From: a virus
Length of the DNA stretch: 64,000 bases
Direction: 5' to 3' (one strand)
Virus record (IMG/VR): IMGVR_UViG_3300021437_000001
Coordinates: 32,001 to 96,000 of that record
Under the pieces are notes generated by a model that was not told where the DNA came from, searched no databases, and saw nothing but the letters and a program-made list of their open reading frames with translations. Below are positions 1 through 64,000 of this stretch, piece by piece (position 1 is the first letter of the stretch; the number at the start of each line of letters is the position of its first letter). The translations under genes were made by a program, and so were the position numbers.

Positions 1-12
1 GGAGAAATAACA

Positions 13-1698
13 ATGGTTGACGTTTCAATTTTAAGCAGACTGGTCGATGGCGTACAGCGCAATGTAGACATTTCGCAAAATTCATTAGTCGTAGGCAGTC
101 TAAAAGTAGGAACATCAACTCCTACCGAGCTTACAAAAACAATCCTAGATAACTTGGTATCGTTGCAAAATGGTAGTGACGTAGCGGCTTCGCTCCATCA
201 CCATGATTCTCTATATTACAGAAAGACGGCGTTAAACTCGACTACTAGTGGCTCTTCTGGAGCTAAACAAATCGGCGTCAGCGGAACTCCAGTCAATCAT
301 TCACCTGCAAGTGCTGATGTTCAGGCGTACTTAAATAGTATTGACTCTGCCCTATCTTCTGCTGGAAATGAGAAATCCGATAGCGTTTTCCGTATCGTAG
401 ATAACGGCGACGCAACTAAAAAGATTGCTTTTGAAGCTGCTGGTATTGCCACGGCTACAACTCGCACAATCACAATGCCAGATGCAAATGTTGATCTTGG
501 CAATTTAACTAATAGCAATATTTCAGCTTCAGCAGCTATTGCTGAATCTAAATTAGCTCTAGATTATTCTACTTCTTCTTTAAACACTGCGATCAGTGGA
601 AAAATCTCTAGCACTCTTATCGGTGCCAATAACGGAGTTGCTCCTCTTGATGCTGGTGGAAAAATCCCAGTAGCTTATCTTCCAAATTCAGTAATGACTT
701 TCGAAGGTGTGTGGGATGCTTCGACAAATACTCCGACTCTTGCAGATAACGCTAACGGCGCAAATGCAGGTATGGTGTATTTGGTAAGCGTTGCTGGTAC
801 TCAGAATTTAGGTTCTGGTTCTCAAACGTTTGCTGCTGGCGACTGGGTCGTTGCTAACTCTAGTAACGTATGGCAAAAATCAGTTAATTCAAATGCTGTA
901 GTTTCTGTAAATGGTCAAACTGGCGTTGTAACTATTAATGCTATCAATCAGTTGACTGGCGATGTTACTACTAGTGCGGCTTCTGGTTCACAGTCTTTAG
1001 TCTCTACTATTTCTAATAGCGCAGTTACTCTTGCAAAATTAGCTTCAAACTCTGTTGATGAGAATAAGATCGTATCAACGGCTCTATCTTCTAGTGGCGC
1101 TTTAACTGGTGGCTCTGGATCTAAGCTTGCATGGAATCCTGATGGAACAACTCTCGAAATCAATGCTAATGCCGCCCGCATTAAAGACCTTGGAGTTTCA
1201 ACTGCAAAACTTGCTGCGACTTCTGTAACTGCTGCTAAACTTGGCAGTGATGTTGCGGGTGCTGGTTTAGCTGGTGGAAATGGTTCAGCTCTTTCAGTTG
1301 CTTATGCTCCGGCTATTAAAGCCGATAGTGAAGTGGCTGGTGAAGCTTTTGCCGCTACTACTTTGTTTGCTGTTCGTTATGGACAAAATGCTGAAACAGC
1401 AGGTAGTATTTACAAAGCTGATAAAGACGCTTCCACTACCGATAACTTTTACGCAATTGGTTTGTTTAAGTCGGTTGGTGCTTTGGCTGCGGCTGATCCT
1501 ATGCCAGCCATTACTAAAGCTGGTTTGATGTCAGCCCCTTCACATGGACTTACTGTAGGTAAACCTTTCTTCTTGGCTGCTTCTGGCGCAGTAACAAGCA
1601 CTGCACCTTCTGCAATCAATGAAGCTGTTATCAAGCTTGGTATGGTAAAAGATGCAAATACCCTTGATATTCAAATTCAAATAATGGGCGTCAACTAA
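13..1698 (+). CDS. Virion structural / tail fibre-like protein
   Basis: 561 aa, Ser/Ala/Gly/Thr-rich; repeated V(T/S)xAKL(A/G) units and a VVSVNGQTGVV motif typical of phage fibre proteins; GGAG upstream; heads the tail cluster. Confidence 0.6.
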   Translation: MVDVSILSRLVDGVQRNVDISQNSLVVGSLKVGTSTPTELTKTILDNLVSLQNGSDVAASLHHHDSLYYRKTALNSTTSGSSGAKQIGVSGTPVNHSPASADVQAYLNSIDSALSSAGNEKSDSVFRIVDNGDATKKIAFEAAGIATATTRTITMPDANVDLGNLTNSNISASAAIAESKLALDYSTSSLNTAISGKISSTLIGANNGVAPLDAGGKIPVAYLPNSVMTFEGVWDASTNTPTLADNANGANAGMVYLVSVAGTQNLGSGSQTFAAGDWVVANSSNVWQKSVNSNAVVSVNGQTGVVTINAINQLTGDVTTSAASGSQSLVSTISNSAVTLAKLASNSVDENKIVSTALSSSGALTGGSGSKLAWNPDGTTLEINANAARIKDLGVSTAKLAATSVTAAKLGSDVAGAGLAGGNGSALSVAYAPAIKADSEVAGEAFAATTLFAVRYGQNAETAGSIYKADKDASTTDNFYAIGLFKSVGALAAADPMPAITKAGLMSAPSHGLTVGKPFFLAASGAVTSTAPSAINEAVIKLGMVKDANTLDIQIQIMGVN

Positions 1699-1701
1699 CA
1701 C

Positions 1702-1730
1702 TTGATGCTTTTTGAAATGTAAGGTAAATT
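1702..1730 (+). promoter_or_regulatory. Putative sigma70-type promoter
   Basis: TTGATG-N17-TAAATT; the ATG at 1737 starts 7 nt after the -10 box. Confidence 0.4.
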
Positions 1731-1736
1731 AAGTGA

Positions 1737-2036
1737 ATGGGTAAGTTTTTACGTCTAAGCAATGGAGTTCCTAGATCATTTGATGAATCTTCGTCAGTGA
1801 CTATCTATGACCAAGCCATAGACGTAGGATCAATAATTACCACAGGCACGGCTGTTACCTTACCTGCAAGTGGTACTTACGATTCGCAAGAGTTAGAAGT
1901 ATACTTAAACGGTCAAGTATTAGACGATGTGACCGATTACAACTTTGTAGGAACGGTGCCAAGAACTCAAGTGGCATTTACGTTTCAACTCGAAGTTGGT
2001 GATAGAATAAGATTTAGGAAGATTCGTGGTGCTTAA
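1737..2036 (+). CDS. Small virion-associated beta-rich protein
   Basis: 99 aa with LEVYLNGQVL...DY motif of the kind repeated in phage tail/baseplate proteins. Confidence 0.5.
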   Translation: MGKFLRLSNGVPRSFDESSSVTIYDQAIDVGSIITTGTAVTLPASGTYDSQELEVYLNGQVLDDVTDYNFVGTVPRTQVAFTFQLEVGDRIRFRKIRGA

Positions 2037-2077
2037 TTACGAATTGGAATTAAGATAAATAAAAATAAGAGGCACTA

Positions 2078-5000
2078 ATGGCACAAAAATTTGATTCAAG
2101 ACAGATAATCTCCCACGATGTTCTAGCGAATGTTCTTGGCGTAGATGGGTCACAATTAAAGACTTTACTGCAAAATTTGAATAAAGAGATTAATGCTCCT
2201 TATCGTATATCTGCTACTTCACCTACCGCTGATTCTAAAATCAATTTCCAGGCTTCTGAAGTAGAAGCTGCTGATCTAGCTGCTAAAAACGCTTCTCCGG
2301 TTTCTTCTCAGATTCCAACTTTTCCCGCATCTACCATCGACTTCCAAAGTGGAGCTACGACTGGTGGAACATTCAATATTTCTTTTCCTAACTCGACTGT
2401 AGGTTATTTCCGAAGAATCGGATTTAGCTTAGATGCTTCTGGTACTATACAGTGTTTATTTTCTGCCGAAGTAGCCTCTCTAGGTTCTTTGGCAAATGCC
2501 GGAACCGTTTTTGTTAAAGGCGCTTTACCAATTGGTTGGATTGATCTTGAAGCCACAGCCGCTTCTCCAGGTCGTTTTAAGACCGCAGGTTCGGCCACTA
2601 ATATTATTGAAAATAAAGTAGGTAGCTCTAATCGTGTACACCGTATCGTAGGTGGCGGTGGAGCTAGTTCGGGTTCTGGAAGTGGAACTGGAGATGACAT
2701 CAATGCTTTAACTTTTAAAGCAAGCTTCACTGATCTTTTCGCAGATCTTCCTACTGACTCAGTTTCCGCTGTTGATTATACGACTGGTAAAACTGATTCT
2801 ACAACTTACGATATTGTAAGTTCTTATCATCGTTTAGCTTATGACGCCTCTAAGACCGTAACTGGTTCTGGCGTAAATATGACTCTTAGTTCTGCTCCTG
2901 CTTTTACAATTAAAGCGGGTGATGTTCTGGTAGTTGGAACTGAGGTTAAGAAAATCGCTTCTATAACTTCTCAAACTGTTTTTGCGGTTGAATCTGCTTT
3001 TACAACTACGCCATCTTCATCAGCTTGCTGCGTATCACAAGCAGTACATACTAAAGATCTAAATAACTTTGCAGGTGATGGATTAGCTGTTTCCACAGCA
3101 TTTAGCACAAGCATTAGTCAGATTTTAATGACGTATGAAGATACTTCAACTCTTAGCGACACTATCTTTGATGCCAACACCTCTCCTGTAATCGCTTATT
3201 CCGCTTCTTCTGATGGTACGAATTTTTCTGCTCTATCTTTGAGACCTACAAATCTTAGCGATATGCAGTCAATGTTAAATTTACCCACGTCAGGAACAAA
3301 CTTATACGTTCGTTTCTTTGCCAATAAATCTTCTGGCTCTGGATCTGTAAACATTCTTGGCTATAAAACATTTTTTCATAGAGATGCGTCATTCTCAGAT
3401 GGCTCAGTATTAAATCAGGCTTATGGCCGTTTAGACAATACTGGAACTAAGATTAACGTTGCAGCAATTGCAAACGTAGCAGGGAAAACTAGAATTCAAC
3501 TTTCATGGTCTTACCCTGTAGGCGTCAATTCTGGAACCGCAAATGGTTCTTTAAAAGTTCTTGTTGACGGTTTAAAACTTCCACGTTTTGTGGATAGCAC
3601 TGTATCCATTTCTGGTTACTATAAAGAGATTGATCAGAATACAATCGAACTTGATGCCGATTATTCCTTATCTCCAATTGAATTTGAAATCGTTCAGGAC
3701 GTCGCTGTTGTCGATGCTTCTGATACTAATACTACCGCTGTAGCGCAAATTCAAGAAGCTATTGGCGAAGGTTTTCAAGCCTTTGTTAAGTCTAGTCAGG
3801 TAATTAACGCAACAACCGGAACTCCTGGTACTGGACAGTTCTACTCTACTATTGCAAATAGAGCCGCAATTTCTGACTTATCTCAAGACCTTAAAGTAAG
3901 AATGGGTATTGAGCGAATCATGACTCAGCAAATCTATCAACTTCAAAACGAGTTCGGACCTAATGGCGAACCTGTTTTTTCTGTTGTTAATGATGACAGA
4001 GGGCAGATAAGATTTGTAGGCAGTGGAATATTCACGATAAATGACGCTAGTGGTCAAAGAATAGGAACTGGTACTACTTCTACAGATTACGCCGAAGTGA
4101 CATTTTATGGAACTGGTATTAATTTATTGCAGAATATTGGCGTCGCTGCCAACGTTTCTGTAGCTTATTCTGTTGATGGCGGAGCCGAATCTACAACTGC
4201 CACCACATCGTATTCTGGAGTAATCACCGGAAGAAATTATTCTACTAACTCCATTATTCCAATAGTTTCTGGATTGACACTAGGAGTACACACTGTAAAA
4301 ATTAGAGCTGCTTCTTCTTCTGGTGTAGGCTATTATGGTTTTGAAGTTTTAAATGAAGCTTCAACTTTAAAAGTCAATCCTGGTTCTTCTTATATAAATA
4401 GCAAAAAGATAACTACGAATGCACAACAAACCGTAGTTTACAATTCCACTTTTGAAAGCGGTACTCTTGGAACAAGAGGTGGTAGAGTTCTCGTTTATCA
4501 AAAATCTGATGGTACAATTGCTAAAGCAGTTACGCCTGCTGGTTCGCAACTTAATTTAACTAGTGCTGATCATACTAATGAGGAAATCGCAAGAGTATAT
4601 TCAGTAAAAGAATTTGGAGCAGGAAGAAGTGATGATTTTAGTATAGCAACTGCGGCAGGAAGCTATACTTTTACGCTTGATGACGGAACAACTACATTGT
4701 CTGGTGCAGCAGTAGTACCAAATACTTTATTTTCAGGCAGAACTGGTGTTGGATATAGCACTAGTGGATTTCTCATTTTAACCTTTGTTGGTACTGGTTT
4801 AGATATTAATTGTAATTCAACATCGGCTAATACAATTGTTACACTCGTGGATGGAGCTTCTGTAGGAAATATAACTACTTTAACTACTGGATATAGAACC
4901 TATAAAGTTGTATCAGGTCTTCCATACGGTACACATACAGTTAAATTAACAATAGCAACGGCTACAAATATAACAATAAATGAGTTCATCGCCTATCAAC

Positions 5001-6022
5001 CTAAAAAACCAACGCTTCCATCTGGAGCAGTTGAACTAGCTGATTATAATGTGATGGCTAATTATGCAGTAGGTACTTCGTTTTTAATCGAAGCAATAGG
5101 TACTGGACTGCTTCGTAAAAACGCTTTACGAGAACTTGTTTATGGCGGTACAGGTTGGGCATTGGGAACGCCGACCTCTGCTTACATGAATTATCTTTTT
5201 GTGCAAACTACAACAATTGGAGACTATGCGCAATATACTTTTTTTGGTACTGGATTTGAGTTTAGATTTGATTTACTTACTAATAATGCAACAGCCGTTC
5301 AATTAACACTGGATGGTTCAATAACTAACTTTTCTGCTTATACAACTTCAGTGTACGGAACAGGTGTGGCTTTTACAGCATCTACTGGGATTCTAAATCA
5401 AGGGTCCGCCATAAGTGGTGGAGCTGGTGGCTTAAGCATTTCTAATTTGCCATTAGGCCTGCACACTATAAAAATTGCTTACTCTTCTGGTGGAGCAGCC
5501 ATGCGTATTGGTGCTGTAGATGTCATCACTCCAATTCACTCAGCAAAGTCAAATCTTTATGCCGACCTACAAAATACTCTGCCAGTTGGTTCTCAAGGTA
5601 TTTCTGATAACAGAAAAACTTCAGCAATCAAAGAAGCTCTGCCTGCTCAAAAAGCATGGGCACAGGCAGTAGGTATTTCAGCAAATCCGACTATGGCGGC
5701 TACAGCAGCAGTACCAATCCCAGATATGTCTGTTACTATTAAAACCAATGGTGGGATTTTAGACATCTCCTTTCAAATGGCCGTTTTTGGAAATTCAAAT
5801 TCAGGTGATAGATTTTACTCAATTTATGTAGATGGTGTACTTGCTTATGAAACTGCGGATTCTGTGGAAACGAGTGCCGGAGACAGGCCTTGGGTACATT
5901 TGCGTTATTTAGTTCCAGTTTCGGCAGGAACACATAAAGTTGAAGCTTACTGGCGCTCTTCTGGAGTCGCTACGCTAACTGGACAAGGCACTGGGCGAAT
6001 CTTAATAGCTAAGGAACTTTAA
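2078..6022 (+). CDS. Large tail fibre / receptor-binding protein (paralogue A)
   Basis: 1314 aa, Ser/Thr/Gly-rich; repeated jelly-roll-like modules (xTFxGTG...VDG...GLxxGxHTVK); C-terminal ~750 aa collinear with 7156..9861. Confidence 0.7.
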   Translation: MAQKFDSRQIISHDVLANVLGVDGSQLKTLLQNLNKEINAPYRISATSPTADSKINFQASEVEAADLAAKNASPVSSQIPTFPASTIDFQSGATTGGTFNISFPNSTVGYFRRIGFSLDASGTIQCLFSAEVASLGSLANAGTVFVKGALPIGWIDLEATAASPGRFKTAGSATNIIENKVGSSNRVHRIVGGGGASSGSGSGTGDDINALTFKASFTDLFADLPTDSVSAVDYTTGKTDSTTYDIVSSYHRLAYDASKTVTGSGVNMTLSSAPAFTIKAGDVLVVGTEVKKIASITSQTVFAVESAFTTTPSSSACCVSQAVHTKDLNNFAGDGLAVSTAFSTSISQILMTYEDTSTLSDTIFDANTSPVIAYSASSDGTNFSALSLRPTNLSDMQSMLNLPTSGTNLYVRFFANKSSGSGSVNILGYKTFFHRDASFSDGSVLNQAYGRLDNTGTKINVAAIANVAGKTRIQLSWSYPVGVNSGTANGSLKVLVDGLKLPRFVDSTVSISGYYKEIDQNTIELDADYSLSPIEFEIVQDVAVVDASDTNTTAVAQIQEAIGEGFQAFVKSSQVINATTGTPGTGQFYSTIANRAAISDLSQDLKVRMGIERIMTQQIYQLQNEFGPNGEPVFSVVNDDRGQIRFVGSGIFTINDASGQRIGTGTTSTDYAEVTFYGTGINLLQNIGVAANVSVAYSVDGGAESTTATTSYSGVITGRNYSTNSIIPIVSGLTLGVHTVKIRAASSSGVGYYGFEVLNEASTLKVNPGSSYINSKKITTNAQQTVVYNSTFESGTLGTRGGRVLVYQKSDGTIAKAVTPAGSQLNLTSADHTNEEIARVYSVKEFGAGRSDDFSIATAAGSYTFTLDDGTTTLSGAAVVPNTLFSGRTGVGYSTSGFLILTFVGTGLDINCNSTSANTIVTLVDGASVGNITTLTTGYRTYKVVSGLPYGTHTVKLTIATATNITINEFIAYQPKKPTLPSGAVELADYNVMANYAVGTSFLIEAIGTGLLRKNALRELVYGGTGWALGTPTSAYMNYLFVQTTTIGDYAQYTFFGTGFEFRFDLLTNNATAVQLTLDGSITNFSAYTTSVYGTGVAFTASTGILNQGSAISGGAGGLSISNLPLGLHTIKIAYSSGGAAMRIGAVDVITPIHSAKSNLYADLQNTLPVGSQGISDNRKTSAIKEALPAQKAWAQAVGISANPTMAATAAVPIPDMSVTIKTNGGILDISFQMAVFGNSNSGDRFYSIYVDGVLAYETADSVETSAGDRPWVHLRYLVPVSAGTHKVEAYWRSSGVATLTGQGTGRILIAKEL
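4478..4581 (+). repeat. 104-nt exact direct repeat, copy 1 (copy 2 at 8251-8354)
   Basis: GGTGGTAGAGTTCTCGTTTATC...GATCATACTAATGA is identical base-for-base in both tail paralogues. Confidence 0.9.
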
Positions 6023-6023
6023 T

Positions 6024-7112
6024 ATGCCAAGAATTAATACAATACATCAGCCAGCCGAAATCAAGAACTTCATTCTCAATGGGGCACTTGATTTTTGGCA
6101 AGAGAAGGTTGGAACAACTACGACTATCAATACAGCAACAACCTCATCTCCGTTTATTGCGGATATGTTAAAGTCTATTTCAGTTGGGTCTACTACTAAA
6201 AACTATTCTGTAGTACGCAGCACTGATATTCCGACCGTTGCTCAATCAGGTTTTCAATCCACTTATAGCGCATTGTTCACAATGGTGACTGGAATCACAT
6301 CTCCTGCCGCAACAGACTACGTCACACCTTTCGCTTATTTAATGGAAGGTTTTGATTATTCTAAAGTGCATTCTAAAACTGTAACTATTGGTTTTTGGTT
6401 AAAAGCCTCTATTGCTGGAACTTATAGTGTGGCTTTGCAGAATTCAGCGGGAACACGAAGCTATGTGACCACTGTAACAGTTGTAAATCCTAATACTTGG
6501 GAATTTAAAGCTGTGACAGTTACTTTAGATTCTTCAGGAACTTGGCTGTTTGATACTTCCGTAGGTTTGGGGCTTTTTATTGGTACTATTTCAGGTGCTA
6601 ATTCGCAAACTGCAACTTTAAATCAATGGCAGACAGGTTCTTATTTGTCAGCATCTACAGCAACAAACTATCAAGCTACTTCTGGTGCGACTGTAAGAAT
6701 TGCGCAGCTTTCAATGATAGAAGGTTCTTTAGGCTTAGGTCCTATGGGCTTTCAACGTGCTGGTAAGAGCATTCAGCAAGAACTTGCCATGTGTCAAAGA
6801 TATTATTTTAAGACTGACGCTTCTGTAGTAGGAGCTTGCGGCCCAGCTCCGACGACGACAAGCTGTTATATTTCAATGCGGTATCCAATTCCAATGCGAG
6901 CAGTTCCATCTTTGAGCGGAACAACTGGAACGTATGGTATAAACAATAATGGAAATTTTGCTTCCTCTTCGACAACACCGTCAGCGGCAGCGGCAGAAGC
7001 TACTGGCGGTATTTGGCTTATTACTGGTTTTACAGGTCTTACTACAACCATGGTATATCAATTGACGACCGTATCTAGTACCGGAGCTTTGATCGCTGAT
7101 GCACGCTTGTAA
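6024..7112 (+). CDS. Tail fibre protein with carbohydrate-binding-like module
   Basis: KNFILNGALDFWQ at the N-terminus and ELAMCQRYY near the C-terminus, a pairing common in phage tail fibre proteins. Confidence 0.65.
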   Translation: MPRINTIHQPAEIKNFILNGALDFWQEKVGTTTTINTATTSSPFIADMLKSISVGSTTKNYSVVRSTDIPTVAQSGFQSTYSALFTMVTGITSPAATDYVTPFAYLMEGFDYSKVHSKTVTIGFWLKASIAGTYSVALQNSAGTRSYVTTVTVVNPNTWEFKAVTVTLDSSGTWLFDTSVGLGLFIGTISGANSQTATLNQWQTGSYLSASTATNYQATSGATVRIAQLSMIEGSLGLGPMGFQRAGKSIQQELAMCQRYYFKTDASVVGACGPAPTTTSCYISMRYPIPMRAVPSLSGTTGTYGINNNGNFASSSTTPSAAAAEATGGIWLITGFTGLTTTMVYQLTTVSSTGALIADARL

Positions 7113-7155
7113 TCTGCTATAATTAATGTAAAATAAAAGAAAAATGGAGACCTAA

Positions 7156-9861
7156 ATGTCTTTGACGAAAACAGTAAATTCAAAATCAAATATTAAGCAG
7201 TACAGCAATGCTGACCTGCCTGTTCAGCCTCGTCAACCTGCTATAGCACGTTACGCTGCCGAATCGACATTAAATCAAACCGTCATTTCTCTACCTTTTC
7301 AAGTAGATACCGTAAACGCTGCCGATTCATTTCTTCTTTCAATTGACGGTAAAGTCTTAACACCAGGCGTTCTTAACGACTTTACTTTTACCGCAATTGA
7401 CTCTTTTGGCTTTTCCTCTACCGTAACTCTTACACAAGCAATTCCAGCTTCTCTTAATATCCAAGCTATTAAACTTGGTCTTAAAAAAGAAACTGAGTTT
7501 GCTCAAGATGCTCGTTTCACTAATTTATATGAATCTCAAGACCAAGCCTTTCAAGGTTTTGTTCGTACTGCTGATGTAATTACAGCGACTACTGGAACTC
7601 CTGGTACTGGACAGTTTTACTCAAGTATCTCAAATAGAGCTTCTATTACAGACTTGACTAAGGACCTTAAAGTTAGAATGGGTATTGATCGTGTTATTGT
7701 TCAATCTATAGCACGTTTGCAAAATGAATTTGGACCTAATGGCGAACCTGTTTTTGCTGCTGTTAACGACGATAGAGGGCAAATTAGATTTGTTGGCCAA
7801 TGGGCTATTGGAAATACAACTACTAATGGAGTTCATCCGGCCACATCTAACGTAAATGATTATGTAGAAGTTACTTTCTACGGAACTGGTCTGAATTTAT
7901 TAACCGTAATTTCTAATGACGCCAGAGATTCTAGAGTATCAGTGGATGGCGGTGCTGAAGGTTCTAATATTTTCCCAGGTTCTACTGGTTCTGCTGTTCT
8001 AAATGGTAGAAATTATCAGACTAATAGCATTTTACCAGTAGTCGCTGGACTATCTTTGGGTATTCACACTATTAAAATCAGAATAAATAGTGTTTATTTA
8101 GACGTATCTGGCTTTGAAGTCCTTAACCAATCCTCAACTTTAGTAATTAATCCAGGCGCTACCTACATGTCTGGTAAAAAAGCTACAACACTAGCTCAAC
8201 AATCTCTTGCTTACAACTCTACCTTTGAGTCTGGAACTTTAAGTACTCGTGGTGGTAGAGTTCTCGTTTATCAAAAATCTGATGGTACAATTGCTAAAGC
8301 AGTTACGCCTGCTGGTTCGCAACTTAATTTAACTAGTGCTGATCATACTAATGAAGAAATTGCTCGCACTTATCACTGGCGTGAATTTGGAGCAGGTAGA
8401 ACTGATGATCTAAGTTTAATTGCAGGAAATGGTAACTACGCTTTCACATTAGATGATGGAACAACTACGCTTGTGGCGTCACAAATGACACCTTCATCTC
8501 TTGGTGGGGGAAACAATCTAGTATTTAATAGTAATGGCGCTTATGCCACTATTACATTTGTCGGAACTGGTTTAGATTATGTACGTTCCGATACCGTAGC
8601 AGGTGGGGCAGATACGTTTTCTGCTACAGTAGACGGCACCTCTTTAGGCAACTATGCTACTACAGGCGTGCTTGGGGAACGAATTCAAAAAATCGTATCA
8701 GGATTACCGTATGGTACACACACTGTAAAATTGATGCGAACTTCTGTGCCCGCAACTTACGACGCCGGAATTAAGCAATTTATCGTTTACCAACCTAAAA
8801 AACCAACACTCCCATCTGGAGCAGTTGAGTTGGCTGATTATAATGTGATGGCTGATTTTGCGGTCGGTACAGTCGGAGTTCCAAATATTTCTACGGGAGT
8901 TGTGCGTAAAAATAATACACGAGAAGTGTCTTATGTTAACGGAACTGGCGGAACTTCAGATTGGACTATTGGCATTGATGTTGTCAACGAAGCTTCTGGA
9001 TTTTCCATGACTTCTGATCGAACTAATGCGTATGCTGATTTTATATTTTTCGGTACTGGTGTAGATTTTAGATATTTTGCTGCAACAAATAGATCGAGCA
9101 GCATTCAAATATCTTTACAAAATCTATCTACTAATGGCTCACTGCTAGCAGCTACAACAACAAATTTTGCAACTGCTACATTTTCCCAATATGGAATTGG
9201 ATCTTTTACATCCAGCACTGGTATATTAAGTCAAAACGGCACTAATACAGGCGGTTCTGGTTTAAGAATTTCAGGACTTCCTTTGGCTTTGTACAAAATT
9301 AGAGTATTAAATAACACAGCCAGTTCTTTTGTATCTGTTACGAATTTTGACATCATCACTCCAATCCACTCAGCAAAATCAAATGTCTATGCGGACCTAC
9401 AAAATACTCTGCCAATTGGTTCATGTGCAATTTCTGATAACAGAAAAACTTCAGCAATCAAAGAAGCTCTACCTGTTCAAAAAGCATGGGCACAGGCAAT
9501 AGGCACAACACCTAGCCCTTCTCCAGGAGTCACGACAACAGCAACAACTTTTGTCCCATGTCCTGATATGAGTGTTACTTTAAAGACTAATGGCGGAAGA
9601 TTAAGAATAGCTTATAGTATTTGCACTTTGCATTCCGTTTCTGGGGCATCTCAGGAATTTCAAATTTATGTAGATGGCGTGGCGGTTGGAACTGAAAAAT
9701 ACACACTGGCTCCAGGAGTTTCAGCTTCCGTGGACACGAGCGATGTAATATCCATACCTGTATCTGCTGGCGTACATAAAGTAGAGTTATATTGGCATAC
9801 TAGTTCTGGCATTTTGACAGGATATAGAGATTATCGTACACTTTTAGTAGAAGAACTTTAA
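7156..9861 (+). CDS. Large tail fibre / receptor-binding protein (paralogue B)
   Basis: 901 aa; shares linker blocks (LQNEFGPNGEPVF, YQPKKPTLPSGAVELADYNVMA, PIHSAKSN.YADLQNTLP) with 2078..6022. Confidence 0.7.
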   Translation: MSLTKTVNSKSNIKQYSNADLPVQPRQPAIARYAAESTLNQTVISLPFQVDTVNAADSFLLSIDGKVLTPGVLNDFTFTAIDSFGFSSTVTLTQAIPASLNIQAIKLGLKKETEFAQDARFTNLYESQDQAFQGFVRTADVITATTGTPGTGQFYSSISNRASITDLTKDLKVRMGIDRVIVQSIARLQNEFGPNGEPVFAAVNDDRGQIRFVGQWAIGNTTTNGVHPATSNVNDYVEVTFYGTGLNLLTVISNDARDSRVSVDGGAEGSNIFPGSTGSAVLNGRNYQTNSILPVVAGLSLGIHTIKIRINSVYLDVSGFEVLNQSSTLVINPGATYMSGKKATTLAQQSLAYNSTFESGTLSTRGGRVLVYQKSDGTIAKAVTPAGSQLNLTSADHTNEEIARTYHWREFGAGRTDDLSLIAGNGNYAFTLDDGTTTLVASQMTPSSLGGGNNLVFNSNGAYATITFVGTGLDYVRSDTVAGGADTFSATVDGTSLGNYATTGVLGERIQKIVSGLPYGTHTVKLMRTSVPATYDAGIKQFIVYQPKKPTLPSGAVELADYNVMADFAVGTVGVPNISTGVVRKNNTREVSYVNGTGGTSDWTIGIDVVNEASGFSMTSDRTNAYADFIFFGTGVDFRYFAATNRSSSIQISLQNLSTNGSLLAATTTNFATATFSQYGIGSFTSSTGILSQNGTNTGGSGLRISGLPLALYKIRVLNNTASSFVSVTNFDIITPIHSAKSNVYADLQNTLPIGSCAISDNRKTSAIKEALPVQKAWAQAIGTTPSPSPGVTTTATTFVPCPDMSVTLKTNGGRLRIAYSICTLHSVSGASQEFQIYVDGVAVGTEKYTLAPGVSASVDTSDVISIPVSAGVHKVELYWHTSSGILTGYRDYRTLLVEEL
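8251..8354 (+). repeat. 104-nt exact direct repeat, copy 2
   Basis: Identical to 4478-4581. Confidence 0.9.
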
Positions 9862-9876
9862 TAAAGGAGCTATAAA

Positions 9877-10242
9877 ATGCAAAAATTAGAATTACAATGG
9901 AAACAAATCAGTATTGATCTAGAAACGGTAGATGCTAAGCTTAGAGCTGATCATCCCGATACATACAAAGGTAATCAAGCCGCTGGTATTTTAGAGCTTT
10001 GGTTTTCTGAGTTGCCAGATCAAGCAGCTCAAGATGCTATCGTAGCTTACTGGGAAGCTCTTGACGCTTCTTCACCAGAGGCACTTTCATATCGCTCTCA
10101 AACCCAAATTACAGCAGCAATCCAAACTTTAAAAGAAGGTATTCCTGCTAAAACTTGGAATCAAATGAGCGCCTTAGAACGAAGACTTCAAATGGGACTT
10201 GCGGTTTCAAAAGCAGACTTAATTGCCGCACAAGTATTGTAA
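9877..10242 (+). CDS. Hypothetical protein, possible tail fibre assembly protein
   Basis: 121 aa, AAGGAG RBS, directly after a fibre gene; function inferred from position only. Confidence 0.4.
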   Translation: MQKLELQWKQISIDLETVDAKLRADHPDTYKGNQAAGILELWFSELPDQAAQDAIVAYWEALDASSPEALSYRSQTQITAAIQTLKEGIPAKTWNQMSALERRLQMGLAVSKADLIAAQVL

Positions 10243-10251
10243 GGTGGGATC

Positions 10252-10905
10252 ATGGCTTTAACACAAATTCCTAGATTACCAACCCAACAGAAGTTTACTT
10301 CTGGTTCTGGCACCTACACAACGCCTGCCTATTGCAAATACATTCGTGTAAGAATGGTTGGCGGCGGCGGCGGCGGCGCAGGCAGCGGAACTTCAGCAGG
10401 TACGTCTGCGACTTCAGGCGGAACTTCTACTTTTGGAACGTCTCTTCTGACTGCAAATGGCGGTGTTGCAGGAGGAATTAATAGTACAGCAGGCGGAGCG
10501 GGTGGTACTGCTACTATTAATTCTCCAGGTATCGGAGTGGCTTTACAAGGTGGATATGGTGCCACTTCTTGCTCTTCGGTTCAAGCGACAGCAGGTGGAG
10601 GTCACGGAGGTTCTAGTCCTTTTGGTGGTGCGGGCAGTGGATCTGGATCTACTAACACAGGAGCAGCAACCGCAGCAGTAGCCAACACTGGCTCCGGCGG
10701 TGGCGGTGCATCTGGATTTTCAGCAAATGTATTTTCTGGCGACGGTGGCGGTGCAGGTGGATATATAGACGCTATTATTTCCTCTCCTTCAACCACTTAT
10801 AACTATTCTGTAGGTACAGGTGGCACCGCAGGCGCAGCAGGTCCATCAGGATTTGCTGGTGGAGCAGGTGGGTCGGGCGTTATTATAGTTGATGAATATT
10901 ATTAA
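10252..10905 (+). CDS. Glycine-rich tail fibre-associated protein
   Basis: FTSGSGTYTTP...VRMVGGGGGGAG...GGSGVIIVDEY, the widespread Gly-rich phage tail domain. Confidence 0.7.
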   Translation: MALTQIPRLPTQQKFTSGSGTYTTPAYCKYIRVRMVGGGGGGAGSGTSAGTSATSGGTSTFGTSLLTANGGVAGGINSTAGGAGGTATINSPGIGVALQGGYGATSCSSVQATAGGGHGGSSPFGGAGSGSGSTNTGAATAAVANTGSGGGGASGFSANVFSGDGGGAGGYIDAIISSPSTTYNYSVGTGGTAGAAGPSGFAGGAGGSGVIIVDEYY

Positions 10906-10934
10906 ACTGATCTGCCAAGTGTAGAAACAGTAAG

Positions 10935-10957
10935 AGGGCCGCAAAACGGCCCTTTCT
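10935..10957. terminator. Intrinsic terminator between convergent genes
   Basis: AGGGCCG-CAAAA-CGGCCCT hairpin followed by TTCT, between the tail operon and the helicase stop codon. Confidence 0.65.
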
Positions 10958-12392
10958 ATTTGTAGTCTTTATAAATCTCAGAGCGTTCTCCTGAGTGCTC
11001 TTCTAAATAGCCGCCATCTCGGTCAGTAAAATCGTAGATGACGGCTTTTTGTTTTTTAGGGGCTATGCGAAGTACCCTACCAATATTTTGAATAACTTGC
11101 GAACGAGCTTTACCACCACCAGCCATAATTAGAACTTCAGCACAAGGCAAGTCAACACCCTCCCCTATAACGCTAGTTCCTATTAAGCAGTCCAACGAAC
11201 CCTCTTTAAAATTCTTCATCATTTTAGCTCGAACATCATCTTTCTCTTCACCGTGAATAAACTCGGCCCAAGGAATCAAGGTTTTCAAAGCTTCTCCATG
11301 TTCTTTATACTGAACAAGGATAATCATCTTTTTTTTCTTTTCTTTTTTAGCAATATCGGCTATTACAGAATTACGTTCCTCATTTTCAACTATTCCTTCA
11401 CGATAAACTTTTTGATAGTTTGTTTCTTGAAGCTGCATAGGCATGTCAATAATTTCAAATGTAGGTTTAACCAAAAACCCATCAGCTATCGCCTGTTGTA
11501 CACTATACTCGTGTAGCACTTCACTCAAGACGCCTTCTAACGCTAAGTCAGCGCCGTCATTTCTAAAATTAGTAGCAGTCAATCCGATTCTAAAATACAC
11601 ATGTTTTAAATGCTTCAAGTTAACTTCTTGATAAGTAGTAGCAGCAGAATGGTGAAACTCATCAATAAAAACAGCTCCCACTTCTTTAAATACTTCAGGA
11701 TCTATTTTTATCAAAGCTTGAATATTGCAGATGCTTATTACTTTTTTAAGCTTGACTGTTTTAGTATTTAATACTTCTACAGAACCGCTGCCGAAATATC
11801 TAATCATGACTTCTTCCATCATGTCAGTGATACCTTTGTTAGGAGTAATAATTAAAGTTTTAACTCCAAGCTCCCATATCATTTTAGCCGCAGTCACAGT
11901 TTTACCTGTACCAGTAGGCAATACAACAATACCTCGTCCATCGGTTAAAAGCTTTTTAACGGCTGCTTTTTGATAATAACGAAAATCAGGAAATGGAAGT
12001 TTGTTCATTATCTTTGCAGAATTGCGTTTAGGCTCAATGCGCTTGTCTTCAACAGCCCATTCGATTTGTTGCTCACTCAACCAATCTAAAACTCGAGGCA
12101 ATATTCCAGAAGGAAATTCATTGTCGATAAGTAAAGTTATTTTTCTTTCTTTGTCAAGTTTTTCCGCTTCCTTTGAAAGAAATGCCCGCTGCCGTTTTAA
12201 AGCAACTTGATCCGAACCTAAATTAGTATTTTGCAATAATGTGTTGACACGGCGTAATTGTTTGATTATCTTTTGAAATGAGTATTCAGCCGCTTGATCA
12301 ACATAAGACATTTGGTTTTGAAGAGCAGCATAATCTGCACCTTTTAAACCTAATAGTTGACATGTGGAATTATTCAAAGTAATCTTGACCAT
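10956..12392 (-). CDS. Superfamily 2 DNA helicase (UvsW-like)
   Basis: Walker A PTGTGKT, DEFHH, GLTAT, EGVDLP, QNIGRVLR; likely start ATG 12392 (ORF track extends to 12407). Confidence 0.85.
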   Translation of the reverse strand: MVKITLNNSTCQLLGLKGADYAALQNQMSYVDQAAEYSFQKIIKQLRRVNTLLQNTNLGSDQVALKRQRAFLSKEAEKLDKERKITLLIDNEFPSGILPRVLDWLSEQQIEWAVEDKRIEPKRNSAKIMNKLPFPDFRYYQKAAVKKLLTDGRGIVVLPTGTGKTVTAAKMIWELGVKTLIITPNKGITDMMEEVMIRYFGSGSVEVLNTKTVKLKKVISICNIQALIKIDPEVFKEVGAVFIDEFHHSAATTYQEVNLKHLKHVYFRIGLTATNFRNDGADLALEGVLSEVLHEYSVQQAIADGFLVKPTFEIIDMPMQLQETNYQKVYREGIVENEERNSVIADIAKKEKKKKMIILVQYKEHGEALKTLIPWAEFIHGEEKDDVRAKMMKNFKEGSLDCLIGTSVIGEGVDLPCAEVLIMAGGGKARSQVIQNIGRVLRIAPKKQKAVIYDFTDRDGGYLEEHSGERSEIYKDYK

Positions 12393-12397
12393 GAGTA

Positions 12398-12426
12398 AGT
12401 ATCTCATTATGGAAGGAGAAAATCAA
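12398..12426 (-). promoter_or_regulatory. Putative sigma70-type promoter for the helicase
   Basis: Minus strand TTGATT-N17-GATACT; ATG 12392 starts 6 nt after the -10 box. Confidence 0.45.
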
Positions 12427-12653
12427 TGGAAAGTGACATCAAAGCTAAGGGGTTAGAGTTTTTGTACGGCCAGGTTTCTAAAGGCAATATTCCGCAAATC
12501 AAGAAAGGCATGCTTGAAGATTTGTTGGGTTTTGTAGAAGGTCTAAAGGCCGAAGAACAGGCTCGTCAAATGGCTAGAAGATTTGAACAGATTTCAAAAG
12601 AAGCTGGACAAGATTCTTCGGCAGAGGCGCTAGCAGAAAAACTAACTCGATAA
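12426..12653 (+). CDS. Hypothetical protein
   Basis: 75 aa, AAGGAG RBS; helical-looking, no GroES motif. Confidence 0.55.
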   Translation: MESDIKAKGLEFLYGQVSKGNIPQIKKGMLEDLLGFVEGLKAEEQARQMARRFEQISKEAGQDSSAEALAEKLTR

Positions 12654-12662
12654 GGAAGTCCT

Positions 12663-14312
12663 ATGAGTAAAATAATTCTTAATTCTCACGACACTAAGCA
12701 AAAAGCTTTAGAGACAATTACGGAAATGGCTGCTGCTGTAAAAGCTACACTAGGCCCAGGCGGAAATCCCATCATCCTCCAACGTCAAGGGCAGAATCCA
12801 GACGGTACTCCTATTGGCCCTCTTATAACTAAAGACGGCGTAACAGTTGCCGAATACATCGCTTTTAAAAGTAATGTAAAAGATACAATCGCAAAAGCCA
12901 TTCTTCAAGTTGCAAAAAATACAGTAAATCAAGCTGGTGACGGTACAACTACTGCGGTAGTGCTTGCAGAGGCAATTTACAAAGCGGGCTACCGACACAT
13001 AGAACAAGGCCAGAATTCAATTCAACTTTATGACGAATTGAACGCCATTAAAAATGAAATTATTGCTTCGATCAATAAAGTAAAGAAAGATATTTCCGAA
13101 GAAGAAATTATGGACGTGGCTTTAATTTCTGCCAATGGTGATGCAGAGATTGCCAGTATTGTTCAGCAAGCAATCTTAGCTGTTGGAGAAGATGGACACA
13201 TTGCCCTTGAAGAAGGAGCTTCTCGTGAAACAGAACTCACTCAAATTGAAGGCGCTGTCTATAAGCAAGGTTGGACTTCTTTTGGAGCTGCTGGTTCTCA
13301 TTTAGTTACCGATAAATCTCGAGACTTATGCGTCATGTCAAATCCAGCGATTCTTTTATATGCTGGAAATCTCGACAGTATTCACGATCTTGGTAAAGTT
13401 CTTCAAGGCTTGTATCAAGTTGAGAATGGTCAAGTTAACAACGTAGTTCCTGTTTTAATTATTGCTAACGAAATTTCAGATGACGTCAAAAATTTCATTC
13501 TTGAAAATAGAACCCACAGAGGCTATCCAATTGCCGCTATTAAATCTCCATTTGACGGCTCTCCAAATTCTCGTACTGAGATGTTAGAAGATCTAGCTTG
13601 TCTAGTGGGTGCCCAAGTAGCAGCTAAAGGTATCTTAGAACTTAAGAACGTAACTTCTGAACATTTTGGATCTTGTGACCGAGTTGAAATTTCTCGTAAT
13701 GAGATGACTATCTTTTCTGGTGCTGGCGACGAAGAGGATGTTTTACAACGTGTAACTGACATGAAAAAGTTACTCGCTAGTAAACTTCACGACTTCGATC
13801 AAGAGAATCTGCGTATCCGTATCGGTAAACTCACCGGAGGTATTGCTGTTATCCGTGTAGGCGGAAACTCTGAGCTAGAGATTCTAGAGAAAAAAGACCG
13901 TATTGAAGATGCCCTTTGCGCTGCAAGAGTAGCCATTCAAGATGGCGTCGTAGCTGGTGGAGGTTATACACTGTACCAAATTAGTCAGGAATTAACCTCT
14001 AATTCAACTGCCGCACAGATAATGAAGGAAGCTTTACAAGCGCCTATTAAACAGATTATTACAAACGTAGGCCAAGATGCCAATGTTGTACTAGCTTTGA
14101 TGCCTAAGAAGAAAGGTTATAACGCTAGAACCAAAGAATACGTTGATTTGCTAAAGGCCGGAATTATTGATCCAGCTAAGGTTACGAAGTCGGCATTAGA
14201 GAATGCGGTTAGCATAGCAGGGTTATTGTTAACTACAGGCGGTTCAATTGTAGTAGATGACACTCCCGCTAGCGGAATGCCAAACCCTTTACATGCGCTC
14301 TTTGGAGGCTAA
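12663..14312 (+). CDS. groEL: Phage-encoded chaperonin GroEL-like
   Basis: TLGP, ITKDGVTVA, AGDGTTTAVVLA, GGIAVIRVG, KKDRIEDA, GIIDPAKVTKSALENAVS. Confidence 0.93.
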   Translation: MSKIILNSHDTKQKALETITEMAAAVKATLGPGGNPIILQRQGQNPDGTPIGPLITKDGVTVAEYIAFKSNVKDTIAKAILQVAKNTVNQAGDGTTTAVVLAEAIYKAGYRHIEQGQNSIQLYDELNAIKNEIIASINKVKKDISEEEIMDVALISANGDAEIASIVQQAILAVGEDGHIALEEGASRETELTQIEGAVYKQGWTSFGAAGSHLVTDKSRDLCVMSNPAILLYAGNLDSIHDLGKVLQGLYQVENGQVNNVVPVLIIANEISDDVKNFILENRTHRGYPIAAIKSPFDGSPNSRTEMLEDLACLVGAQVAAKGILELKNVTSEHFGSCDRVEISRNEMTIFSGAGDEEDVLQRVTDMKKLLASKLHDFDQENLRIRIGKLTGGIAVIRVGGNSELEILEKKDRIEDALCAARVAIQDGVVAGGGYTLYQISQELTSNSTAAQIMKEALQAPIKQIITNVGQDANVVLALMPKKKGYNARTKEYVDLLKAGIIDPAKVTKSALENAVSIAGLLLTTGGSIVVDDTPASGMPNPLHALFGG

Positions 14313-15455
14313 GTGGCTAAAGAAAAGAAAAAGTGGAATCCTAACGCCGTATGGCTCAGTTACTCAGGGGCAAGCTCCTTTAAAGCCTGTCCTGAGAAGT
14401 TTTACTTGAGCAAAGAATGGCAAGCCAAGGGTAACTTTAGTTACTTTGTATTTGGTTCTGCCGTGGAGTGTGGTGTTACTTCTGCTTTGATTGATCGAGA
14501 CCGAGAGAAGATGTTGGCCGCTTTTGAAAAGAATTGGAAAGCAGAACACGCCGATGATCCTGAGAAGTCTAAACCAATATTTGATAATTGGACTATTGAG
14601 TATTCAGCAGGTGACGTGGATATTGATCTAGTTGAAGGCGAAGACATTCGTTTAGATCAATGGGTTACTGAGCTATTTAACGATGTAACTCAGACATGGA
14701 AGCCTAAGATCTTTGAGATTTTTGCAAAGATCAAAGAAAAGAAGAAACTTGACGAGAACGAAGATAAGTTTTACAAACGAGTTGCCTGGCTTTCCATGAA
14801 GAAAAAGGGTGAGTACATGCTCAATTCCTTTTTTGACACGAAGCTTAAAGACATTAAAGGTTTGGTAGAGCTTGACGGTAAACCAGCAGCACAATTGCGT
14901 ATTGATATTCCTTCGGAAGATGGAGACAATATCGTAGGTTATGTCGATTATATTGTGGAGTTAAATGACGGCACAGTTGTGATCTTAGATTGTAAAACTG
15001 CTGCTGCGGCTTATGACGATCATAAATTACTAACTTCGGAACAATTAAAAACGTATGCTGCGGCTTTGTCGTCTAAGTTTGACGAAGTTCCAGAGATAGG
15101 TTATCTTGTTTTAGTAAAGAAATTGAATACTGAAAAATCTTGTACAAGCTGTGGAGCTTTGCGAGAGAATTCGAAATTAAAAAATTGTGTATCTTGTGGC
15201 GAAGGTAAATACGAGTCGGCGTCATATTCAGCAGAAGTGCAAATGATGCACCGACCAATTGATGATGAAGAAATGGACGATCAGCTTGAAGACTATTCTC
15301 AAATAGCTGATGCGGTGAGAAACAAAATCAGATATAAAAATCCTGAGAATTGTTTTTCGTTTGGTCGAAGATGTGAGTTTTACGATCATTGCCATAAAGG
15401 TAAAAGTTTAGATAAATTAACAACAGTTGAACCAAAGAAAAAAGGAGGCCGCTAA
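14313..15455 (+). CDS. PD-(D/E)XK exonuclease (RecB/Cas4-like family)
   Basis: LSYSG...CP N-terminal motif, GYVD...LDCKT catalytic motif, QLxxY, C-terminal Cys cluster and an inserted CxxC-CxxC. Confidence 0.8.
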   Translation: MAKEKKKWNPNAVWLSYSGASSFKACPEKFYLSKEWQAKGNFSYFVFGSAVECGVTSALIDRDREKMLAAFEKNWKAEHADDPEKSKPIFDNWTIEYSAGDVDIDLVEGEDIRLDQWVTELFNDVTQTWKPKIFEIFAKIKEKKKLDENEDKFYKRVAWLSMKKKGEYMLNSFFDTKLKDIKGLVELDGKPAAQLRIDIPSEDGDNIVGYVDYIVELNDGTVVILDCKTAAAAYDDHKLLTSEQLKTYAAALSSKFDEVPEIGYLVLVKKLNTEKSCTSCGALRENSKLKNCVSCGEGKYESASYSAEVQMMHRPIDDEEMDDQLEDYSQIADAVRNKIRYKNPENCFSFGRRCEFYDHCHKGKSLDKLTTVEPKKKGGR

Positions 15456-15997
15456 TGGCTAAGGGAAGATTACCAGATGGTTATAGGGGCGTAGATTTAA
15501 TTATAAAAGAATTTCGAATCAAAAACCCCAAAGGTAAAGTGGAGACAACTCCGGTTTTAATGGGTGATGGTTATGTAATCATTACTGCAAAAATTACCAC
15601 TGACGATGGTGCAGTTGGTAGCGGTATGGCTGATGCCGACGTGCAAGAAGATAAATCAGTTGAGAAAGCTGAGTCTGGTGCAATTCGACGAGCTTTACTA
15701 ACTCTTGGATATGAATCCATTGCCGTTGACGAAGATCAAGAAGAATCTTCTAAACGTAAAGAAGAAGAACCAAAAGAAGAGAAAAAGTCTTTCAAACGTT
15801 CTGAACCAGCTAAGAAAGTTGAAGAATCTGACGACGAGCAGGATGAAGACGAAGAAAAAAAACCTAAATCTCGCTTTGGCAACAAAGGTTTGAAACGCCA
15901 AGCCGACGAGAAAGATTCTGAAAACGACGATGACGAAGAGTCTCAAGAAGAAGGTAAGTCTAAATTTACCAGAGGTTCTCGTTTTCAACGAGGTTAA
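15455..15997 (+). CDS. Putative single-strand annealing protein (Rad52/Sak-like) with charged disordered tail
   Basis: VEKAESGAIRRAL motif; directly follows the exonuclease, as in exo/SSAP pairs. Confidence 0.55.
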   Translation: MAKGRLPDGYRGVDLIIKEFRIKNPKGKVETTPVLMGDGYVIITAKITTDDGAVGSGMADADVQEDKSVEKAESGAIRRALLTLGYESIAVDEDQEESSKRKEEEPKEEKKSFKRSEPAKKVEESDDEQDEDEEKKPKSRFGNKGLKRQADEKDSENDDDEESQEEGKSKFTRGSRFQRG

Positions 15998-15999
15998 AA

Positions 16000-16278
16000 A
16001 TGGTAGACATCGTAATCTTGAAATATCCAAATCGTAAACTTTATGACCGAACTAACAGCGTATATGTTACAGGTTCTAAAATTCTCGAAATGATACGTTC
16101 AGGAAAAAAGATTCAGATTGTTGAAAGTAAATCGGGGAAAGTTATTACTGGTTTAATTTTGGCTCAAGCTTTGCTTGACGAAAGTGAAAATCAGTTTTAT
16201 AGTCAAGAGAGTGTGACCGTCTTGGAAAGAATAATTCGAGATGGAAACTTTGAAACATTTAGTAAAAAACTTCTATAG
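16000..16278 (+). CDS. PhaR-like (PHB accumulation regulator N-terminal) DNA-binding protein
   Basis: ILKYPNRKLYDRTNSVYVT...G..IT..IL matches the PhaR N-terminal signature. Confidence 0.8.
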   Translation: MVDIVILKYPNRKLYDRTNSVYVTGSKILEMIRSGKKIQIVESKSGKVITGLILAQALLDESENQFYSQESVTVLERIIRDGNFETFSKKLL

Positions 16279-16287
16279 GAGGAAGAT

Positions 16288-16881
16288 ATGGGATTTAAAA
16301 GAGAAAAACGTAATAGCGCAGCAAGGGAAGAACGAAGTGAAAAAAGCGAAAGATCGTCAACATCTCGAAGAGACCGTTCGGATCGTACTGAGCGTCGTAG
16401 CTCTCGCTCTAGCGGTGGCGATAAGCAGTACGCATTCACAAACATCGGATCTGTCAAGCAGGGAAGAAATCTGTCTGACAAAGACGCTGCCGAACTTAAA
16501 GGATGCGGAGAGTCCGTAAAAATTAAACTTTACATGCCAAATGTAGAGAAGCTAGTTCTTGCAAAAGATGCTGTTCTTGGGATTAACCTTGGCAAGCGTC
16601 AGTCAGATGAGAGCTATGTAATCGGACAAGCTGTACTTCCACTAGGCTCATTGACACCAACAAAAAAGACTGCCGATGATTTGGTTGATTTTCTTGGCGG
16701 TATGGGCGATGTAGCTGAGTATGACTTTGTTGCTCAAATTTATCTACCTAAAGGTATCGACACTGTGACACTCGAGCACGGTAAGATGATGCTTTTGACT
16801 TTTAAAACAGGCGAAAAAGCAGAAGAACTTGATTTCGTACTAGGAACTCTTTCTTTGGCAAACGACAACTCTGAGGAGTAA
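16288..16881 (+). CDS. Hypothetical protein, Arg/Ser-rich N-tail and duplicated beta domain (possible SSB)
   Basis: GGAGG RBS; apparent internal repeat (KLYMP...VIGQAVLP / QIYLP...VLGTLSLA); lies upstream of the primase-helicase. Confidence 0.45.
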   Translation: MGFKREKRNSAAREERSEKSERSSTSRRDRSDRTERRSSRSSGGDKQYAFTNIGSVKQGRNLSDKDAAELKGCGESVKIKLYMPNVEKLVLAKDAVLGINLGKRQSDESYVIGQAVLPLGSLTPTKKTADDLVDFLGGMGDVAEYDFVAQIYLPKGIDTVTLEHGKMMLLTFKTGEKAEELDFVLGTLSLANDNSEE

Positions 16882-16884
16882 ACA

Positions 16885-19107
16885 ATGCTCATTCGTGTTA
16901 CCCAGACCGTCCAAGATAAAGGACGGCTGGTAGCACCAGTAGAGCTTGACGCTATCGTTAGCCGCAACCGAGAGGTTGACTGGTACTACTCGCCTTTCTA
17001 TTACAGTGACGATGCTTTGGAGCATTTTAAAGATAAAGGAACCATATCTGGGTTCACTGGTGAGACTTGGACCGATACTTTGTATTGGGACTTGGACGCT
17101 GCTGACGATCTAGATAAAGTTCTAGGTGCCGCAGCACGTCTTGTTGCTAAGCTGGAAGAGTTCGGTCTCATAAAAGGGGTTGAAGTCTACTTCTCAGGCA
17201 ACAAAGGTGTTCATATACTTTTGCGAACTAAGAACAAGTTCTCTCCTACCGAGACTTCTCGCATCTGTTATAACCTAGCCGTTGAATCTGGCGCTGATTC
17301 TGTATTCGATACCGTCGTTTACAATCCTACCCGAATATTCCGAGTAGCTAATACTCGACATAAAAAGTCAGGTTTGTATAAAATTCAACTCAAACTCGAC
17401 GAACTTGGTGATGGAGATTTTAATGGCGATGCTGTTAGAAAATTAGCAGTTAAGCCTAGATTTGACGTCGAAGAGTCAGGCGCAAATGTAGAAGCTGACT
17501 TCTTGAAAGACAAGTATAAAGAGCGAGAGAAGACGACAGTAACGTCTTTTACTAAATTTGAAGGTGGCGGAACATCTGAGGATACCTCAAGTATTCAAGT
17601 ACCAGAAGGTATGCGCAGATCTAATTACCTTTTAGAATTGGGTCACTTTGGTAAAGGTGAACGCAACAGTGCTTTAATTAGAATTGCATCCTATGCCAAA
17701 TACAAAAAGGGCATGGATAAGGATCAAACTCGTCAATTGATCTACTTGGCCTTAGAGCGTAGAGCTAATTTAGGTTTAGGTGATAATAAGTGGGACGAAA
17801 AAGAAATTGAATCTACAGTATTAAATTTGGTCTTTTCAGATAAATGGCGTAAAGGTTATTTTTCGTGTGCGCCTGGAGCTGAAAAAGAAGATAAGTTTTT
17901 ACAGGACGCTTGCGACAAAGGTCCTGGATGTTGCATGTTGCAACCGAAAGCCCAAGTCGTAACTATGGGTATTGAAGCTCTAATTGAGCAATATAAAAAA
18001 TACGCAAAAGAGAGTCCTGAAGTTTATCCTAAGTTTGGAATTGGTTGGTTAGATAACTTAATCAGGCTACGTCCTAAGAACTATTCAATCATCAACGGTG
18101 CCAATGGTTCTGGGAAAACTTCTTTAGCGACTCAGTTAATTGATAATTTGAATAAGCAAAAGTTGTACCATGCCTTCTTTTCAGCAGATATGGCTGATTC
18201 GTCTCTATTTGAGAAATTAGGGGCTAAGTATACTCAATATGATCAATTTGAAATTGAACGAGCATTTCAAAATGTTGTAAAGAATACAGACCCAACTCAA
18301 CGAGACCATGACATCTTTGCTGAAGTCGTAAATAAGTTGAAGTCAGCTCTTCCTTATACAATTTTTGACTTTACTTCTTCATTAAAATCGGATCTAATTG
18401 AGAAGACGATTAGAGAAACTGAAGCAGCAATGCAGATAAAGTTTCACTTAGCGATCATAGATTATGCCGGTCGAATCTCTTCGGAGCATGAGTCAGCTTA
18501 TATGAATGCTACGCAGAACGCTTTAGATGCCAATACGATTGCTAAACGCTGCGATGTACACATGGTTTACATCTCTCAGATTTCTCGAGAGCAGGGAGAC
18601 CACATTAAACCGTTGAGAACTTCAAGGGTTTCTAAGGACTCTGGTGCATGGGAAGAGAATGCTACGGTTGTGCTGAATGTGTGGAGACCGTTAGGATTTG
18701 ATCCAGGTGTGGATAAGTACATTCACTTATTCCTTGGAAAAAACCGAGGCCCTGGTGTTTCTTCTGAGCATGTAATGTTTTGGGATGGTAAGGAAGGTTC
18801 TTTTAGGGAGTTGTCTGACGAGGAATTTGAACATTATAGACGTCTGTGCGATGAGTACAATGCGTCGCCAGATCGTCCAACGACTCATAAATTAATTGCC
18901 CCTCATAGAGAGGGCTTTGAATATAGAGACTCTGAAGACATAAAAGCTTCAAACTCTGCATTCGGAAGTAAACCAAAGAGAGAGCAAGACGATGAAAGTG
19001 ATGAGCAATATGAACGAAGAACAAGAGGCGAAAACTACTCCGAAGAAAGTAAGCAAAAAGGCTTACAAGCTTCTGAAAGACGCCGACAGTTTAGAACAGA
19101 TGCTTAA
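16885..19107 (+). CDS. AEP-type primase / SF4 helicase fusion
   Basis: WDLD, YFSGNKGVH and RIFR primase motifs; PriCT-like GERNSALIRIA; helicase GANGSGKT, IIDY, SQISRE, KDSG..EENA, KNR. Confidence 0.82.
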   Translation: MLIRVTQTVQDKGRLVAPVELDAIVSRNREVDWYYSPFYYSDDALEHFKDKGTISGFTGETWTDTLYWDLDAADDLDKVLGAAARLVAKLEEFGLIKGVEVYFSGNKGVHILLRTKNKFSPTETSRICYNLAVESGADSVFDTVVYNPTRIFRVANTRHKKSGLYKIQLKLDELGDGDFNGDAVRKLAVKPRFDVEESGANVEADFLKDKYKEREKTTVTSFTKFEGGGTSEDTSSIQVPEGMRRSNYLLELGHFGKGERNSALIRIASYAKYKKGMDKDQTRQLIYLALERRANLGLGDNKWDEKEIESTVLNLVFSDKWRKGYFSCAPGAEKEDKFLQDACDKGPGCCMLQPKAQVVTMGIEALIEQYKKYAKESPEVYPKFGIGWLDNLIRLRPKNYSIINGANGSGKTSLATQLIDNLNKQKLYHAFFSADMADSSLFEKLGAKYTQYDQFEIERAFQNVVKNTDPTQRDHDIFAEVVNKLKSALPYTIFDFTSSLKSDLIEKTIRETEAAMQIKFHLAIIDYAGRISSEHESAYMNATQNALDANTIAKRCDVHMVYISQISREQGDHIKPLRTSRVSKDSGAWEENATVVLNVWRPLGFDPGVDKYIHLFLGKNRGPGVSSEHVMFWDGKEGSFRELSDEEFEHYRRLCDEYNASPDRPTTHKLIAPHREGFEYRDSEDIKASNSAFGSKPKREQDDESDEQYERRTRGENYSEESKQKGLQASERRRQFRTDA

Positions 19108-21409
19108 TTATGCCCAGGGTCTTGAGTATGTCGCTTTCGACATCGAGACCAATGGGCGAGAAGAGCACAAGATTTCCACCATTGGAATAGCCATTTCTGG
19201 GCATTTCGATACTGGTTATTATGCTGCATTTTATGATTGGTCTCCTGTAACTAAGTCTTTAATACGTTTAATTCCAGAAGATGTAGAACGAGCTTTTGTA
19301 AAGAAGCTTTGCGATGTACTCCAAGATAAAAAATTAATAATGCACAATGCGGTGTTTGACGTAACTACAATTCGTCATCAATACGGTATCAATTTAACTG
19401 AATCTGTACACTGCGATACGATGTTATTAAAACATACCATCGACGAAGAACGCCCATTCGGTCTTAAGGATTTGGCAATTCTTTACAAAGAAGAGATAGG
19501 CATTCCTTCTGAGGACATGGCTAATCAAGAGCAGTTGGACCTTTCTGAGTCAGTAAAACGCAATGGCGGTAAATGGACCGACAAAGATAAAGAAATTTGG
19601 AAAGGTCAAGTTGATTTAGTAGGCTATTACGCTTGCGCTGACGTTGATTTGACTCTTCGCATGTTTGACTTTTTTGAAGATCAATTATACAAACAACGCT
19701 TAGATGAATTCTTTTACGATAAGGAAGTCATGCCGTTATTTCGTGAGGCCACTACTCAAATGAAATACAATGGTGTCTTTGTTGATGTTGCCTATTTTGA
19801 AAAATTAAAAAGTGAAATTCTTGAAGAATCCGCAAAACTTGAGGCAGCTATCTTTGAAGAAATTGAAGACGATATTCAAGAGTTTGTCCGTAAGCATGTA
19901 GATAAAGAGATTGATATTACTAAGACTGGACGCTTTGCCGCAGAGTTACTTGCACATTACGGATTGACTCCGCCAATCAATGTTAAGACTGGAAAAGTTA
20001 CAGTGGCTAGATCTTCTTTACAAGCATTGAGCTTGGAGTATCCTAATCATCAGGCTTTGAAATGGTTATTGTATGAACCTATTATGGCATGCCCTTATGA
20101 AGTTGACCCAGCCACCAATGCGGTCGTTAAAACAAAAGCAGTTCGAGTCTATTCAATTGATCCAGACGAACCTGAACTCGATGAAGAAGCCGTCTTTGAA
20201 ATCAAAAAGAAAATTTACATAGAAGCTAATCCAGAGCACCCTCGTATATTTAACTTAGCTTCTGGTGCGCATTTAGCATGGTTGATTTTTGATCAGTATG
20301 GCTGTGAACCCGCTGAGCTTTCTCGTAAAACTAAGAAACCAAAACTTGATGCTGATAATTTGGAAAAGTACGAGCATTTGACGTTTATTAAAAAGCTTCT
20401 TGAGATGAAGAAGCTCGATAAGATGATTTCAACTTATATTTCTCCAATTTTAGAAATGCAAGATGAAGGATGGATTTATCCTTCTATGTTACAATTTGGA
20501 ACTACTTCTGGACGTTACTCTTGCGGTGGAGGTTTGAATTTACAAACACTTCCTCGTGATGATAAGCGTATTAAGAAGGGGTTCATCGCACCTCCAGGAT
20601 ATAAGATTGTAAATGCCGACTTTAGCGCCCTAGAGCCTAGAATCTTTAGTTGGGTGTCTGAGGATGAGGGCCTTAAAGAAATTTGGCGCAAAGGCTTAGA
20701 TCTTTACTCACAAATTGCTATTGACGTGTTTGGACTTAAAGGCGTATCTGCAAACGAAAAAGATGCAAATTACCTAAAGAAGGTTCAACCAGAGTATCGT
20801 CAAAAAACAAAAGTGTTTACCCTTGCGGTGCCATACGGCGCTAACGCATGGAGAGTCGCTGCGCTTATGGGCGTGGAAGTCGATGAGGCTTCTGAGATTA
20901 TTGATTCTTATCTAGACAGTTATCCAATGCTCAAAGAGTATATGGCTAATTGTGAGCGTGCTGCCCAAAGAACTGGAATGGTTCGCACTAAGTTTGGACG
21001 TATTCGACATCTTCAAGGTGCGAAAGAATTACATAGAAAATATGGTACTCGCATTACAGATAAGCGGGCCATGAAAGCCAGATGCGGTGATGATCTTGGA
21101 AATGAACTGTATTATAAATATAGGAACTACCTTAATAATAGTAAGAATTTTCCAATTCAATCTACGGCGGCGAGCGTTTGTAATGCTGCAATGATCAAGT
21201 TGTCAAAGTTATTTAAAAAGCATAAAATTGATGGATGGCTTGCGCTTCAGGTGCATGACGAGATTACTTGTATTGTACGAGAAGACCAAGCAGAATTTGC
21301 TGCGGAACTTTTACAGGATTCCATGCAGAACAATGTAGTAACTGCGGCGATTGATATTCCAATTTTAGCTGAGCCTGTAATTGCAGACAATTTGGCAGAT
21401 TCAAAATGA
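18992..21409 (+). CDS. polA: DNA polymerase family A with 3'-5' exonuclease
   Basis: FDIET, HNAVFD, YACAD exonuclease motifs; GTTSGRYS, DFSALEPR, RQKTKVFTLAVPYG, NFPIQS, QVHDEI; start may be 19001 or 19010. Confidence 0.93.
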   Translation: MKVMSNMNEEQEAKTTPKKVSKKAYKLLKDADSLEQMLNYAQGLEYVAFDIETNGREEHKISTIGIAISGHFDTGYYAAFYDWSPVTKSLIRLIPEDVERAFVKKLCDVLQDKKLIMHNAVFDVTTIRHQYGINLTESVHCDTMLLKHTIDEERPFGLKDLAILYKEEIGIPSEDMANQEQLDLSESVKRNGGKWTDKDKEIWKGQVDLVGYYACADVDLTLRMFDFFEDQLYKQRLDEFFYDKEVMPLFREATTQMKYNGVFVDVAYFEKLKSEILEESAKLEAAIFEEIEDDIQEFVRKHVDKEIDITKTGRFAAELLAHYGLTPPINVKTGKVTVARSSLQALSLEYPNHQALKWLLYEPIMACPYEVDPATNAVVKTKAVRVYSIDPDEPELDEEAVFEIKKKIYIEANPEHPRIFNLASGAHLAWLIFDQYGCEPAELSRKTKKPKLDADNLEKYEHLTFIKKLLEMKKLDKMISTYISPILEMQDEGWIYPSMLQFGTTSGRYSCGGGLNLQTLPRDDKRIKKGFIAPPGYKIVNADFSALEPRIFSWVSEDEGLKEIWRKGLDLYSQIAIDVFGLKGVSANEKDANYLKKVQPEYRQKTKVFTLAVPYGANAWRVAALMGVEVDEASEIIDSYLDSYPMLKEYMANCERAAQRTGMVRTKFGRIRHLQGAKELHRKYGTRITDKRAMKARCGDDLGNELYYKYRNYLNNSKNFPIQSTAASVCNAAMIKLSKLFKKHKIDGWLALQVHDEITCIVREDQAEFAAELLQDSMQNNVVTAAIDIPILAEPVIADNLADSK

Positions 21410-21446
21410 TTAAAGCGAATTAAAACTTTCCAGAGGAGTCGAAGTA

Positions 21447-22748
21447 ATGAAAAAACAAACTAAAACTGCCAGAAAACCTAAAGAGATTATTAAACTCTTT
21501 TTGAAGAACATGAAACAGATTGCAAAAGAGTTAGACAAATCTCCACAAGAGGTCACTGCTACCCAATTTTGGGCAAACGTTTCGGAAGAACTTCCAGAAT
21601 GGGATGTCAGGAGAGTTGGCGGTTTTAAGAACTTACAAAATTTGTATTTTCCTAAACAAGAAGAGAGCATTGTAGTAAAGAAAACTGGTGACCTTCTTAA
21701 AGAACGAGTTAAGAAAGTTCAAGATGACTTAGGCACTCGTAGACTGATTGCAGAAGAGTTGGCTGCCAATCTACAAGAGATTGTTAAAACTATTGACTTT
21801 AAAGTACATAAACCATTAGCGAAAGCTAAAGGAAAGGGCAAACCTGCTGAACGAACTATCGTTGCGCATTTATCTGATACGCACTACGGATGCAACATAG
21901 ATAAATCTGAAATGGGTGGCTTGAATGAATACAATTGGCAGATTGCTGCTAGACGTTCGGCTTTATTTTTTCAACAAATTGTTAATTACAAGCCTCAACA
22001 TCGTGACCAAACTGAAGTTGTATTATTAGTGAATGGCGATATTATCGCAGGAGTTATCCACAATCAAGAATGGTTTGTGGATTTGCTAACTACGCAATTT
22101 GCTGGCACTCTAAACATTCTTTGCCAGGGAATTTCTTATTTGGCTCAGAACTTTAAAAAAGTACGAGTAGTTATGACACCTGGTAATCATGGTCGTTCGA
22201 TGCACAAAGCCAGCACAGACCGTGGCACGACACATAAATACGACTCTTACGAGACTCAAATTTTTATTGCGGTGCGTGAGGTTATGAAGGCGAAATGTGC
22301 CAATGTTGAAGTCGAAGTTCCTGATAGTCCATTTGCCATCTTTAAAGCGCAAGGGCATACCTATTTTGTTACGCATTCTGATACTGTCATCAATGTAGGA
22401 AATCCTGGCGCAGCCTTGAACATGAAGTCAATCAACAATCAGATCAACAAGCTAAATGCTTCTGAGCTTGGTGGAGATGCTAAATTTGACGCCGTTATCT
22501 GTGGACACATTCATACTCCTACACTTCAGCTTATGGAATCAGGATGTATGTTAGTTCTTAATGGCTGTTTGAGCGGCCTTGATCCTTATGCCTTATCTAT
22601 AGGTATTTTTGACTCTAATCCAACCCAGCAATTATTCGAAGCTACGGAAAAGCATGCTGTAGGAGACGTCAGATTTATACAAGTGAAGTCTGCTGATAAA
22701 GATGCTCAATTGGATAAGATCATCGAAACTCCTAAAAGGCCTTATTAA
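21447..22748 (+). CDS. Calcineurin-like metallophosphoesterase
   Basis: SDTHYG, NGD, PGNHG, THSD, GHIH motifs. Confidence 0.8.
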   Translation: MKKQTKTARKPKEIIKLFLKNMKQIAKELDKSPQEVTATQFWANVSEELPEWDVRRVGGFKNLQNLYFPKQEESIVVKKTGDLLKERVKKVQDDLGTRRLIAEELAANLQEIVKTIDFKVHKPLAKAKGKGKPAERTIVAHLSDTHYGCNIDKSEMGGLNEYNWQIAARRSALFFQQIVNYKPQHRDQTEVVLLVNGDIIAGVIHNQEWFVDLLTTQFAGTLNILCQGISYLAQNFKKVRVVMTPGNHGRSMHKASTDRGTTHKYDSYETQIFIAVREVMKAKCANVEVEVPDSPFAIFKAQGHTYFVTHSDTVINVGNPGAALNMKSINNQINKLNASELGGDAKFDAVICGHIHTPTLQLMESGCMLVLNGCLSGLDPYALSIGIFDSNPTQQLFEATEKHAVGDVRFIQVKSADKDAQLDKIIETPKRPY

Positions 22749-23200
22749 TGAAAGGGGTTAGAAAGCAGTTCAGCAAAGCCTTACATGATGGTCATGATGA
22801 GAAGGCTCGTAATCAAGCCAAGGCTTTCTGGACTAAGCGAGGTTATCTTGTGAAGGATAATCCTAATACCAAAGGTGTTGACTTATTCTTATGCAATCCA
22901 GATACCGAAGAAATCATGGCCTATCTAGAAGTAGAAGTCAAAAACAACTGGAATAGTAAAGCGTTTCAATATGACACACTTCAAATTCCAGAGCGTAAAG
23001 CTAGATATTTTGTAGAGTATGGCGACAAAATAATTTACATGGTGTTCTCAAAAGACTTGACACAGGCCTTTATAGCCGATAGTCTTAGCTTTAAGAACGC
23101 TAAGTTAAAAGAAGTACCGAATAAGTTTGTTAGTAAAGGTGAGTATTTTTATCAAGTACCAGTTAAAGACTGTGACTTAGTATCAATGGAGGAAGCATGA
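22748..23200 (+). CDS. Putative PD-(D/E)XK-fold nuclease
   Basis: GVDL...EVEVK motif. Confidence 0.5.
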   Translation: MKGVRKQFSKALHDGHDEKARNQAKAFWTKRGYLVKDNPNTKGVDLFLCNPDTEEIMAYLEVEVKNNWNSKAFQYDTLQIPERKARYFVEYGDKIIYMVFSKDLTQAFIADSLSFKNAKLKEVPNKFVSKGEYFYQVPVKDCDLVSMEEA

Positions 23201-23403
23201 CAGATTATGGTCAATTTTACGATAAAGATGGCAAGTTGTTGGACGATGATGTAACGCCAAAAAAAGAAAGATGCTCAAGTAAGAGTACGTCTTTAAAAAC
23301 GATTATACAGTATGCAAAAAAATTAAATTCATTAAGAAAAGCCGCCGCTAAAGATGGAGTTTGTCTAGATGAGTTAGAAGAAGCGGCAAAGGAGTTAGCA
23401 TGA
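23197..23403 (+). CDS. Hypothetical protein
   Basis: 68 aa, GGAGG RBS, ATGA overlaps at both ends. Confidence 0.55.
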   Translation: MTDYGQFYDKDGKLLDDDVTPKKERCSSKSTSLKTIIQYAKKLNSLRKAAAKDGVCLDELEEAAKELA

Positions 23404-24170
23404 AGATTGTAAGTTTTACAGGACCTAAAGGAAGCGGAAAAGATACATCGGCAGACATTCTCAAAGAGGAGAAGATTGCGTCAGGTAGTTTATCGTTCGC
23501 AGGACCTTTGAAAAAGATTTGTATGGAGGTGTTTAAACTCCATCACAATTACATGAATGATCCAATTTTAAAAGAAAAAGAACTCGAAGAACCCATCGTT
23601 CTTAAATCAGCTCATTTTCGCAAGATCAACTTGCTAATGACCGATTTCCTAGATCAGGACGAGTTCTTTTACAACCCTTACAAAGCTTCTATTGCTGGGC
23701 TTGAAGGCATGGTTATAACTACGCCTAGACAGCTTTTACAGGTAATAGGTACAGATTACATTCGCAATCGAATTCACCCAGACTGGCACCTTCAGGCGGC
23801 CTTTTCAAAGACCAGCCTAGCTAAAATGGATGAGAATGGCTTGTATTGTGTCACCGATGCAAGATTTCCTAATGAATATAGCTTCCTAGCCAATAAATTT
23901 GGCGAAGACTTTAAAGGATTCTATGTAGAGCGCCCAGAAGCAGAAGAAAAATTAGTTAATGGCGCACACGCATCTGAGATGAAAGTTCTAGAAGTCAAAG
24001 AATTAATCCCAACAGAAAACATTTTAAAGAATGACAAGACTGTTGACGACTTAAAGAAAAAGTTACTCGCCCTTAAGTTGGGCGATGCTCAACCCAAGAA
24101 GAAAGGACAGCAGACTGCAAGTAAGTTTAAATTTGCACAAGCTGGCAAAAGCGATGAAGGAGCCTTCTGA
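23400..24170 (+). CDS. Deoxynucleoside monophosphate kinase
   Basis: GPKGSGKDT, FAGPLK, TPRQLLQVIGTD, VTDARFPNE, HASE. Confidence 0.88.
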   Translation: MKIVSFTGPKGSGKDTSADILKEEKIASGSLSFAGPLKKICMEVFKLHHNYMNDPILKEKELEEPIVLKSAHFRKINLLMTDFLDQDEFFYNPYKASIAGLEGMVITTPRQLLQVIGTDYIRNRIHPDWHLQAAFSKTSLAKMDENGLYCVTDARFPNEYSFLANKFGEDFKGFYVERPEAEEKLVNGAHASEMKVLEVKELIPTENILKNDKTVDDLKKKLLALKLGDAQPKKKGQQTASKFKFAQAGKSDEGAF

Positions 24171-24780
24171 TCTAGTAGAACCTAGCATTGAAGTAAAGGT
24201 CTCTAAACCAGACCTTCCTGTATTTGTTGAGTTCGAAACTAAATATAGAGTTGACGACCCAAAGATTCTCTGGGATTTTAAACATTTGGTTGAAAAACAA
24301 ATAGGTCGAAAAGACTTTATTTATATTCAATCAGATGACATCTATTATGTTAAAACAGCAGACGAATTCATACGTTACCGTTTTTCTGAAAGTGATAAAC
24401 GATCAGAATTAACTATTAAACGTAAAACAGGCACCGGAAATAACATTATCCGAGAAGAGACTAATTTAAGAGTTGATGGTAATTCATTTGATTTAGTTGA
24501 AAATTTTATAAAACAATTAGGTTTTACATTTAATTTTCGAATCAATAAGCAGTGTCATATTTACCACGGTGAAGAATGCACCCTTGTATTTTATTCAGTA
24601 CGAGACTTAGAAACTAATAAGCTTGCGCATTTTATTGAAATTGAAGTTACTGAGGGCGCTGGCTTTACAGAAGACGAATCTTGGGCTATTATTAAGAAGT
24701 ACGAAGGTTTACTAGCACCGTTAGGCGTAACTGCTCAAAAACGTTTGAGAAAATCTTTGTTTGAAATGTATCGGAGATAG
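24154..24780 (+). CDS. CYTH-domain protein (triphosphate tunnel metalloenzyme)
   Basis: EFETKY, D.YY, IRYR, LTIKRK, REE, FIEIE; start taken as ATG 24154 (ORF track extends to 24085). Confidence 0.75.
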   Translation: MKEPSDLVEPSIEVKVSKPDLPVFVEFETKYRVDDPKILWDFKHLVEKQIGRKDFIYIQSDDIYYVKTADEFIRYRFSESDKRSELTIKRKTGTGNNIIREETNLRVDGNSFDLVENFIKQLGFTFNFRINKQCHIYHGEECTLVFYSVRDLETNKLAHFIEIEVTEGAGFTEDESWAIIKKYEGLLAPLGVTAQKRLRKSLFEMYRR

Positions 24781-24905
24781 TGTGAGTGTAATAGAGACAG
24801 CTTTAATATTTTGCGCCGTGTTTCCATTTAGCTTAGTAGCTATTGGGGTAATTGCGCTTTTGAGAAAACGTAAAAAATCTAATTTAGTTCTTGTAGAACA
24901 AAAGG

Positions 24906-25256
24906 ATGAAAATGGGAATAATTCAAAAAATTAAAGATCTTTTTAAGATCAGCGCAGAACGTGGCATGTATTTGCCTTTAGCTTATGATGCTTCAAAAAA
25001 AGGTCCTAGCATTACTTTATTGACTTTTTATATTGCTATGGTGTTGTCTTCATTATCACTTATAGCTTTTCACTTTTTGCCAGAGAAATTGTTGCAACCA
25101 AGTCTACTTACTTTGATGTTTCTAGCCATGAGTTTTGTATTTTATCGTATGCGAAACTTAGACAAGATCAAACTAGATTTAGACGATAAAAGTATTGAGT
25201 TAGAAGGTAACAACAAAGAAGAGGAATCTTCAACAACTAAAAAGGAGAAGGAATGA
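24906..25256 (+). CDS. Two-TM membrane protein (holin-like topology)
   Basis: Two hydrophobic segments and a charged C-tail. Confidence 0.45.
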   Translation: MKMGIIQKIKDLFKISAERGMYLPLAYDASKKGPSITLLTFYIAMVLSSLSLIAFHFLPEKLLQPSLLTLMFLAMSFVFYRMRNLDKIKLDLDDKSIELEGNNKEEESSTTKKEKE

Positions 25257-25579
25257 AAAATCTAATTTTAGCAGCTATTGTAGGTGCTGCGCTGGCGTCA
25301 GGAGCTTTGCTCGGTCAAGCTAAACTTGCAGATAAGGCTTTGAACGAAGTGCAGGAAGCTTATAGCGGAGCAAACGGCGAAGAGCCTATTTGTCTAGCAC
25401 AGGAAGATGGCGGAGAAGCGTACATTATCCTAAATGCTGATAAAGAAGCAAAAACATACAGCGGTATTCGAGTCTTGGTGATGCTACAAGTTCCTTTTCA
25501 AGTATCAGCTAGAGCCTTGAATCAACGTCCAGATCTTAAGCAAGTTGATTGCCGAACTGGTCAACCACTAGGAAAATAA
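25253..25579 (+). CDS. Exported hypothetical protein
   Basis: N-terminal signal peptide-like sequence; AAGGAG RBS. Confidence 0.5.
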   Translation: MKNLILAAIVGAALASGALLGQAKLADKALNEVQEAYSGANGEEPICLAQEDGGEAYIILNADKEAKTYSGIRVLVMLQVPFQVSARALNQRPDLKQVDCRTGQPLGK

Positions 25580-25580
25580 T

Positions 25581-25991
25581 ATGAACTATAAAATCATAGG
25601 TATTTATACCTTGGTTATTATTGCTTTGTCAGTAGCCGCTACTAAGCGGCTTTGGCCTACTATTGATACTCAAGTCAAAGTAGAAGAAAAGGAAATAATC
25701 AAAAAAGATATTCAAACGGTAATTAAAGAGCGCATCAAACCGGATGGTACTAAAGAAATTGAGACTGTTATTGTGGACCATACTAAAGAAGCGTCTACAA
25801 AAACTTTAGAGCAGGTGGTAACCAAGAAAAATGATTGGTATGTAGCTGCTGGCGCAGAGGCGCAACTTAGTAAGTTGAATGAGCCAAGTTACAAACTAGA
25901 AGTCAATCGTCGAATTATTGGCGATGTTTTTGTTGGAGCTACAGTCAACACTCAAGGTGCTTTCGGTTTGCAGGTGGGCTTTCAATTTTAA
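25581..25991 (+). CDS. Membrane-anchored hypothetical protein
   Basis: N-terminal TM segment; C-terminal amphipathic beta strands ending in Phe (GLQVGFQF). Confidence 0.5.
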   Translation: MNYKIIGIYTLVIIALSVAATKRLWPTIDTQVKVEEKEIIKKDIQTVIKERIKPDGTKEIETVIVDHTKEASTKTLEQVVTKKNDWYVAAGAEAQLSKLNEPSYKLEVNRRIIGDVFVGATVNTQGAFGLQVGFQF

Positions 25992-26000
25992 GGAAGTTAA

Positions 26001-26393
26001 ATGAGCAAAGATACTAATGTAAGTCTTTATGATGCTGTTGATACAGAGCTAATGATCGACATCAAAAACCTAAATGGTGAATTGATGGATCAAGCTCTGT
26101 TGATGCGTAAATGGACTAAAGCAAAAGCTATGGCGAGTAAACGAGCTAAAGCTATCAGAGGTCAGTTGGCCTTTACTAAAGGCTCTCTGCACAAAGATCT
26201 GGCTCGCAAAGGCCTACGAGTAGGTGATATTGAGGCCGCTATAAATACAGATCCTACTATGATGAAATTAAATGACGAACTCAATGAAGCAGAATATGAA
26301 TTTGATGCTTTAGATGGCATCGTGCGTGCTTTTTATCAAAAGCATGAATCTCTTAAAGAACTTTCATATAACTCTCGTAAAGGAATGGAATAA
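26001..26393 (+). CDS. Putative UvsY-like recombination mediator
   Basis: 130 aa coiled-coil protein immediately upstream of the RecA-like gene; call is from size and position. Confidence 0.45.
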   Translation: MSKDTNVSLYDAVDTELMIDIKNLNGELMDQALLMRKWTKAKAMASKRAKAIRGQLAFTKGSLHKDLARKGLRVGDIEAAINTDPTMMKLNDELNEAEYEFDALDGIVRAFYQKHESLKELSYNSRKGME

Positions 26394-26394
26394 T

Positions 26395-27426
26395 ATGTCA
26401 CGTTTTAAACGTTCAAAAGAAGAAACAACCGAAGTTAAAACAGAAATTGCACCCGCTACCGAAGAGACGACTGAAATTGTAGATTCCAAACGCTCTGAGT
26501 TTGCTAGTGCAATTAGAAAATTCAGTGGTTATATTAATGCTGAATATAAATCAGAAAAATCAAAAGTTCACGATCTAGAAGATTTAGGTAAGATAATCGT
26601 GAACGACTACGTCTCCATGCCAGAGGCGTTTGAAGAGGCAACAGAGTTGAAAGGACTTCCTTTTGGCGTAATATCTTGTACCTATGGAAAACCCGATACC
26701 GGAAAAACTACATTGCTGATGGAAGGTATTAAAGGTTGTATTGAGGACATGGTAATTCCAGTTCTTATCTTGACCGAGCATAAATTTGCGTATGATCGTT
26801 TGCAACACATGGGTGTCGATCTTATGCCAATCGTTGTACCTGTAGGTAGTATTGAAGAGGGTTATGACGTCTTGATCAAGATGCTTAGAGACCTTCAGCA
26901 AAATAAATTAAAATTTACTGACGATGAAGGCAAAGAGCAAGTAATCGACATGACTAAAAATAAATGTTATTTCTTTTGGGATTCTATTGGAAACGTTATG
27001 TCTCAATCTGAAATGGACGCTGAAACTGAAGATTGGCAAAAAGGTATGATGAAAACTGCCAAAGCTTTGCGAGTTCTTACTCGTAAGGTTAGTATGTTAT
27101 TGAACAAGGTTAGAGAGAAAACAGGAATTCTGTTTCTTAATCAATCTTATATCAACACCACTCCACAAGGAATTCAAATTGAAACTCCTACTGGTGGCGA
27201 TGCAATTCCTTATTCCTCCGCTTTAGTTCTCAGAACTAGACGTAGAAAACGTCTTGACATGACTCAAGATGGTAAAGAAGTGGACATCGGACTTGAAACC
27301 ATTATTGAAACTGTGAAGAATCATATTACAAATCGTAAAGTTACTGCCAGCGTGTTTACAGTCGCTTCCGGTATGATCCCAGCGACTAAAGAGGCATTAG
27401 ATAACTATAAAAAGACCTTGCGTTAA
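26395..27426 (+). CDS. RecA/UvsX-like recombinase
   Basis: GLPFG, Walker A GKPDTGKT, WDSIG, LFLNQ, TPTGGDAIPY, VKNH; start ATG 26395. Confidence 0.82.
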   Translation: MSRFKRSKEETTEVKTEIAPATEETTEIVDSKRSEFASAIRKFSGYINAEYKSEKSKVHDLEDLGKIIVNDYVSMPEAFEEATELKGLPFGVISCTYGKPDTGKTTLLMEGIKGCIEDMVIPVLILTEHKFAYDRLQHMGVDLMPIVVPVGSIEEGYDVLIKMLRDLQQNKLKFTDDEGKEQVIDMTKNKCYFFWDSIGNVMSQSEMDAETEDWQKGMMKTAKALRVLTRKVSMLLNKVREKTGILFLNQSYINTTPQGIQIETPTGGDAIPYSSALVLRTRRRKRLDMTQDGKEVDIGLETIIETVKNHITNRKVTASVFTVASGMIPATKEALDNYKKTLR

Positions 27427-27434
27427 AACTGCTC

Positions 27435-27845
27435 ATGGGTAATAATCGAATGAGTAGAGGTGGTCGTATGGCAAGACGAAACGGCGACAAAGAGTTGGAT
27501 CAACTTCAAAGGCTAAAGTATGAGAATCAAAAGCTTAAAAAGGAAAACGCTAAGCTTAGAAAGCTCATTCAAAGAGGGCAAGCCGATCAAGAACTTTTGC
27601 ACGAATTGGTTTTACAAAAAGATCGAGAAGAAGAACTTGCACAAGCTGAAAAAATAGCGCAGAATAAGTGGAAATGCTTTGAGTGCGGCGAAGGAATAAT
27701 GAAGATTCACACAATGAAACGCCTAGATGGTGTTTTTTATTGGAGAATTTGCAGTAATTCTGAGTGTGGGCATAAAACAAAGCTTCAACGTTACTCTAAA
27801 GATGTGGAAGGGGTTCGGCATGAATCTGAAGATGCTGATGAATAG
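27435..27845 (+). CDS. Coiled-coil plus zinc-ribbon protein
   Basis: Heptad region followed by CxxC...CxxxxC. Confidence 0.55.
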   Translation: MGNNRMSRGGRMARRNGDKELDQLQRLKYENQKLKKENAKLRKLIQRGQADQELLHELVLQKDREEELAQAEKIAQNKWKCFECGEGIMKIHTMKRLDGVFYWRICSNSECGHKTKLQRYSKDVEGVRHESEDADE

Positions 27846-28197
27846 TTGGTACAAGGAATTTTCTTTTTACTCTTTTTGGGAAGGTCCTCCAAAATACTTG
27901 GATTGGGATGAAGAAGATCACACCAAGCCTTTGATTCATTTTTCATTTGAAACATGGTTTACCGAGACCAGGCCCTTGACGTATTATGATTCTTGCGATA
28001 AAGGTCGATGGCGTGGGATTCATTTTAGAATGTACATTTCTAGACGTTTAATAGGATTGACAATTCCTTTTAAGCCTTTGCCAGATCATGTTCCTAGTGC
28101 TCGAGAGTTAAAGATGAGGGCTTTGCATGATACGCCTGAACATCGAGCTAAAATGAAAGAACTTGCGGAGATGTTCAATGCCAATAAGAAAGTTTAA
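27820..28197 (+). CDS. Hypothetical protein
   Basis: ORF fills the operon gap; start uncertain (27820-27838). Confidence 0.45.
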   Translation: MNLKMLMNSWYKEFSFYSFWEGPPKYLDWDEEDHTKPLIHFSFETWFTETRPLTYYDSCDKGRWRGIHFRMYISRRLIGLTIPFKPLPDHVPSARELKMRALHDTPEHRAKMKELAEMFNANKKV

Positions 28198-28486
28198 TTG
28201 TAATAAGTGCAAGCATGAATGGACTCGTATAATTAAAGGCGTAAGTGATGATTGTCCAAAATGTAAATTATCTTCTATAGCTTTATTGCCTAAAGAATTA
28301 AATACTTTAGTTTATGAAATGAAAGACAAACACCGTGGAACTCAATTGCGCAAGAACCAAGAACAGAAAATGCGGAAGAGGATGAATGATCACCACGACC
28401 GCAATGAAGTAGCCGAGAAGATCGACAAACATGGTATGGATGACGCAGTGAGGAACGGATGGCTAAAGAGAATAAAAAAAATATAA
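28178..28486 (+). CDS. FmdB-like zinc-ribbon protein
   Basis: MPIRKFNCNKCKHEW...CPKC; GGAG RBS before ATG 28178. Confidence 0.6.
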   Translation: MPIRKFNCNKCKHEWTRIIKGVSDDCPKCKLSSIALLPKELNTLVYEMKDKHRGTQLRKNQEQKMRKRMNDHHDRNEVAEKIDKHGMDDAVRNGWLKRIKKI

Positions 28487-29091
28487 AGACCGTTCTGGGG
28501 CTAGACTTGTCTACGACGTCTACTGGATTTGCGCTATTAGATATGGACACGAAGAATCTAATTAAGTATGGATTCATTCTTCCAAAAATTAAAGGCATCT
28601 CCAAGCTCAAATACCCAAGAGCTGCTTTAGCTCGTATTCTAGACTTGGCTGTAAAAATTTCAGACCTAGTTAAAGAATACAATCCTGATCAACTAATTAT
28701 TGAAGAAGTGAATCGTGGCAAAAACAGAATCTCTCAGAAGAGTCTTGATGCTCTACACTTTTTGGTATTGCACTATATTGATCAGCATTCACCAAACTTA
28801 ATTGATCAACTATTCTATTACGATTCGGACGGTAAAGTAGGTTGGCGAAAACATTTAGGTTTAGTTCTTACAGAAGAAGACAAAGCCCATAACGCCCATA
28901 TTAAAACCTTTAAGTCGAGTAGAAAAGTCGGAAAAAAGAAACCGAAGATCACTAAGAAACACCTCGCTATGAGGTATGTGCAGTCAGTGTATAATTTAAA
29001 CTTGGATATTGACGAGAAAGTCGAGTACGAAGACATCAATGATGCCATCGCAATGACTAGCTCTTACTTGATTCACGTTTGCAAACAGTAA
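28459..29091 (+). CDS. RuvC-like Holliday junction resolvase
   Basis: LGLDLSTTSTGFA, IIEE, DINDAIA RNase H-fold acidic residues. Confidence 0.8.
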   Translation: MAKENKKNIKTVLGLDLSTTSTGFALLDMDTKNLIKYGFILPKIKGISKLKYPRAALARILDLAVKISDLVKEYNPDQLIIEEVNRGKNRISQKSLDALHFLVLHYIDQHSPNLIDQLFYYDSDGKVGWRKHLGLVLTEEDKAHNAHIKTFKSSRKVGKKKPKITKKHLAMRYVQSVYNLNLDIDEKVEYEDINDAIAMTSSYLIHVCKQ

Positions 29092-29108
29092 CAACATAAG
29101 GAGGAATC

Positions 29109-30740
29109 GTGTCAGAAAAAGGCACCTTTGACGTATTTTCTAACAAGTTCGCACAAGATATTTTTCTTCAAAAATACAGTATGAATGGAACAGAGACCTG
29201 GGCTGATACCTGTGAAAGGGTTGTAAATGCCGTGTGTGGTCAGCTTTTGGACGCTAAGACCAAAGCTAAAATTTTAAAATTTATGAAAGAACGTAAGTTT
29301 ATTCCAGGCGGACGATATTTATATTCTGCTGGACGTTCATTTCATCAGGTTAACAATTGTTTTTTATTCAGGGCAGAAGACACTCGAGAGGGTTGGGCTG
29401 ACTTGATGGGTAAAGCTAGTTCTGCTTTACTAACTGGTGGCGGAATAGGCGTGGATTACACGGCCATTCGCTACAAAGGCGCTCCAATTAAGCGTACTGG
29501 CGGGTTTTGCACAGGTCCTATTTCTTTGATGGAAATGGTGAATGAAGCGGGCCGTCATGTAATGCAAGGTGGACAAAGGCGTTCAGCTATTTGGGCAGGT
29601 CTGCAATGGGACCATAAAGACATAAACGAATTCATTCATCTGAAAGATCATAATGCCGATCTTAAAGCTATGAAAGAAAAAGATTTTAATTTTAGATTGC
29701 CTATGGAATTTACAAATATCTCTGTGATATACGACACAAATTTCTTTATCGCAATTGAAGATGAAAGTCATCCAGATCATGCTAAAGCCAAAGCTGTATG
29801 GTTAGATAACTGTCGTCAAGCTTTCTCAACGGCTGAGCCTGGTATGGCATTTAATTTCAGAAAAGATGCTGAATCATTAAGAAATGCTTGTACAGAAGTT
29901 ACATCTGAAGAAGACTCTGATAAATGTAATTTAGGTACTGTATGGATGAATCGCTGTAAAGATAGAGAGGAATTTGCGGAAGTTTGCAAATTTGGAACTT
30001 TATTTTTGCTATGCGGTGGAATTTATTCTGATGTTCCAACTGAAAAAATTAAAGAAGTTGGTTTAAAAAATAACCGCATTGGGTTAGGGCTTGGCGGAAT
30101 GCACGAATGGCTGATGCTGCGTGGCTCAAAGTACGAATGTACTCCAGAGCTTCATAAATGGCTGGCTACCTACGAACGAGAATCTGACTCAGCCGCCTTT
30201 GTCGGCGCTAAGCAACTCGGAGTAGCTGTGCCTAAAGGTGTTAGAGCGATTGCTCCAACTGGGACGATAGGTATTATTGCAGAAACTACTACCGGAATTG
30301 AGCCGTTATTTTGTAAAAGCTACAAACGTCGATACTACAAAGAGGGTAAATGGATGCACCAATATGTCGTAGATGGTGCTGTAAAACGTCTACTAGCTTT
30401 GGGTGTAAAACTCGAAGATATTCAAGACTCGTATGACATCTCTTTTAAAGAGCGTGTTAAGTTTCAAGCAGATGTTCAGCAATACGTTGATATGTCTATT
30501 TCATCTACTTGCAATATGGCTTCTTGGGGTTCGGAAGAGAACAACGAATCTACACTTGAGAAAAATGCTATGGTACTATTAAAGTACGCCAAGCGCCTTC
30601 GAGGATTTACCGTATATCCAGATGGGTGTCGTGGTGGACAGCCTTTAACTCGAGCTGATCTTGAAGAGGCTATGGCTTCTGAAGGAAAAGTGTTTGAAGA
30701 AAAGGAAACCGAATGCGTAGGTGGAGTATGTGGAATTTAA
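29109..30740 (+). CDS. nrdJ: Ribonucleotide reductase, class II-like (compact)
   Basis: PGGRYL, NNCF, GGGIG, RRSA, RNACTE, CNLG, IAPTGTI, TTGIEP, C-terminal CVGGVC; no adjacent beta-subunit gene. Confidence 0.8.
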   Translation: MSEKGTFDVFSNKFAQDIFLQKYSMNGTETWADTCERVVNAVCGQLLDAKTKAKILKFMKERKFIPGGRYLYSAGRSFHQVNNCFLFRAEDTREGWADLMGKASSALLTGGGIGVDYTAIRYKGAPIKRTGGFCTGPISLMEMVNEAGRHVMQGGQRRSAIWAGLQWDHKDINEFIHLKDHNADLKAMKEKDFNFRLPMEFTNISVIYDTNFFIAIEDESHPDHAKAKAVWLDNCRQAFSTAEPGMAFNFRKDAESLRNACTEVTSEEDSDKCNLGTVWMNRCKDREEFAEVCKFGTLFLLCGGIYSDVPTEKIKEVGLKNNRIGLGLGGMHEWLMLRGSKYECTPELHKWLATYERESDSAAFVGAKQLGVAVPKGVRAIAPTGTIGIIAETTTGIEPLFCKSYKRRYYKEGKWMHQYVVDGAVKRLLALGVKLEDIQDSYDISFKERVKFQADVQQYVDMSISSTCNMASWGSEENNESTLEKNAMVLLKYAKRLRGFTVYPDGCRGGQPLTRADLEEAMASEGKVFEEKETECVGGVCGI

Positions 30741-31048
30741 AAACCAAAGCCCTTGTATATAAATACACGGGCTGGTATTTTGCGGATAAAGAGGAAAATG
30801 AGTATATTCAAAGTGACGAATGCTGGGAAAAGCTATTTAAGATCGTCAAGAATAAACAAAACGAATTAGATCCTCAGAGTGCTCAAGGTCTTTTAATAGG
30901 ACTTTGGCAATCCGAACATGGCTTTCATAGACCTGCTTCTTTTTTAAAATACAAACGGCCCAGAGCTTTCTGGCGTGTCGTGGCATGGTGGGTTGATCTT
31001 TATACCGTAATTAAATGGGATATTCAATCATGTCTACGAAAGAAGTAA
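30728..31048 (+). CDS. Hypothetical protein
   Basis: In-operon ORF; GGAG before ATG at about 30728. Confidence 0.45.
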   Translation: MWNLKTKALVYKYTGWYFADKEENEYIQSDECWEKLFKIVKNKQNELDPQSAQGLLIGLWQSEHGFHRPASFLKYKRPRAFWRVVAWWVDLYTVIKWDIQSCLRKK

Positions 31049-31329
31049 AATTAACAAATTTTCAAGTTCCTAGATCGCCAGAAGGTCAAATGCGAGATGC
31101 AATGGCCCAAGCGCCAGCTTTTAATCCTGATGACTATAAAAATCTAGGTAAAGTACACAATACACAGACAGTAGAAGAAGTGGCAGAGCGCATGATGCAA
31201 CGTCGTGAAGCAGTCACAGGTATTCCAATTAATAAGCCACCTGAAGAAGGTCCACAGGTAAACACTAAGGGTGTTGTGGATGATCGAGCCAAAGAATTCT
31301 GGACGCCGCCTAGAATCGGTCGAAGATAA
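31030..31329 (+). CDS. Hypothetical protein
   Basis: In-operon ORF, Pro-rich; start 31015 or 31030. Confidence 0.5.
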   Translation: MSTKEVKLTNFQVPRSPEGQMRDAMAQAPAFNPDDYKNLGKVHNTQTVEEVAERMMQRREAVTGIPINKPPEEGPQVNTKGVVDDRAKEFWTPPRIGRR

Positions 31330-31371
31330 CATTCTCAAAAAGCGACACTTTTCGGTGCTTTTTAAAAATGC

Positions 31372-31400
31372 TTGCATTTTGTAAACATACCTTATAGACT
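31372..31400 (+). promoter_or_regulatory. Putative sigma70-type promoter
   Basis: TTGCAT-N17-TAGACT; ATG 31407 starts 7 nt after the -10 box. Confidence 0.4.
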
Positions 31401-31406
31401 GTTTTC

Positions 31407-31712
31407 ATGAACAGGTTAGAAAAGTATTCTTTGTACCTTTTGGTTTATTCTTTCTTACTCAGCGTATTACGCCATAGCTTATGGTGTGGTGTTAATTCAG
31501 TGTGCCTAATGCTGGGCTTATTTGAAAACAGCATTCTACTTATATTTTTCCTACCAACATTCTATCTCCATAAGAAATTCGTAGGTCCTAGAGAGGACTT
31601 TAAAAGCGATTTTTCTTATTACTTAGCAAATCTGCCTTTGGCGATATGGTTTGCTTTTGTAGTATTTTGCAACATACTAAAGATTTTTAACTTGACATTT
31701 CTATTCTATTAA
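31407..31712 (+). CDS. Small multi-TM membrane protein
   Basis: 101 aa, about three hydrophobic segments. Confidence 0.45.
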   Translation: MNRLEKYSLYLLVYSFLLSVLRHSLWCGVNSVCLMLGLFENSILLIFFLPTFYLHKKFVGPREDFKSDFSYYLANLPLAIWFAFVVFCNILKIFNLTFLFY

Positions 31713-31720
31713 AGGATACT
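31692..31720 (+). promoter_or_regulatory. Putative sigma70-type promoter
   Basis: TTGACA-N17-GATACT upstream of the AAGGAG RBS at about 31745. Confidence 0.55.
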
Positions 31721-31754
31721 AATTTTGTCAGTTATTGTTATTTAAAGGAGCATT

Positions 31755-31934
31755 ATGACACAGGGAGACATGATACTACTCTGGCAACAAAGGCAAGAAT
31801 ATCTTGCAACGAAACAGTTTGAAGAGGGGCAGAGTTTTGTAGAAGATCCTCCATATTGTGAGGATGCGTATATTTCAGAAGAGGAAAGGTGGGAAGAGTT
31901 ATGTCAACAGCAGCAATCGCAACCACGATCTTAA
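31755..31934 (+). CDS. Small acidic hypothetical protein (not in ORF track)
   Basis: AAAGGAG RBS, ATG 31755, open to TAA 31934 (59 aa, MTQGDMILLWQQRQEY...). Confidence 0.5.
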   Translation: MTQGDMILLWQQRQEYLATKQFEEGQSFVEDPPYCEDAYISEEERWEELCQQQQSQPRS

Positions 31935-32101
31935 TGATTTGCGGTAGTGGTGGAACTGATAAGGACTTTGATTGTTACGATTACTATGTAAATTGTACAG
32001 TCAACCTTAAACCAGAACCAACGCTAAAAGAATTTGAAATTTGTAAACGAAATGAAAAATCAGGAATTAAACGGATAGAGAAACTAAAGGATACAAAATG
32101 A
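31901..32101 (+). CDS. Small Cys-containing exported hypothetical protein
   Basis: Hydrophobic N-terminus, several Cys; ATGA coupling to the next gene. Confidence 0.45.
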   Translation: MSTAAIATTILMICGSGGTDKDFDCYDYYVNCTVNLKPEPTLKEFEICKRNEKSGIKRIEKLKDTK

Positions 32102-32394
32102 GCGATCAACTAAACACAGGACTACTTCCTATCGGGGCAGTCAAAATTCCAGCGGTGGCTCCAGTTAAACCAGTTGCCGAAAAGCCTAAATTACGAGGGC
32201 TTACGGCTACACACGTCATCGTTGACGAAGTAGAAATCCTAACACTCGCACAAGTCGAACAAGCTCAGATCGAGAAAGTTCTAGCAATCCTTGGCAACAA
32301 CAAAGCCAAAGCTGCGAATGCTCTAGGAATTACTGTTAAAACACTTTATAACAAACTTCATGACTATGGTTTGTTTGAGAAGTACAAGGCTTAA
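32098..32394 (+). CDS. Stand-alone Fis/NtrC-type HTH_8 DNA-binding protein
   Basis: LTLAQVEQAQIEKVLAILGNNKAKAANALGITVKTLYNKLHDYG is the C-terminal HTH signature of sigma54 enhancer-binding proteins; no AAA+ or receiver domain. Confidence 0.85.
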   Translation: MSDQLNTGLLPIGAVKIPAVAPVKPVAEKPKLRGLTATHVIVDEVEILTLAQVEQAQIEKVLAILGNNKAKAANALGITVKTLYNKLHDYGLFEKYKA

Positions 32395-32395
32395 T

Positions 32396-32677
32396 ATGGT
32401 TTGGTTAAGCAGGATTTTGAATCGAAGGATTGTTAAAGGTTTTGAGTATCGTTTGAAGTCTCTTGAAGACTTAATGGATTCGTGTCAAGCTCAGATGTCT
32501 GAGTTAGGAGAAAAACTCGACATGCTTCGACGAGAAACTCCAGAACCACAAGAATCCATCAAAAAGATCAGTGGAGAATTTGAATTGTGGAGCCGCATGT
32601 ATTGGGATGCTTACAATAGGCACGACGAAGTTACATCGGGTTTAATGCTTGTGACTAAAGATTTTAATCGGAGGTAG
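32396..32677 (+). CDS. Hypothetical coiled-coil protein
   Basis: In-operon ORF. Confidence 0.45.
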   Translation: MVWLSRILNRRIVKGFEYRLKSLEDLMDSCQAQMSELGEKLDMLRRETPEPQESIKKISGEFELWSRMYWDAYNRHDEVTSGLMLVTKDFNRR

Positions 32678-32678
32678 C

Positions 32679-32915
32679 ATGGCAAAGAAGAAAGTTCGTC
32701 CTTTAGGAGACATAACTCTAGAGTTAGAACCACTTCTTCTTGAAATGGTATCAAGTCACGAGTTGCAACATGGAGAAATATTGAATATAATAAGAGGGTA
32801 TTTGGAAATCCATTGCCCAGATGCGCAAGAACAATACACAGATGGCACTACACCAGTGTTCTTTTACGGACACGAGGAGACGTTAAATGAGCGACGAAAA
32901 AGACCCAAAAACTAA
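32679..32915 (+). CDS. Hypothetical protein
   Basis: GGAGG RBS, 78 aa. Confidence 0.55.
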   Translation: MAKKKVRPLGDITLELEPLLLEMVSSHELQHGEILNIIRGYLEIHCPDAQEQYTDGTTPVFFYGHEETLNERRKRPKN

Positions 32916-33264
32916 TTTACGAGTTCTCGAGTTTGAACGTAAAAAAGAAAGCAGCGAATCCAATAAGATTGTTGCAGATATGTTTCGAACTCTAGCTAAG
33001 CGTGCTGATGCTGGTGATATTGAAGACTTCGTAATTACCTTCAAGAGCGAATCTCGTGGAATTGAATCTATGATTGGCGCTGGTAGAAGTGTTAGAGGGT
33101 TTGATTTTATTGGTTATATCGGCATGCTTGAAGTTCTTAAACAACGACTTCTTGGCATCATGTCCCAAATGACTTACGCCTACACTTATGAAGGTGAAGA
33201 AAAAGAAGAACCAAAACAATCGGAGGATAAGGATGGACAACCAACCGAGCCAGAGAGCACTTAG
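32887..33264 (+). CDS. Hypothetical protein
   Basis: GAGGAG RBS, 125 aa. Confidence 0.55.
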   Translation: MSDEKDPKTNLRVLEFERKKESSESNKIVADMFRTLAKRADAGDIEDFVITFKSESRGIESMIGAGRSVRGFDFIGYIGMLEVLKQRLLGIMSQMTYAYTYEGEEKEEPKQSEDKDGQPTEPEST

Positions 33265-33469
33265 AATAAATATTTCTAATATCTTTTTAGGGTTGCTGCT
33301 CTTGACTTTAGTAAATGCGATTTGTCCAGGCTTAGGCATTGATCCTAAAGCAGAATCAGGTCAAGTATTTTACATGTTAATTGCAGTGATGACTGCTTTT
33401 ATGTTTCCGTGGTTACAAGTTGTGGAGGTTGTAAATGATGACAGTGAAGATAAAACGCCTAAGTCCTGA
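33233..33469 (+). CDS. Small two-TM membrane protein
   Basis: GGAGG RBS before ATG at about 33233; two hydrophobic segments. Confidence 0.5.
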   Translation: MDNQPSQRALRINISNIFLGLLLLTLVNAICPGLGIDPKAESGQVFYMLIAVMTAFMFPWLQVVEVVNDDSEDKTPKS

Positions 33470-33884
33470 AGCGATAGTTCCAAAATACGCTAAAAATGGT
33501 GACGCAGGAATGGATTTAGTCGCAACTTCAAAAGAATTTGAAACTAATGACGCTGGCCGTAAAATGCAAGTATTTGGTACAGGTCTGGCTTTTGAAATTC
33601 CAGAAGGCTATGTAGGATTGATCTTTCCTAGATCTTCTATTGCTAAGACTGATTTGTCTTTGACTAATTGTGTCGGTGTGATTGATAGTGGATATAGAGG
33701 AGAAGTCAAATTTAAGTTTGCTATTGACAGTGGGTCTCGACCTACGCAAGCTTCTTCTTATAAAGTGGGCGACAGAATTGGTCAAATTATCATTATGCCG
33801 TATCCTCAAGTTAAATTTGAAGAAGTTGACAGCCTAAGTGACTCAGAACGAGGCACTGGTGGATTTGGAAGTTCGGGTACATAG
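33435..33884 (+). CDS. dut: dUTPase (trimeric)
   Basis: DAGMDL, GLIFPRSS, GVIDSGYRGE, GDRIGQ, RGTGGFGSSG. Confidence 0.95.
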   Translation: MMTVKIKRLSPEAIVPKYAKNGDAGMDLVATSKEFETNDAGRKMQVFGTGLAFEIPEGYVGLIFPRSSIAKTDLSLTNCVGVIDSGYRGEVKFKFAIDSGSRPTQASSYKVGDRIGQIIIMPYPQVKFEEVDSLSDSERGTGGFGSSGT

Positions 33885-33912
33885 TACACAGTCAACTATA
33901 TACTATGTTCTG

Positions 33913-33943
33913 ATGCCTCAGTTTGATACTGGGGCATTTTTTT
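33913..33943 (+). terminator. Intrinsic terminator
   Basis: ATGCCTCAGT-TTGAT-ACTGGGGCAT stem-loop followed by a T run, after dut. Confidence 0.7.
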
Positions 33944-33944
33944 A

Positions 33945-33973
33945 TTGACTATCTTATATGGCTAGGAGATACT
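33945..33973 (+). promoter_or_regulatory. Putative sigma70-type promoter
   Basis: TTGACT-N17-GATACT directly after the terminator; ATG 33980 starts 7 nt after the -10 box. Confidence 0.5.
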
Positions 33974-33979
33974 GACTTT

Positions 33980-34534
33980 ATGGAAAGAGATGATGAATCA
34001 AAGAAAATGCTCGATCAAGCTTTGTCAGCAGGGGATGACTGGCTTAGAAAACAGGGGGTCATTACCGACTTCTCTATTAACACGATCATTGCTTGGGTTT
34101 ATTTGAACTTTGAGAAGGTTGAGAATGTGGAGTTAGATGTAGATCGGCCAAAACAACGTATATACGCCCGTATATATTTAGGTTTTTGGACTCTTCTTTT
34201 AATGACACTTTTTCGACAAAAAGACGAACTTTTAGATACCATTTTTAATTGGCTTGCTGAGTATCTCCCTACTTATGAGATTTCAGTTGAGTTGAAGAGA
34301 TGGAAAGGAGCAAAACGTGAGAAATTTAGCATTAATCCTATCGTTAGCAGCCCTGATGATACCGACAATGAGCTGCCAGAAGGTGAAGGCAATATCGCCG
34401 AAGCTCTCAGAGCAAGAAAAACACACATTGAAGATTCAAAGAACTCTACAAGCATTGCAGCCAAACCTGAACAAAATGCAGAGTCTACAGTTAGCCCAGG
34501 CGATTCAGACTCAAGCGAAAATAAACAATCTTGA
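33980..34534 (+). CDS. Hypothetical protein with disordered C-tail overlapping the SLT gene
   Basis: ATG 33980; the last 218 nt overlap 34317..34910 in another frame. Confidence 0.55.
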   Translation: MERDDESKKMLDQALSAGDDWLRKQGVITDFSINTIIAWVYLNFEKVENVELDVDRPKQRIYARIYLGFWTLLLMTLFRQKDELLDTIFNWLAEYLPTYEISVELKRWKGAKREKFSINPIVSSPDDTDNELPEGEGNIAEALRARKTHIEDSKNSTSIAAKPEQNAESTVSPGDSDSSENKQS

Positions 34535-34910
34535 TTGGAGACTGATAGTTGCTATTTTCTTTCAAGAATCGTCCTTAAGCATTGACCCGCAAGGATGCCT
34601 TGCAAGTAAGAAACGCTGCACCGCCGATTATGGAATAGGACAGGTCAGAGCTAAGGTATGGGAAAAGGCGTTTCCAATTGATCGTAAAAAATTGATGTCT
34701 GACGTACACTATAGCGTACAGACTAGCGTGAAAGTTTTGACTTATTACAAAATGCGTTATGCACAAAAAGAACTTAACTGGTTTACTCGGTATCATTCCG
34801 GTTCACCAATTCATAGAGCTACTTATATGAAGAATCTTAACAAGGCTTTTGCAAAAATTAATAAGCATTTAAAAGATGACGAGGTGCGTCTAGTGGCAGC
34901 AACCCCTTGA
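34317..34910 (+). CDS. Lytic transglycosylase (SLT domain) with N-terminal signal/lipoprotein-like leader
   Basis: AIFFQESS catalytic Glu, DYGIGQV, RYHS; AAGGAG RBS before GTG; hydrophobic leader ending near Cys. Confidence 0.82.
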   Translation: MRNLALILSLAALMIPTMSCQKVKAISPKLSEQEKHTLKIQRTLQALQPNLNKMQSLQLAQAIQTQAKINNLDWRLIVAIFFQESSLSIDPQGCLASKKRCTADYGIGQVRAKVWEKAFPIDRKKLMSDVHYSVQTSVKVLTYYKMRYAQKELNWFTRYHSGSPIHRATYMKNLNKAFAKINKHLKDDEVRLVAATP

Positions 34911-34934
34911 TTTCACCCCCTTTTGTGCTATAAT
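34907..34934 (+). promoter_or_regulatory. Putative sigma70-type promoter for packaging genes
   Basis: TTGATT-N16-TATAAT with extended -10 TG. Confidence 0.5.
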
Positions 34935-34955
34935 GAGACAATAAGCGGAGTAAAA

Positions 34956-35588
34956 ATGTCAGATAAGAAAAAAGATCAAGGTATTCAGGAATTTACGGTC
35001 TCAACAACTGAGCCTAATGTCGTTGATGTTGACAATCTACCTACCAAAGTATTTCAACCTAGTGATTTTGATAAAGAGCAGATGTATCAAGACTTTCGTA
35101 AAGGTAAAACTTTAGTTGAACTGGCTGAAAAATGGAATGTTTCCGAAAAAAGTATGGGCCGTTATAAAAAAGACGGTAAATGGGATGAACGTCGGCAACG
35201 TGAGATTGATGAGAAGCGGAGTTTAGAGACTATCGAAATTGAAGAGATAGCCAAGCAGACATATTCTAAATTGTTAAAAGTCACCTATAAGTTAGTCAGT
35301 GATTTTGAACGTTATGTTTTTGATGGCGAAGAGCAAGGGTCTCCAGTTCCTTTGAAAGTTTTAACAGAGGCAGTCGAGAAGCTAACTAAATTGCATTATT
35401 TTGCTGCAAATGGCGGTGTGGAGCGCACTAAATCAGAAACGGTTACTAGAAACGTGACTGAGAAAATTGACTACGCTGCACTTGCTAAAATACACATGGA
35501 ATCTAAAAAACTTAACCCTGGATATGACGAAAAAGGTCTACTTAAAGACGTGGTAGATGCGTCATACAAAAAATCGGATAAGAAATGA
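34956..35588 (+). CDS. Probable terminase small subunit
   Basis: HTH-like TLVELAEKWNVSEKSMGRYKKDGKW; coupled by ATGA to the large subunit. Confidence 0.65.
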   Translation: MSDKKKDQGIQEFTVSTTEPNVVDVDNLPTKVFQPSDFDKEQMYQDFRKGKTLVELAEKWNVSEKSMGRYKKDGKWDERRQREIDEKRSLETIEIEEIAKQTYSKLLKVTYKLVSDFERYVFDGEEQGSPVPLKVLTEAVEKLTKLHYFAANGGVERTKSETVTRNVTEKIDYAALAKIHMESKKLNPGYDEKGLLKDVVDASYKKSDKK

Positions 35589-37399
35589 GTAATGATGTTC
35601 TAGAAACACTTGGAATAACTCCTATCAGCCGACCTCCTACTAAATTAGGAATGTCGCTGCTGGAATTCTTTGAGTGGGAAGCTACTCTAGGAATAAAAAA
35701 TCTATCTCCCGCTCAAAAAATTACTTTGAAGGTTATTCAGGGTGAAAAACTCGACGAAACTACTCCAATTCCAATTTCGCACCCTTATCAAGATAAGATT
35801 TTTGAAAACGAAGTTGAGATGTTTAAGTTTTTTTCTGGTAAAGACCATTACGAGCCAGTTATCTATTCAGATGTGTCCTTAGCTTGGGGGCGACGCTCAG
35901 GAAAGTCTACTACTATAGGTGCTGGAATTGCTATTTACTTTGCCACACAGTTTGATTATATTCCTTTACTTGGAACTTCTCCCCACGCTACGATACCGAT
36001 AGTAAGTCCTACCAAAGAACAAGCAGGAGAAATCTACGCCACTATAAAAAACATGATGTTGCGCTCTACCTATTTATTTGATGAATTTCTTGATGGTAAG
36101 ATTGATAACTTTCAAGACGAATACGATGAGGAAAAAGTCGGTAAAAAAGACGCCTTAATAGGCGGACAAATTAAATTGAACAACAAAGTCATTATCAAAG
36201 TGATCGCTGCCGATATTTCAAAACTAAGAGGTATGGCTGTACCCTTTGCGATAATGGACGAGTGCTGTTTCATGGGAGTTATGGAAGGAACTGACAACAA
36301 AAACACGGATAAAGCTATTTACGAAGCCTTATCTCCGGCGTTATCTCAGTTTCAACAGGTTGAAGGTATGGCTTTAATCTTGAAGATTAGTTCTCCAAAT
36401 GGACAATCTGGATTAATGTATGGTGATTATGAAATGTCAAAAGATCATGACGTATTGCACATGCAAGTGCCGTCTTGGTATGCGAATCCAACCATTCCGG
36501 TTAAATATCTTGAGAAACAAAAGAAAAAGGGTATTTCGTTCTTTCAACGAGAGTATGGCGCTCAATATACAGCATCAGAAATATCTTACTTAGACCCCAA
36601 CATGATAGATGCGGCTGTCATTTCGGGAGTGGATAGCTTACCCTTTAATCCTAAATATAGATATGTGGCTGTTACAGATTTTGCCAGTAAAAATGACTAT
36701 TGGGCTTTTGGAATTGGCCATAAAGAATATTATTGGGAAGGTAAAGAGAAGAAATCTTTAGTGGTGATAGATTATAGTGTCGCTTGGAAAGGCTTAGCTG
36801 GACAAGAATTAGATCCGATGCTTATAATACCGTTAATAGCCCAGAAGATGAAAGAATACCAGATTGGCTATTGTATAGCCGATCAGTATGCTTTTGCGGC
36901 AGTTAAAGCAATGCTTCAGCAGGAAGGTTGTATAGCTAAAGAGTTCAAGGTTTCGCAACAATCAAAAATGAAGTATATGTATTCTTTACAGATTGCTGTA
37001 AATTCAAAAACATTTAAAATTGTAGATCATCCTTTATTAATCAAACATTTAAAAGATCTTAGAGAGCGCAGAAGTCAGAATGGACGAGTGCAAATCATGA
37101 ATGCCCCAGGCTCTCATGACGATTTGGCAAACGTGGCAGCATTGATAACTTATCAATTTGACACGACATCTCCGATATACATAGGACATACAGACCATGA
37201 TGATACGCAAATTCCTACAGACACTAAAGACCTGACTGGACGACAAATAGCGCCACCTACAGCAGAAGAACTAGCTCAACTAAACGGTGTTGAAAAGTTT
37301 TATGACAATAGGGGCGAATTTGACGAAAAAGGTAATAGAAAACCTGGCACCGATGATGATGAGTCTGGCGGTGGCGGCAACATGTGGTGGGTATTTTAA
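35585..37399 (+). CDS. terL: Terminase large subunit
   Basis: GRRSGKS Walker A, LRG...AIMDE Walker B, ISSP motif III, FQREYGA, HDDLA nuclease motif. Confidence 0.88.
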   Translation: MSNDVLETLGITPISRPPTKLGMSLLEFFEWEATLGIKNLSPAQKITLKVIQGEKLDETTPIPISHPYQDKIFENEVEMFKFFSGKDHYEPVIYSDVSLAWGRRSGKSTTIGAGIAIYFATQFDYIPLLGTSPHATIPIVSPTKEQAGEIYATIKNMMLRSTYLFDEFLDGKIDNFQDEYDEEKVGKKDALIGGQIKLNNKVIIKVIAADISKLRGMAVPFAIMDECCFMGVMEGTDNKNTDKAIYEALSPALSQFQQVEGMALILKISSPNGQSGLMYGDYEMSKDHDVLHMQVPSWYANPTIPVKYLEKQKKKGISFFQREYGAQYTASEISYLDPNMIDAAVISGVDSLPFNPKYRYVAVTDFASKNDYWAFGIGHKEYYWEGKEKKSLVVIDYSVAWKGLAGQELDPMLIIPLIAQKMKEYQIGYCIADQYAFAAVKAMLQQEGCIAKEFKVSQQSKMKYMYSLQIAVNSKTFKIVDHPLLIKHLKDLRERRSQNGRVQIMNAPGSHDDLANVAALITYQFDTTSPIYIGHTDHDDTQIPTDTKDLTGRQIAPPTAEELAQLNGVEKFYDNRGEFDEKGNRKPGTDDDESGGGGNMWWVF

Positions 37400-37980
37400 T
37401 GAAAGTCTGTTCTTTATGCGCAGAAACTAAGCCTCTAGAAGAATTTTCAAAAAAGACAGGTACTAGAAGGCAATCTCGATGCAAATCCTGTTTTAGAAGT
37501 GTACTAAAGCTCTATCGAAAACAGAACCAAGATAGTATAAGTAAGCGACGAAAAGCGGCATACAAAACAGACCCATTAAGATATAACAAGCAAAATCAAG
37601 ACTCTTATATTAGAAACCATACTAAAAGAGTCAAGTATGCGTCAGAATATGTAAAAACTAAGTTAGAAACTGATCTTGTGTTTAAAGTTCGCCATAAAAT
37701 TAGAGACAGATTTCATAAAGCCTTGAAAGGTAATTACAAGAAAGGTTCGGCGGTAAAAAACCTAGGTTGTTCGATTGAATTCCTAGTAAAATACTTAGAG
37801 ACTAGGTTTGCAGTAGGCATGACTTGGGATAACTACGGTGTGCATGGTTGGCATATAGATCATATTATGCCCTTGTCTAAGTTTGATTTGAACGATCCTG
37901 TACAAATAGCAAAGGCGTGTCATTATACAAACTTGCAACCTTTGTGGGCTACTGATAATATAAGAAAAGGCAATAGATGA
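37399..37980 (+). CDS. HNH endonuclease with N-terminal zinc finger (homing-type)
   Basis: CSLC...CKSC; WHIDHIMP...HYTNLQPLWATDNIRKG; TAATG coupling to terL. Confidence 0.8.
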   Translation: MKVCSLCAETKPLEEFSKKTGTRRQSRCKSCFRSVLKLYRKQNQDSISKRRKAAYKTDPLRYNKQNQDSYIRNHTKRVKYASEYVKTKLETDLVFKVRHKIRDRFHKALKGNYKKGSAVKNLGCSIEFLVKYLETRFAVGMTWDNYGVHGWHIDHIMPLSKFDLNDPVQIAKACHYTNLQPLWATDNIRKGNR

Positions 37981-38118
37981 AGAAAGACTTGCACGCATTT
38001 AGAAAATTTCAAGCTGAGTGGATGACTAGTGATTTTAAGCCAAAAGGCAAAATTCTAAAGAAAATCAAACATTCTGCAAGACAGAACGCTAAAAAAGAGA
38101 TTAATAAAGAGGTAAAGA

Positions 38119-39954
38119 ATGGCAGAACAAAATAAGAGCTTCCTTGGAAAAGTAAGAGAAGCTGTTGATGTAACACTAGATTCCTATATTACAAAGAGCC
38201 GTTCAACAATCAATGAGACTCCGGCAGAAGCCGATTCTCGTGGTGATAAATTGTCTATTAGTGAGCTAGATTATGCTGGCAACGAACAATATGGATGGAA
38301 AGAAAAAGTCGGTATGGTCGGCAATCCTGTGCTTAAGAGCATGGCTCGACGAGACTCCGTAGTTATCGCAATTCATCAAACTCGTATTGCTCAAACCTCG
38401 GCATTTACTAAAAAACAACGCTCTAGATATGTACCAGGATGGTTGATCGTACCAGAAGAGAGCGCAGACTTAACAGAAGATCAGAAACTTGAATTATCCG
38501 ATCCAAATCTTTCTCCAGAAGAATACGCTCAAAAGCAGTATGAATTTGAAGAAGCTCGAGTAAAACTGAAAAAACAACAACTCAAAGAAATGAAGGAAAT
38601 CGAAGACTTTATCCTTCACTGTGGAATGGACACTGATGAGTCAGATACGACTCACAAGCGTGTCGATTTTGACAAATTTGTAAAGATTGCAGTTCGAGAC
38701 CGTTTGACTTATAACTACGCTGCGGTTGAATTGATACCACAACGTAATCAAGAACGTGCCCATCATTTTTATCCTGTATCGGCTGGTACTATTAAATTTG
38801 CCACTCGAAGATCAGCAGAACAACTGCAAAAACTCATGGTAGAAAACATGAAATTAAGAGGTTTGACAGAGGAAGACATTGCCAGAAAAACTAACAAACC
38901 TTATAAATATGTGCAAGTTGTTCGAGGAGCGGTTCAAGCTGCTTGGTCAGAAGATTGGTTTGTATTTGAACCAGCAAATCCAACTATAGATCCAGAAGAT
39001 AATGGATACGCAATGGGCGAACTTGAAATGCTCATTCAAATTATCACTGCACACTTATATGCCGAAGCGCACAATCGTAATTTCTTTGTGCAAGGTATTG
39101 GTACTAAAGGTTTATTGCACATAAAAGGGGAAAATATTTCTCGTGCGCAATTAGAAGCCTTCAAACGTCAATGGTTTAATCAAATTTCTAACACTCGTAA
39201 CTCATTCAGACCGCCTATTATTGGTATGGCAGATGAAGTAAAATGGGTTCCACTTGCACAATCAAATCGTGAAATGGAATTTGAACAGTGGATGAATTAT
39301 TTGATTCGTATTTGCTGTGCCGTTTATCAGATCGACCCAGCAGAAATCAATTTTGACATTTCTAAAGTGAACACCTCCACACTTAATGAGTCATCAAACG
39401 AAACTCGAATTAAGTCTTCTCGTGATAAAGGATTAAAACCTTTACTTGACTACGTTCAAAATTTAATCAATAACAACATTCTTCCTCGATGGAATCCAGA
39501 ATATGCGAAAAAGTATCGTTTCGAGTTTGTTGGTCTTGATGCTGAAACAAGACAACAAGAAATTGACCGTTTACAAAAAGAAACTAGCGTTTGGAAAACC
39601 ATTAATGAGGCTAGAATCGAGATGGGTAAAGCCCCGCTTGAGGATGGTGACATAGTTCTTAATGCTATCTACTCTCAGTATCTTGCACAAAAAATGCAAC
39701 AAGATCAAGCTGCGCAACAGCAAGATCAACAGCCTGTTGATGAAACAGGTGCAGGAGAGAATGGAGATGGAACAAATGGCCCTCCTAACTATGATCAACA
39801 AGCTCAACACAGCGAAGAGGCTCAGAAAATTGAAGAAGAATTCAATTCTGATTTAGAAAGCCTAGCTTCTGAGATTGGAAAACCAGAATCAAAACCTAAG
39901 AAGAAATCTGAAGACACTAAAAAGTCTATTGAGTATTTCTCCGATGAAGATTAA
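38119..39954 (+). CDS. Portal protein
   Basis: 611 aa after terL; NRNFFVQG...KGLL, MEFEQWMNYL...CAVYQIDPAEINF, DKGLKPLL, TINEAR..MGKAPLEDGD. Confidence 0.85.
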   Translation: MAEQNKSFLGKVREAVDVTLDSYITKSRSTINETPAEADSRGDKLSISELDYAGNEQYGWKEKVGMVGNPVLKSMARRDSVVIAIHQTRIAQTSAFTKKQRSRYVPGWLIVPEESADLTEDQKLELSDPNLSPEEYAQKQYEFEEARVKLKKQQLKEMKEIEDFILHCGMDTDESDTTHKRVDFDKFVKIAVRDRLTYNYAAVELIPQRNQERAHHFYPVSAGTIKFATRRSAEQLQKLMVENMKLRGLTEEDIARKTNKPYKYVQVVRGAVQAAWSEDWFVFEPANPTIDPEDNGYAMGELEMLIQIITAHLYAEAHNRNFFVQGIGTKGLLHIKGENISRAQLEAFKRQWFNQISNTRNSFRPPIIGMADEVKWVPLAQSNREMEFEQWMNYLIRICCAVYQIDPAEINFDISKVNTSTLNESSNETRIKSSRDKGLKPLLDYVQNLINNNILPRWNPEYAKKYRFEFVGLDAETRQQEIDRLQKETSVWKTINEARIEMGKAPLEDGDIVLNAIYSQYLAQKMQQDQAAQQQDQQPVDETGAGENGDGTNGPPNYDQQAQHSEEAQKIEEEFNSDLESLASEIGKPESKPKKKSEDTKKSIEYFSDED

Positions 39955-40183
39955 AGTTGAGTTAGAAAAAGGTGAAACAGTTGAGGCTGCTGACGAGTTC
40001 CTGGCAAAGGCACTCGCAGCTAAAACTGAATGCGAACATGGAGAGCGTTACTCCGATGACGCTATAAACGAAGCCCATGATCATATTTGCAAACTATTTA
40101 ATTCTTTAACTACAGATTTGCATTTAACGATAAAGGACATAGTCGAAGATGCTACTAGAACAAAGAACCCAGGACAGAATTAA
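39944..40183 (+). CDS. Hypothetical protein
   Basis: ATG 39944 overlapping the portal end. Confidence 0.45.
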   Translation: MKIKVELEKGETVEAADEFLAKALAAKTECEHGERYSDDAINEAHDHICKLFNSLTTDLHLTIKDIVEDATRTKNPGQN

Positions 40184-40988
40184 TGAAGCAGTAGATCAAG
40201 CTTACTTGTCATTTTTGATAAGTATGATTGGTTTTGCGGCGCTTTCAGAAGATGATAAGCGTAAAGCGGCTGTACTAGGTCTTGTCCAAATCAATAGACC
40301 ATTGATAGAATCTTTATATCAGATAGCTTTTCAACGAGGAAACGAAGCAAGTCAACGTCCTGTGAAACTTCGAGATTTGATAGCTTATGCTGGCTTAGCT
40401 GGGGTCTTGCCTTTAACTGATGCTCAGGCCTATTCTTTAGAGCATGCAAAAAGAGAAATGTACGACGCTATTGAAAGTGCTCGTGAAGAATATAAAAAGA
40501 AAATTCGACAAGCCATTCTAAAATCAAATGCTGATGCTCGAGCTAGTGAATTAACACAGTCTCTCTCAATACAGGAAAAGCAAGCCAAAAAAATAGAGTT
40601 AGTTAGTGCTCTATTAGCAAGTCTGGCGTTAATTTCCACTAAACTCGAAGACGCCTTTACAAAAGGGGCCACTAGTGCCTTAACAAATTTAGTCAATAAT
40701 GCTGCGGTAGATGAGGCACTTACCAGTGTGCTAGTAAATCAAACTTCAGCAAAAAACTTGCGAGCCTATAAACGTGTTATAAACGATGGCAAATTATGCG
40801 GATGGTGTTCAAAATTTTATACCAATAAAGACGGTTCACCAAAAGTATATCCATTGTCAGAATTAATTGCGAATGGATCTAACGATGGTTTACCGAAGAA
40901 CGCTTGGAAGCCTGTCGTTGGAAAAACGCATGTACGTTGCCGTTGTCAGCTTCATTATTTAGCTCCGAATCAACCTGATCCAAAGTAG
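40149..40988 (+). CDS. Head morphogenesis protein (Mu gpF / SPP1 gp7-like)
   Basis: C-terminal CxxC...HVRCRC; downstream of portal. Confidence 0.7.
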   Translation: MLLEQRTQDRINEAVDQAYLSFLISMIGFAALSEDDKRKAAVLGLVQINRPLIESLYQIAFQRGNEASQRPVKLRDLIAYAGLAGVLPLTDAQAYSLEHAKREMYDAIESAREEYKKKIRQAILKSNADARASELTQSLSIQEKQAKKIELVSALLASLALISTKLEDAFTKGATSALTNLVNNAAVDEALTSVLVNQTSAKNLRAYKRVINDGKLCGWCSKFYTNKDGSPKVYPLSELIANGSNDGLPKNAWKPVVGKTHVRCRCQLHYLAPNQPDPK

Positions 40989-41110
40989 CATCATCTTCAA
41001 AAAAAGAAGGTTGAGCTTTCTCTAAACAGTCTGCTGTTATTTGTTTTTCTGGCGCTTGAGTTGTTAATTTCTTGATTTTATTTCCACGTTTCAACCACTC
41101 GGAAATTGAT

Positions 41111-41467
41111 TCAGTTTTCACTTTTGTAAATCCTTTTTATGTATTGTTCTTCAAATGGCATATCGTCTATATAAGATTCTGGCTTAGAAGCTATGACGTG
41201 GACATAATCGGCTAGGCCAATTTGTTTAACGACATTCTCAGCATGATCGCTACCTCCAGCAGACCAAACCACAACATTCCAACCTATAGCATGTAAATCT
41301 TTTACAAGTTGAATATGAGGTCGATGCAAGCGGACAACAATATTTCCACTTTCCAAAGTTAGAACTTTAGAAGTTGGATCATGAATATCAGCTCCCCACA
41401 TGATTAGGGTGTCGTCCACGTCGCAATAAATTGTTCGTTTATCCGAGAGTTTAAAATAATTAGACAC
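41111..41467 (-). CDS. HAD-family phosphatase
   Basis: DVDDTL, VVWSAGG, KP..YIDD. Confidence 0.75.
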   Translation of the reverse strand: MSNYFKLSDKRTIYCDVDDTLIMWGADIHDPTSKVLTLESGNIVVRLHRPHIQLVKDLHAIGWNVVVWSAGGSDHAENVVKQIGLADYVHVIASKPESYIDDMPFEEQYIKRIYKSEN

Positions 41468-41657
41468 GTTTTAAATTTTCCTTTGTTCGCTCAATGTGCT
41501 GCTCAAGTTGCTGTCTATTAAATGTTAATTCTGTACTGCGAGTTATAATTTTTACTTTTCCTTGCATGACGCCGGAACTTCCAGCTACCCAGAAATCCCA
41601 ATTGCTGCGCATTCGTAGTAAAAATTTAAGATGTTCACGAATCGCTTGCTTTCTCAT
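41460..41657 (-). CDS. Hypothetical protein
   Basis: Coupled minus-strand ORF. Confidence 0.45.
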   Translation of the reverse strand: MRKQAIREHLKFLLRMRSNWDFWVAGSSGVMQGKVKIITRSTELTFNRQQLEQHIERTKENLKRV

Positions 41658-41899
41658 GGCTTTTCACCTACAAGATAAACAATATGCCCTTCTACCACTT
41701 GAACTGGAATTTCGTAACCTTCTACTCGAAAGCATTTAAAATCAGTAGAGCCGTAACTATTGATGGCAGTTTCTTTACCTAAAATTAATATTTTAGGCAC
41801 TAAAAAATGTTCTAAACAAAACATCGCCTGTCTTTGAATAATCAAATTTAATTTTTCAGCTTCTCCAGTTGCTAATTCAAATTTACTCCAAGAATTCAT
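41654..41899 (-). CDS. Hypothetical protein
   Basis: Likely start ATG 41899 coupled to the ligase stop. Confidence 0.45.
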   Translation of the reverse strand: MNSWSKFELATGEAEKLNLIIQRQAMFCLEHFLVPKILILGKETAINSYGSTDFKCFRVEGYEIPVQVVEGHIVYLVGEKP

Positions 41900-43032
41900 A
41901 AACCTTCCTCTCGCAGACGCAAGCCCACTGGAAAGCGTGGAACTTTGTTCTTGCCAGTCAGTCCTTGAAATTGTACTGTAAGAAGTTTTCCCTTGCACAA
42001 TGTGGGGTCATTCAGAAACTTCTTGGTTTCTTCCTGGTTTCCGGTCATCTTGACCTCAAACTCAGTGCCATCTTGCGTCCTGCAAAGAAAAGCACCTAGT
42101 AGACCCTTCAATTTTCCCTTCCCCTCAACAACGTCCACTATCTCAAACTCCGCATCGTCAAACTCTTTGACTTTTTGGAGGTTGTAGGACCGCTTGTTCT
42201 CATACATGCCATCTTTATTACGAAGCATTACACCTTCGTATCCGGCAGTTTTATATTTTTGAAATAGCTCAGACACATCTTCGTTATTATTTACAATAAG
42301 TGTCCAAAGAACCTTTAATGGTGGACGCACCACAATAGAATCTAAAAAATTAATTCTATGATAGTTTGAGTGTTCGGTGTCAACCATATCATAAATGTGA
42401 TATTCAATCTGCGCAGATTCAGGACTTGGATTTTCTTTACGAACGGCAGATACGATCTTTTCAAAATCAGCCTTTAAAGCATGATTATAAAGCTCGCCAT
42501 CAAGAATGATATTTGTAATATGTGCAAAATTAAGCGCAATTGCTTGCTCGATATGAGGACAACTTGTAATTCTTTTACGAGTTCTTGACCAGAGTGTGAC
42601 ATTTTGACCTTTCTTAATAGCAATACAGCGAATACCGTCTAACTTAGGCTGAGCCAAGCAAGGAAATTTAATCTTATCTCCGTGCTTTTCATAGACATGT
42701 GCCAGCATTGGTTCAACTCCGCCCTCAATCAAATCATCGACTTCTCCGGCATTAGCTGATTCCAAGGATTCAACATAGCCTCGTTTTTTCTTCTTTTCCC
42801 ATTTAGATTTGGCCTCATTTAAGGCTTGCTGCAATACGGTAGTCTCATTCTTTTTACCTACATTTTTACCTTCTGAAATCACATCAAAGGTACTTTGTAG
42901 CTTTCCGCCTGTCTCTCCATATACGGAAAATACCCTACATGTGCCATTTTCCATGACTTCAACTTCGACTCCCCATTGCTCAATCTTACCTTGCGAAGAC
43001 TTTTTATAAAGAATTGGAAAATTTGTAGTCAT
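41896..43032 (-). CDS. ATP-dependent DNA ligase
   Basis: PMLA, QPKLDGIRC, LDGELY, YEGVMLR, KRS..LQKVK, PRFPV; WGR-like N-domain. Confidence 0.92.
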   Translation of the reverse strand: MTTNFPILYKKSSQGKIEQWGVEVEVMENGTCRVFSVYGETGGKLQSTFDVISEGKNVGKKNETTVLQQALNEAKSKWEKKKKRGYVESLESANAGEVDDLIEGGVEPMLAHVYEKHGDKIKFPCLAQPKLDGIRCIAIKKGQNVTLWSRTRKRITSCPHIEQAIALNFAHITNIILDGELYNHALKADFEKIVSAVRKENPSPESAQIEYHIYDMVDTEHSNYHRINFLDSIVVRPPLKVLWTLIVNNNEDVSELFQKYKTAGYEGVMLRNKDGMYENKRSYNLQKVKEFDDAEFEIVDVVEGKGKLKGLLGAFLCRTQDGTEFEVKMTGNQEETKKFLNDPTLCKGKLLTVQFQGLTGKNKVPRFPVGLRLREEGL

Positions 43033-43034
43033 AT

Positions 43035-43277
43035 TTACTCCTCAAATCTAACTTCATGTTCACGGTCAAAGTAAGATTCCTTGCCGCAAGTATCACATTT
43101 ATAATTGTGCATCCATACCCAGTCGTCCTCTAAATACTCAATTTCATCCACCACATCTTGATGGACAAATCCAACACAGCCAGGCTCGTCACATTTAGTA
43201 GGACCTGAACAACAACAGACTTTACAATTTCCACCTTTTACATGAGGAGGAAACATTCGGTCTTTTAGGGAGTCCAT
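43035..43277 (-). CDS. Cys-rich small hypothetical protein
   Basis: Multiple CxxC motifs. Confidence 0.5.
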   Translation of the reverse strand: MDSLKDRMFPPHVKGGNCKVCCCSGPTKCDEPGCVGFVHQDVVDEIEYLEDDWVWMHNYKCDTCGKESYFDREHEVRFEE

Positions 43278-43705
43278 ATCCTTATCTCCTTATCCTTAAA
43301 CTCTTCCACTATGGCGAGAGTTTTATCCCAAGGCACTCTAAACAATCCAGAGTTAATCTTAGGCATGTTTACAACATCAGTATCAGATACTTGATTGAAT
43401 AAGTCAACTAAAGATTTACGAGTATTGTCGAGAATCTCATCTTGATACAGGGCACGTTTACCGAAGCCTGTAGAAGTGAATAGACAGCCAACTCGATGCC
43501 ATTTGCCATTCAAAATGAGACATGAGCCTAGAAGAGCGTTGCCTTTTAATTGGCAATGGGCTTGATAAGCTTTGTAGTAGCTAGGGTAAAGACGATTGAA
43601 AGTGGCGGCAATGCCAGCACCCCAAGCACCCTCGGTGTTACAGGCGTGAACAAGGAGTGAACCTTTGTCTGCGTCAAAAAGATTACCTTTAACATCTAAG
43701 ATCAT
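43265..43705 (-). CDS. Macro-domain protein (Poa1/TARG1/DarG-like ADP-ribose hydrolase)
   Basis: KGNLF, LVHACN..G.WGAGIA..F, CLFTS, MPKINSGLF.VPW. Confidence 0.82.
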   Translation of the reverse strand: MILDVKGNLFDADKGSLLVHACNTEGAWGAGIAATFNRLYPSYYKAYQAHCQLKGNALLGSCLILNGKWHRVGCLFTSTGFGKRALYQDEILDNTRKSLVDLFNQVSDTDVVNMPKINSGLFRVPWDKTLAIVEEFKDKEIRIWTP

Positions 43706-44355
43706 AAATCAAACTCCCTTACTGGATTTGTAGGCATGTACATTTCATCGCAAATGCTTGCATTGATGTATTTGACGCCATTGAAAACAGTCTCTCCGGC
43801 AGAGCCGTGAATATGTCCAAAAGCGTGAAGTTTTAACTGCTTTAATTGATTGATGCGATCCATTAGATCGTGACAGCCAACTCGCTCTTTCGGAGTGACT
43901 CCATCTGTGAAATATACGACATCTAAAATACCTGCTGGAGGACCGTGAGTGATGAGTATTTGCGTATCGTCAGGAATAACATCCCAATGACGTTTAATTT
44001 CTGGTCCTCGACGTCTATTCCATGCCCAGTCATAGAACCAAGGAGTGATGGCCGAGCCGTGGATTTTTATACCTTCAATATCTACAGTGCCTTCGTCAAT
44101 AAAGTGGACTCCAGGGCAAGCTTTTTCGGCCAGTTCTTTAGCTTCCGTAAAATTTTTTTCTACCCAAGTTTCGTGATTTCCTTGAACTGAAATGATGTGC
44201 CCCGCTTCTTGCTTATTTAACCATTCATGAAAATCTTTGACCATGTGTCTTTCACCACGAAAACTATAGTCTCCGCAACTAATAAGAATATCGCATTCAG
44301 GAATTTGTAGTTTATTCCATTTCCCATGAACGTCGGAAATTAAAACTATTTTCAT
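43702..44355 (-). CDS. Metallophosphoesterase
   Basis: ISDVHG, CGD, GNHE, LITHGPP, FGHIH. Confidence 0.85.
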   Translation of the reverse strand: MKIVLISDVHGKWNKLQIPECDILISCGDYSFRGERHMVKDFHEWLNKQEAGHIISVQGNHETWVEKNFTEAKELAEKACPGVHFIDEGTVDIEGIKIHGSAITPWFYDWAWNRRRGPEIKRHWDVIPDDTQILITHGPPAGILDVVYFTDGVTPKERVGCHDLMDRINQLKQLKLHAFGHIHGSAGETVFNGVKYINASICDEMYMPTNPVREFDL

Positions 44356-44543
44356 TAGCCACCCACTCTATAGGCGATGATAAGCCACATAAGTAAAGGC
44401 ACGATTACTACCATAAATGGTACGGTTACTTTGGCCCCAAGATATTTTACTTCTCTTGAATTGAGCATTACCCAAAGTTGTAAACCAAAAAATAAACACC
44501 ACAAGATACTAATAACTAAAAGTGTCCAATCAAATGCTCTCAT
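44355..44543 (-). CDS. Small two-TM membrane protein
   Basis: Hydrophobic 62 aa, GGAGG RBS. Confidence 0.5.
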   Translation of the reverse strand: MRAFDWTLLVISILWCLFFGLQLWVMLNSREVKYLGAKVTVPFMVVIVPLLMWLIIAYRVGG

Positions 44544-45124
44544 TTATCCTCCATATTCATAGAACTAAGACTCAAACTTTTAAAACGAAGTTTTATTACA
44601 CGAACCGGACGTTCGCATAAAAGAAACCCATGCGCTGTCTTGTGTCCTCGCTTATCGACATCCACCAAATGCAATTTAAAATCGTCTTGATCTACTATCA
44701 CCGCAGTGTTCTTATCCACTAAGACAAAATGCCCATCGCTGCCAAACTGTTCAGCAAATTTAATATCAGCGGCGTACACATCATCTATAGATAACTCTCT
44801 ATCAACTTCAAGTGCGGCTGGAATAATATCTAGTAAATTTTTAAATTCCTTAACTACAAAATGTTCAAGAGCTAATCGTTTAAAACGTTCGTGTTCTTGA
44901 GGAAAAACTTCAGAGCTATAAATAGGACTAAAAGTTTTTCTAGATTTTTTAAATGTTAGACCCTCTGAACTGACATCTCCTACTGATACGAAATCCATCT
45001 CGATAGGGTCATCAAATCTAGTGTAAATCGTGGGATGTTGGACCTTTCCAATATGCAAAGTTGCAAATCTGCCCAGACCTATAATAGATAACCTGCCGCT
45101 AGGTAAACAAAATTCAAAACTCAT
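44540..45124 (-). CDS. Hypothetical protein
   Basis: 194 aa coupled ORF. Confidence 0.55.
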   Translation of the reverse strand: MSFEFCLPSGRLSIIGLGRFATLHIGKVQHPTIYTRFDDPIEMDFVSVGDVSSEGLTFKKSRKTFSPIYSSEVFPQEHERFKRLALEHFVVKEFKNLLDIIPAALEVDRELSIDDVYAADIKFAEQFGSDGHFVLVDKNTAVIVDQDDFKLHLVDVDKRGHKTAHGFLLCERPVRVIKLRFKSLSLSSMNMEDK

Positions 45125-46014
45125 AAAGCCCCCTGTTTAGCTACGCACTCTCTAGCAAACTTAAACAATTCTCCGCCCAAAGCCTTCTTAACGGCTTTCA
45201 CTTCATCGGCATCGCCAACAATCTGCCCTTCTGACAACAAATCCGATACATAGTCAGCACAAATTTGTGGCAAAGATTTAGGATAATCAGTTAAGTAACG
45301 CTCGTCTCTAGAGAGTAATTTTTCCATACGAATAGGTTGAAACAGGTGTGCATACTTTGTCAAGGCTAAATTTTCCTGTTCTGTCTTAATTGCTTTGGCC
45401 TTTTCATCGCCTCGTTTCCAGGCAGTTTCTTCGGCCTCGAATACCTTTTTGAGACGGTGTCCCATCGTGTCAATCACTACACCTTCTGGCCGCATAAATC
45501 CTGGACATAGCTTAGAGCCATTCGTCTTAAGATCTGTCATCACCTCTTCGATCTTTTCCAGATTGAAAGGACCTTTATATAGCACAGGCACAACTGTCGT
45601 CTGTGGTGGCAATGGACGTTCAGGTGGGTACTTCCAATGATCGAACAATACAAAAACCTTACTATCAAGACCTTCGCCTGAATTTATACCTAATCCTGCC
45701 CATTCTCCAAAATGTTGCCCAACGCCCAGCTTTTGCACAAACTCTTCTTTATGCTTATCCACAAACGCAGCAAAACCGTAGTTGTCGTCTCCTGGATAAA
45801 TCCAACGAGTACGGCTTCCGGCTCTAATTAGATACCCTTTACCGTCAATCGTCACATTAGGCAACGGCAGTCCTCGCTTTTCGTCTGGAATAGTGTCCGT
45901 AGGTAATGGAACTTCGATGATAAATACCTGAGCATTAGTGCCGTGAATCTTCTGTGTAATACACATTTCTATCTTCTTTAATGCTGTAATTTTTTCAAAA
46001 GGTTTAAACTCCAT
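45121..46014 (-). CDS. RNA ligase (Rnl2-like nucleotidyltransferase)
   Basis: TQKIHGTN motif I, GSRTR, DNYGFA, FGEW, LFD, EGVV; GGAGG RBS before ATG 46014. Confidence 0.78.
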   Translation of the reverse strand: MEFKPFEKITALKKIEMCITQKIHGTNAQVFIIEVPLPTDTIPDEKRGLPLPNVTIDGKGYLIRAGSRTRWIYPGDDNYGFAAFVDKHKEEFVQKLGVGQHFGEWAGLGINSGEGLDSKVFVLFDHWKYPPERPLPPQTTVVPVLYKGPFNLEKIEEVMTDLKTNGSKLCPGFMRPEGVVIDTMGHRLKKVFEAEETAWKRGDEKAKAIKTEQENLALTKYAHLFQPIRMEKLLSRDERYLTDYPKSLPQICADYVSDLLSEGQIVGDADEVKAVKKALGGELFKFARECVAKQGAL

Positions 46015-46033
46015 GTGTCCTCCTATGTAAAAC

Positions 46034-46106
46034 ATACTATATTGGTCAATTTTAATAGTCAAGTGAAAAAGTACGGCTTGACTATTGTTGATCGTTTTGA
46101 TACTTT
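46034..46106. promoter_or_regulatory. Divergent sigma70-type promoter pair
   Basis: Minus: TTGACT-N17-TAGTAT (46062-46034); plus: TTGACT-N17-TACTTT (46078-46106); sits between divergent operons. Confidence 0.55.
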
Positions 46107-46133
46107 GGTTAAAGAGGAAACGGAGGAAATTTA

Positions 46134-46679
46134 ATGAGCGTACAAGATAAGATCGCTGAACTTGAACGTCAAGTTGCCCGTAAAAAGGCGCTTGTAAATG
46201 CCAAGATCACACTACCTAAAGAAACGCCAGAAGATGTCAAAAAAGAAGTTGCTGCTCTAATACAAGAGGCTCTTTTGAAATTGGCAGATAATGATGCAGT
46301 TTCAAGCGGTGGAAAATTTACTGACGAAGAAGTTACAGTATTGAAATTATTGGCAAATAGAGCTTTAACAAAGCCCGCTGAAACAAAGAAACCTACGCAA
46401 CATACCCCAAATGTGGTATCGACGTCGGCTGATTTAGGAGATAAGGCTTTGGGAAAGATAGATAAAAACCCTGAGCAAAGCGGCGAATACCTAGGTCGTG
46501 AAGCTGAAATTATTTCATTGGACGCTGTTCCTGTTCGTCAAAGAGGAAAAGTCTCTTCGATGGAAAAGTGCAAAGTTATGGAAGTTAGACCTGATGGTCT
46601 ATTACATATCTTGACTATTGGCGGCGTTCGTTTTAACGTATCACCTGAAGATTTAAACTTCGACATTGGGTCGAACTAA
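46134..46679 (+). CDS. Hypothetical protein
   Basis: GGAGG RBS, 181 aa. Confidence 0.6.
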   Translation: MSVQDKIAELERQVARKKALVNAKITLPKETPEDVKKEVAALIQEALLKLADNDAVSSGGKFTDEEVTVLKLLANRALTKPAETKKPTQHTPNVVSTSADLGDKALGKIDKNPEQSGEYLGREAEIISLDAVPVRQRGKVSSMEKCKVMEVRPDGLLHILTIGGVRFNVSPEDLNFDIGSN

Positions 46680-46694
46680 TAAAGGAGAAAGAAA

Positions 46695-47264
46695 ATGGCT
46701 GGCGGATTCAACAAAAATAAGAAGCAAATGACTAAGCGTGAGATGCAAGAGCAAGTGGGAACTCAAGCTAATAACGCTGTTCAAATGGTACAAGGATTGG
46801 CGATGGTTGTTAATCAACAAATTCGCAATCTTAAACTAGAGACCTCAAACCTTGCCGCAATGTCAATCATGCGAGAAGACGGTGGTGAAATTGGCAAATC
46901 CTCAATTGCTTATATCGACTTCGTAGGAACACTTGATGGCGAAGCTTTCGAAGGCGGAGAAGGTATTGGGGTGTTCGTTGATATGGAAGTTCATCAATTT
47001 CTATCTGATTTTCAATCAGCACTTGCTGGTATGAAAGCTGGAGAAACTAAGATCTTTGACGTAAAATTTCCTGAGAATTATCAGGCTAAAGAACTTGCGG
47101 CTAAAACTGCACAGTTTGAAGTCTGTGTTCGTAAAGTTTTGAATGAGATTCCGTCTCCTGTCGCTCTAAAGGCGCTAGAGATTCAAAAGGCTCGTGCCGC
47201 TAAAAAGGCTGCTGAGCAACAAGCTGCACAAACACAGGAGCAATCCGCTACTGTTGAAGGATAA
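46695..47264 (+). CDS. Trigger-factor-type FKBP PPIase domain protein
   Basis: IDFVGTLDGEAFEGG...F..AL.GMKAGE.K...VKFPENYQAKELA.K.A.FEV matches the trigger factor PPIase domain; ribosome-binding and C domains absent. Confidence 0.8.
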   Translation: MAGGFNKNKKQMTKREMQEQVGTQANNAVQMVQGLAMVVNQQIRNLKLETSNLAAMSIMREDGGEIGKSSIAYIDFVGTLDGEAFEGGEGIGVFVDMEVHQFLSDFQSALAGMKAGETKIFDVKFPENYQAKELAAKTAQFEVCVRKVLNEIPSPVALKALEIQKARAAKKAAEQQAAQTQEQSATVEG

Positions 47265-47267
47265 CTT

Positions 47268-47858
47268 ATGTCGAGTCGAGTAAAAAAAATAAGCTCGGCT
47301 CGCTCTAAGGATTCAACGCACTACGAGAATTTATTCGAGTATAACGTTAACTTCAAAGAACGAGTCGTATATTTGAACGATGAGATTAGTGTCGGTTCTT
47401 TAGAACTTATACAAAAAGCATTTGACGAATTTGATACTGCACCTGAAAAACCAGTCCGCATTGAGATTTCATCTTATGGTGGCTCTGTGTATGACATGTT
47501 CGGTATCATTGATAGAATCAAGGCTTCACCTTGTACTGTCATCACTAGAGGTTTCGGCAAAATCATGTCCGCAGCTACTTTTATTTTAGCTGCTGGAGAT
47601 GAACGTTATATCGGCAATCATTCTTGGGTCATGATCCATGAGATGAGTGACGTTGTGAAAGGTAAAATGGCCGATCTTGAAAATGACATGAAACACAATG
47701 CCAATTTGCAAAAGCAAATGTACAGCATGTATGAGAAACTTTCCGGTGGGAAAATTTCAGCGAAAACATGGGCAAAACTTTGTTCTAAAGACCACTACAT
47801 ATCAGCATCAGAAGTTTTAGAACTAGGGTTGGTGGATCATGTCACAGAAGAAGCGTAA
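47268..47858 (+). CDS. ClpP-like protease
   Basis: ERVVYL, ISSYGGSV, G..MSAATFILAAG, RY....VMIH, DHYISA.E.LELGLVD. Confidence 0.85.
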   Translation: MSSRVKKISSARSKDSTHYENLFEYNVNFKERVVYLNDEISVGSLELIQKAFDEFDTAPEKPVRIEISSYGGSVYDMFGIIDRIKASPCTVITRGFGKIMSAATFILAAGDERYIGNHSWVMIHEMSDVVKGKMADLENDMKHNANLQKQMYSMYEKLSGGKISAKTWAKLCSKDHYISASEVLELGLVDHVTEEA

Positions 47859-48084
47859 AAAGAATGTAGTAGTAGATTCTAAAGAGTTTCTTGCTGGCAT
47901 TCAAGCATTGACTATATACTACGAGCGTAAAGTGCAAGAATATACGCAAGTAAAAATGCAGTTAAATGATGAGCGCATCAACGAATCAATGCTAGAAGAT
48001 CTAGAAATTTTAGGAGATGTTTTAAACCACCTTACGACATTGGTGGGTGATCAATTAAAAAACGAAGGCGATAGTCTAAATTGA
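47839..48084 (+). CDS. Hypothetical protein
   Basis: In-operon ORF. Confidence 0.45.
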   Translation: MSQKKRKKNVVVDSKEFLAGIQALTIYYERKVQEYTQVKMQLNDERINESMLEDLEILGDVLNHLTTLVGDQLKNEGDSLN

Positions 48085-48090
48085 GGTTGT

Positions 48091-48846
48091 ATGAGCGATA
48101 AAATATATAAAGTAAGTTTAAGTGTGTGCGTGATTGGTATCTTGGCTGGTGTAGGTCTTTTAGCTAAAGGGTTACATGGTAAAGCTAAAAAATATAGAGC
48201 GCAAGCTGCTATAGAAAAACAAAAAGCTATGATCGAAAATCTAAAAGACAACACACTCTATATTGTCACATGCGACGCTGCGAAAAGATGTTTTACTGGT
48301 ACTGGTTTTGTAATTAAGTCTGACAATCAAGGTTCATGGATTTTGACTAATAAGCACGTTTGCAACCATAGCAGACTTTCAAGTAAAGATGCTGCTAAGA
48401 GTGGAAATATACATCAGTATTTACCAATAGGACTTGAAAGTCGTAAATTGGCTCGTACAGGTGGAGTTATAACTAAGGTAGGAGATAACACTGATCTGTG
48501 TTTGATTAGATCAGAAGAACGTTTCCCTCATCCTTTAAAGCTTGCGAAAGAAGCAATTCCACAAGAGAAAATGTTTACTTTCGGTTTTCCAAATAGTCAA
48601 CCAGAAGTAAACGAAGGAATTTATTTGCGCACAGAAGGTATTCCCCTCGCTTTTAATTCAGTCAGTTCTGCAAAAATATGGTTCGGTGCCAGTGGTTCTG
48701 CTGCTGTGAATAGTAAAGGTGAAGTGATTGGTGTTATGGCCGCCATTCGTCAAATACCTAACAAAGATCCTAAAGATAGAAAAAATGTATCTGAAAGTTT
48801 ATTTATACCTCTCGAAACAGTTCGAGAGTTTATTGGAGGAATTTAA
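48091..48846 (+). CDS. Membrane-anchored trypsin-like serine protease
   Basis: N-terminal TM; GTGF, LTNKHV, DLC, GASGS catalytic motifs. Confidence 0.8.
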   Translation: MSDKIYKVSLSVCVIGILAGVGLLAKGLHGKAKKYRAQAAIEKQKAMIENLKDNTLYIVTCDAAKRCFTGTGFVIKSDNQGSWILTNKHVCNHSRLSSKDAAKSGNIHQYLPIGLESRKLARTGGVITKVGDNTDLCLIRSEERFPHPLKLAKEAIPQEKMFTFGFPNSQPEVNEGIYLRTEGIPLAFNSVSSAKIWFGASGSAAVNSKGEVIGVMAAIRQIPNKDPKDRKNVSESLFIPLETVREFIGGI

Positions 48847-48847
48847 T

Positions 48848-49204
48848 ATGATCACTGCAAAAGTACAGTACGCTTTAACGCTGCTGAGAGACGTCCGAGA
48901 TAAGGCAGATGGTCGTCCTATAAAACTAAAAGATGTGTCTAAGGCTCATCAATTAGATTTAAACTTCTTAGAACAAGTCGCACGATCCTTGCGTATTGCA
49001 GGAGTTTTGCGCTCTGTTCGAGGACCTGGAGGCGGTTACGTTTCTGGTCGAGAACTATCAGGCATGAATCTGCTTGAAGTTATGGACGCCGTTGACGCAG
49101 CTAAGCAATTAAAGCATGCAACGCCTTCTGAAGGACCAATGCAGCTTAATCAAGCTGTCCATGCCGAACTAATGAAAGTAATCTCAACTATTCCGGTGTT
49201 GTAA
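48848..49204 (+). CDS. Rrf2-family transcriptional regulator
   Basis: YAL..L, FLEQV...LR.AGVL.SVRGPGGGY; GGAGG RBS before ATG 48848; no Cys cluster. Confidence 0.85.
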   Translation: MITAKVQYALTLLRDVRDKADGRPIKLKDVSKAHQLDLNFLEQVARSLRIAGVLRSVRGPGGGYVSGRELSGMNLLEVMDAVDAAKQLKHATPSEGPMQLNQAVHAELMKVISTIPVL

Positions 49205-49205
49205 G

Positions 49206-49427
49206 ATGAGAGTCTTATCTGAAAGAGAAAGACTATTGGTTGAGCTAGTTCATTTACTTTCTTACGGAGATAAGATTGATTTCGGACTGACTCTAGAAGA
49301 AGTTCAAACTTATCTAGAAAAGCCGATACCTCGTAAGAAAAACAGAAACGCCCTTCAATGTCTTGATGCCGATGGAGAACGTTTTCTGCAACAATTAAAA
49401 GATCATTTAGCTGAACGTAAACGCTGA
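49206..49427 (+). CDS. Hypothetical protein
   Basis: Follows the Rrf2 gene directly. Confidence 0.45.
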   Translation: MRVLSERERLLVELVHLLSYGDKIDFGLTLEEVQTYLEKPIPRKKNRNALQCLDADGERFLQQLKDHLAERKR

Positions 49428-50131
49428 CAAGCCGCTTGCAATAGCTCATGCGTATAGATTGCAGTGGCTTGAGAACTTCCGCTCATACTGGCTTTTCCTG
49501 AGCGTTTATCAAAAGAAATAATGTGCTCTCCCTCTCTCCAAATCATTCCTGGTAGGCCAAAATTTGAACTAGGACTTCTTTGTTTTTCATTGACGCCATT
49601 ACCTACCACTCGCATATTAGGTAGGTTTAAAGATGCAGGATAATAAGGCTCTTTGCTAATGTCCCATGCGGCCTTTTTAATTCTGCCGACTGTGTCTAAT
49701 TCATAATTACCCGAGGCCACGACAATAATACCAGAGTAGGCTTTTACAGCTTTAGTCTCTTCTTTAATTTCCTCTCTGCCACCACCAGAAAAATTAACTA
49801 TCTCTACGCCTAGGGTTTTTGCAAGTTCAAAACATTCAGCCGTTGAATGTGTTGCTGGATTGAAGAATTTGCATGAAATTATTTCGACTTCAGGGCACAC
49901 TTTATCCGAAAGTTTTGGACCGAACAATATCAGTCCAGTGATGTGCGTGCCGTGTCCGTGTCTGTCTATTAAGTCAGAATCCGAGTTATGTTTAGATAAG
50001 AACGGCTGCAATTCGTCAATCTGACTGATGCCTGTATCTATTACCATTACTCGTATCGAGTGTAGATTGGGTTCGCTTGCGCAAACCCCACCCATCAAAA
50101 AAGCTATTGAAAATAAAAATAGTTTTCTCAC
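49403..50131 (-). CDS. Secreted subtilisin-like (S8) protease
   Basis: Signal peptide; VIDTG, HGHGTHI, ASGN, SGSSQAT. Confidence 0.82.
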   Translation of the reverse strand: MRKLFLFSIAFLMGGVCASEPNLHSIRVMVIDTGISQIDELQPFLSKHNSDSDLIDRHGHGTHITGLILFGPKLSDKVCPEVEIISCKFFNPATHSTAECFELAKTLGVEIVNFSGGGREEIKEETKAVKAYSGIIVVASGNYELDTVGRIKKAAWDISKEPYYPASLNLPNMRVVGNGVNEKQRSPSSNFGLPGMIWREGEHIISFDKRSGKASMSGSSQATAIYTHELLQAACQRLRSAK

Positions 50132-50139
50132 AAAAAATC

Positions 50140-50577
50140 CTAATCTTTATCAGAATGCTCTTTGTCATCCGAAGATTTAAGCATCATACACAAAACACTT
50201 CGTTGAAAGTTAAGGTCAATTCCAGCCTCATAAGTTCCATTGTTATTAATATCTGTAAAGCTATCAATAACAACTCCACCATTAGGGCAAAGTGAACTTG
50301 GGGCAAGATATTGTTTGATCACTGCATTAGCACCATGCGGTCCAGTGTCGCCTTTAGGACCTACGCTGCCCGTTGCACCGTTATAACCGTTCATGCCGTT
50401 AAGACCACGAGGGCCGACTGGACCAGTAGCACCTGTCAATCCAGTATCTCCTTTGTCTCCCTTATCACCTTTAAGTCCTTGCTTCCCTTGTACGGTTTTG
50501 ACTTCGGAATAACCGTCATTACACCCTGAAAGTCCAATTGCAATTGCGATAAAAAACAACATCACTGCCAATTTCAT
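50140..50577 (-). CDS. Collagen-like repeat lipoprotein
   Basis: Lipobox LSGC, G-X-Y repeats, CPNGG...DINNNG motif; AAAGGAG RBS before ATG 50577. Confidence 0.7.
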   Translation of the reverse strand: MKLAVMLFFIAIAIGLSGCNDGYSEVKTVQGKQGLKGDKGDKGDTGLTGATGPVGPRGLNGMNGYNGATGSVGPKGDTGPHGANAVIKQYLAPSSLCPNGGVVIDSFTDINNNGTYEAGIDLNFQRSVLCMMLKSSDDKEHSDKD

Positions 50578-50590
50578 AAAATCTCCTTTG

Positions 50591-51511
50591 TTAGATAAGA
50601 TTTGCATCGGTTAAAACTTCACGAATAGTCTCTTCGTCCTCGTAAGAGTCTTCTGAGACTCGCATTACGAGATTGTCACCTTCGTATTGATCATGCAGCG
50701 CCGCAAGATCTAGAATATCTTGGCGAGTAACTTCATCAATTGAATACTCTTCCTCGTCTAATTCAGTTTCATAGTCCTCATCAGTAAATTGATTCTCACG
50801 ACCATATACTGTTTGATTCTCAATGGGCTTTTCACAAACTTGCAACACTTCAAACTTACAAATACGCATCTTTTCACCGTTGTAGTCGATAGGTACTGCA
50901 ACGACATCTTTAGGATTGATCTTTACTTCGACACGAGTCCCAGACCAATTAGAGGCATAGTTCCACGCTGCGGCATGCAATCCTGCCGAACACGTTCTAG
51001 TAGGGTCATCATCCACTTGCTCTCTAGGCATTTCACAAATAGCTCCTGGACTATTGTCAAACTTTCCGGTGTGCTTGTCTTTAAAGTCCTCAGTCACGCC
51101 ACGGTAGGCAATAAAACAACCGTCGTCAGTAAAAGGGTGTCCATTATGTTCAAGGAATTTAAACAATTGCTCTCGGGAACGGTAACTTGGATTCTGTTTG
51201 AGATTCTCCCAAAACTTAAGCAAGTAAGCAAATGGAATTCCTTCACGTTTAAACTCTAAAATGCGGGCATTTAGTTCAGTTGGTAAAGCCTCACCTGTCG
51301 AAGTGATAACTTGACCGTCTACAATTCGCAAACCGTCTTTGGCAAATTGTGCAGAGATGTCAACGAGTTCGGGAATTTCTGCGATTCGCCCTTCTTTAAT
51401 TGCCAAGATAACTTTACCAAAACGGTCGTCACCTCGAGCGATAGCCAGTGTTTTACCGTCAAAATTTACAGTCACGCTGTTTTGTGTGATGTGATAATTT
51501 ATTTTTCCCAT
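50591..51511 (-). CDS. rIIB: rIIB-like protein
   Basis: FWENL..NPS, LF.FL, DGCFIAY, MPRE.VDDDP...CS.GLH, VKINPKDVV.VP.DY...K.R.CK. Confidence 0.8.
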   Translation of the reverse strand: MGKINYHITQNSVTVNFDGKTLAIARGDDRFGKVILAIKEGRIAEIPELVDISAQFAKDGLRIVDGQVITSTGEALPTELNARILEFKREGIPFAYLLKFWENLKQNPSYRSREQLFKFLEHNGHPFTDDGCFIAYRGVTEDFKDKHTGKFDNSPGAICEMPREQVDDDPTRTCSAGLHAAAWNYASNWSGTRVEVKINPKDVVAVPIDYNGEKMRICKFEVLQVCEKPIENQTVYGRENQFTDEDYETELDEEEYSIDEVTRQDILDLAALHDQYEGDNLVMRVSEDSYEDEETIREVLTDANLI

Positions 51512-51534
51512 ACTTATCTCCTTTGTTACTTCTC

Positions 51535-51561
51535 TTATCGGTATAATTTTTTAAAACTTTA
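51535..51561 (-). promoter_or_regulatory. sigma28 (FliA)-type promoter
   Basis: TAAAGTTT-N11-ACCGATAA upstream of the rIIB RBS. Confidence 0.75.
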
Positions 51562-51873
51562 GTGATTTATTGATTGATCTAGCAATTTTTTTAAAGCCTC
51601 TCGACCTTCTGCCATTGCTGCCAAGCTGACCGTGTTGTCTGGCGTATGCTCTCTCAATAGATTAAACATACGATCATACTCAGTAAACACTTCGGCCTTG
51701 CTAGTCACTAGCTGACCGATACTGTAAAGCACGGACAATTGAGCATCGGTTAGCATTTTGAAACGCATGACTGTCATCCTATCGTCAATCTCTGAGTTAT
51801 CCACGATAAGCGCATACTGTATCGTATTGATAAATGCCCTAGCCATGACTGCGTTAATATTAAGTTTTTCCAT
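51559..51873 (-). CDS. Hypothetical protein between rIIA and rIIB
   Basis: AAGGAG RBS; about 104 aa. Confidence 0.55.
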   Translation of the reverse strand: MEKLNINAVMARAFINTIQYALIVDNSEIDDRMTVMRFKMLTDAQLSVLYSIGQLVTSKAEVFTEYDRMFNLLREHTPDNTVSLAAMAEGREALKKLLDQSINH

Positions 51874-51882
51874 ATTCACTCC

Positions 51883-53940
51883 TTATTTATTGTTTAGATA
51901 CCATGTCATTTCACGTCTACATTCTGCATCTGAGTAACGGTCCATGTGTTTCAACAATGGATATTTATCGTTAACTAACGCTTTCATTTCGGCGTCTTGT
52001 TCTAAAAACTTCACATACTCAGCATCATCTTTGAACCTTGTTACTAATACCGGAGGCACGTCCCTACCTTTATAAGCCTTGTTCATCATCTTGTATTGAT
52101 CGACCATTTTAGTCAACTTTTTATTTTTAATGCCCTCAAGTTGAGACAGTTTCTCAATGATGTGTAAGTTTAAAGCCTTAGCACGCATCATTCTGAGACG
52201 TATGTCTTCGGTGATAGTGATTTGATCTGCCCAATCTTTATACAGAGTGAAGCCTTTTTCACCTTGTACGATTTCAAATGTTTCTTTCGAGACCGCAATA
52301 AAGATCGGCTTTTTGTTTTTTGCGTCGTGTCGTGAACCACCAAATTCTCGAATCATTGTGTTCATTGATTCTTTTTTGTCTTGCCAGTCTGACAGTAAAC
52401 AGTAAATATATTCTCGACCGCTTGCAGACATTGCCGATGCAGTTTCGGCGTTCGTGTCTCGACCGTAACCATTCAAGTAATGGATATTTTGTTGACTCGC
52501 AAGCTTGGCCGCCTTGATTGCTTTTGGTGTTCGTGGAGGCAAAACAAAAGTAATGGCATGAAAGTCGTGAAACTTTCCTAAGATGTCTTGAAGGTCTTTC
52601 AAGGCCTTAGTTGGTGCCACGTCAAACTTTAATTGAGTGACTGTGCCTAGGCTATCCGTTGTCGTGGTAGGTCTTGCTCGAATGATATACATATCTTTAT
52701 TTGCACTAAGCACAGACTTGATTCGACGATTCATTGTCACTATCGACTCATCTTGATTGATCAAGTAGATGTTATGCAAATGATCAAATGGAATTCCCTT
52801 CACATTTGAGTCTTTGATCTTGTCACCACGCATTGTGTACTGGCGAAAAGTAACAGAGCCAAGTAAGTTTGTATATAAATATTGACCGTCAAAACGAAAA
52901 CCTTTGTATTCGTTATTTTGCATTACAAAATATTTGTACATACTGTGATAAACAGTGACGAATTCTTTGACAGTAGAGATTGCATTGATCTTTGCATTGA
53001 CATGGTTTTTCACGTCAGTTAGAAGTTTAGTGCCGATCTTTGCAAGACCTTTGCGAGTAAAATCAGAATCATCAAGTTTTTCACGACTTGCGGAAACTTG
53101 CACAAGTCCATTAGGAATTCTGATCACCATGTAACCTGCTAATTCCTTGCGTAGGTTTTCCATTGGCGCTACTTTCTCTAATAGGTCAGAAGGTAGGGCA
53201 TAAGGAATGCCGTCGATAACTAATAGACCTGAACGATTGTAGCCACTTGTAAGATAACTAGGTAAAAAATCACTGCTATTAGTAATTAACAAAGGGCCAA
53301 CTTCATAGCCTCGTAGCATAGAATCTAATGTCAAATTCTTTACCACTGGCATTTCTTCTTGTGTCCAAAAGTAACAGGCACGCTTGATCGAGTTACAAAA
53401 TTCTGTAACATCTCTAGGATTGACTGCAATCTGTATTTCGCAGCCATTAGGCTGATCAGTTTGAACTGTTTCGATTAAGTCCAATTGACCAACATTTGAT
53501 GAGCCGACGTGCGCATTGTAGGTGCGACGTGTGCCGTTGACTGTGGATTGAATGATAAAACCGTCTGCATAAGACCAAGCAGACTTAGCGCCAATGCCGA
53601 AGCCGCCTGTCTGTGTATTGTTTGTGCGCTTAGTAGAGGCACCATAAAGCACGAACACATTAGCCATTCTGTCTGGACTAATACCAGGACCAAAGTCTCG
53701 AACTTTAAATGTTGGCTCAAGTTGAGTCGGCGCAACAACTTCGATGCGTCGAGTCTGTCCGATTTCACGATGTGCGTCACGAGCATTGCTCATGTATTCT
53801 TGTACAAGTGTGCGAATTTTATGCTCATATAAACGATTGCGAAGAATCTCAATAACGACCGAAGGATCACCGATGCCAAATGATTGAGATTGAACGTCTT
53901 GATTTGATTCGTACTTGTTATTATGTCCAGCGATTCTCAT
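51883..53940 (-). CDS. rIIA: rIIA-like protein (N-terminal GHKL ATPase)
   Basis: LY..K...VQEYMSNARDAH, VRDFGPGIS, YGASTK......GGFGIGAKS; upstream of rIIB. Confidence 0.82.
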   Translation of the reverse strand: MRIAGHNNKYESNQDVQSQSFGIGDPSVVIEILRNRLYEHKIRTLVQEYMSNARDAHREIGQTRRIEVVAPTQLEPTFKVRDFGPGISPDRMANVFVLYGASTKRTNNTQTGGFGIGAKSAWSYADGFIIQSTVNGTRRTYNAHVGSSNVGQLDLIETVQTDQPNGCEIQIAVNPRDVTEFCNSIKRACYFWTQEEMPVVKNLTLDSMLRGYEVGPLLITNSSDFLPSYLTSGYNRSGLLVIDGIPYALPSDLLEKVAPMENLRKELAGYMVIRIPNGLVQVSASREKLDDSDFTRKGLAKIGTKLLTDVKNHVNAKINAISTVKEFVTVYHSMYKYFVMQNNEYKGFRFDGQYLYTNLLGSVTFRQYTMRGDKIKDSNVKGIPFDHLHNIYLINQDESIVTMNRRIKSVLSANKDMYIIRARPTTTTDSLGTVTQLKFDVAPTKALKDLQDILGKFHDFHAITFVLPPRTPKAIKAAKLASQQNIHYLNGYGRDTNAETASAMSASGREYIYCLLSDWQDKKESMNTMIREFGGSRHDAKNKKPIFIAVSKETFEIVQGEKGFTLYKDWADQITITEDIRLRMMRAKALNLHIIEKLSQLEGIKNKKLTKMVDQYKMMNKAYKGRDVPPVLVTRFKDDAEYVKFLEQDAEMKALVNDKYPLLKHMDRYSDAECRREMTWYLNNK

Positions 53941-53987
53941 TGTGTTACTCCTTTGCTTGGCTTCATTGCCTTGCTTTCATATAATAC

Positions 53988-54014
53988 TTATCGGCAGGTT
54001 TTCAAAAAACTTTA
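53988..54014 (-). promoter_or_regulatory. sigma28 (FliA)-type promoter
   Basis: Perfect TAAAGTTT-N11-GCCGATAA upstream of rIIA. Confidence 0.82.
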
Positions 54015-54017
54015 GAA

Positions 54018-54296
54018 CTATTTTGAATTTCTTTTTTTATACTCTGACATATAAGACTCTTCCTTAGCGATTCGAGCCGCTTGCTCTTCATCCGTCTCAT
54101 CTCGATAAGAATTCCAGCAAACATAAATATCTTGAGAAAAATTTGTATCTTCTGCCACAAAAACAAAAGTATTATGGCCCACAATTTCTTGTAACTGTTC
54201 AATATTAATTGCTTTATCTGGCAAAAGGGCTTTATGACTGGTCTGTACTTTTTGTTTTTCATAATTAATTTTAATAGCGTATGCGTATGCTGGCAT
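54018..54296 (-). CDS. Hypothetical protein
   Basis: AAGGAG RBS, own promoter. Confidence 0.6.
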   Translation of the reverse strand: MPAYAYAIKINYEKQKVQTSHKALLPDKAINIEQLQEIVGHNTFVFVAEDTNFSQDIYVCWNSYRDETDEEQAARIAKEESYMSEYKKRNSK

Positions 54297-54317
54297 TAAA
54301 ATCTCCTTGTTTAATAC

Positions 54318-54344
54318 TTATCGGCAGAATTTTAAAAAACTTTA
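54318..54344 (-). promoter_or_regulatory. sigma28 (FliA)-type promoter
   Basis: Perfect TAAAGTTT-N11-GCCGATAA. Confidence 0.82.
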
Positions 54345-55118
54345 GTCTTTTTTAATAAATTTTTGTATATCGTCCATTGATATAAGTCCCATAGGTGCCA
54401 AGCCATTATTTACACTCTTCAATTCAAAAAAGAAGTCTGGCTGTTCACCGAAGGCTTTAAATTCAAAACCGACTTGCGTCACATGGCCCACGGGTTTAGT
54501 CAAAAAATAAGCGGCATCATACCAAGACCGCAAGTCTGAACTGCCTCGGATATTGTCTGCGGCATTCTTAGACTTTGACGTCTTATTGTGATGCACAAGC
54601 ATGATCGCCGTGCCACTGTCCCGCTGTAAGTGTCTCAATTTGGTAAGTATCTTACTCATTTGAGACGTGCTACCTTCGGCAGTGTTCGGAATGAGACGCA
54701 CCAATGGGTCCATAATGATAAGCAATGGCCTCTCTTCAGTCACTTGCTTTCGCAATGCCTCAAAATGCTCATCGTTATCTAGTGCGAAGTTTTGCCCTGC
54801 CACGATTGACACGTTTTGTCGTAGGTCTCGCATTGAGGCTTGTTTTGCTCTGCAAATTTGCTCTAGACGTTCTTTGATAATTGCACCGCTATCCTCGCCT
54901 TGTATCATCATGACTCTGCCTTGTTTCAATACGTTATACATTCCAAAACATTTTTCACCTGTGGCAATACTGACCAACAATTCACCAGCAAGCCAAGACT
55001 TTCTCGTTTTGGGATCACCTGCCACAAGACACGTTGACGACTCTGGTAGTAGTCTCTCAATGAGCCATGATGTGTTGCCTTTATCATCTAGTTGATCAAT
55101 TGATTCAAACTTAAACAT
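54342..55118 (-). CDS. RecA-fold ATPase (AAA_25 / RepA helicase-like)
   Basis: WLIE.LLP, GDPKTRKS, QGED, IMDPL, LVHH, RGSS. Confidence 0.8.
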   Translation of the reverse strand: MFKFESIDQLDDKGNTSWLIERLLPESSTCLVAGDPKTRKSWLAGELLVSIATGEKCFGMYNVLKQGRVMMIQGEDSGAIIKERLEQICRAKQASMRDLRQNVSIVAGQNFALDNDEHFEALRKQVTEERPLLIIMDPLVRLIPNTAEGSTSQMSKILTKLRHLQRDSGTAIMLVHHNKTSKSKNAADNIRGSSDLRSWYDAAYFLTKPVGHVTQVGFEFKAFGEQPDFFFELKSVNNGLAPMGLISMDDIQKFIKKD

Positions 55119-55142
55119 TTGGCCCTTGCCTTTCTCCTATCC

Positions 55143-55170
55143 TTATCGGTAGGTATATTGAAAAACTTTA
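55143..55170 (-). promoter_or_regulatory. sigma28 (FliA)-type promoter
   Basis: TAAAGTTT-N12-ACCGATAA. Confidence 0.65.
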
Positions 55171-55207
55171 GCAAAATAGTCAACTATTACAATAAAAAAA
55201 TGTCTAC

Positions 55208-55429
55208 CTAGTTGAACTGAGACGTCTCAGGTAGATACATTTCATTGAGTTGATCAAGTAAAATGCTAGCGTACACCTCGGGTGTATTGATATGAGACGG
55301 TAGGTTCGTGATTAGTACCACGAACCCAGACGCCTCGAGTGTTTCAATCCAGGACATTGCCTCATCATCTAATTCATTGACAAGACGTTCTGCTGTAGCA
55401 TATTGAGATTTACCTTTGATTAGTATCAT
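55208..55429 (-). CDS. Hypothetical early-region protein
   Basis: GGAG RBS, ATG at about 55429 (MILIKG...). Confidence 0.5.
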   Translation of the reverse strand: MILIKGKSQYATAERLVNELDDEAMSWIETLEASGFVVLITNLPSHINTPEVYASILLDQLNEMYLPETSQFN

Positions 55430-55620
55430 TTTGACTCCAATTTTTGGTTTATTAATTCTTGCAATCCTCGTGCCGATACCATTAATGAATGAATTTCTAA
55501 CATTAAGACGCCACAAACTAACGGCATATCAGATTGATTCAAGTGGCCGTGTCTCTCCATTTGAGACACTAATGCCTTGAGTTTGTTTGCTCTGTCAATC
55601 ATAAACTGAACCTGTTCCAT
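55426..55620 (-). CDS. Hypothetical early-region protein
   Basis: AGGAG RBS, coupled ORF. Confidence 0.5.
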   Translation of the reverse strand: MEQVQFMIDRANKLKALVSQMERHGHLNQSDMPLVCGVLMLEIHSLMVSARGLQELINQKLESK

Positions 55621-55922
55621 TATGAGACTCCTAGGAATTTGTAGCGTTTTGTTACGACGTGTACTGTATTAAATTGAGACGTGTTGACTATTTCTCCAGT
55701 CTCGACGTTCAATAGTTCAAAACTTGAGTCTGAAATCAGTACCTCAGTGACGTCTTGACTTAGTCGGTAGCATCCTATCTTTTTGCCCTCTGAGTACTTG
55801 CGGACCCATGCGGTAGCATCGGCGAAAGTGTCAAGCGGTGTCGATAAGTCTCGACCGTTTTGCGTGACCATGTACCAAGACCGTTGACCAAGGGTATGTC
55901 TTAAAATGAAACACTTATCCAT
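55620..55922 (-). CDS. Hypothetical early-region protein
   Basis: Coupled ORF, 100 aa. Confidence 0.55.
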   Translation of the reverse strand: MDKCFILRHTLGQRSWYMVTQNGRDLSTPLDTFADATAWVRKYSEGKKIGCYRLSQDVTEVLISDSSFELLNVETGEIVNTSQFNTVHVVTKRYKFLGVS

Positions 55923-56145
55923 TTGACACCTTCTTGTTTCGTTTTGATACAGGTAGGTTTCGAGACTCTTTCAAGGCTTGCTGCGCATCTTGAATCATGC
56001 TTTCGACTGCGGTCAATGTAACTTTTGCGCCGTGAGCCTTAACAACGGCTAGCAAAACTTGTGCCAAATTCATTATTAACACCGTGTCCTCATTGAAGAC
56101 AGGATTAGGTTGTTTCAATTTGATAACTTTCGCATTCTGTTCCAT
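55915..56145 (-). CDS. Hypothetical early-region protein
   Basis: AAAGGAG RBS, first gene after a sigma28-type promoter. Confidence 0.6.
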   Translation of the reverse strand: MEQNAKVIKLKQPNPVFNEDTVLIMNLAQVLLAVVKAHGAKVTLTAVESMIQDAQQALKESRNLPVSKRNKKVSNG

Positions 56146-56177
56146 TTTGATACTCCTTTGTTTAGTGTTCGTTTTTC

Positions 56178-56205
56178 TTATCGGACGATTGAGTCAAAAA
56201 CTTAA
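56178..56205 (-). promoter_or_regulatory. sigma28 (FliA)-type promoter (variant)
   Basis: TTAAGTTT-N12-TCCGATAA. Confidence 0.55.
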
Positions 56206-56224
56206 GAACTATTTTTGTCTCAAA

Positions 56225-56827
56225 TTAGCACGCTCCCCAGCCAGCAAGCATCGTCTCAAATTGAGACTCTTTTTTGATTGCTTTTTCACGTTCAATTTTT
56301 ATTTTTGCGTCAAGTTTTGCCTTGACCGTTGCAATTTTTGTCTTGAGGCTTGCAATCCTTTTTTGCAAGCCTTGCGGTCTCAAGTCACCTTGACAGACTG
56401 GACATTTTGCGGACTGATAGACTTTCAAGGCAAGCAATCGAGACTTGCAAGCGCCGCAAGTGTGAAAGGCTTTCGACCGTGTCAACGGCTTGCTTTCAAG
56501 GTCACGCAATTGCGTCGATAGCGCCTTGACTCGGTCTTGCAATTTTGACAGTGACTTGCTTTCGATAGTCACCTCACAAAAATAAACAGCCACAACGGTG
56601 TCCCATTTTGAGGCATTTTTCAAACAAAAATCATGTGCCTCATTATAAGACGTAAAGACTTGATCAAGTCTATAGTCTACTTTTGAGACAGTTTGAAAGT
56701 CGCCGCTATAACCGTCTTGATGTCCATTTTCGAGACGGTCTTGATCTTGTTTTGACTTAAATAGATCATAAATCTCATTTCGAGACAACTTTCCTTTTCT
56801 AGTTGTCTCAATATTACACGCTCCCAT
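56225..56827 (-). CDS. Hypothetical protein with zinc finger flanked by coiled coils
   Basis: CGAC...CPVC; AAAAGGAG RBS. Confidence 0.65.
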   Translation of the reverse strand: MGACNIETTRKGKLSRNEIYDLFKSKQDQDRLENGHQDGYSGDFQTVSKVDYRLDQVFTSYNEAHDFCLKNASKWDTVVAVYFCEVTIESKSLSKLQDRVKALSTQLRDLESKPLTRSKAFHTCGACKSRLLALKVYQSAKCPVCQGDLRPQGLQKRIASLKTKIATVKAKLDAKIKIEREKAIKKESQFETMLAGWGAC

Positions 56828-56869
56828 TTGACACGCTCCTTTTTGATACGTTGTTTAGTAGACGTCACG

Positions 56870-56901
56870 AAAAAGGCCCCATCTCAAAATGAGACAGGGC
56901 C
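56870..56901 (-). terminator. Intrinsic terminator built on the palindrome motif
   Basis: Minus strand GGCCCTGTCTCA-TTT-TGAGATGGGGCC-TTTTT (12-bp stem with G-U pairs). Confidence 0.75.
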
Positions 56902-56909
56902 ACAAAGGA

Positions 56910-57392
56910 TTACACCGCCTCATCCTGAGACGTTTTTCGGACATTTGGTTGTATTGAATTGGGAATCTGTATTCTTTTGAGACCAGTTATTTTGCGTGCC
57001 AAAATGAGACCATCATTCCAGTCGTCTTGACGTCCGTCGCTTGCGACGTCGATAAGATCACCTAGACGATGTTTCAAAATGATAAGGCAAGCGGTCACGA
57101 CTGTATCATACGGATACATATTCGTTTTGCAAAAATCTGACTCATTTTGAGACAAGTGCTCTCGCATAACGAAGTCCTCACATGAGCCGACTCGTTCTGA
57201 GCCATTCACTTTGAGACCACCATAGAGTTTTGGCTCACAATGAGCCGAAAATCCAGCGAGACCGCCAAACGTCTCAGAATAATACCGTATCGTTTTGGCA
57301 CATTCATAAATCGCTTTTTGATACGCTGCCTCAGATTGAGTCGCTTTGCCTTTCGGCGCTTTTTTGAAAGTCCAGTAATGCGTATATCCCAT
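56910..57392 (-). CDS. Conserved-type phage hypothetical protein
   Basis: MGYTHYW N-terminus and FCKT..PYD..VTACL...SDG pattern; AAAGGAG RBS. Confidence 0.7.
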   Translation of the reverse strand: MGYTHYWTFKKAPKGKATQSEAAYQKAIYECAKTIRYYSETFGGLAGFSAHCEPKLYGGLKVNGSERVGSCEDFVMREHLSQNESDFCKTNMYPYDTVVTACLIILKHRLGDLIDVASDGRQDDWNDGLILARKITGLKRIQIPNSIQPNVRKTSQDEAV

Positions 57393-57459
57393 TTTGATAC
57401 TCCTTTGTTTTGAGACCGTCGTCTTGACAAGTCTCGGTTTTGTTTTGCTGTCTTATCTC

Positions 57460-57486
57460 TTATCGGTCACTTTTTTAAAAACTTGA
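57460..57486 (-). promoter_or_regulatory. sigma28 (FliA)-type promoter
   Basis: TCAAGTTT-N11-ACCGATAA. Confidence 0.7.
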
Positions 57487-57512
57487 GGCTTTCAGTCAAC
57501 TTTTTTAAAAAA

Positions 57513-57800
57513 TCACGCCGCTTTAAATTGATTCAATATGTCCCAATCTGAGACAGTTTCATTGGTATCGTCCCAAACTAAGACAGTACGTCCAGCGTGA
57601 CCGTGCAATAGGATAGCGTCAACCCATGTCTCAAATTGAGTCACTGAATTGATCTTGCGAGTCGAGCCGTCCGCAAGTTTTGCGTCAACGGTCCAGCGGA
57701 CTTGCGTCAAGCCTTGCGCATTGACTTGACCGCTTGCAACGTGTCCAGTGCCCGACGTGCCTGTCAAGTCTTGCAATCGTATCAACTTAAATGTTCTCAT
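57513..57800 (-). CDS. Conserved-type phage hypothetical protein
   Basis: MRTFKLIR..D.TGTSGTG.VA.G...VRW...HGH.G.T..VW; AAAGGAG RBS before ATG 57800. Confidence 0.7.
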   Translation of the reverse strand: MRTFKLIRLQDLTGTSGTGHVASGQVNAQGLTQVRWTVDAKLADGSTRKINSVTQFETWVDAILLHGHAGRTVLVWDDTNETVSDWDILNQFKAA

Positions 57801-57886
57801 TTTGAGACTCCTTTGTTTACGTCTTGCGTCAATATTGACAGACGACGTCAAAACAGTCAAGTAAAAAATACAGTCTCATTTTGAGA

Positions 57887-58084
57887 CTAAAGACCGTACC
57901 ATGTCAAACTGAGACGGTCTTGATTTTCATTCAATCGGTCAAGTTCAAGGTCTGTCAAGTCTTGCAACGTGTCAAGATAGCTTGCGGACTGGACAAAAAA
58001 GCCGTCGCCGTCCAGTGACTCGACGCAAGCCTCAATTTTTCGACCGTCAACGGTCAAAACAAGATCTTTTTTGCGTTGTCTCAT
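57887..58084 (-). CDS. Hypothetical early-region protein
   Basis: 65 aa acidic ORF after the Gp88-like gene. Confidence 0.5.
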   Translation of the reverse strand: MRQRKKDLVLTVDGRKIEACVESLDGDGFFVQSASYLDTLQDLTDLELDRLNENQDRLSLTWYGL

Positions 58085-58085
58085 A

Positions 58086-58754
58086 TTAAGCCACCTTATC
58101 CCACGTCGTGTTTTGATAGTTTTTTGCGCCGTGATAGACTAGACCGATTTTGTTTTGCTTGCCTTGCGCCGCTATCAAGTCGTCTTGCGTGCTGTCAACG
58201 TAGCCAGCCGCTTGCAATGCCTCTAGACTTTCAAACACTTTCGAGTGAAAGTCTGTCTCAATTTGAATCAAGTCGTCTTGTTTGCCACCGAAGGAAAAAA
58301 TGACTCGGAATGAGACAGGCAAGTTTTTATAGGACTGTATCATTTTGACCATTTTTGAATAGGCATAAAATGAGACACGTTTTTCTGTCTCAAAATGGCG
58401 CATGATTGCAATCCATTTTTCAAAATATTCAAGGCTGTAAAAATCACCCGCATCATGAATTCTCACTTTGAGATTTTCAACGCTTCTCTTTTTGAGCCAT
58501 GTCTCAATTTCGGAAATCATTGCAGGGACAAAATTCTCACTTTGAGACAGTTCAAGTTTTGCATTATGAGCCGATACGGACGACTTGAAACGATACGTTC
58601 CAGATCGAGCGTAGCATCCTGAGACGCATGCGCTTGCCATTGGGCACGTCTTGAAACCTGTCTCAGATTGAAACGCTGGCAAGGTCCAGTTAACGACCGT
58701 TGTCCCACTTTGAGACGACTTTTTCATTTTTGCATTTTGAGTTAACAATATCAT
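58086..58754 (-). CDS. Gp88-like protein (Cys-cluster, radical-SAM-like fold)
   Basis: N.KM.K, TCP.AS.C...CYA..G, VRIHDAGDFYS..Y, FYAYSK. Confidence 0.75.
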   Translation of the reverse strand: MILLTQNAKMKKSSQSGTTVVNWTLPAFQSETGFKTCPMASACVSGCYARSGTYRFKSSVSAHNAKLELSQSENFVPAMISEIETWLKKRSVENLKVRIHDAGDFYSLEYFEKWIAIMRHFETEKRVSFYAYSKMVKMIQSYKNLPVSFRVIFSFGGKQDDLIQIETDFHSKVFESLEALQAAGYVDSTQDDLIAAQGKQNKIGLVYHGAKNYQNTTWDKVA

Positions 58755-58801
58755 TTTGATACTCCTTTGTTTTGCAAGCCGTCTTGACTTGCTTGACTAT
58801 C

Positions 58802-58828
58802 TTATCGGTCACTTTTTTAAAAACTTGA
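58802..58828 (-). promoter_or_regulatory. sigma28 (FliA)-type promoter
   Basis: TCAAGTTT-N11-ACCGATAA, identical to 57460-57486. Confidence 0.7.
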
Positions 58829-58848
58829 GGCCTTTTTTGCAAAAAAAT

Positions 58849-58883
58849 AAAAAAAGAGGCCGTATCAGATTGATACAGCCCCT
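58849..58883 (-). terminator. Intrinsic terminator built on the palindrome motif
   Basis: Minus strand AGGGGCTGTATCA-ATC-TGATACGGCCTCT followed by a T run. Confidence 0.75.
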
Positions 58884-58895
58884 ATTCGTCTCAAA

Positions 58896-59684
58896 TTAAG
58901 CCGCTTTGATCAATTGAGTCGCAGCGTCCCATATTGAGGCGTTCAAGTCGATAGCTTTCACGCTTTCAGTCTTGATTTTGCGTGCTGTCATGTTGCGGAC
59001 GTTTTGCACGCCGTTCTCATCTTGAGACACTGTTTGGTATCTCAATCCGAAACGAATAATGTTCTCTTGTATCACATTGAGACAACTAAACAAGTCATTT
59101 TTTGCGTCGTCTTGACGTCGGACTTTCAGCAAGTCCGCAATCTCAATCTTGACAACGTTGTCAATGCCTTGCAATCGGATTGACGCAACGTCTTGCGCAA
59201 GCTTGATCAACTCACTCGGTGACACGTCACGGGCTTGCATCATTTTGACCGTATCAACTAAAGACTCACGTTGAGCAACTAGTCTCGGAATGAGACTGTC
59301 AAGTTCTTGATACGGATTGCCTAAGTGTTTCACTTTGATTGTCTCAAAATGAGTCCCAACGTTCAATTGGTTGGCGCAAGTCCCACGGAAAAGACCTAAA
59401 ACGCCTTGAAGTGAGCCGTATAAATGTGGGACTTTAAAAATGATGTCAAAACCGAGGCCGTCAATTGCAAAACCGTCTCTTGATCGGTATCTTGCAACGG
59501 TCGTTTGAAAGTCTTGACGGTCTGGACTTTTTGCCTTGCCTGTCTTAAGATGAACTAGGTCAAAACCGTGACTGTCTAGGACTTCAGCTATCAATGCGGG
59601 CTTGATAGCTTGAAAGCGGTCTGATTTTGAAACGTGTTTTTGATCTTGCACGAAGCTAGTTGAAACTGTGTTATTTTGAGACAT
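58896..59684 (-). CDS. DUF932/DUF945-family protein
   Basis: SDRF..I.......L...GF, GLFR..C.N, LL..RR..D...DL....NVIQEN.I, LN..IW; AAAGGAAG RBS before ATG 59684. Confidence 0.75.
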   Translation of the reverse strand: MSQNNTVSTSFVQDQKHVSKSDRFQAIKPALIAEVLDSHGFDLVHLKTGKAKSPDRQDFQTTVARYRSRDGFAIDGLGFDIIFKVPHLYGSLQGVLGLFRGTCANQLNVGTHFETIKVKHLGNPYQELDSLIPRLVAQRESLVDTVKMMQARDVSPSELIKLAQDVASIRLQGIDNVVKIEIADLLKVRRQDDAKNDLFSCLNVIQENIIRFGLRYQTVSQDENGVQNVRNMTARKIKTESVKAIDLNASIWDAATQLIKAA

Positions 59685-59736
59685 TTTGCACTTCCTTTGT
59701 TTTAACGGTCGCATCATTGCGCCGTCGATAGTTAAC

Positions 59737-59763
59737 TTATCGGTGACTTTTTAAAAAACTTGA
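59737..59763 (-). promoter_or_regulatory. sigma28 (FliA)-type promoter
   Basis: TCAAGTTT-N11-ACCGATAA. Confidence 0.7.
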
Positions 59764-59920
59764 GGCCTTTTTTAAAAAAAACTTATCTTTTTTGCATCGA
59801 CTCGACAACTGTCTTAATTTGAGCCGTTGTCGGTATTGACACCATCAAGCACGCCGCCCCATAAAGATACAGTCCTAAAATGAGACTAAAAGCTATTAAC
59901 TGTTTCATATTGAGATTCTC

Positions 59921-60070
59921 CTATTGTTTAGTATTTAAGTCAAGTATATTCTCATCTTGAGACGAAAAAGACTCGACCGCTAAGTATCCCAATATGAGAC
60001 ACCAAGCTGTTGTGTATCCATTTGAGCCGAAAGTCAAGTAAACAAAAATAAGCAATGAAAACTGTTTCAT
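59921..60070 (-). CDS. Small hydrophobic peptide
   Basis: MKQFSLLIFVYL..., AAAAGGGG RBS-like before ATG 60070. Confidence 0.4.
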   Translation of the reverse strand: MKQFSLLIFVYLTFGSNGYTTAWCLILGYLAVESFSSQDENILDLNTKQ

Positions 60071-60086
60071 ATTGATACGCCCCTTT

Positions 60087-60356
60087 TTATTCAAAATCAG
60101 ATAAGTCAAAACCCATTGAGTCAACGGCTTGCAAGACAGGCGTCTCAAAATGAGACTCATATAGACTTATCAAGTCTTGACCTAGGTCTTGCACGGCTTG
60201 ACTTTTTGACGCTTGCATTGCACGCAAGGCTTTCGACTTATAACTCATGTCACCACCCATGCAACGGTCAAGCTGTCTCAAAGTGAGATGCTCAACGATT
60301 TCTGTCCAGATTTGAGACATTTGAGCTTGAACTTGACGATTTTTGTCTTGTCTCAT
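60087..60356 (-). CDS. Hypothetical early-region protein
   Basis: 89 aa, AAAGG upstream. Confidence 0.55.
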   Translation of the reverse strand: MRQDKNRQVQAQMSQIWTEIVEHLTLRQLDRCMGGDMSYKSKALRAMQASKSQAVQDLGQDLISLYESHFETPVLQAVDSMGFDLSDFE

Positions 60357-60357
60357 A

Positions 60358-60519
60358 TTAAGCCGCCTTTCTCAAAACGATACATACGGTTGGATTGTTC
60401 TCAAATTGAGCCTGTTGCTTTTTGATACGTTTTGGCTTGCTTGCGCCCTCGGCGTGTCCAGCCTTAAGTTTTGTCAAAATCACGTTTTTTTGTCCAGCTA
60501 TCAGTTTAGGTTGTCTCAT
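60358..60519 (-). CDS. Small basic protein (not in ORF track), first gene after the sigma54-type promoter
   Basis: ATG 60519 to TAA 60358, 53 aa MRQPKLIAGQKNVILTKLKAGH...LRKAA; GAAAGG RBS. Confidence 0.5.
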   Translation of the reverse strand: MRQPKLIAGQKNVILTKLKAGHAEGASKPKRIKKQQAQFENNPTVCIVLRKAA

Positions 60520-60556
60520 TTTGAAGCCTTTCGTTTCGGGTTGATACTTAACTATC

Positions 60557-60574
60557 TTGCACGCCGCATGCCAA
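60557..60574 (-). promoter_or_regulatory. sigma54 (RpoN)-type -24/-12 promoter
   Basis: Minus strand TTGGCATGCGGCGTGCAA: GG-N10-GC spacing; predicted start about 60547, roughly 28 nt before ATG 60519. Confidence 0.6.
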
Positions 60575-60832
60575 CGTAAACACCTGAATTCACTTAAGTC
60601 TCAATCTGAGAAAGCGTCGATCTTTTAGTCAATCCAGCCCCTAAACCCTAAACCCCAGCAAAACCCACTACTTAAGGCCTGTCAATCTTATATACAAGAG
60701 TGACAGTTTTTGTCAAGTATCTCATATTGGTACACTGCCACGTTTTCACCTATATATAGAAAAACAACATAATCCCATAGTGAGACATATACACTTATTA
60801 AGGTCTATCTAGTCAAGGTCAAGTCTAGACCT

Positions 60833-60986
60833 AGGTCAACGGATAGCGTGACGATAGGTCAAGGCCTTGAGATAGTATTGCGGCAAGGTCAACGGATAGC
60901 AAGACAGAAAGGATTGAAATCTCAATATGAGACATGAATGGGTGTGAGTGTGTTGGAATGAGACAATCAGCGGATAGCAAGACAGA
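60833..60986 (+). repeat. Short direct repeats in the long non-coding region
   Basis: AGGTCAACGGATAGC at 60833 and 60886; CGGATAGCAAGACAGA at 60893 and 60971. Confidence 0.7.
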
Positions 60987-61381
60987 CGACCGTTGTCAAG
61001 CGTCAAAAAACTATCTAGTCGAGCGCAAAGCGTTTCAATTTGAGAATCTATGCGAAAATAAAAAAGAAAAAAGAAAGCGTCTCAAAATGAGACTCTGACG
61101 ATAATGTATATTATCATCACGTTTCAAAATGAGAATCCTCAATGAATACGGGGGGATAGCTGCGTTGCAGTGCCGAGGCCCTATGCTTGTGCCTAGTAGT
61201 CTCTCACAATTTTTTTAGCATTATATTAGTTGACGCACTGCGTTAAGCCTACAGTTTGCCAGACAGTTGATTTCCAGAAACGAAAATCCTGATTGAAAAT
61301 TTTATTTTTTGAGTGTGTAATAAGTTCTTGATTAGATTGCTAGTTTTTGTATTTTTTACACTTATAAATGACGCATTGCAT

Positions 61382-61639
61382 CTAAAAGTTAGTTTTGCTT
61401 CTACCTGTCCGGTTCAGTGTCGTTTCCAGACAGCTTAGGGTCATCCCAGGGAAACTTACAGGACTTCTTGTGCATGTCGGACGTATTGTTTGACGCACTG
61501 CATCTGAGGCTTTCTCGACGGTTTCACGAACCATATAATGAGCTACGATGATACTCAATCCTCCGACAACAATTGTCAAGCCGACTCCCCATGCAACGGC
61601 ACATGCGATAGAATCAGCCACACTGTGAAATTTTTTCAT
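61382..61639 (-). CDS. Small membrane protein
   Basis: One TM segment; coupled to the PDZ gene. Confidence 0.45.
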   Translation of the reverse strand: MKKFHSVADSIACAVAWGVGLTIVVGGLSIIVAHYMVRETVEKASDAVRQTIRPTCTRSPVSFPGMTLSCLETTLNRTGRSKTNF

Positions 61640-62166
61640 TTCCTACCGCCTAGGCAGATCTTGTCTCTAGTCATCGTCAAAGTCAGAAATTCTCCGGTAC
61701 TTGGTCGAAAAATCATAAGTCGTACAATAGTCCCAGGTTCTCCCCTAATTTCGGGTCCGGTCTGAGAATCTACAGATTTTATGACATCTCCAATGCGCAA
61801 CCCAGCTTTATCCGCTGGATAGCCTTTTGCAACTTCGTCTACTGTATCAGTCAGGAAATCTTGTTGTATCCCAACCCCACCGTACCAACGGTCATCTTGG
61901 CATTCTGTCAACCCTTCGACTTTTTCTTTTTTAAGCTTTTCGATTGTCGCCTCATCTTCTTGAGGTTCTGGAGGTTCAACCATTTCCACTTCTATGACTT
62001 TTGGCAGAATATCTTGAAAAGTCTCTTTAGACCCAGCCCTCTGCCCTATACCTTCTCCAGACTTACCTTGTTTTTCTTCAGATGGAATATAAAGCACAAC
62101 GGCTAGCAAGACAGCTAGGTGTAAAAGTAAACTTGTCACAAAAGGTAAGTATTTTTTGTAATTCAT
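61636..62166 (-). CDS. Membrane-anchored PDZ-domain protein
   Basis: TonB-like anchor SLLLH; YGGVGI...V..GYPADKAGLR.GD.I..VD...IRGEPGT.V.L.I.R (S41-type PDZ), no protease domain. Confidence 0.75.
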   Translation of the reverse strand: MNYKKYLPFVTSLLLHLAVLLAVVLYIPSEEKQGKSGEGIGQRAGSKETFQDILPKVIEVEMVEPPEPQEDEATIEKLKKEKVEGLTECQDDRWYGGVGIQQDFLTDTVDEVAKGYPADKAGLRIGDVIKSVDSQTGPEIRGEPGTIVRLMIFRPSTGEFLTLTMTRDKICLGGRK

Positions 62167-62342
62167 TAATCCTCAACTAAAATACAATTGCAGGGCTTTT
62201 GCACAGGCTTCGGCCTGACTCTCAGTCAAAAACCTATCGTAGATTTCTTCACCAAGCAGTACAAACCAAGCACCTTGCTTCTGGACAGTGGATTTTCGTA
62301 ACTGTTCGAAACTTAGAGCTTTTTGGTGAACAACTCTAATCA

Positions 62343-62585
62343 TTAAACCGCCCCGCTATCTCTGTCATCATCCCAGAAAGGTTTTACTTTCTCATTTTTA
62401 AACCCTTTACCAGGATTTACAACTTCCACTAATTCTACCCGTACCTTAACGACTCCGCAACTCTCAACGCAACGACGTTCACGTCGCAAGTCTTCGACAC
62501 TGCAATAGACTTCAGTTCCGCCAAGAGCTTCTCCAATTTCCCAATCCCAATCGGTCTGGCACATATAGCCGTATTTGTCGCTCAT
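62343..62585 (-). CDS. Hypothetical protein
   Basis: Coupled small ORF. Confidence 0.5.
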   Translation of the reverse strand: MSDKYGYMCQTDWDWEIGEALGGTEVYCSVEDLRRERRCVESCGVVKVRVELVEVVNPGKGFKNEKVKPFWDDDRDSGAV

Positions 62586-62788
62586 TCAAACAAATCCTTT
62601 TTGTAATTTTTACTCGCATCTTTACCAAGATCAACTTTCAGTAGTCCTGGAGTAGTATCCTTCTCTTTGCACTCCCACGAACAAAAGTGCACAACACTCC
62701 CCTTCTTCGTGTGCCGCTCATACGGCGCACACTCAGTCGAGATTAGTTTCCGACAAATGTCACAAATCGTACCGCCCAGCTTTTTCAC
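62582..62788 (-). CDS. Small zinc-binding (TRASH/YHS-like) protein
   Basis: CDIC...HFCSWEC. Confidence 0.5.
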   Translation of the reverse strand: MKKLGGTICDICRKLISTECAPYERHTKKGSVVHFCSWECKEKDTTPGLLKVDLGKDASKNYKKDLFE

Positions 62789-62941
62789 AACTCATACCCC
62801 GTGAAAACTTGACAATTACATTTGTACACCACTAAATAATGGTCTAAAACATAATCTACAATACGAATTTCAATAATTTGGGCATTGTAGTTTCCCAGTA
62901 CAGATACGACACCTGATAGGTTTGATTGATAAAACGTAAAA

Positions 62942-63250
62942 CTATAAGTTGTCATTACATTCTCCCTTCATAATTTTGCCTGCTGATTCGAGTGCTGATT
63001 CTAATATGCCAGAAACAGTAACCGCACATAGCTCATCCTCAACTCTAATTGCTTCCTTGATTCCATCCCGCAGCACTTCATTCGCAGCTCGAAGTTTCTC
63101 GATTATATCCAGCATATTAATGCTAGTAGTTATTGGTGATTCGGCTTTTAGTTCAGCTATCTCAGCCTCAAGTTGCTCGATTCTTTTTTGCCCAAGTTTT
63201 AACTCGTCTTCGTGAATATACGTTCCTAGTTTATAGTCAGCTTTATTCAT
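62942..63250 (-). CDS. Hypothetical coiled-coil protein
   Basis: RIEQLEAEIAELK heptads; start about 63250. Confidence 0.5.
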   Translation of the reverse strand: MNKADYKLGTYIHEDELKLGQKRIEQLEAEIAELKAESPITTSINMLDIIEKLRAANEVLRDGIKEAIRVEDELCAVTVSGILESALESAGKIMKGECNDNL

Positions 63251-63446
63251 TCCGCACCAACCTTCTTTCTTCACAAGACATATAGTCTCCGACTGTACAT
63301 GAATTTCCCCATTCTATTAGTTTCACGCTGCCATTAACTTTTTTTGCTTTTTTCTTGGCCCAAAATAATGACTTATAATACGCCAGATTGATAATGTTTG
63401 ATTTTTTGGTGGTCCACTCAACTACGAACTTCACTCCGCCCTCCAT
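63243..63446 (-). CDS. Hypothetical protein
   Basis: Small ORF in a run of minus-strand genes. Confidence 0.4.
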   Translation of the reverse strand: MEGGVKFVVEWTTKKSNIINLAYYKSLFWAKKKAKKVNGSVKLIEWGNSCTVGDYMSCEERRLVRNE

Positions 63447-63579
63447 TTACCTTTAGGGCAACTCGCCCATTTAACTCTCACCTTCACTTCTATGAAACAT
63501 TTACACGCACCACAGCGTATTCCTACCTTCGCAGGGCATTTCCCACATATCTCTAAACGTTTCATTACATAATCTTTCA

Positions 63580-63891
63580 CTACTGTGATTCCTTCTTTAG
63601 TTCCTGTTCACTATATAATAGTTGATTCAATCTGTCAACTTCTTTTCTGAGTCTCTCTATTTCGGTTTCATAGTAAAGAGTGTGATCTACCCGTTTTACA
63701 ATAAATGTCGCAGTCATGTTACTGCCACCTTGCCAGGCTGTCTTCGAGGCTTGGCCGAGAGACAGGTCTCGGTAATCGGGGAAGATGAGGTGCCATTCAT
63801 CGGGTGCTAGGTTCGGGTCAGCCGTTATTTCAAATGCTTTTTTGTAATCGGCGATTTGCTGTGGACTCATGAACATTTCGGGTTGGGACAT
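63580..63891 (-). CDS. Hypothetical protein
   Basis: 103 aa minus-strand ORF. Confidence 0.5.
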   Translation of the reverse strand: MSQPEMFMSPQQIADYKKAFEITADPNLAPDEWHLIFPDYRDLSLGQASKTAWQGGSNMTATFIVKRVDHTLYYETEIERLRKEVDRLNQLLYSEQELKKESQ

Positions 63892-64000
63892 TGGTTTAAT
63901 GGGTTGACCGCCGATAGTAACGACGGCGTCAGAACTCTTTAATACTTTCGGTTCTACCTCTGGTAGTGGAAGATGGCCGAATGAGTCTTGTGCTCGCTTC

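Follow-up and report, generated by a model that had tools for sequence, protein, structure and literature searches.

A phage-encoded stand-alone HTH_8 protein, very probably derived from a host sigma-54 activator, and its candidate palindromic target sites

The record of a freshwater phage studied here (G000) comprises 117,954 bp, has direct terminal repeats and a GC content of 39%. Bases 32001-96000 of this record form the window, i.e. the whole stretch of 64,000 nucleotides that was analysed, and the positions given for G000 are those of the window. The stretch is contained in two DNA sequencing runs, one of which may be where it came from. In the GenBank phage collection we found no match for 10 kb of DNA (megablast) or for the 98-aa protein that is the subject of our study (tblastn), and PHROGs holds no family for this HTH protein. 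At its gene the following features are located:

32098..32394 (stop included), plus strand: gene encoding the 98-aa stand-alone HTH_8 protein (ORF, Pfam HTH_8, 23 near-length homologues)
32098..32241, plus strand: N-terminal 48 residues, opening with the conserved MSDQ-LP-G-V-I, after which comes a variable linker rich in Pro/Val/Lys (alignment A1)
32242..32367, plus strand: HTH_8 domain, residues 49-90, three helices (Pfam and structural model), recognition helix within LGITVKTLYNKLH

The ORF runs from ATG to TAA. Its start codon overlaps the TGA of the preceding ORF (ATGA), and the sequence AAGGA sits 8 nt 5' of the ATG. The gene is present as a single copy in the G000 genome and is the last one of a long plus-strand replication/nucleotide module. 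Members of this module located 5' of it on the same strand encode a helicase, a GroEL-like chaperonin and a PD-(D/E)XK nuclease; further same-strand genes 5' encode a DnaB-type primase-helicase, DNA polymerase A, a dNMP kinase, RecA, a RuvC-like protein and a class II RNR. This fits the replication-phase operon to which an earlier reading of the sequence alone (the sequence-only reading) had assigned the gene. On the 3' side, open frames are read from their translations alone as putative dUTPase and large terminase genes, and a small-terminase-like protein is encoded there, too.

Residues 49-90 match the HTH_8 family of Pfam (PF02954, 'Bacterial regulatory protein, Fis family') with an E-value of 4.9e-11 and 42.6 bits (cut-off 22). 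The match spans profile positions 1-42 of 42, i.e. the full model, and lies over the gathering threshold. The only other Pfam row obtained for the protein in a scan with E-values up to 1 was HTH_50, which stayed under its cut-off. The AAA+ domain Sigma54_activat (PF00158) with its sigma-54-contacting loop, required of an NtrC-family activator, is missing from these 98 residues, which contain HTH_8 only, and a search of the entire 117,954-bp genome for PF00158 was negative. The protein is thus not a member of the enhancer-binding proteins but only a derivative of one of their domains. The sequence-only reading had described it accordingly as a Pro-rich leader (a fair term, with 5 Pro in residues 1-30) followed by a stand-alone HTH of the enhancer-binding protein type lacking AAA+. 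It had also quoted the peptide GNNKAKAANALGITVKTLYNKLHDYG, which is found in the ORF, and what it reported as seen proved correct in every particular.

In the AlphaFold model (23-row alignment) three helices are predicted, comprising residues 50-64, 69-76 and 80-90, with a pLDDT of about 90. Residues 1-49 have no secondary structure in the model, and the N-terminus has a block-mean pLDDT of 51-59. The best structural match is the DNA-binding domain of NtrC1 (4l5e; rmsd 0.5 A over 45 columns, TM 0.95, target-normalised), the other top structural neighbours being ZraR and Fis. Owing to the small size of the domain, Foldseek gave weak E-values only (0.019). The sequence profile gave matches to 4l5e (4.8e-9), ZraR (6e-8) and Fis (2e-4). 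The modelled three-helix fold is superimposable on solved HTH_8 domains. With the DNA-binding domains of NtrC-family proteins (Aquifex NtrC1, 4l5e; ZraR, 1ojl) the phage protein shares the Pfam family and the three-helix fold at an rmsd of 0.5-1.0 A. Unlike the activators of this family, it stands alone, is encoded by a virus and possesses a conserved N-terminal peptide not seen in them. Homodimer modelling with two copies (alignment A1) yielded a score of 0.34 compared to a mark of 0.42 and to 0.00 in the controls, which speaks neither for nor against a dimer.

Fis of E. coli resembles the phage protein in its length of 98 aa and its C-terminal HTH_8, and the profile alignment (E 2e-4) spans Fis residues 14-97. 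In the HMM alignment to 1fip, however, a Val of the phage protein is placed at Fis Arg85 (GITVKTL vs GINRGTL), which we take to be the residue reading the G at +-7. The Fis monomer consists of four helices with an N-terminal beta-hairpin arm and dimerises through helices A and B. In contrast, the phage protein is predicted to have three helices and a disordered N-terminus, so that the model does not show the fold of Fis.

A search for proteins of similar length retained 23 of 36 candidates, all of them containing PF02954 (44-66% identity) and several located on contigs of 98-118 kb. The members of this family share the MSDQ-LP-G-V-I start, a variable linker, the HTH and a YGLFEKY tail (alignment A1), and the N-terminal MSDQ-LP-G motif is kept in 18 of the 23. 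A search for longer proteins retained 13 of 316 candidates. All 13 combine Sigma54_activat (PF00158) with HTH_8 (PF02954), 11 also contain GAF, and two are named Bacteriovoracaceae. The C-termini read LGITVKTLYNKLHSYGL in the activators and LGITVKTLYNKLHDYGL in the phage protein. Each of five host-family genomes contains exactly one close match to residues 44-95 (E 9e-12 to 2e-11, 53-62% identity), located in a frame of 499-520 aa, the next best match having an E-value of 5.7e-6 or worse in each of the five. This GAF activator was found at 52 loci with 48-81% identity to P0030; their titles name Bacteriovoracaceae, Halobacteriovoraceae, Bacteriovorax, Peredibacter or Bdellovibrionota. The closest host enhancer-binding protein, which the sequence-only reading had proposed to look for, therefore exists: a protein of about 500 aa with GAF, Sigma54_activat and HTH_8, conserved in the Bacteriovoracaceae, which has the same recognition helix (LGITVKTLYNKLH-YGL) as the phage protein.

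We consider it very probable that the phage protein is an enhancer-binding domain that stems from a host activator and has become detached from it. Its HTH_8 domain would have been captured from the conserved GAF-type activator of the Bacteriovoracaceae or would share a recent common ancestor with it. Since the protein looks like the detached tail of one host-family activator, these predatory bacteria are the probable host family of the phage.

The candidate target of the protein and the sigma-54-like motifs nearby lie further along the window:

55052..61135, no strand: carpet of the 15-bp palindrome GTCTCA-N3-TGAGAC, candidate target, 59 sites with up to 2 mismatches
55460..55475, minus strand: sigma-54-like CGGCAC-N5-TTGCA, 1 mismatch, in the carpet
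56051..56066, minus strand: perfect -24/-12 match TGGCAC-N5-TTGCT, in the carpet, inside a 76-aa ORF (55915-56145)
60558..60573, minus strand: sigma-54-like TGGCAT-N5-GTGCA, 2 mismatches, 5' of a 53-aa ORF (60358-60519)

The palindrome array named in the sequence-only reading is real. With up to 1 mismatch there are 21 sites compared to 0.11 expected, all at 56253-61093; with up to 2 mismatches the genome contains 75 sites, 59 of them within about 6.1 kb. The 3-bp spacing is specific, other spacings yielding 3-7 sites instead of 75. The carpet runs through real genes, as shown by the Pfam matches to GP88 (2e-37) and DUF932 (1.3e-11). According to the PWM, the site has a length of 15 bp, the form G-N13-C and an A/T centre, and C is present at +-3 in 87% of the phage sites. 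In one metatranscriptome we detected three contigs of 151-165 nt at 57200-58255, contigs from an RNA library being no proof of transcription.

A scan of IMG/VR for a full site with a half-site after it gave at least 119 loci. Among the matches listed were two further true carpets. G029 has 46 sites vs 1-8 at other spacings, 43 of them in its first 10.8 kb, and G050 has 52 sites vs 3-12, 50 of them in 10.7 kb. Of 97 double-mismatch sites in the three carpets, just 2 show compensatory changes, indicating that the constraint acts on the DNA sequence and not on a hairpin. We thus rejected the idea that the palindrome acts as a hairpin or RNA structure; the non-compensatory mismatches fit a protein site. 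Most of the multi-site IMG/VR loci are 21-22-bp tandem iteron arrays of unrelated phages (GC 39-75%) that have no sigma-54 motifs, and 23 of the 24 records checked among the matches listed have no HTH_8. We judged the iteron arrays to be a different phenomenon involving the same 15-mer, although strictly they are still palindrome clusters without the HTH gene.

The sequence-only reading had also pointed to a sigma-54 promoter at 60573 on the minus strand. Taken alone this motif is weak, because matches with up to 2 mismatches occur 29 times genome-wide vs about 10 times in shuffles. When we scanned for TGGCAC-N5-TTGCW with up to 1 mismatch, sigma-54 -24/-12 motifs were enriched in all three carpets. 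In G000, 2 of 5 motifs lie inside the carpet (5.8 kb), 1 of them perfect vs 0.0055 in shuffles. In G029 the carpet (first 16 kb) contains 18 of 23 motifs with 6 perfect ones vs 0.011, and in G050 it contains 10 of 20 (8.8 kb) with 2 perfect ones vs 0.0055. Host genomes contain only 6-12 perfect motifs per 2.4-4 Mb. The perfect G000 motif at 56051-56066 is located within an ORF and qualifies as a candidate promoter only. The orientation of the motifs in the carpets is mixed, those of G050 being mostly antisense to the genes. To our knowledge, no bacterial transcription system other than that of sigma-54 uses distant enhancers and an ATP-driven activator. Neither an AAA+ activator nor sigma-54 was found in G000, G050, G029, G001 and G003; any such transcription would consequently depend on host factors.

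For a comparison of gene and palindrome across phages, sites with up to 2 mismatches at the 3-bp spacing were counted and set against other spacings or a reversed control; the genomes sampled are few, and phylogeny does not allow them to be treated as independent. The phages came from a search with the HTH protein (G001 to G005), from 20 records found through the portal protein and from the IMG/VR scan. All four enriched near-complete phages (G000, G001, G003 and G050) possess an HTH_8 homologue. G001 (16 sites vs 1-7 at other spacings) and G003 (17 vs 0-3) are enriched although they have no carpet. Among the 20 portal-found records only these two contain the HTH gene, and a clear excess over the reversed control was detected only in them, in G027 (11 vs 1) and in G028 (13 vs 4). 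Ten relatives of at least 81% completeness have no HTH gene, and none of them has more than 6 sites or is enriched; only G018 (3 vs 1) and G020 (5 vs 0) top their controls. Among these ten are the two complete genomes most closely related to G000, i.e. G011 (1 site vs 1, with a portal of 60% identity) and G012 (2 vs 4). Two records are uninformative on the co-occurrence, since the G027 fragment starts 2.5 kb beyond the expected position of the HTH gene and the carpet record G029 ends at a RuvC-like gene about 3.5 kb before it. In the complete G050, a gene for a 68-aa HTH_8 protein (profile E 1e-12) is located at a distance of 1.2 kb from an RNR sharing 73% identity with that of G000; this HTH_8 homologue is only 40% identical, lacks the N-terminal extension and has a different helix (GVSVKTVYNKLD).

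The co-occurrence across related phages, suggested as a check by the sequence-only reading, mostly favours a link between gene and palindrome, on account of the four enriched near-complete phages and the ten unenriched relatives without the gene. Both constellations that it had named as contrary evidence were observed as well, each in one phage. G002 (96% complete) has a homologue with the helix GITIKTLYNKLH but only 1 site vs 1 in the reversed control. G028, a 47% fragment with 13 sites vs 1-6 at other spacings, keeps the conserved neighbour gene and has a different ORF in the syntenic slot of the HTH gene, and is thus a genuine exception unless the gene is in the missing half. G004 (6 sites vs 4 in the reversed control) and G005 (12 vs 6) are not clearly enriched; the 'homologue' of G004 is a 303-aa AAA+ plus HTH_8 protein, that of G005 a Zn-ribbon fusion.

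From these data the 98-aa protein emerges as the best candidate for a reader of the carpet, and we hold it about as probable as not that it does read the palindrome. It would be a small sequence-specific DNA-binding protein, consisting as it does of the HTH_8 enhancer-binding domain of a sigma-54 activator and of nothing else of the activator. Most likely, a dimer would bind the 15-bp GTCTCA-N3-TGAGAC; other HTH_8 domains bind as dimers. This palindrome carpets a block of about 6 kb of accessory genes that also has sigma-54-type promoter motifs. As the protein has no AAA+ motor, it could not remodel the sigma-54 polymerase, and its effect would be one of occupancy. It might block or coat the carpet sites once its replication module is expressed. 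To the specific shut-off of early phage genes and a host regulon, which had been proposed for it before, we assign a smaller share of probability than to the reading of the carpet as such. Against a reader role stand the unenriched G002, the enrichment of G028 with another ORF at the slot, and the different helix of G050. Furthermore, the helix is shared with the host activator, yet the phage-type palindrome occurs in host genomes at control level only (see below).

Alternatively it might be that the protein is unrelated to the carpet and serves as a general Fis-like architectural protein or regulates a small number of sites elsewhere, the palindromes being read by the host GAF activator or by a protein encoded in the carpet itself. 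We regard this as rather unlikely. It is favoured by the behaviour of the genes DUF932, GP88 and the G000_88910 homologue, which are 61-68% identical among G000, G029 and G050, whereas these genomes otherwise average 35-39%; the carpet is thus a mobile module with which these genes travel. G002 and G028 can be cited in its support, too, as can the precedent of NinH of phage lambda, a phage Fis-like nucleoid protein of loose specificity (PMC7166090, accessible text). On the other hand, sites with precisely the 3-bp spacing are in excess in G001 and G003, which have none of the carpet genes. Of the 311 ORFs of G000, 15 have tblastn matches in G001, G003 and G050, and among these 15 the HTH gene is the only one missing from both G011 and G012, so that it alone tracks the enrichment in a profile that took ORFs of at least 60 aa and leaves room for smaller ORFs and host factors. 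In addition, the DUF932 orthologue of G012 (42% identical) contains 1 site compared to 7, 11 and 3 in the carpet phages, indicating that the sites are not a property of the carpet genes. Finally, there is no sign in the host genomes that the phage-type site is used.

In the text of PMC7166090 accessible to us, NinH is called the first phage-encoded Fis-like nucleoid-associated protein. Reportedly it forms homodimers, binding and bending DNA with a preference for sites of 15 bp and the form G-N13-C, and the site of Fis is given as 15 bp with an A/T centre. The protein described here is likewise a small phage protein with a Fis-type HTH, and its candidate palindrome is a 15-bp G-N13-C sequence, too. 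This agreement in site geometry with Fis and NinH speaks for a reader role of the protein. NinH belongs to PF06322 according to the same text, whereas the 98-aa protein matches HTH_8 and HTH_50 only (Pfam, E up to 1). The NinH motif is degenerate and the accessible text describes no site array for it; in our phage the carpet contains 59 copies of a sharp candidate site.

The sequence-only reading had further assumed matching host enhancers, through which a host regulon would be shut off. For the phage-type site this finds no support, as there is no enrichment in 155 host-family genomes. In five host genomes the palindrome occurs at control level (2-9 sites vs 1-12), the matches lying mostly in ORFs with no convincing sigma-54 promoter alongside, and the same applies to 151 host-family genomes with regard to number (0-15 vs 0-16). 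Within 400 bp 5' of 25 perfect host sigma-54 promoters it is absent. The neighbourhood of the activator gene (53 loci, 850 kb) contains 3 palindrome matches with up to 1 mismatch vs 0 and 2 in the controls, and no conserved sigma-54 promoter was found beside the activator gene at 52 loci. An apparent enrichment in G007 (38 vs 9; W-rich spacer, up to 2 mismatches) was discarded. Wrong spacings were raised there as well (21 vs 10; 31 vs 22), 12 of 15 inspected matches lie inside genes, and two small clusters have no convincing sigma-54 promoters. This excess is treated as an effect of composition, not as a regulon.

Instead, a related palindrome, GTCTAA-N3-TTAGAC, is over-represented in intergenic regions of the host. 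Perfect copies number 11 in G006, 5 in G008 and 9 in G009. Fourteen of 15 inspected copies are intergenic, most of them about 100 nt from a gene start, and a copy lies between -85 and +65 at 5 of the 25 perfect host sigma-54 promoters. No excess was detected in G007 (6 vs 5) and G010 (12 vs 17). The host palindrome differs from that of the phage only at +-3 (A in the host, C in the phage), and the host form is not carried by the phages. GTCTAA-N3-TTAGAC may be the natural site of the GAF activator, and a shared ancestry of the host and phage palindrome codes is plausible. The identical helices raise the question why the phage sites have C and not A at +-3: if the same helix implied the same specificity, the host form would be expected to be the one preferred by the phage protein.

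These host sites open the possibility that the host chromosome is the main target. The phage protein would then act as a dominant-negative competitor at the enhancers of the GAF activator and turn off a host sigma-54 regulon, the carpet being incidental. The identical recognition helix, the near-identical host palindrome, its intergenic location and its proximity to host sigma-54 promoters are all compatible with this explanation. We nevertheless think it very unlikely, because the host palindrome is only putatively that of this activator, two host genomes show no excess, and the tracking of the phage-type palindrome by the gene across phages is left unexplained.

As a further alternative to a protein that merely occupies the carpet, the HTH-only protein might use its dimerisation helix to pair with the host GAF activator at the DNA-binding domain of the latter, or recruit this activator in another way. 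The host AAA+ motor would thereby be brought to enhancers private to the phage, and the sigma-54 promoters of the carpet would be switched on, not off. Such an adaptor would account for dense sigma-54 motifs in phages that have no AAA+ activator or sigma-54 of their own, yet it is an improbable solution: the contact between the two proteins is purely hypothetical, and the mixed, in G050 mostly antisense, orientation of the motifs fits simple activation badly. The difference at +-3 would be in line with it, since a code of its own would require the phage to have a reader of its own. The MSDQ-LP-G motif could be a docking peptide, but the G050 homologue has no N-terminal extension.

A wider picture, which we regard as doubtful, is that of a mobile viral enhancer system. 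It would comprise more than 50 private enhancers, many sigma-54 motifs on both strands and a detached HTH copied from the host that reads a code one base-pair per half-site off that of the host. By competing or pairing with the host activator, this HTH might decide when the host sigma-54 machinery fires on the phage block or is trapped by it.

In our literature searches we found no described phage that uses or subverts sigma-54 via its DNA-binding end, and nothing relevant on Bacteriovorax phages or dominant-negative enhancer-binding domains. NinH and Htm come nearest. Htm (Gp204) of Mosigvirus AV110, a T4-like coliphage, is presented in the accessible part of bioRxiv 10.64898/2026.10.06.757011 as a relative of enhancer-binding proteins with a proposed action on host sigma-54 transcription. 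According to the same source it has an AAA+-like body without the C-terminal HTH and the GAFTGA loop and is reported to bind ssDNA. As far as this source goes, Htm is the complementary piece to the HTH-only protein of our study, both being phage relatives of enhancer-binding proteins. Phage Fis-like proteins and a phage AAA+ fragment are therefore known already; in our searches we found no description of an enhancer-binding HTH that stands alone and follows a sharp palindrome and sigma-54 motif clusters across mosaic phages.

In the mosaic phages of these little-studied predatory bacteria, the tracking of a sharp palindrome by a domain-only derivative of a host activator provides a directly testable pair of protein and site. 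If binding were confirmed, this would be a case of a virus turning a host regulator into the source of a private operator code, in parallel to Fis, whose origin from NtrC has been proposed (as noted in PMC7166090). As members of the same gene families are found both with palindrome sites and without them, a natural experiment is available, too. The candidate target sequence for the 98-aa protein is GTCTCAAAATGAGAC, with GTCTAAATTTTAGAC as the comparison sequence.

The palindrome carpet of phage G000 (a dense cluster of GTCTCA-N3-TGAGAC sites, window 55052-61135) also occurs in two further phages, G029 and G050:

L279 / G029 1-16000, same carpet as in G000, dense sigma-54 motifs on both strands
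G050 137400-146200, same carpet as in G000, dense sigma-54 motifs on both strands

The accessory genes under both carpets are orthologous to those under the G000 carpet. Perfect matches to the sigma-54 -24/-12 consensus (TGGCAC-N5-TTGCW) number 6 in the G029 carpet and 2 in that of G050, with about 0.01 expected. One gene was compared with its orthologues for palindrome sites:

58896-59717 (-), DUF932 gene

It carries 7 sites in G000, and the orthologues carry 11 (G029), 3 (G050) and 1 (G012, a relative without the HTH gene). Some sites share alignment columns (34, 179, 191, 220, 268) and others are lineage-specific, a pattern of aligned sequences which indicates that sites are gained and lost inside this conserved gene.

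Within the G000 carpet, a perfect sigma-54 consensus (56066-56051) falls in the coding sequence of a small ORF:

55915-56145 (-), 76-aa ORF, strong ribosome-binding site (AAGGAG)

In a freshwater metatranscriptome library, three contigs of just 151-165 nt agree with window 57200-58255 without a single difference, only a weak hint that the carpet is transcribed.

In genomes of the probable host family, Bacteriovoracaceae (G006, G008, G009), a related palindrome, GTCTAA-N3-TTAGAC, is over-represented (e.g. L215, L220, L407, L398, L399). Its copies are nearly all intergenic; they usually precede a gene start by about 100 nt and sometimes adjoin a predicted sigma-54 promoter.

G004, a 64-kb fragment classed as virus, encodes both an activator domain and an HTH_8:

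L005 9236-10144 / L372 (G004:C1:3171-3644), 303-aa AAA+ Sigma54_activat plus HTH_8 protein (Sigma54_activat E 1.8e-43)

This protein has no sensor domain at its N-terminus; the recognition helix, GITIKTLYNKLH, is of the same type as in the HTH-gene protein (32098-32394, +). The gene could encode an activator carried by the phage, or else the fragment may include flanking host DNA.

Unrelated phages (GC 39-75%) carry 4-9 tandem copies of GTCTCA-N3-TGAGAC at a 21-22-bp period, an arrangement resembling iterons (L274, L252, L280, L296, L310 and about 30 others, among the matches listed). The tandem-array phage records checked among these matches yielded no HTH_8 gene.

Near the HTH gene lies a further gene shared with G050:

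29109-30740 (+), class II RNR (G050 159084-160712)

The two RNRs are 73% identical, against an average of about 35% for proteins shared by G000 and G050, which suggests, from protein identity, a second exchanged module beside the HTH gene.

Inside the replication module of the phage sits a chaperonin gene:

12663-14312 (+), GroEL-type chaperonin (Cpn60_TCP1, E 5e-51)

The palindrome-enriched fragment G028 (L198-L200) and the enriched phage G003, which has the HTH gene, are syntenic with about 58% mean protein identity, and their GC contents (52% vs 36%) lie 16 points apart.

Follow-up and report, generated by a model that had tools for sequence, protein, structure and literature searches.

Candidate sigma-28 (FliA)-class promoters preceding the genes of an rII-containing block in an uncultured freshwater phage

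Organization of the promoter-bearing region

The genome studied here belongs to an uncultured freshwater phage and comprises 117,954 bp (118 kb); it is complete, as judged by a CheckV estimate of 100% and by terminal repeats. The window analyzed is a 64,000-nucleotide stretch of this genome (positions 32,001 to 96,000 of IMG/VR record IMGVR_UViG_3300021437_000001), and all coordinates below refer to it unless stated otherwise. Eight sites of sigma-28 type (P1 to P8) lie on its minus strand among the genes listed here in the order of transcription. Distances run from the end of CCGATAA to the ATG, and orthologous positions are those in the related virus L011 unless another is named.

59737..59763, minus: P1, sigma-28-type promoter, TCAAGTTT-N11-ACCGATAA; ATG 59684 at 52 nt; positional orthologue at 3456
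58896..59684, minus: DUF932-family gene (PF06067); start at 59717 in the ORF list, RBS-preceded ATG at 59684
58855..58883, minus: terminator-like hairpin of 13 pairs followed by a T run, separating the DUF932 gene from P2
58802..58828, minus: P2, sigma-28-type promoter, TCAAGTTT-N11-ACCGATAA; ATG 58754 at 47 nt; orthologue at 4774
58086-58754, minus: GP88-like gene (PF17338), first gene of the 57513..58754 unit
57887-58084, minus: 65-aa ORF of the same unit
57513-57860, minus: 115-aa ORF (phrog_7499)
57460..57486, minus: P3, sigma-28-type promoter, TCAAGTTT-N11-ACCGATAA; ATG 57392 at 67 nt; orthologue at 5815
56910..57392, minus: 160-aa gene, no functional assignment; orthologues 60% (L011) and 53-61% (L054, L015)
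56875..56901, minus: terminator-like hairpin of 12 pairs followed by a T run, containing the 15-bp palindrome described below
56225..56827, minus: 200-aa gene, weak matches to zinc-hook or coiled-coil
56178..56205, minus: P4, sigma-28-type promoter, TTAAGTTT-N12-TCCGATAA; ATG 56145 at 32 nt; orthologue at 7256
55208..56145, minus: small ORFs of 76 aa (55915-56145), 100 aa (55620-55922) and 102 aa (55208-55516)
55143..55170, minus: P5, sigma-28-type promoter, TAAAGTTT-N12-ACCGATAA; ATG 55118 at 24 nt
54342..55118, minus: AAA_25 (RecA/DnaB-like) ATPase gene, 258 aa
54318..54344, minus: P6, sigma-28-type promoter, exact TAAAGTTT-N11-GCCGATAA; ATG 54296 at 21 nt; orthologue at 9602
54018..54296, minus: 92-aa gene, no functional assignment; L011 orthologue 85% identical
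53988..54014, minus: P7, sigma-28-type promoter, exact TAAAGTTT-N11-GCCGATAA; rIIA ATG 53940 at 47 nt
51883-53940, minus: rIIA, 685 aa
51559-51879, minus: 106-aa ORF downstream of rIIA
51535..51561, minus: P8, sigma-28-type promoter, TAAAGTTT-N11-ACCGATAA; rIIB ATG 51511 at 23 nt; orthologues at 12420 (L011) and 3154 (L012)
50591-51511, minus: rIIB, downstream of P8
50140-50607, minus: collagen-repeat protein, downstream of P8
49403-50131, minus: S8 subtilase, downstream of P8
within 49150..51511, minus: 99-aa ORF, downstream of P8

The 200-aa gene at 56225..56827 has no sigma-28 site of its own, either in the window or in L011. Sequences resembling sigma-70 elements occur beside two of the sites: the -35 box of P3 is preceded, at 11 nt, by a TTGACT hexamer, and P5 is overlapped by TTGACT-N17-CAATAT. 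In addition, a 15-bp palindrome is repeated densely throughout the promoter region, which suggests that another regulator acts there.

Sequence motif and its excess over chance

All eight sites share the pattern C-T-(A/T/C)-AAGTTTT ... CCGATAAG. The -35 element reads T-(A/T/C)-AAGTTT in every case (consensus TAAAGTTT), and the -10 element always contains CCGATAA, preceded in two sites by the G that completes GCCGATAA. The spacer between the two 8-mers is N11 in six sites and N12 in the other two. The original prediction had placed eight minus-strand sites at these positions, two with the perfect consensus and each just upstream of a ribosome-binding site and an ORF, and the sequence agrees on every point: exact matches occur at 53988 and 54318, and all eight lie on the coding strand, 21-67 nt from an ATG that is preceded by an AAGGA/AGGCA-type ribosome-binding site. 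The sites at 57460, 58802 and 59737, which carry TCAAG, are nearly identical across about 45 nt and are probably recent duplicates, so the number of independent sites within the genome is closer to six.

A scan of the whole genome for exact AAGTTT-N11-13-CCGATA returned nine matches, compared with a mean of 0.065 and a maximum of one in 200 first-order Markov genomes. Eight of the nine are the minus-strand sites between 51535 and 59763. The ninth, on the plus strand at 58554-58576, is antisense within a gene and has a spacer one base shorter (N10 between the 8-mers); it was left out of the count of sigma-28 promoters. The excess was also evident in the window with other forms of the motif. TTATCGG-N12-AAACTT with at most one mismatch occurs six times (0.14 expected; none of 100 shuffles reached six), the two sites outside this set having a spacer longer by one base, and the CCGATAA 7-mer occurs 11 times (5.29 expected), eight of these being the promoter sites.

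Conservation in related phages

The motif was found in four of five related virus records (9, 2, 1 and 1 sites), always on the strand of rIIA, and a reversed-pattern control gave no sites. At the rIIA promoter, CTAAAGTTTT and TGCCGATAAGTAT are invariant in all five phages compared, whose rIIA proteins are 42-72% identical. Seven of the eight window promoters have a positional orthologue in L011 ahead of the same genes; at the place corresponding to the eighth (P5), the relatives, L011 included, have a CCGATG variant. Across the seven orthologous pairs, the -35 box is identical at 56 of 56 positions and the -10 box at 61 of 63, compared with 43 of 78 in the spacer, 93 of 140 in the 20 nt upstream and 73 of 140 in the 20 nt downstream. 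Selective constraint is thus limited to the two sigma-28 boxes, which keep a fixed distance from each other, and the spacer and flanking sequences have drifted. L011 and the window do not have the genes that lie between the sites in the same order. In relatives at a greater distance, promoters of sigma-70 type, for example TTGACA-N17-TATAAG, stand at the corresponding places ahead of rIIA and rIIB. In IMG/VR as a whole, the exact consensus plus G was present in 118 stretches and its reversed control in 6, making it about 20 times commoner.

Candidate readers of the promoters

TAAAGTTT-N11-GCCGATAA is the sigma-28 consensus of the class 3 flagellar promoters of E. coli and Salmonella, the type that serves late flagellar genes in bacteria. 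The identification of the phage sites as FliA-type is backed by their sequence, spacing, strand, position and evolutionary conservation, and we consider it probable that they are sigma-28-class promoters read by the host RNA polymerase with its flagellar sigma factor.

A phage-encoded sigma factor, on which the promoters might instead have depended, was not detected in the complete genome. Six-frame searches with Sigma70_r2 gave no match in this genome and none in the five relatives at E<=1, and the FliA_WhiG profile gave none at E<=10. Searches with Pfam (176 ORFs), PHROGs (145) and NCBIfam (29 otherwise unexplained) returned a single sigma-like match, an 85-aa ORF resembling sigma region 4 (4.2). 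This ORF, which lies behind the best pair of sigma-70-like promoters in its region, was rejected as the reader since it is too short for a sigma factor and is also carried by a relative (G005) that lacks the sites. A 169-aa helix-turn-helix protein is likewise an unlikely reader, being LuxR/RcsB-like at its C-terminus and having no sigma match in its N-terminal half, which, as judged by eye, is unlike sigma region 2. With no sigma-factor gene found in the genome or the five relatives, host sigma-28 (FliA) is the most likely reader.

It is unlikely, in our assessment, that the promoters are read by a factor of the phage itself, either a divergent sigma factor or a protein that retargets the polymerase, the block then being a phage-timed middle class such as those under SPO1 gp28 or T4 MotA/AsiA. 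Some 70 ORFs are without a functional assignment, a very divergent sigma or redirecting factor could escape profile searches, and the placement of the 85-aa ORF behind good sigma-70-like promoters would suit such a scheme. The layout of the genome also bears on this. The original prediction held that the sites drive early-type genes; they do head an 8-kb sub-block containing the DUF932, GP88-like, small-ORF, AAA_25, rIIA, rIIB and subsequent genes, but none is present in the approximately 18 kb that precede it on this strand (92-109 kb of the genome), a tract of small-ORF genes. Sites that follow, in transcription order, such a long run of early-looking genes without them are what a middle class would be expected to show. 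Against a phage factor, both boxes and their spacing closely fit the cellular sigma-28 consensus, and regions 2 and 4 of FliA type would be required of any protein reading them; standard models recognize such regions, but neither the six-frame nor the ORF-level searches revealed any.

Host range

If host sigma-28 reads the sites, the host must carry a FliA-type sigma factor, and we infer that it is a freshwater bacterium. Such a requirement would rule out bacteria without flagella as well as any flagellated group lacking FliA. The sigma-28 consensus is common to many flagellated lineages and gives no means of telling one host from another.

A host resembling the predatory Bdellovibrionota, in which only the motile, non-replicating, FliA-driven attack-phase cell would be open to infection, had been proposed in the original prediction; we regard it as improbable. 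In Bdellovibrio bacteriovorus, 92 of 140 mapped attack-phase promoters carry TTAAG-N16-CCGATA (PMC3627812), and P4 is the sole phage site of the eight that fits this form exactly. Also in favor of such a host, the phage DNA is found in freshwater metagenomes. The only hint at the phylum itself is a weak one: close to the 92-aa protein of the phage is an Atlas language-model cluster of small PhaR-N-like proteins in which Bdellovibrionota is the most frequent known phylum (13 members with a record), and this cluster ranked second, after one of Pseudomonadota. Genes for self-sufficiency are numerous (GroEL, ClpP, ribonucleotide reductase, ThyX and ligases), yet nothing in this set is unusual for phages as large as this one.

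The N15 spacing and the TAAAG and TCAAG forms are typical of other Proteobacteria. Seven of the eight sites are of these kinds, and the motif therefore does not point to the phylum. The cultured Bdellovibrio phage phi1422 has no AAG-N15/16-CCGATA sites. Host prediction from best protein matches did not point to Bdellovibrionota, and the host-directed searches gave nothing specific; for the tail-fibre protein, phages of Methylophilales, Synechococcus and Acidovorax supplied the nearest cultured matches (28-32%).

Proposed mechanism

That the repeats are not promoters at all, but sites bound by some other protein, or the edges at which gene cassettes recombine, with an accidental likeness to sigma-28 elements, is very improbable: the near-identity of three sites over about 45 nt, the gene order that differs from L011 and the palindrome-packed region are in keeping with it, but conservation limited to two boxes at fixed spacing, a uniform coding-strand position as far from the start codon as a promoter would be, the sigma-70 promoters that distant relatives have in their stead and the roughly 20-fold excess of the consensus over its reversed control in viral contigs all speak against it.

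In the mechanism that we favor, host polymerase carrying the flagellar sigma-28 would read the eight sites. The sites and the two terminator-like hairpins would between them split roughly 10 kb of the minus strand into short units, which would carry the DUF932 protein, the GP88-like protein, several small proteins, the AAA_25 ATPase, rIIA, rIIB and the genes downstream. Transcription is inferred to start at these sites and to do so early; as no phage protein would be needed, expression of the block could begin at DNA entry. The sole RNA library with this DNA holds four contigs of 150-165 nt, which cannot reveal starts and are possibly DNA-derived. For a phage without a sigma factor of its own, expression of the block should require that sigma-28 be active in the cell it infects. 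The block, of about 18 genes, would then be expressed only in the flagellated, motile state of the host, and a tie of this kind between expression and motility is a reasonable hypothesis.

A broader reading, to which we would give even chances, is that a clade of uncultured freshwater myoviruses rewired the block from sigma-70 to host sigma-28 as a sensor of host state, and that this is a wider habit among environmental phages. In its boldest version, the host would be a predator or another bacterium with an infectable stage run by FliA. Our literature searches found no paper describing such sigma-28 wiring in phages.

Textbook phage programmes begin with sigma-70 promoters of the host and then switch to factors made by the phage. 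If the proposed mechanism is correct, the conserved block of a lytic-type phage is placed under an alternative sigma factor of the host, which would tie its programme in part to host motility and would affect when infections succeed in nature. The promoter class would also serve as a clue to the host available from sequence alone. The agreement of the sites with the sigma-28 consensus of E. coli makes the claim straightforward to test.

Comparison with known systems

The phage sites resemble the class 3 promoters of E. coli and Salmonella in both boxes and in spacing, with two of the eight exact. They differ in preceding rII, ATPase and uncharacterised genes rather than flagellar or chemotaxis genes, and in lying within a virulent-type phage genome in which profile searches of the ORFs found no FliA, FlgM or flagellar genes.

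The attack-phase FliA regulon of B. bacteriovorus (PMC3627812) offers a second parallel, since the same sigma family there serves a large set of non-flagellar genes and one phage site, P4, has exactly the same form; the other seven differ in being N15 or TAAAG/TCAAG forms.

Middle and late promoters of several phages are read by phage sigma factors, among them SPO1 gp28 and gp33/34, T4 gp55 and phiEco32 gp36. The present phage, whose structural genes bear a distant likeness to those of SPO1 (portal 36-38%, capsid 31-35%), resembles these systems in that nearly identical promoters of a non-sigma-70 type head one block of genes. In contrast to them, no sigma gene was found in its complete genome, and its promoters are of the type of a cellular sigma factor rather than phage-specific.

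Sigma-28-type sites in the window

The eight minus-strand sites of sigma-28 (FliA) type that had been reported from the sequence by the original prediction are all present on that strand, and are numbered P1 to P8 in transcription order (window 59763 to 51535). The window contains 11 copies of CCGATAA (5.29 expected), eight of which belong to the reported sites. The composite pattern TTATCGG-N12-AAACTT, with at most one mismatch, has six matches in the window against 0.14 expected; the two sites outside this pattern carry a spacer that is one base longer (in 8-mer notation, N11 in six sites and N12 in two). A genome-wide scan had been proposed as a check; the pattern AAGTTT-N11-13-CCGATA has nine matches in the complete phage genome, whereas 200 Markov-simulated genomes averaged 0.065 matches and never had more than one. 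The reported sites account for eight of the nine and are confined to genome 83.5–91.8 kb. The ninth was left out of the count of sigma-28-type sites, and is either a chance match or a weak antisense promoter:

Window 58554–58576, plus strand: antisense AAGTTT...CCGATA match within the GP88-like gene; spacer one base below the sigma-28 range

Two sites, 53988 and 54318, are exactly TAAAGTTT-N11-GCCGATAA, in agreement with the claim of two perfect consensus sites, and all eight share the extended form CT(A/T/C)AAGTTTT ... CCGATAAG. Their placement before a ribosome-binding site and an ORF is also borne out, with the end of the -10 box 21–67 nt upstream of an ATG that has an AAGGA-type ribosome-binding site.

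Genes served by the sites

Units headed by the sites, in transcription order, and terminator-like hairpins
P1, minus strand: DUF932 protein
P2, minus strand: GP88-like protein and two small ORFs
P3, minus strand: 160-aa protein, then a 200-aa protein without a site of its own
P4, minus strand: small ORFs of 76, 100 and 102 aa
P5, minus strand: AAA_25 ATPase
P6, minus strand: 92-aa protein
P7, minus strand: rIIA and a 106-aa ORF
P8, minus strand: rIIB, collagen-repeat protein, S8 subtilase and a 99-aa ORF
58883–58855, minus strand (that of the sites): strong terminator-like hairpin, directly after a gene and directly preceding the next promoter
56901–56875, minus strand (that of the sites): strong terminator-like hairpin, directly after a gene

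Since the hairpins directly follow genes, the block is divided into short units. The sites had been proposed to drive the early-type genes. They do head one sub-block, but no sigma-28-type site was found in the ~18 kb of mostly small genes that lie upstream on the same strand (genome 92–109 kb), which makes "the early genes" too wide a description.

Of the sampled words of the stretch, 5% are present in one metatranscriptome, as four contigs of 150–165 nt. These contigs reveal neither starts nor strand and possibly represent DNA carry-over, so they weigh neither for nor against the promoters; the uncovered parts carry no meaning. The contigs cover:

53810–53961: rIIA start and leader
57200–57363
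57856–58000
58094–58255

Comparison with related phages

Uncultured relatives of the phage rIIA were found at ~70%, 57%, 52% and 45% identity. A single-protein rIIA scan of viral contigs gave no match, and 46 loci were retrieved from these contigs with an alignment of 14 uncultured rIIA relatives. The motif is found in the four nearest of five related virus records (G001–G005), exclusively on the rIIA strand; the reversed-pattern control gave zero in all five.

Sigma-28-type sites in the related records
G001: 9 sites, all in 64.0–73.3 kb of a 78-kb contig
G002: 2 sites
G003: 1 site
G004: 1 site
G005: 0 sites (rIIA 36%, G+C 52%, 99% complete)

Upstream of rIIA, CTAAAGTTTT and TGCCGATAAGTAT are unchanged in five of five phages, with a variable spacer between them. 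G005 retains a lone CTCAAGTT ~50 nt before rIIA, and this record shows no excess of the -35 half-site by itself (24 versus 25 in the control).

In a gene-by-gene comparison with L011, a locus from a related viral contig, seven of the window promoters had orthologous counterparts upstream of the orthologous genes, even where protein identity is 25–30% (GP88-like and DUF932 genes). Each orthologous promoter retains its own -35 variant (TAAAG, TCAAG or TTAAG).

Identical positions in the seven orthologous promoter pairs
20 nt upstream: 93/140
-35 box: 56/56
Spacer: 43/78
-10 box: 61/63
20 nt downstream: 73/140

This is the pattern that selection on a two-box promoter leaves, not the one left when recombination alone spreads a repeat. 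The eighth promoter, P5 before the AAA_25 gene, has CCGATG instead of CCGATA in L011 and in a further locus, L013, and may be a dual or decaying promoter. A possible further site (TTAAG-N15-CCGATAA) precedes the orthologue of the 160-aa protein in L015. Sequence and comparative evidence together give good support to assigning the promoters to the sigma-28 type.

Two distant relatives carry promoters of another class. L014 has the sigma-70-type TTGACA-N17-TATAAG before rIIA and TTGACA-N17-TATAAC before rIIB (8820–8930 and 10900–10990), and L054 has TTGAC-type sites (9850–10000). These promoters occupy the same places, and therefore indicate a promoter-class switch within this phage group.

Search for a phage sigma factor

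A phage-encoded sigma factor elsewhere in the genome, which the original prediction had named as evidence that would count against it, was not found by profile searches. Sigma70_r2 had no match in a six-frame search of the complete genome, nor at E≤1 in the five related records, and FliA_WhiG had none at E≤10. The general sigma-70/ECF model and Sigma70_r4 matched a single place, below both cut-offs:

Genome 110111–110368 (10112–10369 of L010, a part of this genome), outside the window, plus strand: 85-aa ORF resembling sigma region 4.2 alone

The matches of this ORF to Pfam Sigma70_r4 (22.9 bits), phrog_351 and several sigma models of NCBIfam all fall below cut-off. Located at the head of the capsid genes, it follows the region's two best sigma-70-like promoters and is conserved at 85% in G001 and 55% in G005. 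Region 4.2 alone is not enough to make a sigma factor, and the ORF does not track the motif, since it is also present in G005, which has no sigma-28-type sites. A 169-aa HTH protein was likewise rejected; its C-terminus is LuxR/RcsB-like and its N-terminal half has no sigma match. ORF-level scans with Pfam (176 ORFs of at least 55 aa), PHROGs (145 ORFs) and NCBIfam (29 unexplained ORFs) agreed with the six-frame searches, with no sigma factor found beyond the region-4-like ORF, and no sigma region-2 motif was seen by eye in fifteen unexplained ORFs, which is a weak test.

About 70 phage ORFs are without an assigned function after the profile scans. Both boxes and their spacing correspond to the cellular consensus, so that any reader would need FliA-like DNA-binding regions. 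As none were found in the phage, the host sigma-28 holoenzyme is the simplest reading, and we infer that host sigma-28 probably reads the sites.

Sigma-70-like promoters and a palindrome array

Sigma-70-like promoters precede several other phage genes. A sigma-70 consensus scan showed no enrichment in window 49–64 kb (30 versus 30.1 expected) or in locus L009 (40 versus 45.8 expected), and k-mer over-representation analysis gave nothing useful. P5 (window 55143–55190, minus strand; L011 8520–8590) overlaps a sigma-70-like TTGACT-N17-CAATAT.

Copies of the 15-bp palindrome GTCTCAnnnTGAGAC are densely arrayed over window 54800–61150 (genome 86.8–93.2 kb). With up to two mismatches, 75 copies are present in the genome, 63 of them in genome 84–94 kb, compared with 1–8 in shuffles. 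The copies span genes and spacers and overlap P1–P5, and two terminator-like hairpins hold one in the stem-loop. The array probably represents operators of a dimeric regulator acting on the sigma-28-type block.

Phage genome and host

The source record of the window (IMG/VR, 117,954 bp, G+C 39%) is rated 100% complete by CheckV and has direct terminal repeats. The genome is that of a tailed phage with distantly SPO1-like portal, major capsid, sheath and baseplate genes (identity to Bacillus phages 36–38% for portal and 31–35% for capsid). The genome also encodes a family A DNA polymerase, primase-helicase, class II ribonucleotide reductase, ThyX, GroEL, ClpP, DNA ligase, RNA ligase, rIIA and rIIB. 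An Rfam search of the window found no family, and a tRNA search found none inside it; one tRNA-Met lies outside, at genome 109468–109544. Other features of the gene content are as follows:

Window 12663–14312, 46695–48846 and 48728–49204, plus strand: chaperone/protease set of divergent GroEL, FKBP-type isomerase, ClpP and trypsin-like protease, then an Rrf2-family regulator
Window 16000–16278 and 32098–32394, plus strand: two small cellular-type DNA-binding proteins, a 92-aa PhaR N-terminal-domain protein and a 98-aa Fis-type HTH_8 protein
Window 16885–19107, plus strand: 740-aa primase-polymerase and DnaB-like helicase gene, overlapping the start of the DNA polymerase gene by ~115 nt
Genome 108449–109363 (L010 8450–9364), minus strand: branched-chain amino-acid aminotransferase

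The 740-aa gene escapes simple longest-ORF gene calling. The 92-aa PhaR N-terminal-domain protein is 61–83% conserved on 22 other uncultured contigs. The aminotransferase is 40–89% conserved on many contigs of ~100–120 kb, and appears to be an auxiliary gene of long standing in this phage group.

No close cultured phage was detected by megablast of window 50000–60000 against 50,697 phage records, which gave no match, or by the rIIA search, in which the best cultured-phage identity was ≤34% over partial length only. Searches with portal, capsid, rIIA and tail fibre found only distant cultured phages (<40% identity), and the nearest cultured matches of the tail fibre (28–32%) are phages of Methylophilales, Synechococcus and Acidovorax. 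A scan of genome collections found only rIIA relatives at 32–33%, on contigs that had been binned into MAGs of Omnitrophota and Flavobacteriales and are probably phage contigs. Cellular homologues of the aminotransferase (≤37%) come from mixed taxa. The homologues found for the PhaR-N-like protein are probably phage-borne and contain no host pointer.

The sigma-28 consensus is common to many flagellated bacteria. The original prediction had proposed a Bdellovibrionota-like host, and its premise of FliA-type promoters in the Bdellovibrio attack phase is correct according to PMC3627812, which reports TTAAG-N16-CCGATA in 92 of 140 attack-phase promoters. Among the eight sites, P4 alone is an exact fit to this form; seven have N15 or TAAAG/TCAAG forms. 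The cultured Bdellovibrio phage phi1422 (accession taken from PMC3391216) has no AAG-N15-CCGATA or AAG-N16-CCGATA site, and the likeness of the Fis-type HTH protein to its gp46 is at the domain level only (44% over 43 residues). A literature search on Bdellovibrio phages listed just the small known ones. The sole Bdellovibrionota hint comes from small PhaR-N-like proteins, one Atlas cluster of which ranked second behind a Pseudomonadota cluster. With nothing specific from the best protein matches, on which host prediction was in part to be based, the proposal is unsupported, and a Bdellovibrionota host appears improbable. The phage DNA is found in freshwater metagenomes, and the expected host is a freshwater bacterium that has ordinary sigma-70 promoters and carries a sigma factor of the FliA type.

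Spread and relation to known promoters

Exact TAAAGTTT-N11-GCCGATAAG, the consensus plus G, is present in 118 viral-contig stretches of IMG/VR (L070–L187) versus 6 for the reversed control, and at least ten contigs besides the relative G001 carry two to three exact consensus copies. Among the papers listed by searches of openly accessible full text, none describes phage genes driven by host sigma-28 promoters, and this absence from print is provisional. The use of such promoters by a phage without its own sigma factor can be tested by a simple reporter or in vitro assay. The promoter type is already known; what is new is a phage without its own sigma factor that uses sigma-28-type promoters, conserved within its clade and replacing sigma-70 promoters.

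Follow-up and report, generated by a model that had tools for sequence, protein, structure and literature searches.

A dense array of a 15-bp palindrome over a gene cassette of an uncultured freshwater phage, a putative target of a Fis-type protein

Organization of the locus

The window analysed here is a stretch of 64,000 nucleotides (positions 32,001 to 96,000 of the IMG/VR virus record IMGVR_UViG_3300021437_000001) from the 117,954-bp genome of an uncultured freshwater phage, referred to as G000 when compared with its relatives. In this genome, 60-90 copies of the palindrome GTCTCA-N3-TGAGAC are spread over about 6.5 kb of mostly protein-coding DNA. The features of this palindrome carpet and its surroundings are as follows (window coordinates):

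54825..61135, no strand: palindrome carpet, 60 copies with up to two mismatches, 90 with up to three
50591..51511, minus: rIIB-like protein, 306 aa; no copies within
51883..53940, minus: rIIA homologue, 685 aa, directly downstream of the carpet; 3 copies within (ORF map)
54342..55118, minus: gene of an AAA_25 protein (RecA/DnaB-like ATPase), in the 5' part of which the carpet fades out
56225..56827, minus: coiled-coil protein of 200 aa with Cys pairs; 6 copies within; found in 4 of the 5 carpets compared
56875..56901, minus: terminator-like hairpin, 12 pairs and a T run; palindrome copy at its tip
56910..57392, minus: 160-aa protein of unknown family, starting MGYTHYWT; best conserved cassette gene, 6 copies within
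57513..57860, minus: 115-aa ORF (phrog_7499), used for codon alignment
58086..58754, minus: GP88-family protein, 222 aa; core cassette gene, 7 copies within
58855..58883, minus: terminator-like hairpin, 13 pairs and a T run, built round the variant GTATCA-ATC-TGATAC
58896..59717, minus: DUF932 protein, 273 aa; core cassette gene, 7 copies within
60520..61381, minus: upstream carpet edge, mostly non-coding; copies at 60598, 60719, 60772, 61032, 61079 and 61121
from 60573, minus: sigma54-like match TGGCATGCGGCGTGCA (2 mismatches), within the upstream carpet edge

The label "early region" would follow from gene content only, namely the small ORFs and rIIA/rIIB.

Copy number and extent of the palindrome

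Four perfect copies are present in the window, compared with none in 100 dinucleotide-preserving shuffles, and all lie where the initial annotation had placed them:

56253..56267, no strand: perfect copy, GTCTCAAATTGAGAC; lies in the zinc-ribbon ORF of 200 aa
57873..57887, no strand: perfect copy, located at a gene edge and forming the tip of a terminator-like hairpin
60142..60156, no strand: perfect copy within a small ORF
61079..61093, no strand: perfect copy, non-coding, at the carpet head

When up to three mismatches are allowed, the window contains 124 copies, against 25.2 +/- 5.3 expected (39 in the top shuffle). Over the whole genome, 60 of the 75 copies with up to two mismatches and 90 of the 146 with up to three fall between 54,825 and 61,135, and no other 2-kb bin holds more than four of the latter, in agreement with the earlier impression of a local array with scattered sites elsewhere. 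Moreover, 179 control palindromes of equal base composition gave a mean of 4.3 and a maximum of 23 copies, as against 75 for the carpet motif. The hand count of 60-70 copies made in the initial annotation also compares well with the 58 (up to two mismatches) and 87 (up to three) computed between 55,217 and 61,135, and the spacer is, as described there, 3 nt long and A/T-rich. The upper limit, placed near 61.14 kb, is indeed sharp at 61,135; the lower one had been set too high, near 55.2 kb, since it is fuzzier and copies reach about 54,825 within the AAA_25 gene. Neighbouring copies with up to three mismatches are separated by a median of about 52 bp. The same stretch was found letter-identical in contigs from two freshwater DNA runs belonging to separate studies (the record may itself derive from one of the runs), so that the carpet is not an assembly artefact.

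Distribution among phages

As many as 14 phage records show the same carpet over the same cassette (DUF932, GP88 and the 160-aa protein), immediately upstream of rIIA/rIIB, and some of them have little else in common with this phage. The arrays range from 60 to 115 copies each, with up to 9 copies per kb. Among the five carpets compared, GP88 and the 160-aa gene were always present, as was DUF932 in the four with that region. Between phages these genes reach 62-71% identity, compared with an average of about 39% for the other ORFs in common. The carpet thus tracks one cassette across unrelated backgrounds rather than a genome end, which leaves the suggested roles in protecting first-injected DNA or as a centromere-like zone unsupported.

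The cassette also exists on its own. At locus L157, DUF932, GP88 (59% identical) and the 160-aa gene (55%) are found with no copy in 20.4 kb, which indicates that the cassette is able to function in the absence of a carpet, and another 70 viral-scan loci with a homologue of the 160-aa gene hold at most two copies each.

Selection on the DNA within genes

Three quarters of the 60 copies with up to two mismatches (45) lie wholly within 15 minus-strand ORFs; eight are intergenic and seven lie at gene edges, including start codons. In the 15 ORFs, for one of which the coordinates were not a multiple of three (a small error), 46 coding copies were counted, far above the 5.9 +/- 2.0 left after synonymous-codon shuffling (maximum 12 in 200 shuffles) and the 0.3 +/- 0.5 left after codon permutation. 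The gap between both controls supports the view, already put forward in the initial annotation, that copies in unrelated ORFs have bent the protein sequences towards the motif.

Codon usage points in the same direction. In the array-less relative L031, orthologues have identical residues but spell them with codons that do not fit the motif (gta tct where this phage has GTC TCA, for example), and in the codon alignment of the 115-aa ORF the synonymous codons that fit the motif occur in this phage and in L030, but not in L031. The copies arose via substitutions which kept the reading frames open. Furthermore, synonymous third positions are conserved between G000 and the carpet-bearing relative G002 at 49 of 62 sites within copies and 448 of 688 outside (p = 0.025), so that existing copies show purifying selection. 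These data indicate that selection acts on the DNA itself, independently of the proteins.

Nature of the site

In 505 pooled copies, the 15-bp motif begins with G in 88% and ends with C (position 15) in 81%, and its centre is A/T. The 60 copies comprise 360 pairs, 90 of which are non-consensus; merely two of these 90 are compensated Watson-Crick changes and 40 are not even wobble pairs, with one and two compensated pairs in two relatives. Since broken pairs are almost never compensated, a double-stranded protein site is indicated and not a hairpin, and the copies behave as two independently conserved half-sites, in line with the preference of the initial annotation for a dimeric operator.

The view that the copies are hairpins in mRNA or single-stranded DNA (6-bp stem, 3-nt loop), with a role in RNA processing or stability, in translation control or as targets of a single-strand-specific protein, is very improbable on these figures, because most copies could not fold. 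It draws on the location of every gene of the block on one strand, on the three copies at the tips of terminator-like hairpins and the several over start codons, and on an excess of G-U-compatible over A-C mismatches in the mRNA strand (30 against 18); the excess is, however, accounted for by the avoidance of TGA, frame-0 copies reading TGG GAC, and an Rfam search gave no match. Even harder to sustain is a non-functional by-product of restriction-modification pressure or of a local mutational process. The half-sites do contain GTCTC/GAGAC, a type IIS restriction recognition word, but this word is enriched in the carpet, not avoided, and occurs outside it at about the frequency predicted from composition; the full 15-bp arrangement, with its 3-nt A/T spacer and flank preferences, is conserved in up to 14 records, and the frame-preserving substitutions described above also argue against such an origin.

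Candidate binding protein

The initial annotation compared the motif with sites of Fis/NtrC-type HTH dimers. This comparison has gained weight: the motif shows the G-N13-C layout and the A/T centre of sites bound by the Fis family, and the phage encodes a Fis-type protein of its own:

32098..32394, plus: P0001, a stand-alone HTH protein of Fis type (98 aa; Pfam HTH_8) and candidate carpet reader

The gene lies about 22 kb from the carpet, amid nucleotide-metabolism genes, with no palindrome copy near it. P0001 matches Pfam HTH_8 with E = 4.9e-11 and aligns to Fis over residues 6-92, its score against the NCBIfam Fis equivalog (30.9 bits) being below the 99-bit cut-off. The motif differs from the Fis consensus at +/-3, with the pyrimidine-purine (C-A) step one base further in.

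Each of the three complete genomes with a carpet (G000, G005 and G017) has a small stand-alone HTH_8 gene, although G005 and G017 may be close relatives and the three may represent two lineages. No such gene was found in five array-less relatives found via the 160-aa gene, three of which are at least 90% complete, and in array-less G003 the syntenic spot has no HTH_8 gene. None was found either in the carpet-bearing fragments G001, G002, G004 and G016, which at 39-67% completeness says little either way. The HTH proteins of the three carpet genomes are only about 37% identical, yet have in common the recognition helix [IV][ST]VKT[LIV]YNKL, which parallels the unchanged motif.

Five further IMG/VR records carry the HTH family with the identical helix and no dense carpet, their copies against control being 16 and 8 (G011), 1 and 1 (G012), 17 and 2 (G013), 6 and 4 (G014) and 12 and 6 (G015). 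It follows that the HTH protein alone does not suffice for a carpet; its link with the carpet is suggestive only, and their co-occurrence could be mere shared ancestry. In G013, which has the HTH gene and no cassette, the motif ranks first of 180 palindromes of the same composition (17 copies against 2.8 +/- 2.5). The scattered copies of G011 and G013 are mostly within ORFs and show no operator-like placement.

Promoters and control of the cassette

Two promoter types are found in the carpets. In this phage they are of the sigma28 type, several being followed by the leader AAACAAAGGAGTATCAAAATG:

51535..59761, minus: eight co-oriented sigma28-type promoters AAGTTT-N11-14-CCGATA, with 5' ends at 59761, 58826, 57484, 56203, 55168, 54342, 54012 and 51559

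The carpets of G002 and G004 have the same type, and these three carpets hold 8.0-8.7 copies per kb. Sigma54-type promoters (TGGCAC-N5-TTGCA, up to one mismatch) are found in the carpets of G001 (18 on the coding strand in 9 kb), G005 (12 in 18 kb) and others, including L146-L149 and L171, and several directly precede ribosome-binding sites. The equal density of the carpet with either promoter type fits a promoter-independent mechanism.

A host sigma54 activator (NtrC-, FleQ- or FlrC-type, with an HTH_8 DNA-binding domain) is the main competitor of P0001 as reader, and in our judgement a rather unlikely one. The palindromes would then be a blanket enhancer for the sigma54 promoters of the cassette or a sponge titrating the host regulator, and the small phage HTH protein a competitor that later displaces the activator. 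The crowding of sigma54-type promoters in the relatives' carpets is in keeping with this, and so is the lack of an AAA+ activator domain (PF00158) and of a sigma70-type factor in all five carpet-bearing records searched (two of them complete), as a result of which such promoters would need host factors. The sigma54 enhancer proposed in the initial annotation is favoured by the relatives' promoters; it does not agree with the sigma28-type promoters of this phage, which need no activator and lie under an equally dense carpet with only three coding-strand sigma54 matches, all weak, nor with the placement of the copies, which follow no favoured spacing relative to sigma54 promoters (apart from a dip over their core) and are missing from the 130 bp upstream of several clean intergenic sigma54 promoters in G005. 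The purifying selection on existing copies also speaks against it, and no host regulator with a matching site could be named. VpsR was considered and does not fit the site. A reader encoded within the cassette itself (the DUF932, GP88, 160-aa or zinc-ribbon protein), making the whole a self-contained unit moving between phages, would explain the constant presence of these genes under carpets and their high identity; it is nevertheless improbable in view of the copy-free cassette of L157, the 70 loci with at most two copies, the motif enrichment of G013 without the cassette, and Pfam, PHROGs, NCBIfam and PDB sequence searches in which the cassette proteins showed no recognisable DNA-binding domain.

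We tentatively favour, with a probability of roughly 0.45, a cassette-wide coat of P0001 that controls transcription. The carpet would consist of double-stranded DNA sites for one dimeric helix-turn-helix protein, which selection has written into the codons and start regions of one cassette immediately upstream of rIIA/rIIB as well as into its terminators and spacers. P0001, the likeliest reader, would bind and bend, like Fis, 15-bp G-N13-C sites with an A/T-rich centre, its predicted target being GTCTCAAAATGAGAC. With sites every 50-110 bp or so, bound dimers could turn the cassette into one continuous nucleoprotein domain setting the transcription of the whole, whichever the promoter type. 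As to direction, we lean to a timed shut-off once P0001 is made from the replication-gene cluster.

Comparison with known systems

A G-N13-C, AT-centred 15-bp signature is reported, in the available text of PMC7166090, for Fis and the Fis-like NinH of lambda. According to the same text, both are small homodimeric HTH proteins, NinH being phage-encoded, that bend DNA on binding to a 15-bp pseudo-palindrome with G and C ends, the A/T-rich centre being a Fis feature; no array of dozens of intragenic sites is described in it for either. P0001 resembles Fis in its 98 aa and in aligning to it over nearly the whole length. The carpet motif is far more specific than the sites of Fis and NinH (each of its 12 outer positions carries more than 1 bit), with the shifted pyrimidine-purine step. 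Host CtrA sites in flagellotropic and pilitropic phages of Alphaproteobacteria, which tie phage genes to the motility and cell-cycle circuit of the host, are likewise many copies of a regulator site, but the regulator and motif are other ones, and the sites are promoter-associated, with no dense carpet within coding sequence in the portion of the source available (PMC9437464).

The upstream activating sequences of sigma54 promoters (NtrC-family HTH_8 sites) share with the carpet the HTH_8-type palindrome, the small stand-alone HTH_8 protein in the phage and the sigma54-type promoters inside the relatives' carpets. They differ from its 60-115 copies per array, mostly coding and with no positional relation to promoters, which in this genome are of the sigma28 type.

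Stoperators are asymmetric, oriented sites of about 13-14 bp that number a few dozen in each genome; most of them lie in short gaps between genes, and their reader is a monomeric immunity repressor. In Cluster A mycobacteriophages, many such repressor sites across transcribed DNA influence elongation as well as acting at promoters, as the available part of PMC9283540 describes, and a promoter-independent control through many sites is what they would have in common with the carpet. The carpet, an unusually dense means of marking a gene block, differs from them in having a palindromic site at up to 9 copies per kb, restricted to a single cassette and placed for the most part within codons.

The palindrome carpet and its limits

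At the level of sequence, the carpet has been shown to be a selected, conserved and cassette-specific array of double-stranded DNA sites of the dimer type. It is made up of many degenerate copies of the 15-bp palindrome GTCTCA-N3-TGAGAC, laid over a cassette of genes (DUF932, GP88-family, a 160-aa protein and their neighbours). The features of the window referred to here are the following:

54,825-61,135: the carpet, with all genes of the block on the minus strand
50591-53940, minus strand: two genes immediately downstream of the carpet, for homologues of rIIA (685 aa; phrog_612, E = 1e-74) and rIIB (rIIB-like, 306 aa)
60640-60680, minus strand: G-rich sequence in the carpet's non-coding head, with TTTAGGG-like repeats (gggttttgctggggtttagggtttagggg) and no Rfam match
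32,098-32,394, plus strand: P0001, a 98-aa stand-alone Fis-type HTH protein

The four perfect copies were recovered exactly where the initial annotation had placed them, and none appeared in 100 shuffles. Allowing up to three mismatches, 124 copies were counted in the window, where 25.2 +/- 5.3 would be expected; with up to two mismatches there are 75 in the whole record (117,954 bp, of which the window covers bases 32,001-96,000; IMG/VR class: terminal repeats, complete), and 60 of these fall within the carpet, that is, within 5% of the genome. For 179 palindromes of the same composition the corresponding score has a mean of 4.3 and a maximum of 23. The upper edge, at 61,135, is sharp; the lower one lies about 400 bp further down than noted initially, inside an AAA_25 ATPase gene. 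The carpet stretch was found letter-identical in contigs from two freshwater DNA runs of different studies, one of which may be the source. Four contigs of 151-165 nt from an RNA library also match portions of the block and of rIIA exactly; they show no ends and may derive from DNA carry-over, and are not evidence of transcription, just as the lack of such contigs elsewhere carries no meaning.

The consensus of 505 pooled copies, drawn from 12 arrays, is y-GTCTCA-WWW-TGAGAC-r, with all 12 outer positions conserved at 77-97% (88% for the G at position 1, 81% for the C at position 15). The spacer positions 7-9 are A or T in 78-87% of copies and are flanked by A6 and T10. No robust helical phasing emerges between neighbours: the period that fits best is about 10.5 bp with up to three mismatches and about 12.5 bp with up to two (R <=0.16).

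Double-stranded sites embedded in coding sequence

The carpet copies could in principle act as RNA hairpins, and three of them do lie at the tips of terminator-like hairpins, which shows that it is accommodated within the sequence already in place. Nevertheless, the stems are not maintained as pairs: 90 of the 360 stem pairs in the 60 copies are off consensus, 40 of them not even forming wobble pairs, and a compensatory change was found in only 2 of the 90, as compared with 1 and 2 in two relatives. The uncompensated mismatches described initially are therefore real, no Rfam match was obtained for the carpet, and the RNA reading is the less likely one: judged from these patterns, the copies are double-stranded, dimer-type DNA sites.

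Most of the 60 copies (45) lie wholly within ORFs, with 8 intergenic and 7 at gene edges. Coding sequences retain 46 copies, as compared with 5.9 +/- 2.0 after synonymous-codon shuffling and 0.3 after codon permutation (one ORF coordinate was mis-set in this test, a small error), so that the motif is carried by codon choice and amino-acid sequence alike; the gap between the two controls supports the bias on protein sequence suspected from the first inspection. Among the in-ORF copies, the frame that places TGA in frame is the least used (9, with 22 and 14 in the other two), and the TGA-containing half-site on the coding strand is accordingly less well kept. Codon alignments illustrate the same constraint: V-S is written GTC TCA and T-Q-F-E-T is written ACT CAA TTT GAG AC in this phage and in the related locus L030, while L031, a relative with no array, encodes identical or similar residues there with other codons.

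Moreover, synonymous third positions are better kept between this phage and its carpet-bearing relative G002 inside copies (49 of 62) than elsewhere (448 of 688; p = 0.025). Copy positions turn over between phages, as in GP88 when this phage is compared with locus L001, and it seems to be density, rather than each single site, that selection keeps. A by-product of restriction or of mutation has also to be considered as the origin of the carpet, and is less likely.

Occurrence in other phages

Querying the GenBank phage collection with the DNA of the carpet block gave no hits, and there is no close cultured phage; the terminase has cultured relatives only about 24% identical, which leaves no host or literature handle. 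Protein-seeded scans, in turn, detected the same motif in six IMG/VR virus records (G001, G002, G004, G005, G016 and G017) and in seven metagenome loci (L143, L144, L146, L147, L148, L149 and L171), at densities of 2.5-9.5 copies per kb. As the two sets may overlap in part, this gives up to 14 records, the present one included. GP88 and the 160-aa gene lie under the carpet in all five arrays compared, DUF932 in the four having that region, and a 200-aa zinc-ribbon protein in four of five. The rIIA and rIIB homologues downstream are almost free of copies; both adjoin the carpet likewise in G002, G005, L147 and L148, and G001 has a rIIB-like gene.

Few ORFs are common to this phage and either G005 (about 39% identity) or G001 (23-65%), but for GP88 and the 160-aa gene the identity of this phage with these two is 62-71%. 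As the cassette genes are so similar in otherwise divergent phages, the cassette and its carpet seem to move between backgrounds, and the comparison suggests horizontal exchange of the two together.

The genes may also be found without the carpet. It is absent from 28 distant GP88 loci and, when the 160-aa gene served as the query, from 70 of the 73 viral loci and 73 of the 80 metagenome loci recovered. The array-less relative L031/G003 lacks it despite orthologues 66-72% identical, and L157, which carries DUF932, GP88 (59%) and the 160-aa gene, has 0 copies in 20.4 kb. The question raised initially, whether homologues of the carpet ORFs lack the motif, has a divided answer: they do at the 28 GP88 loci, in L031/G003 and in L157, and do not in the carpet-bearing relatives. 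Among 16 array-less cassette loci scanned de novo for palindromes, none showed an alternative carpet.

Promoters under the carpet

Two classes of promoter have been found in the carpet regions:

Window 51535-59761, minus strand: eight co-oriented, near-identical sigma28 (FliA)-type promoter matches, pattern AAGTTT-N11-14-CCGATA
L001, 400-8400: stretch rich in sigma54-type promoters (TGGCAC-N5-TTGCA, 0-1 mismatch)
L001, 4192-4295: four tandem copies of the sigma54-type promoter
G005, 51-64 kb: stretch rich in sigma54-type promoters (same pattern and mismatch limit)

The sigma28 consensus is TAAAGTTT-N11-GCCGATAA. Several of the eight promoters are followed by an identical leader, and those with 5' ends at 57484 and 58826 have the identical core AAGTTTTTAAAAAAGTGACCGATA. 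Breaks in the Logan assemblies, at 57460-57487 and 58800-58831, adjoin these same two promoters. Promoters of this type are also present in G002 (nine) and locus L039 (four), and none was found in G001 or locus L040. The phage has no sigma factor of its own (PF04542 is absent), for which reason its sigma28-type promoters seem to depend on a flagellar sigma factor of the host. Together with the freshwater origin, these promoters are so far the only pointers to that host.

By contrast, sigma54-type promoters (0-1 mismatch) drive the cassette in G001, G005, L146-L149 and L171, whose carpets are densely packed with them, several immediately in front of ribosome-binding sites; the present carpet has 3 weak sigma54 matches on the coding strand against its 8 sigma28-type promoters. 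Sigma28 and sigma54 are the two flagellar sigma factors of polar-flagellate bacteria. Neither an AAA+ activator domain (PF00158) nor a sigma70-type factor is present in any of five carpet-bearing records, two of them complete.

The palindromes had been proposed as an enhancer array for a sigma54 activator, a role marked by a preferred distance upstream of the promoter. For 30 sigma54 promoters no such distance emerges: palindrome offsets are flat from -300 to +150, with a dip over the promoter core. Since the same carpet lies over both promoter classes and the offsets are flat, the carpet is, on sequence evidence, independent of promoter class, and its layout is unlike that of discrete enhancers or operators.

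A candidate reader

P0001 matches Pfam HTH_8 (E = 4.9e-11; 42.6 bits, cut-off 22) and can be aligned to E. coli Fis across residues 6-92, whereas against the Fis equivalog model NF001659 (NCBIfam) it scores 30.9 bits for a cut-off of 99; it is thus a Fis-type HTH protein and not Fis itself. Its homodimer prediction (0.34, for a mark of 0.42) counts neither way. HTH_8 genes are present in all three complete carpet-bearing genomes, at about 22 kb from the carpet here, 10 kb in G005 and 12 kb in G017; the G005 and G017 proteins have 71 and 68 residues. The recognition helices are nearly identical in the three (ITVKTLYNKL, VSVKTIYNKL and VSVKTVYNKL) at an overall protein identity of about 37%, and the helix is common to 22 further small proteins.

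Five array-less relatives do not have the gene, and three of these are 90% complete or more; it is missing from the syntenic spot of G003 as well. Four carpet-bearing fragments, only 39-67% complete, are also without it. Five further IMG/VR records with this HTH family have no dense carpet. In one of these, G013, the carpet motif is the top-ranked palindrome (17 copies against 2.8 +/- 2.5), and in another, G011, it is marginal (16 copies, rank about 5 of 180); most copies of either record fall within ORFs, and their placement does not resemble that of operators. From this co-occurrence, a Fis-type HTH protein looks necessary but not sufficient for a carpet, in small numbers which shared ancestry may inflate.

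Comparison with known systems

ParB/parS centromeres comprise about 1-10 palindromes of 16 bp beside a partition operon. The carpet differs from them in its 60-90 copies and in that Pfam and PHROGs identify no partition gene among the block ORFs, so that the centromere-like role suggested at first finds no support. Sigma54 enhancers involve the same protein domain, but their sites are few, non-coding and positioned, unlike those of the carpet. Mycobacteriophage stoperators are asymmetric, held in one orientation relative to transcription, sparse and spread genome-wide, whereas the carpet site is palindromic and 60 of its 75 copies are gathered in 5% of the genome. The resemblance to stoperators lies in the multiplicity of sites; stoperators are reported to block elongation (PMC9283540).

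The closest likeness is to the sites of Fis and of lambda NinH. Fis sites are described as a G/C dyad enclosing an AT-rich core of 13 bp, in a 15-bp pseudo-palindrome with G at -7, C at +7 and pyrimidine-purine steps at -4/-3 and +3/+4, and NinH selects 5'-G-N13-C-3' (PMC7166090). The carpet site shares with them, so described, the G-N13-C layout and with Fis sites the A/T-rich central core; it departs from the latter in having T-C at -4/-3, its C-A and T-G steps being placed one base further in, at -3/-2 and +2/+3. The site form is the same, but Fis and NinH sites are not known to form arrays. VpsR, considered as a binder of TCTCA-type palindromes, proved wrong on checking the literature. No account of a palindrome carpet in phage coding sequence was found in the literature covered, most subscription journals lying outside it; the novelty lies in how dense the carpet is, in its being embedded in codons and in its independence of promoter class.

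Possible mechanism and alternatives

A Fis-type dimer, most likely the phage's own, would occupy the carpet sites and turn the cassette into a bent, coated domain, whose transcription could then be controlled as a unit. As for the direction of control, the arrangement leans towards shut-off: the candidate reader lacks an activation domain, its gene is grouped with those for replication and nucleotide metabolism on the opposite strand, individual copies are found in transcribed DNA and across start regions, and the carpet persists across the change of sigma class.

The main rival holds that the sites belong to a sigma54 activator of the host, as an enhancer or a sponge, with the phage HTH protein as a competitor. 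It fits the relatives with sigma54-type promoters, but leaves the sigma28-type lineage unexplained. A reader encoded in the cassette itself is less likely; PDB sequence searches with the three core cassette proteins returned nothing below E = 0.6. In the Protein Atlas the 160-aa protein falls only in unnamed clusters.

A bolder version of the preferred reading, occupation by the phage's own protein, would make the carpet an address label: a Fis-like protein would coat 6-12 kb of mostly coding DNA through 60-115 sites and make a mobile cassette into a viral chromatin domain, switched or insulated as one unit under sigma28 or sigma54 alike, such promoter-agnostic, domain-level control being undescribed for bacteriophages. 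This bolder version is tentative, at a probability of roughly one in four. If one small protein does read the sites, this would be the densest natural operator array found for a bacterial virus, and a regulatory code set atop the protein code, with a site every 50-110 bp or so bending the codons, and even the residues, of a dozen genes. What stands out is that one cassette is tracked beside rIIA/rIIB, in otherwise unlike phages, through a swap of promoter class and together with a minimal Fis-type protein, so that the 98-residue protein and the 15-bp site form a directly testable pair. This pair offers a handle on domain-level control of phage genes, on the cost of overlapping codes and on the use of host flagellar sigma factors by phages.

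Other repeats and neighbouring genes

A second carpet in L031 was rejected, its AT-rich words belonging to a terminal tandem repeat; positions 1-500 of this locus are a terminal stretch of 17% GC with TAATTA-containing repeats, at a period of about 29 bp and then of 13-17 bp. The palindromes of loci L079, L104 and L106 are not carpets, and neither are the dispersed TTGTAA-N3-TTACAA sites of G005 and G011. This second 15-bp palindrome, with up to one mismatch, occurs 22 times in G005, 12 in G011 and 6 in the present phage (whole records), and might serve as a promoter or operator element or else reflect AT-richness. Just upstream of the G005 carpet, at L040 3889-4094, a repeat that includes the palindrome GTGACCATGCTGTCAC occurs seven times, mostly at a spacing of 24 bp.

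The ends of the present record (1-122 and 117832-117954) overlap by about 122 bp inside repetitive fibre-like coding sequence, and the terminal repeat may thus be an assembly circularisation. Finally, two more genes lie beyond rIIB in the same orientation:

49403-50607, minus strand: genes for a 155-aa protein with collagen repeats and a 242-aa protein with a subtilase-family S8 domain

This pair looks like a fibre with a protease of the intramolecular chaperone type, oddly placed beside early-type genes.
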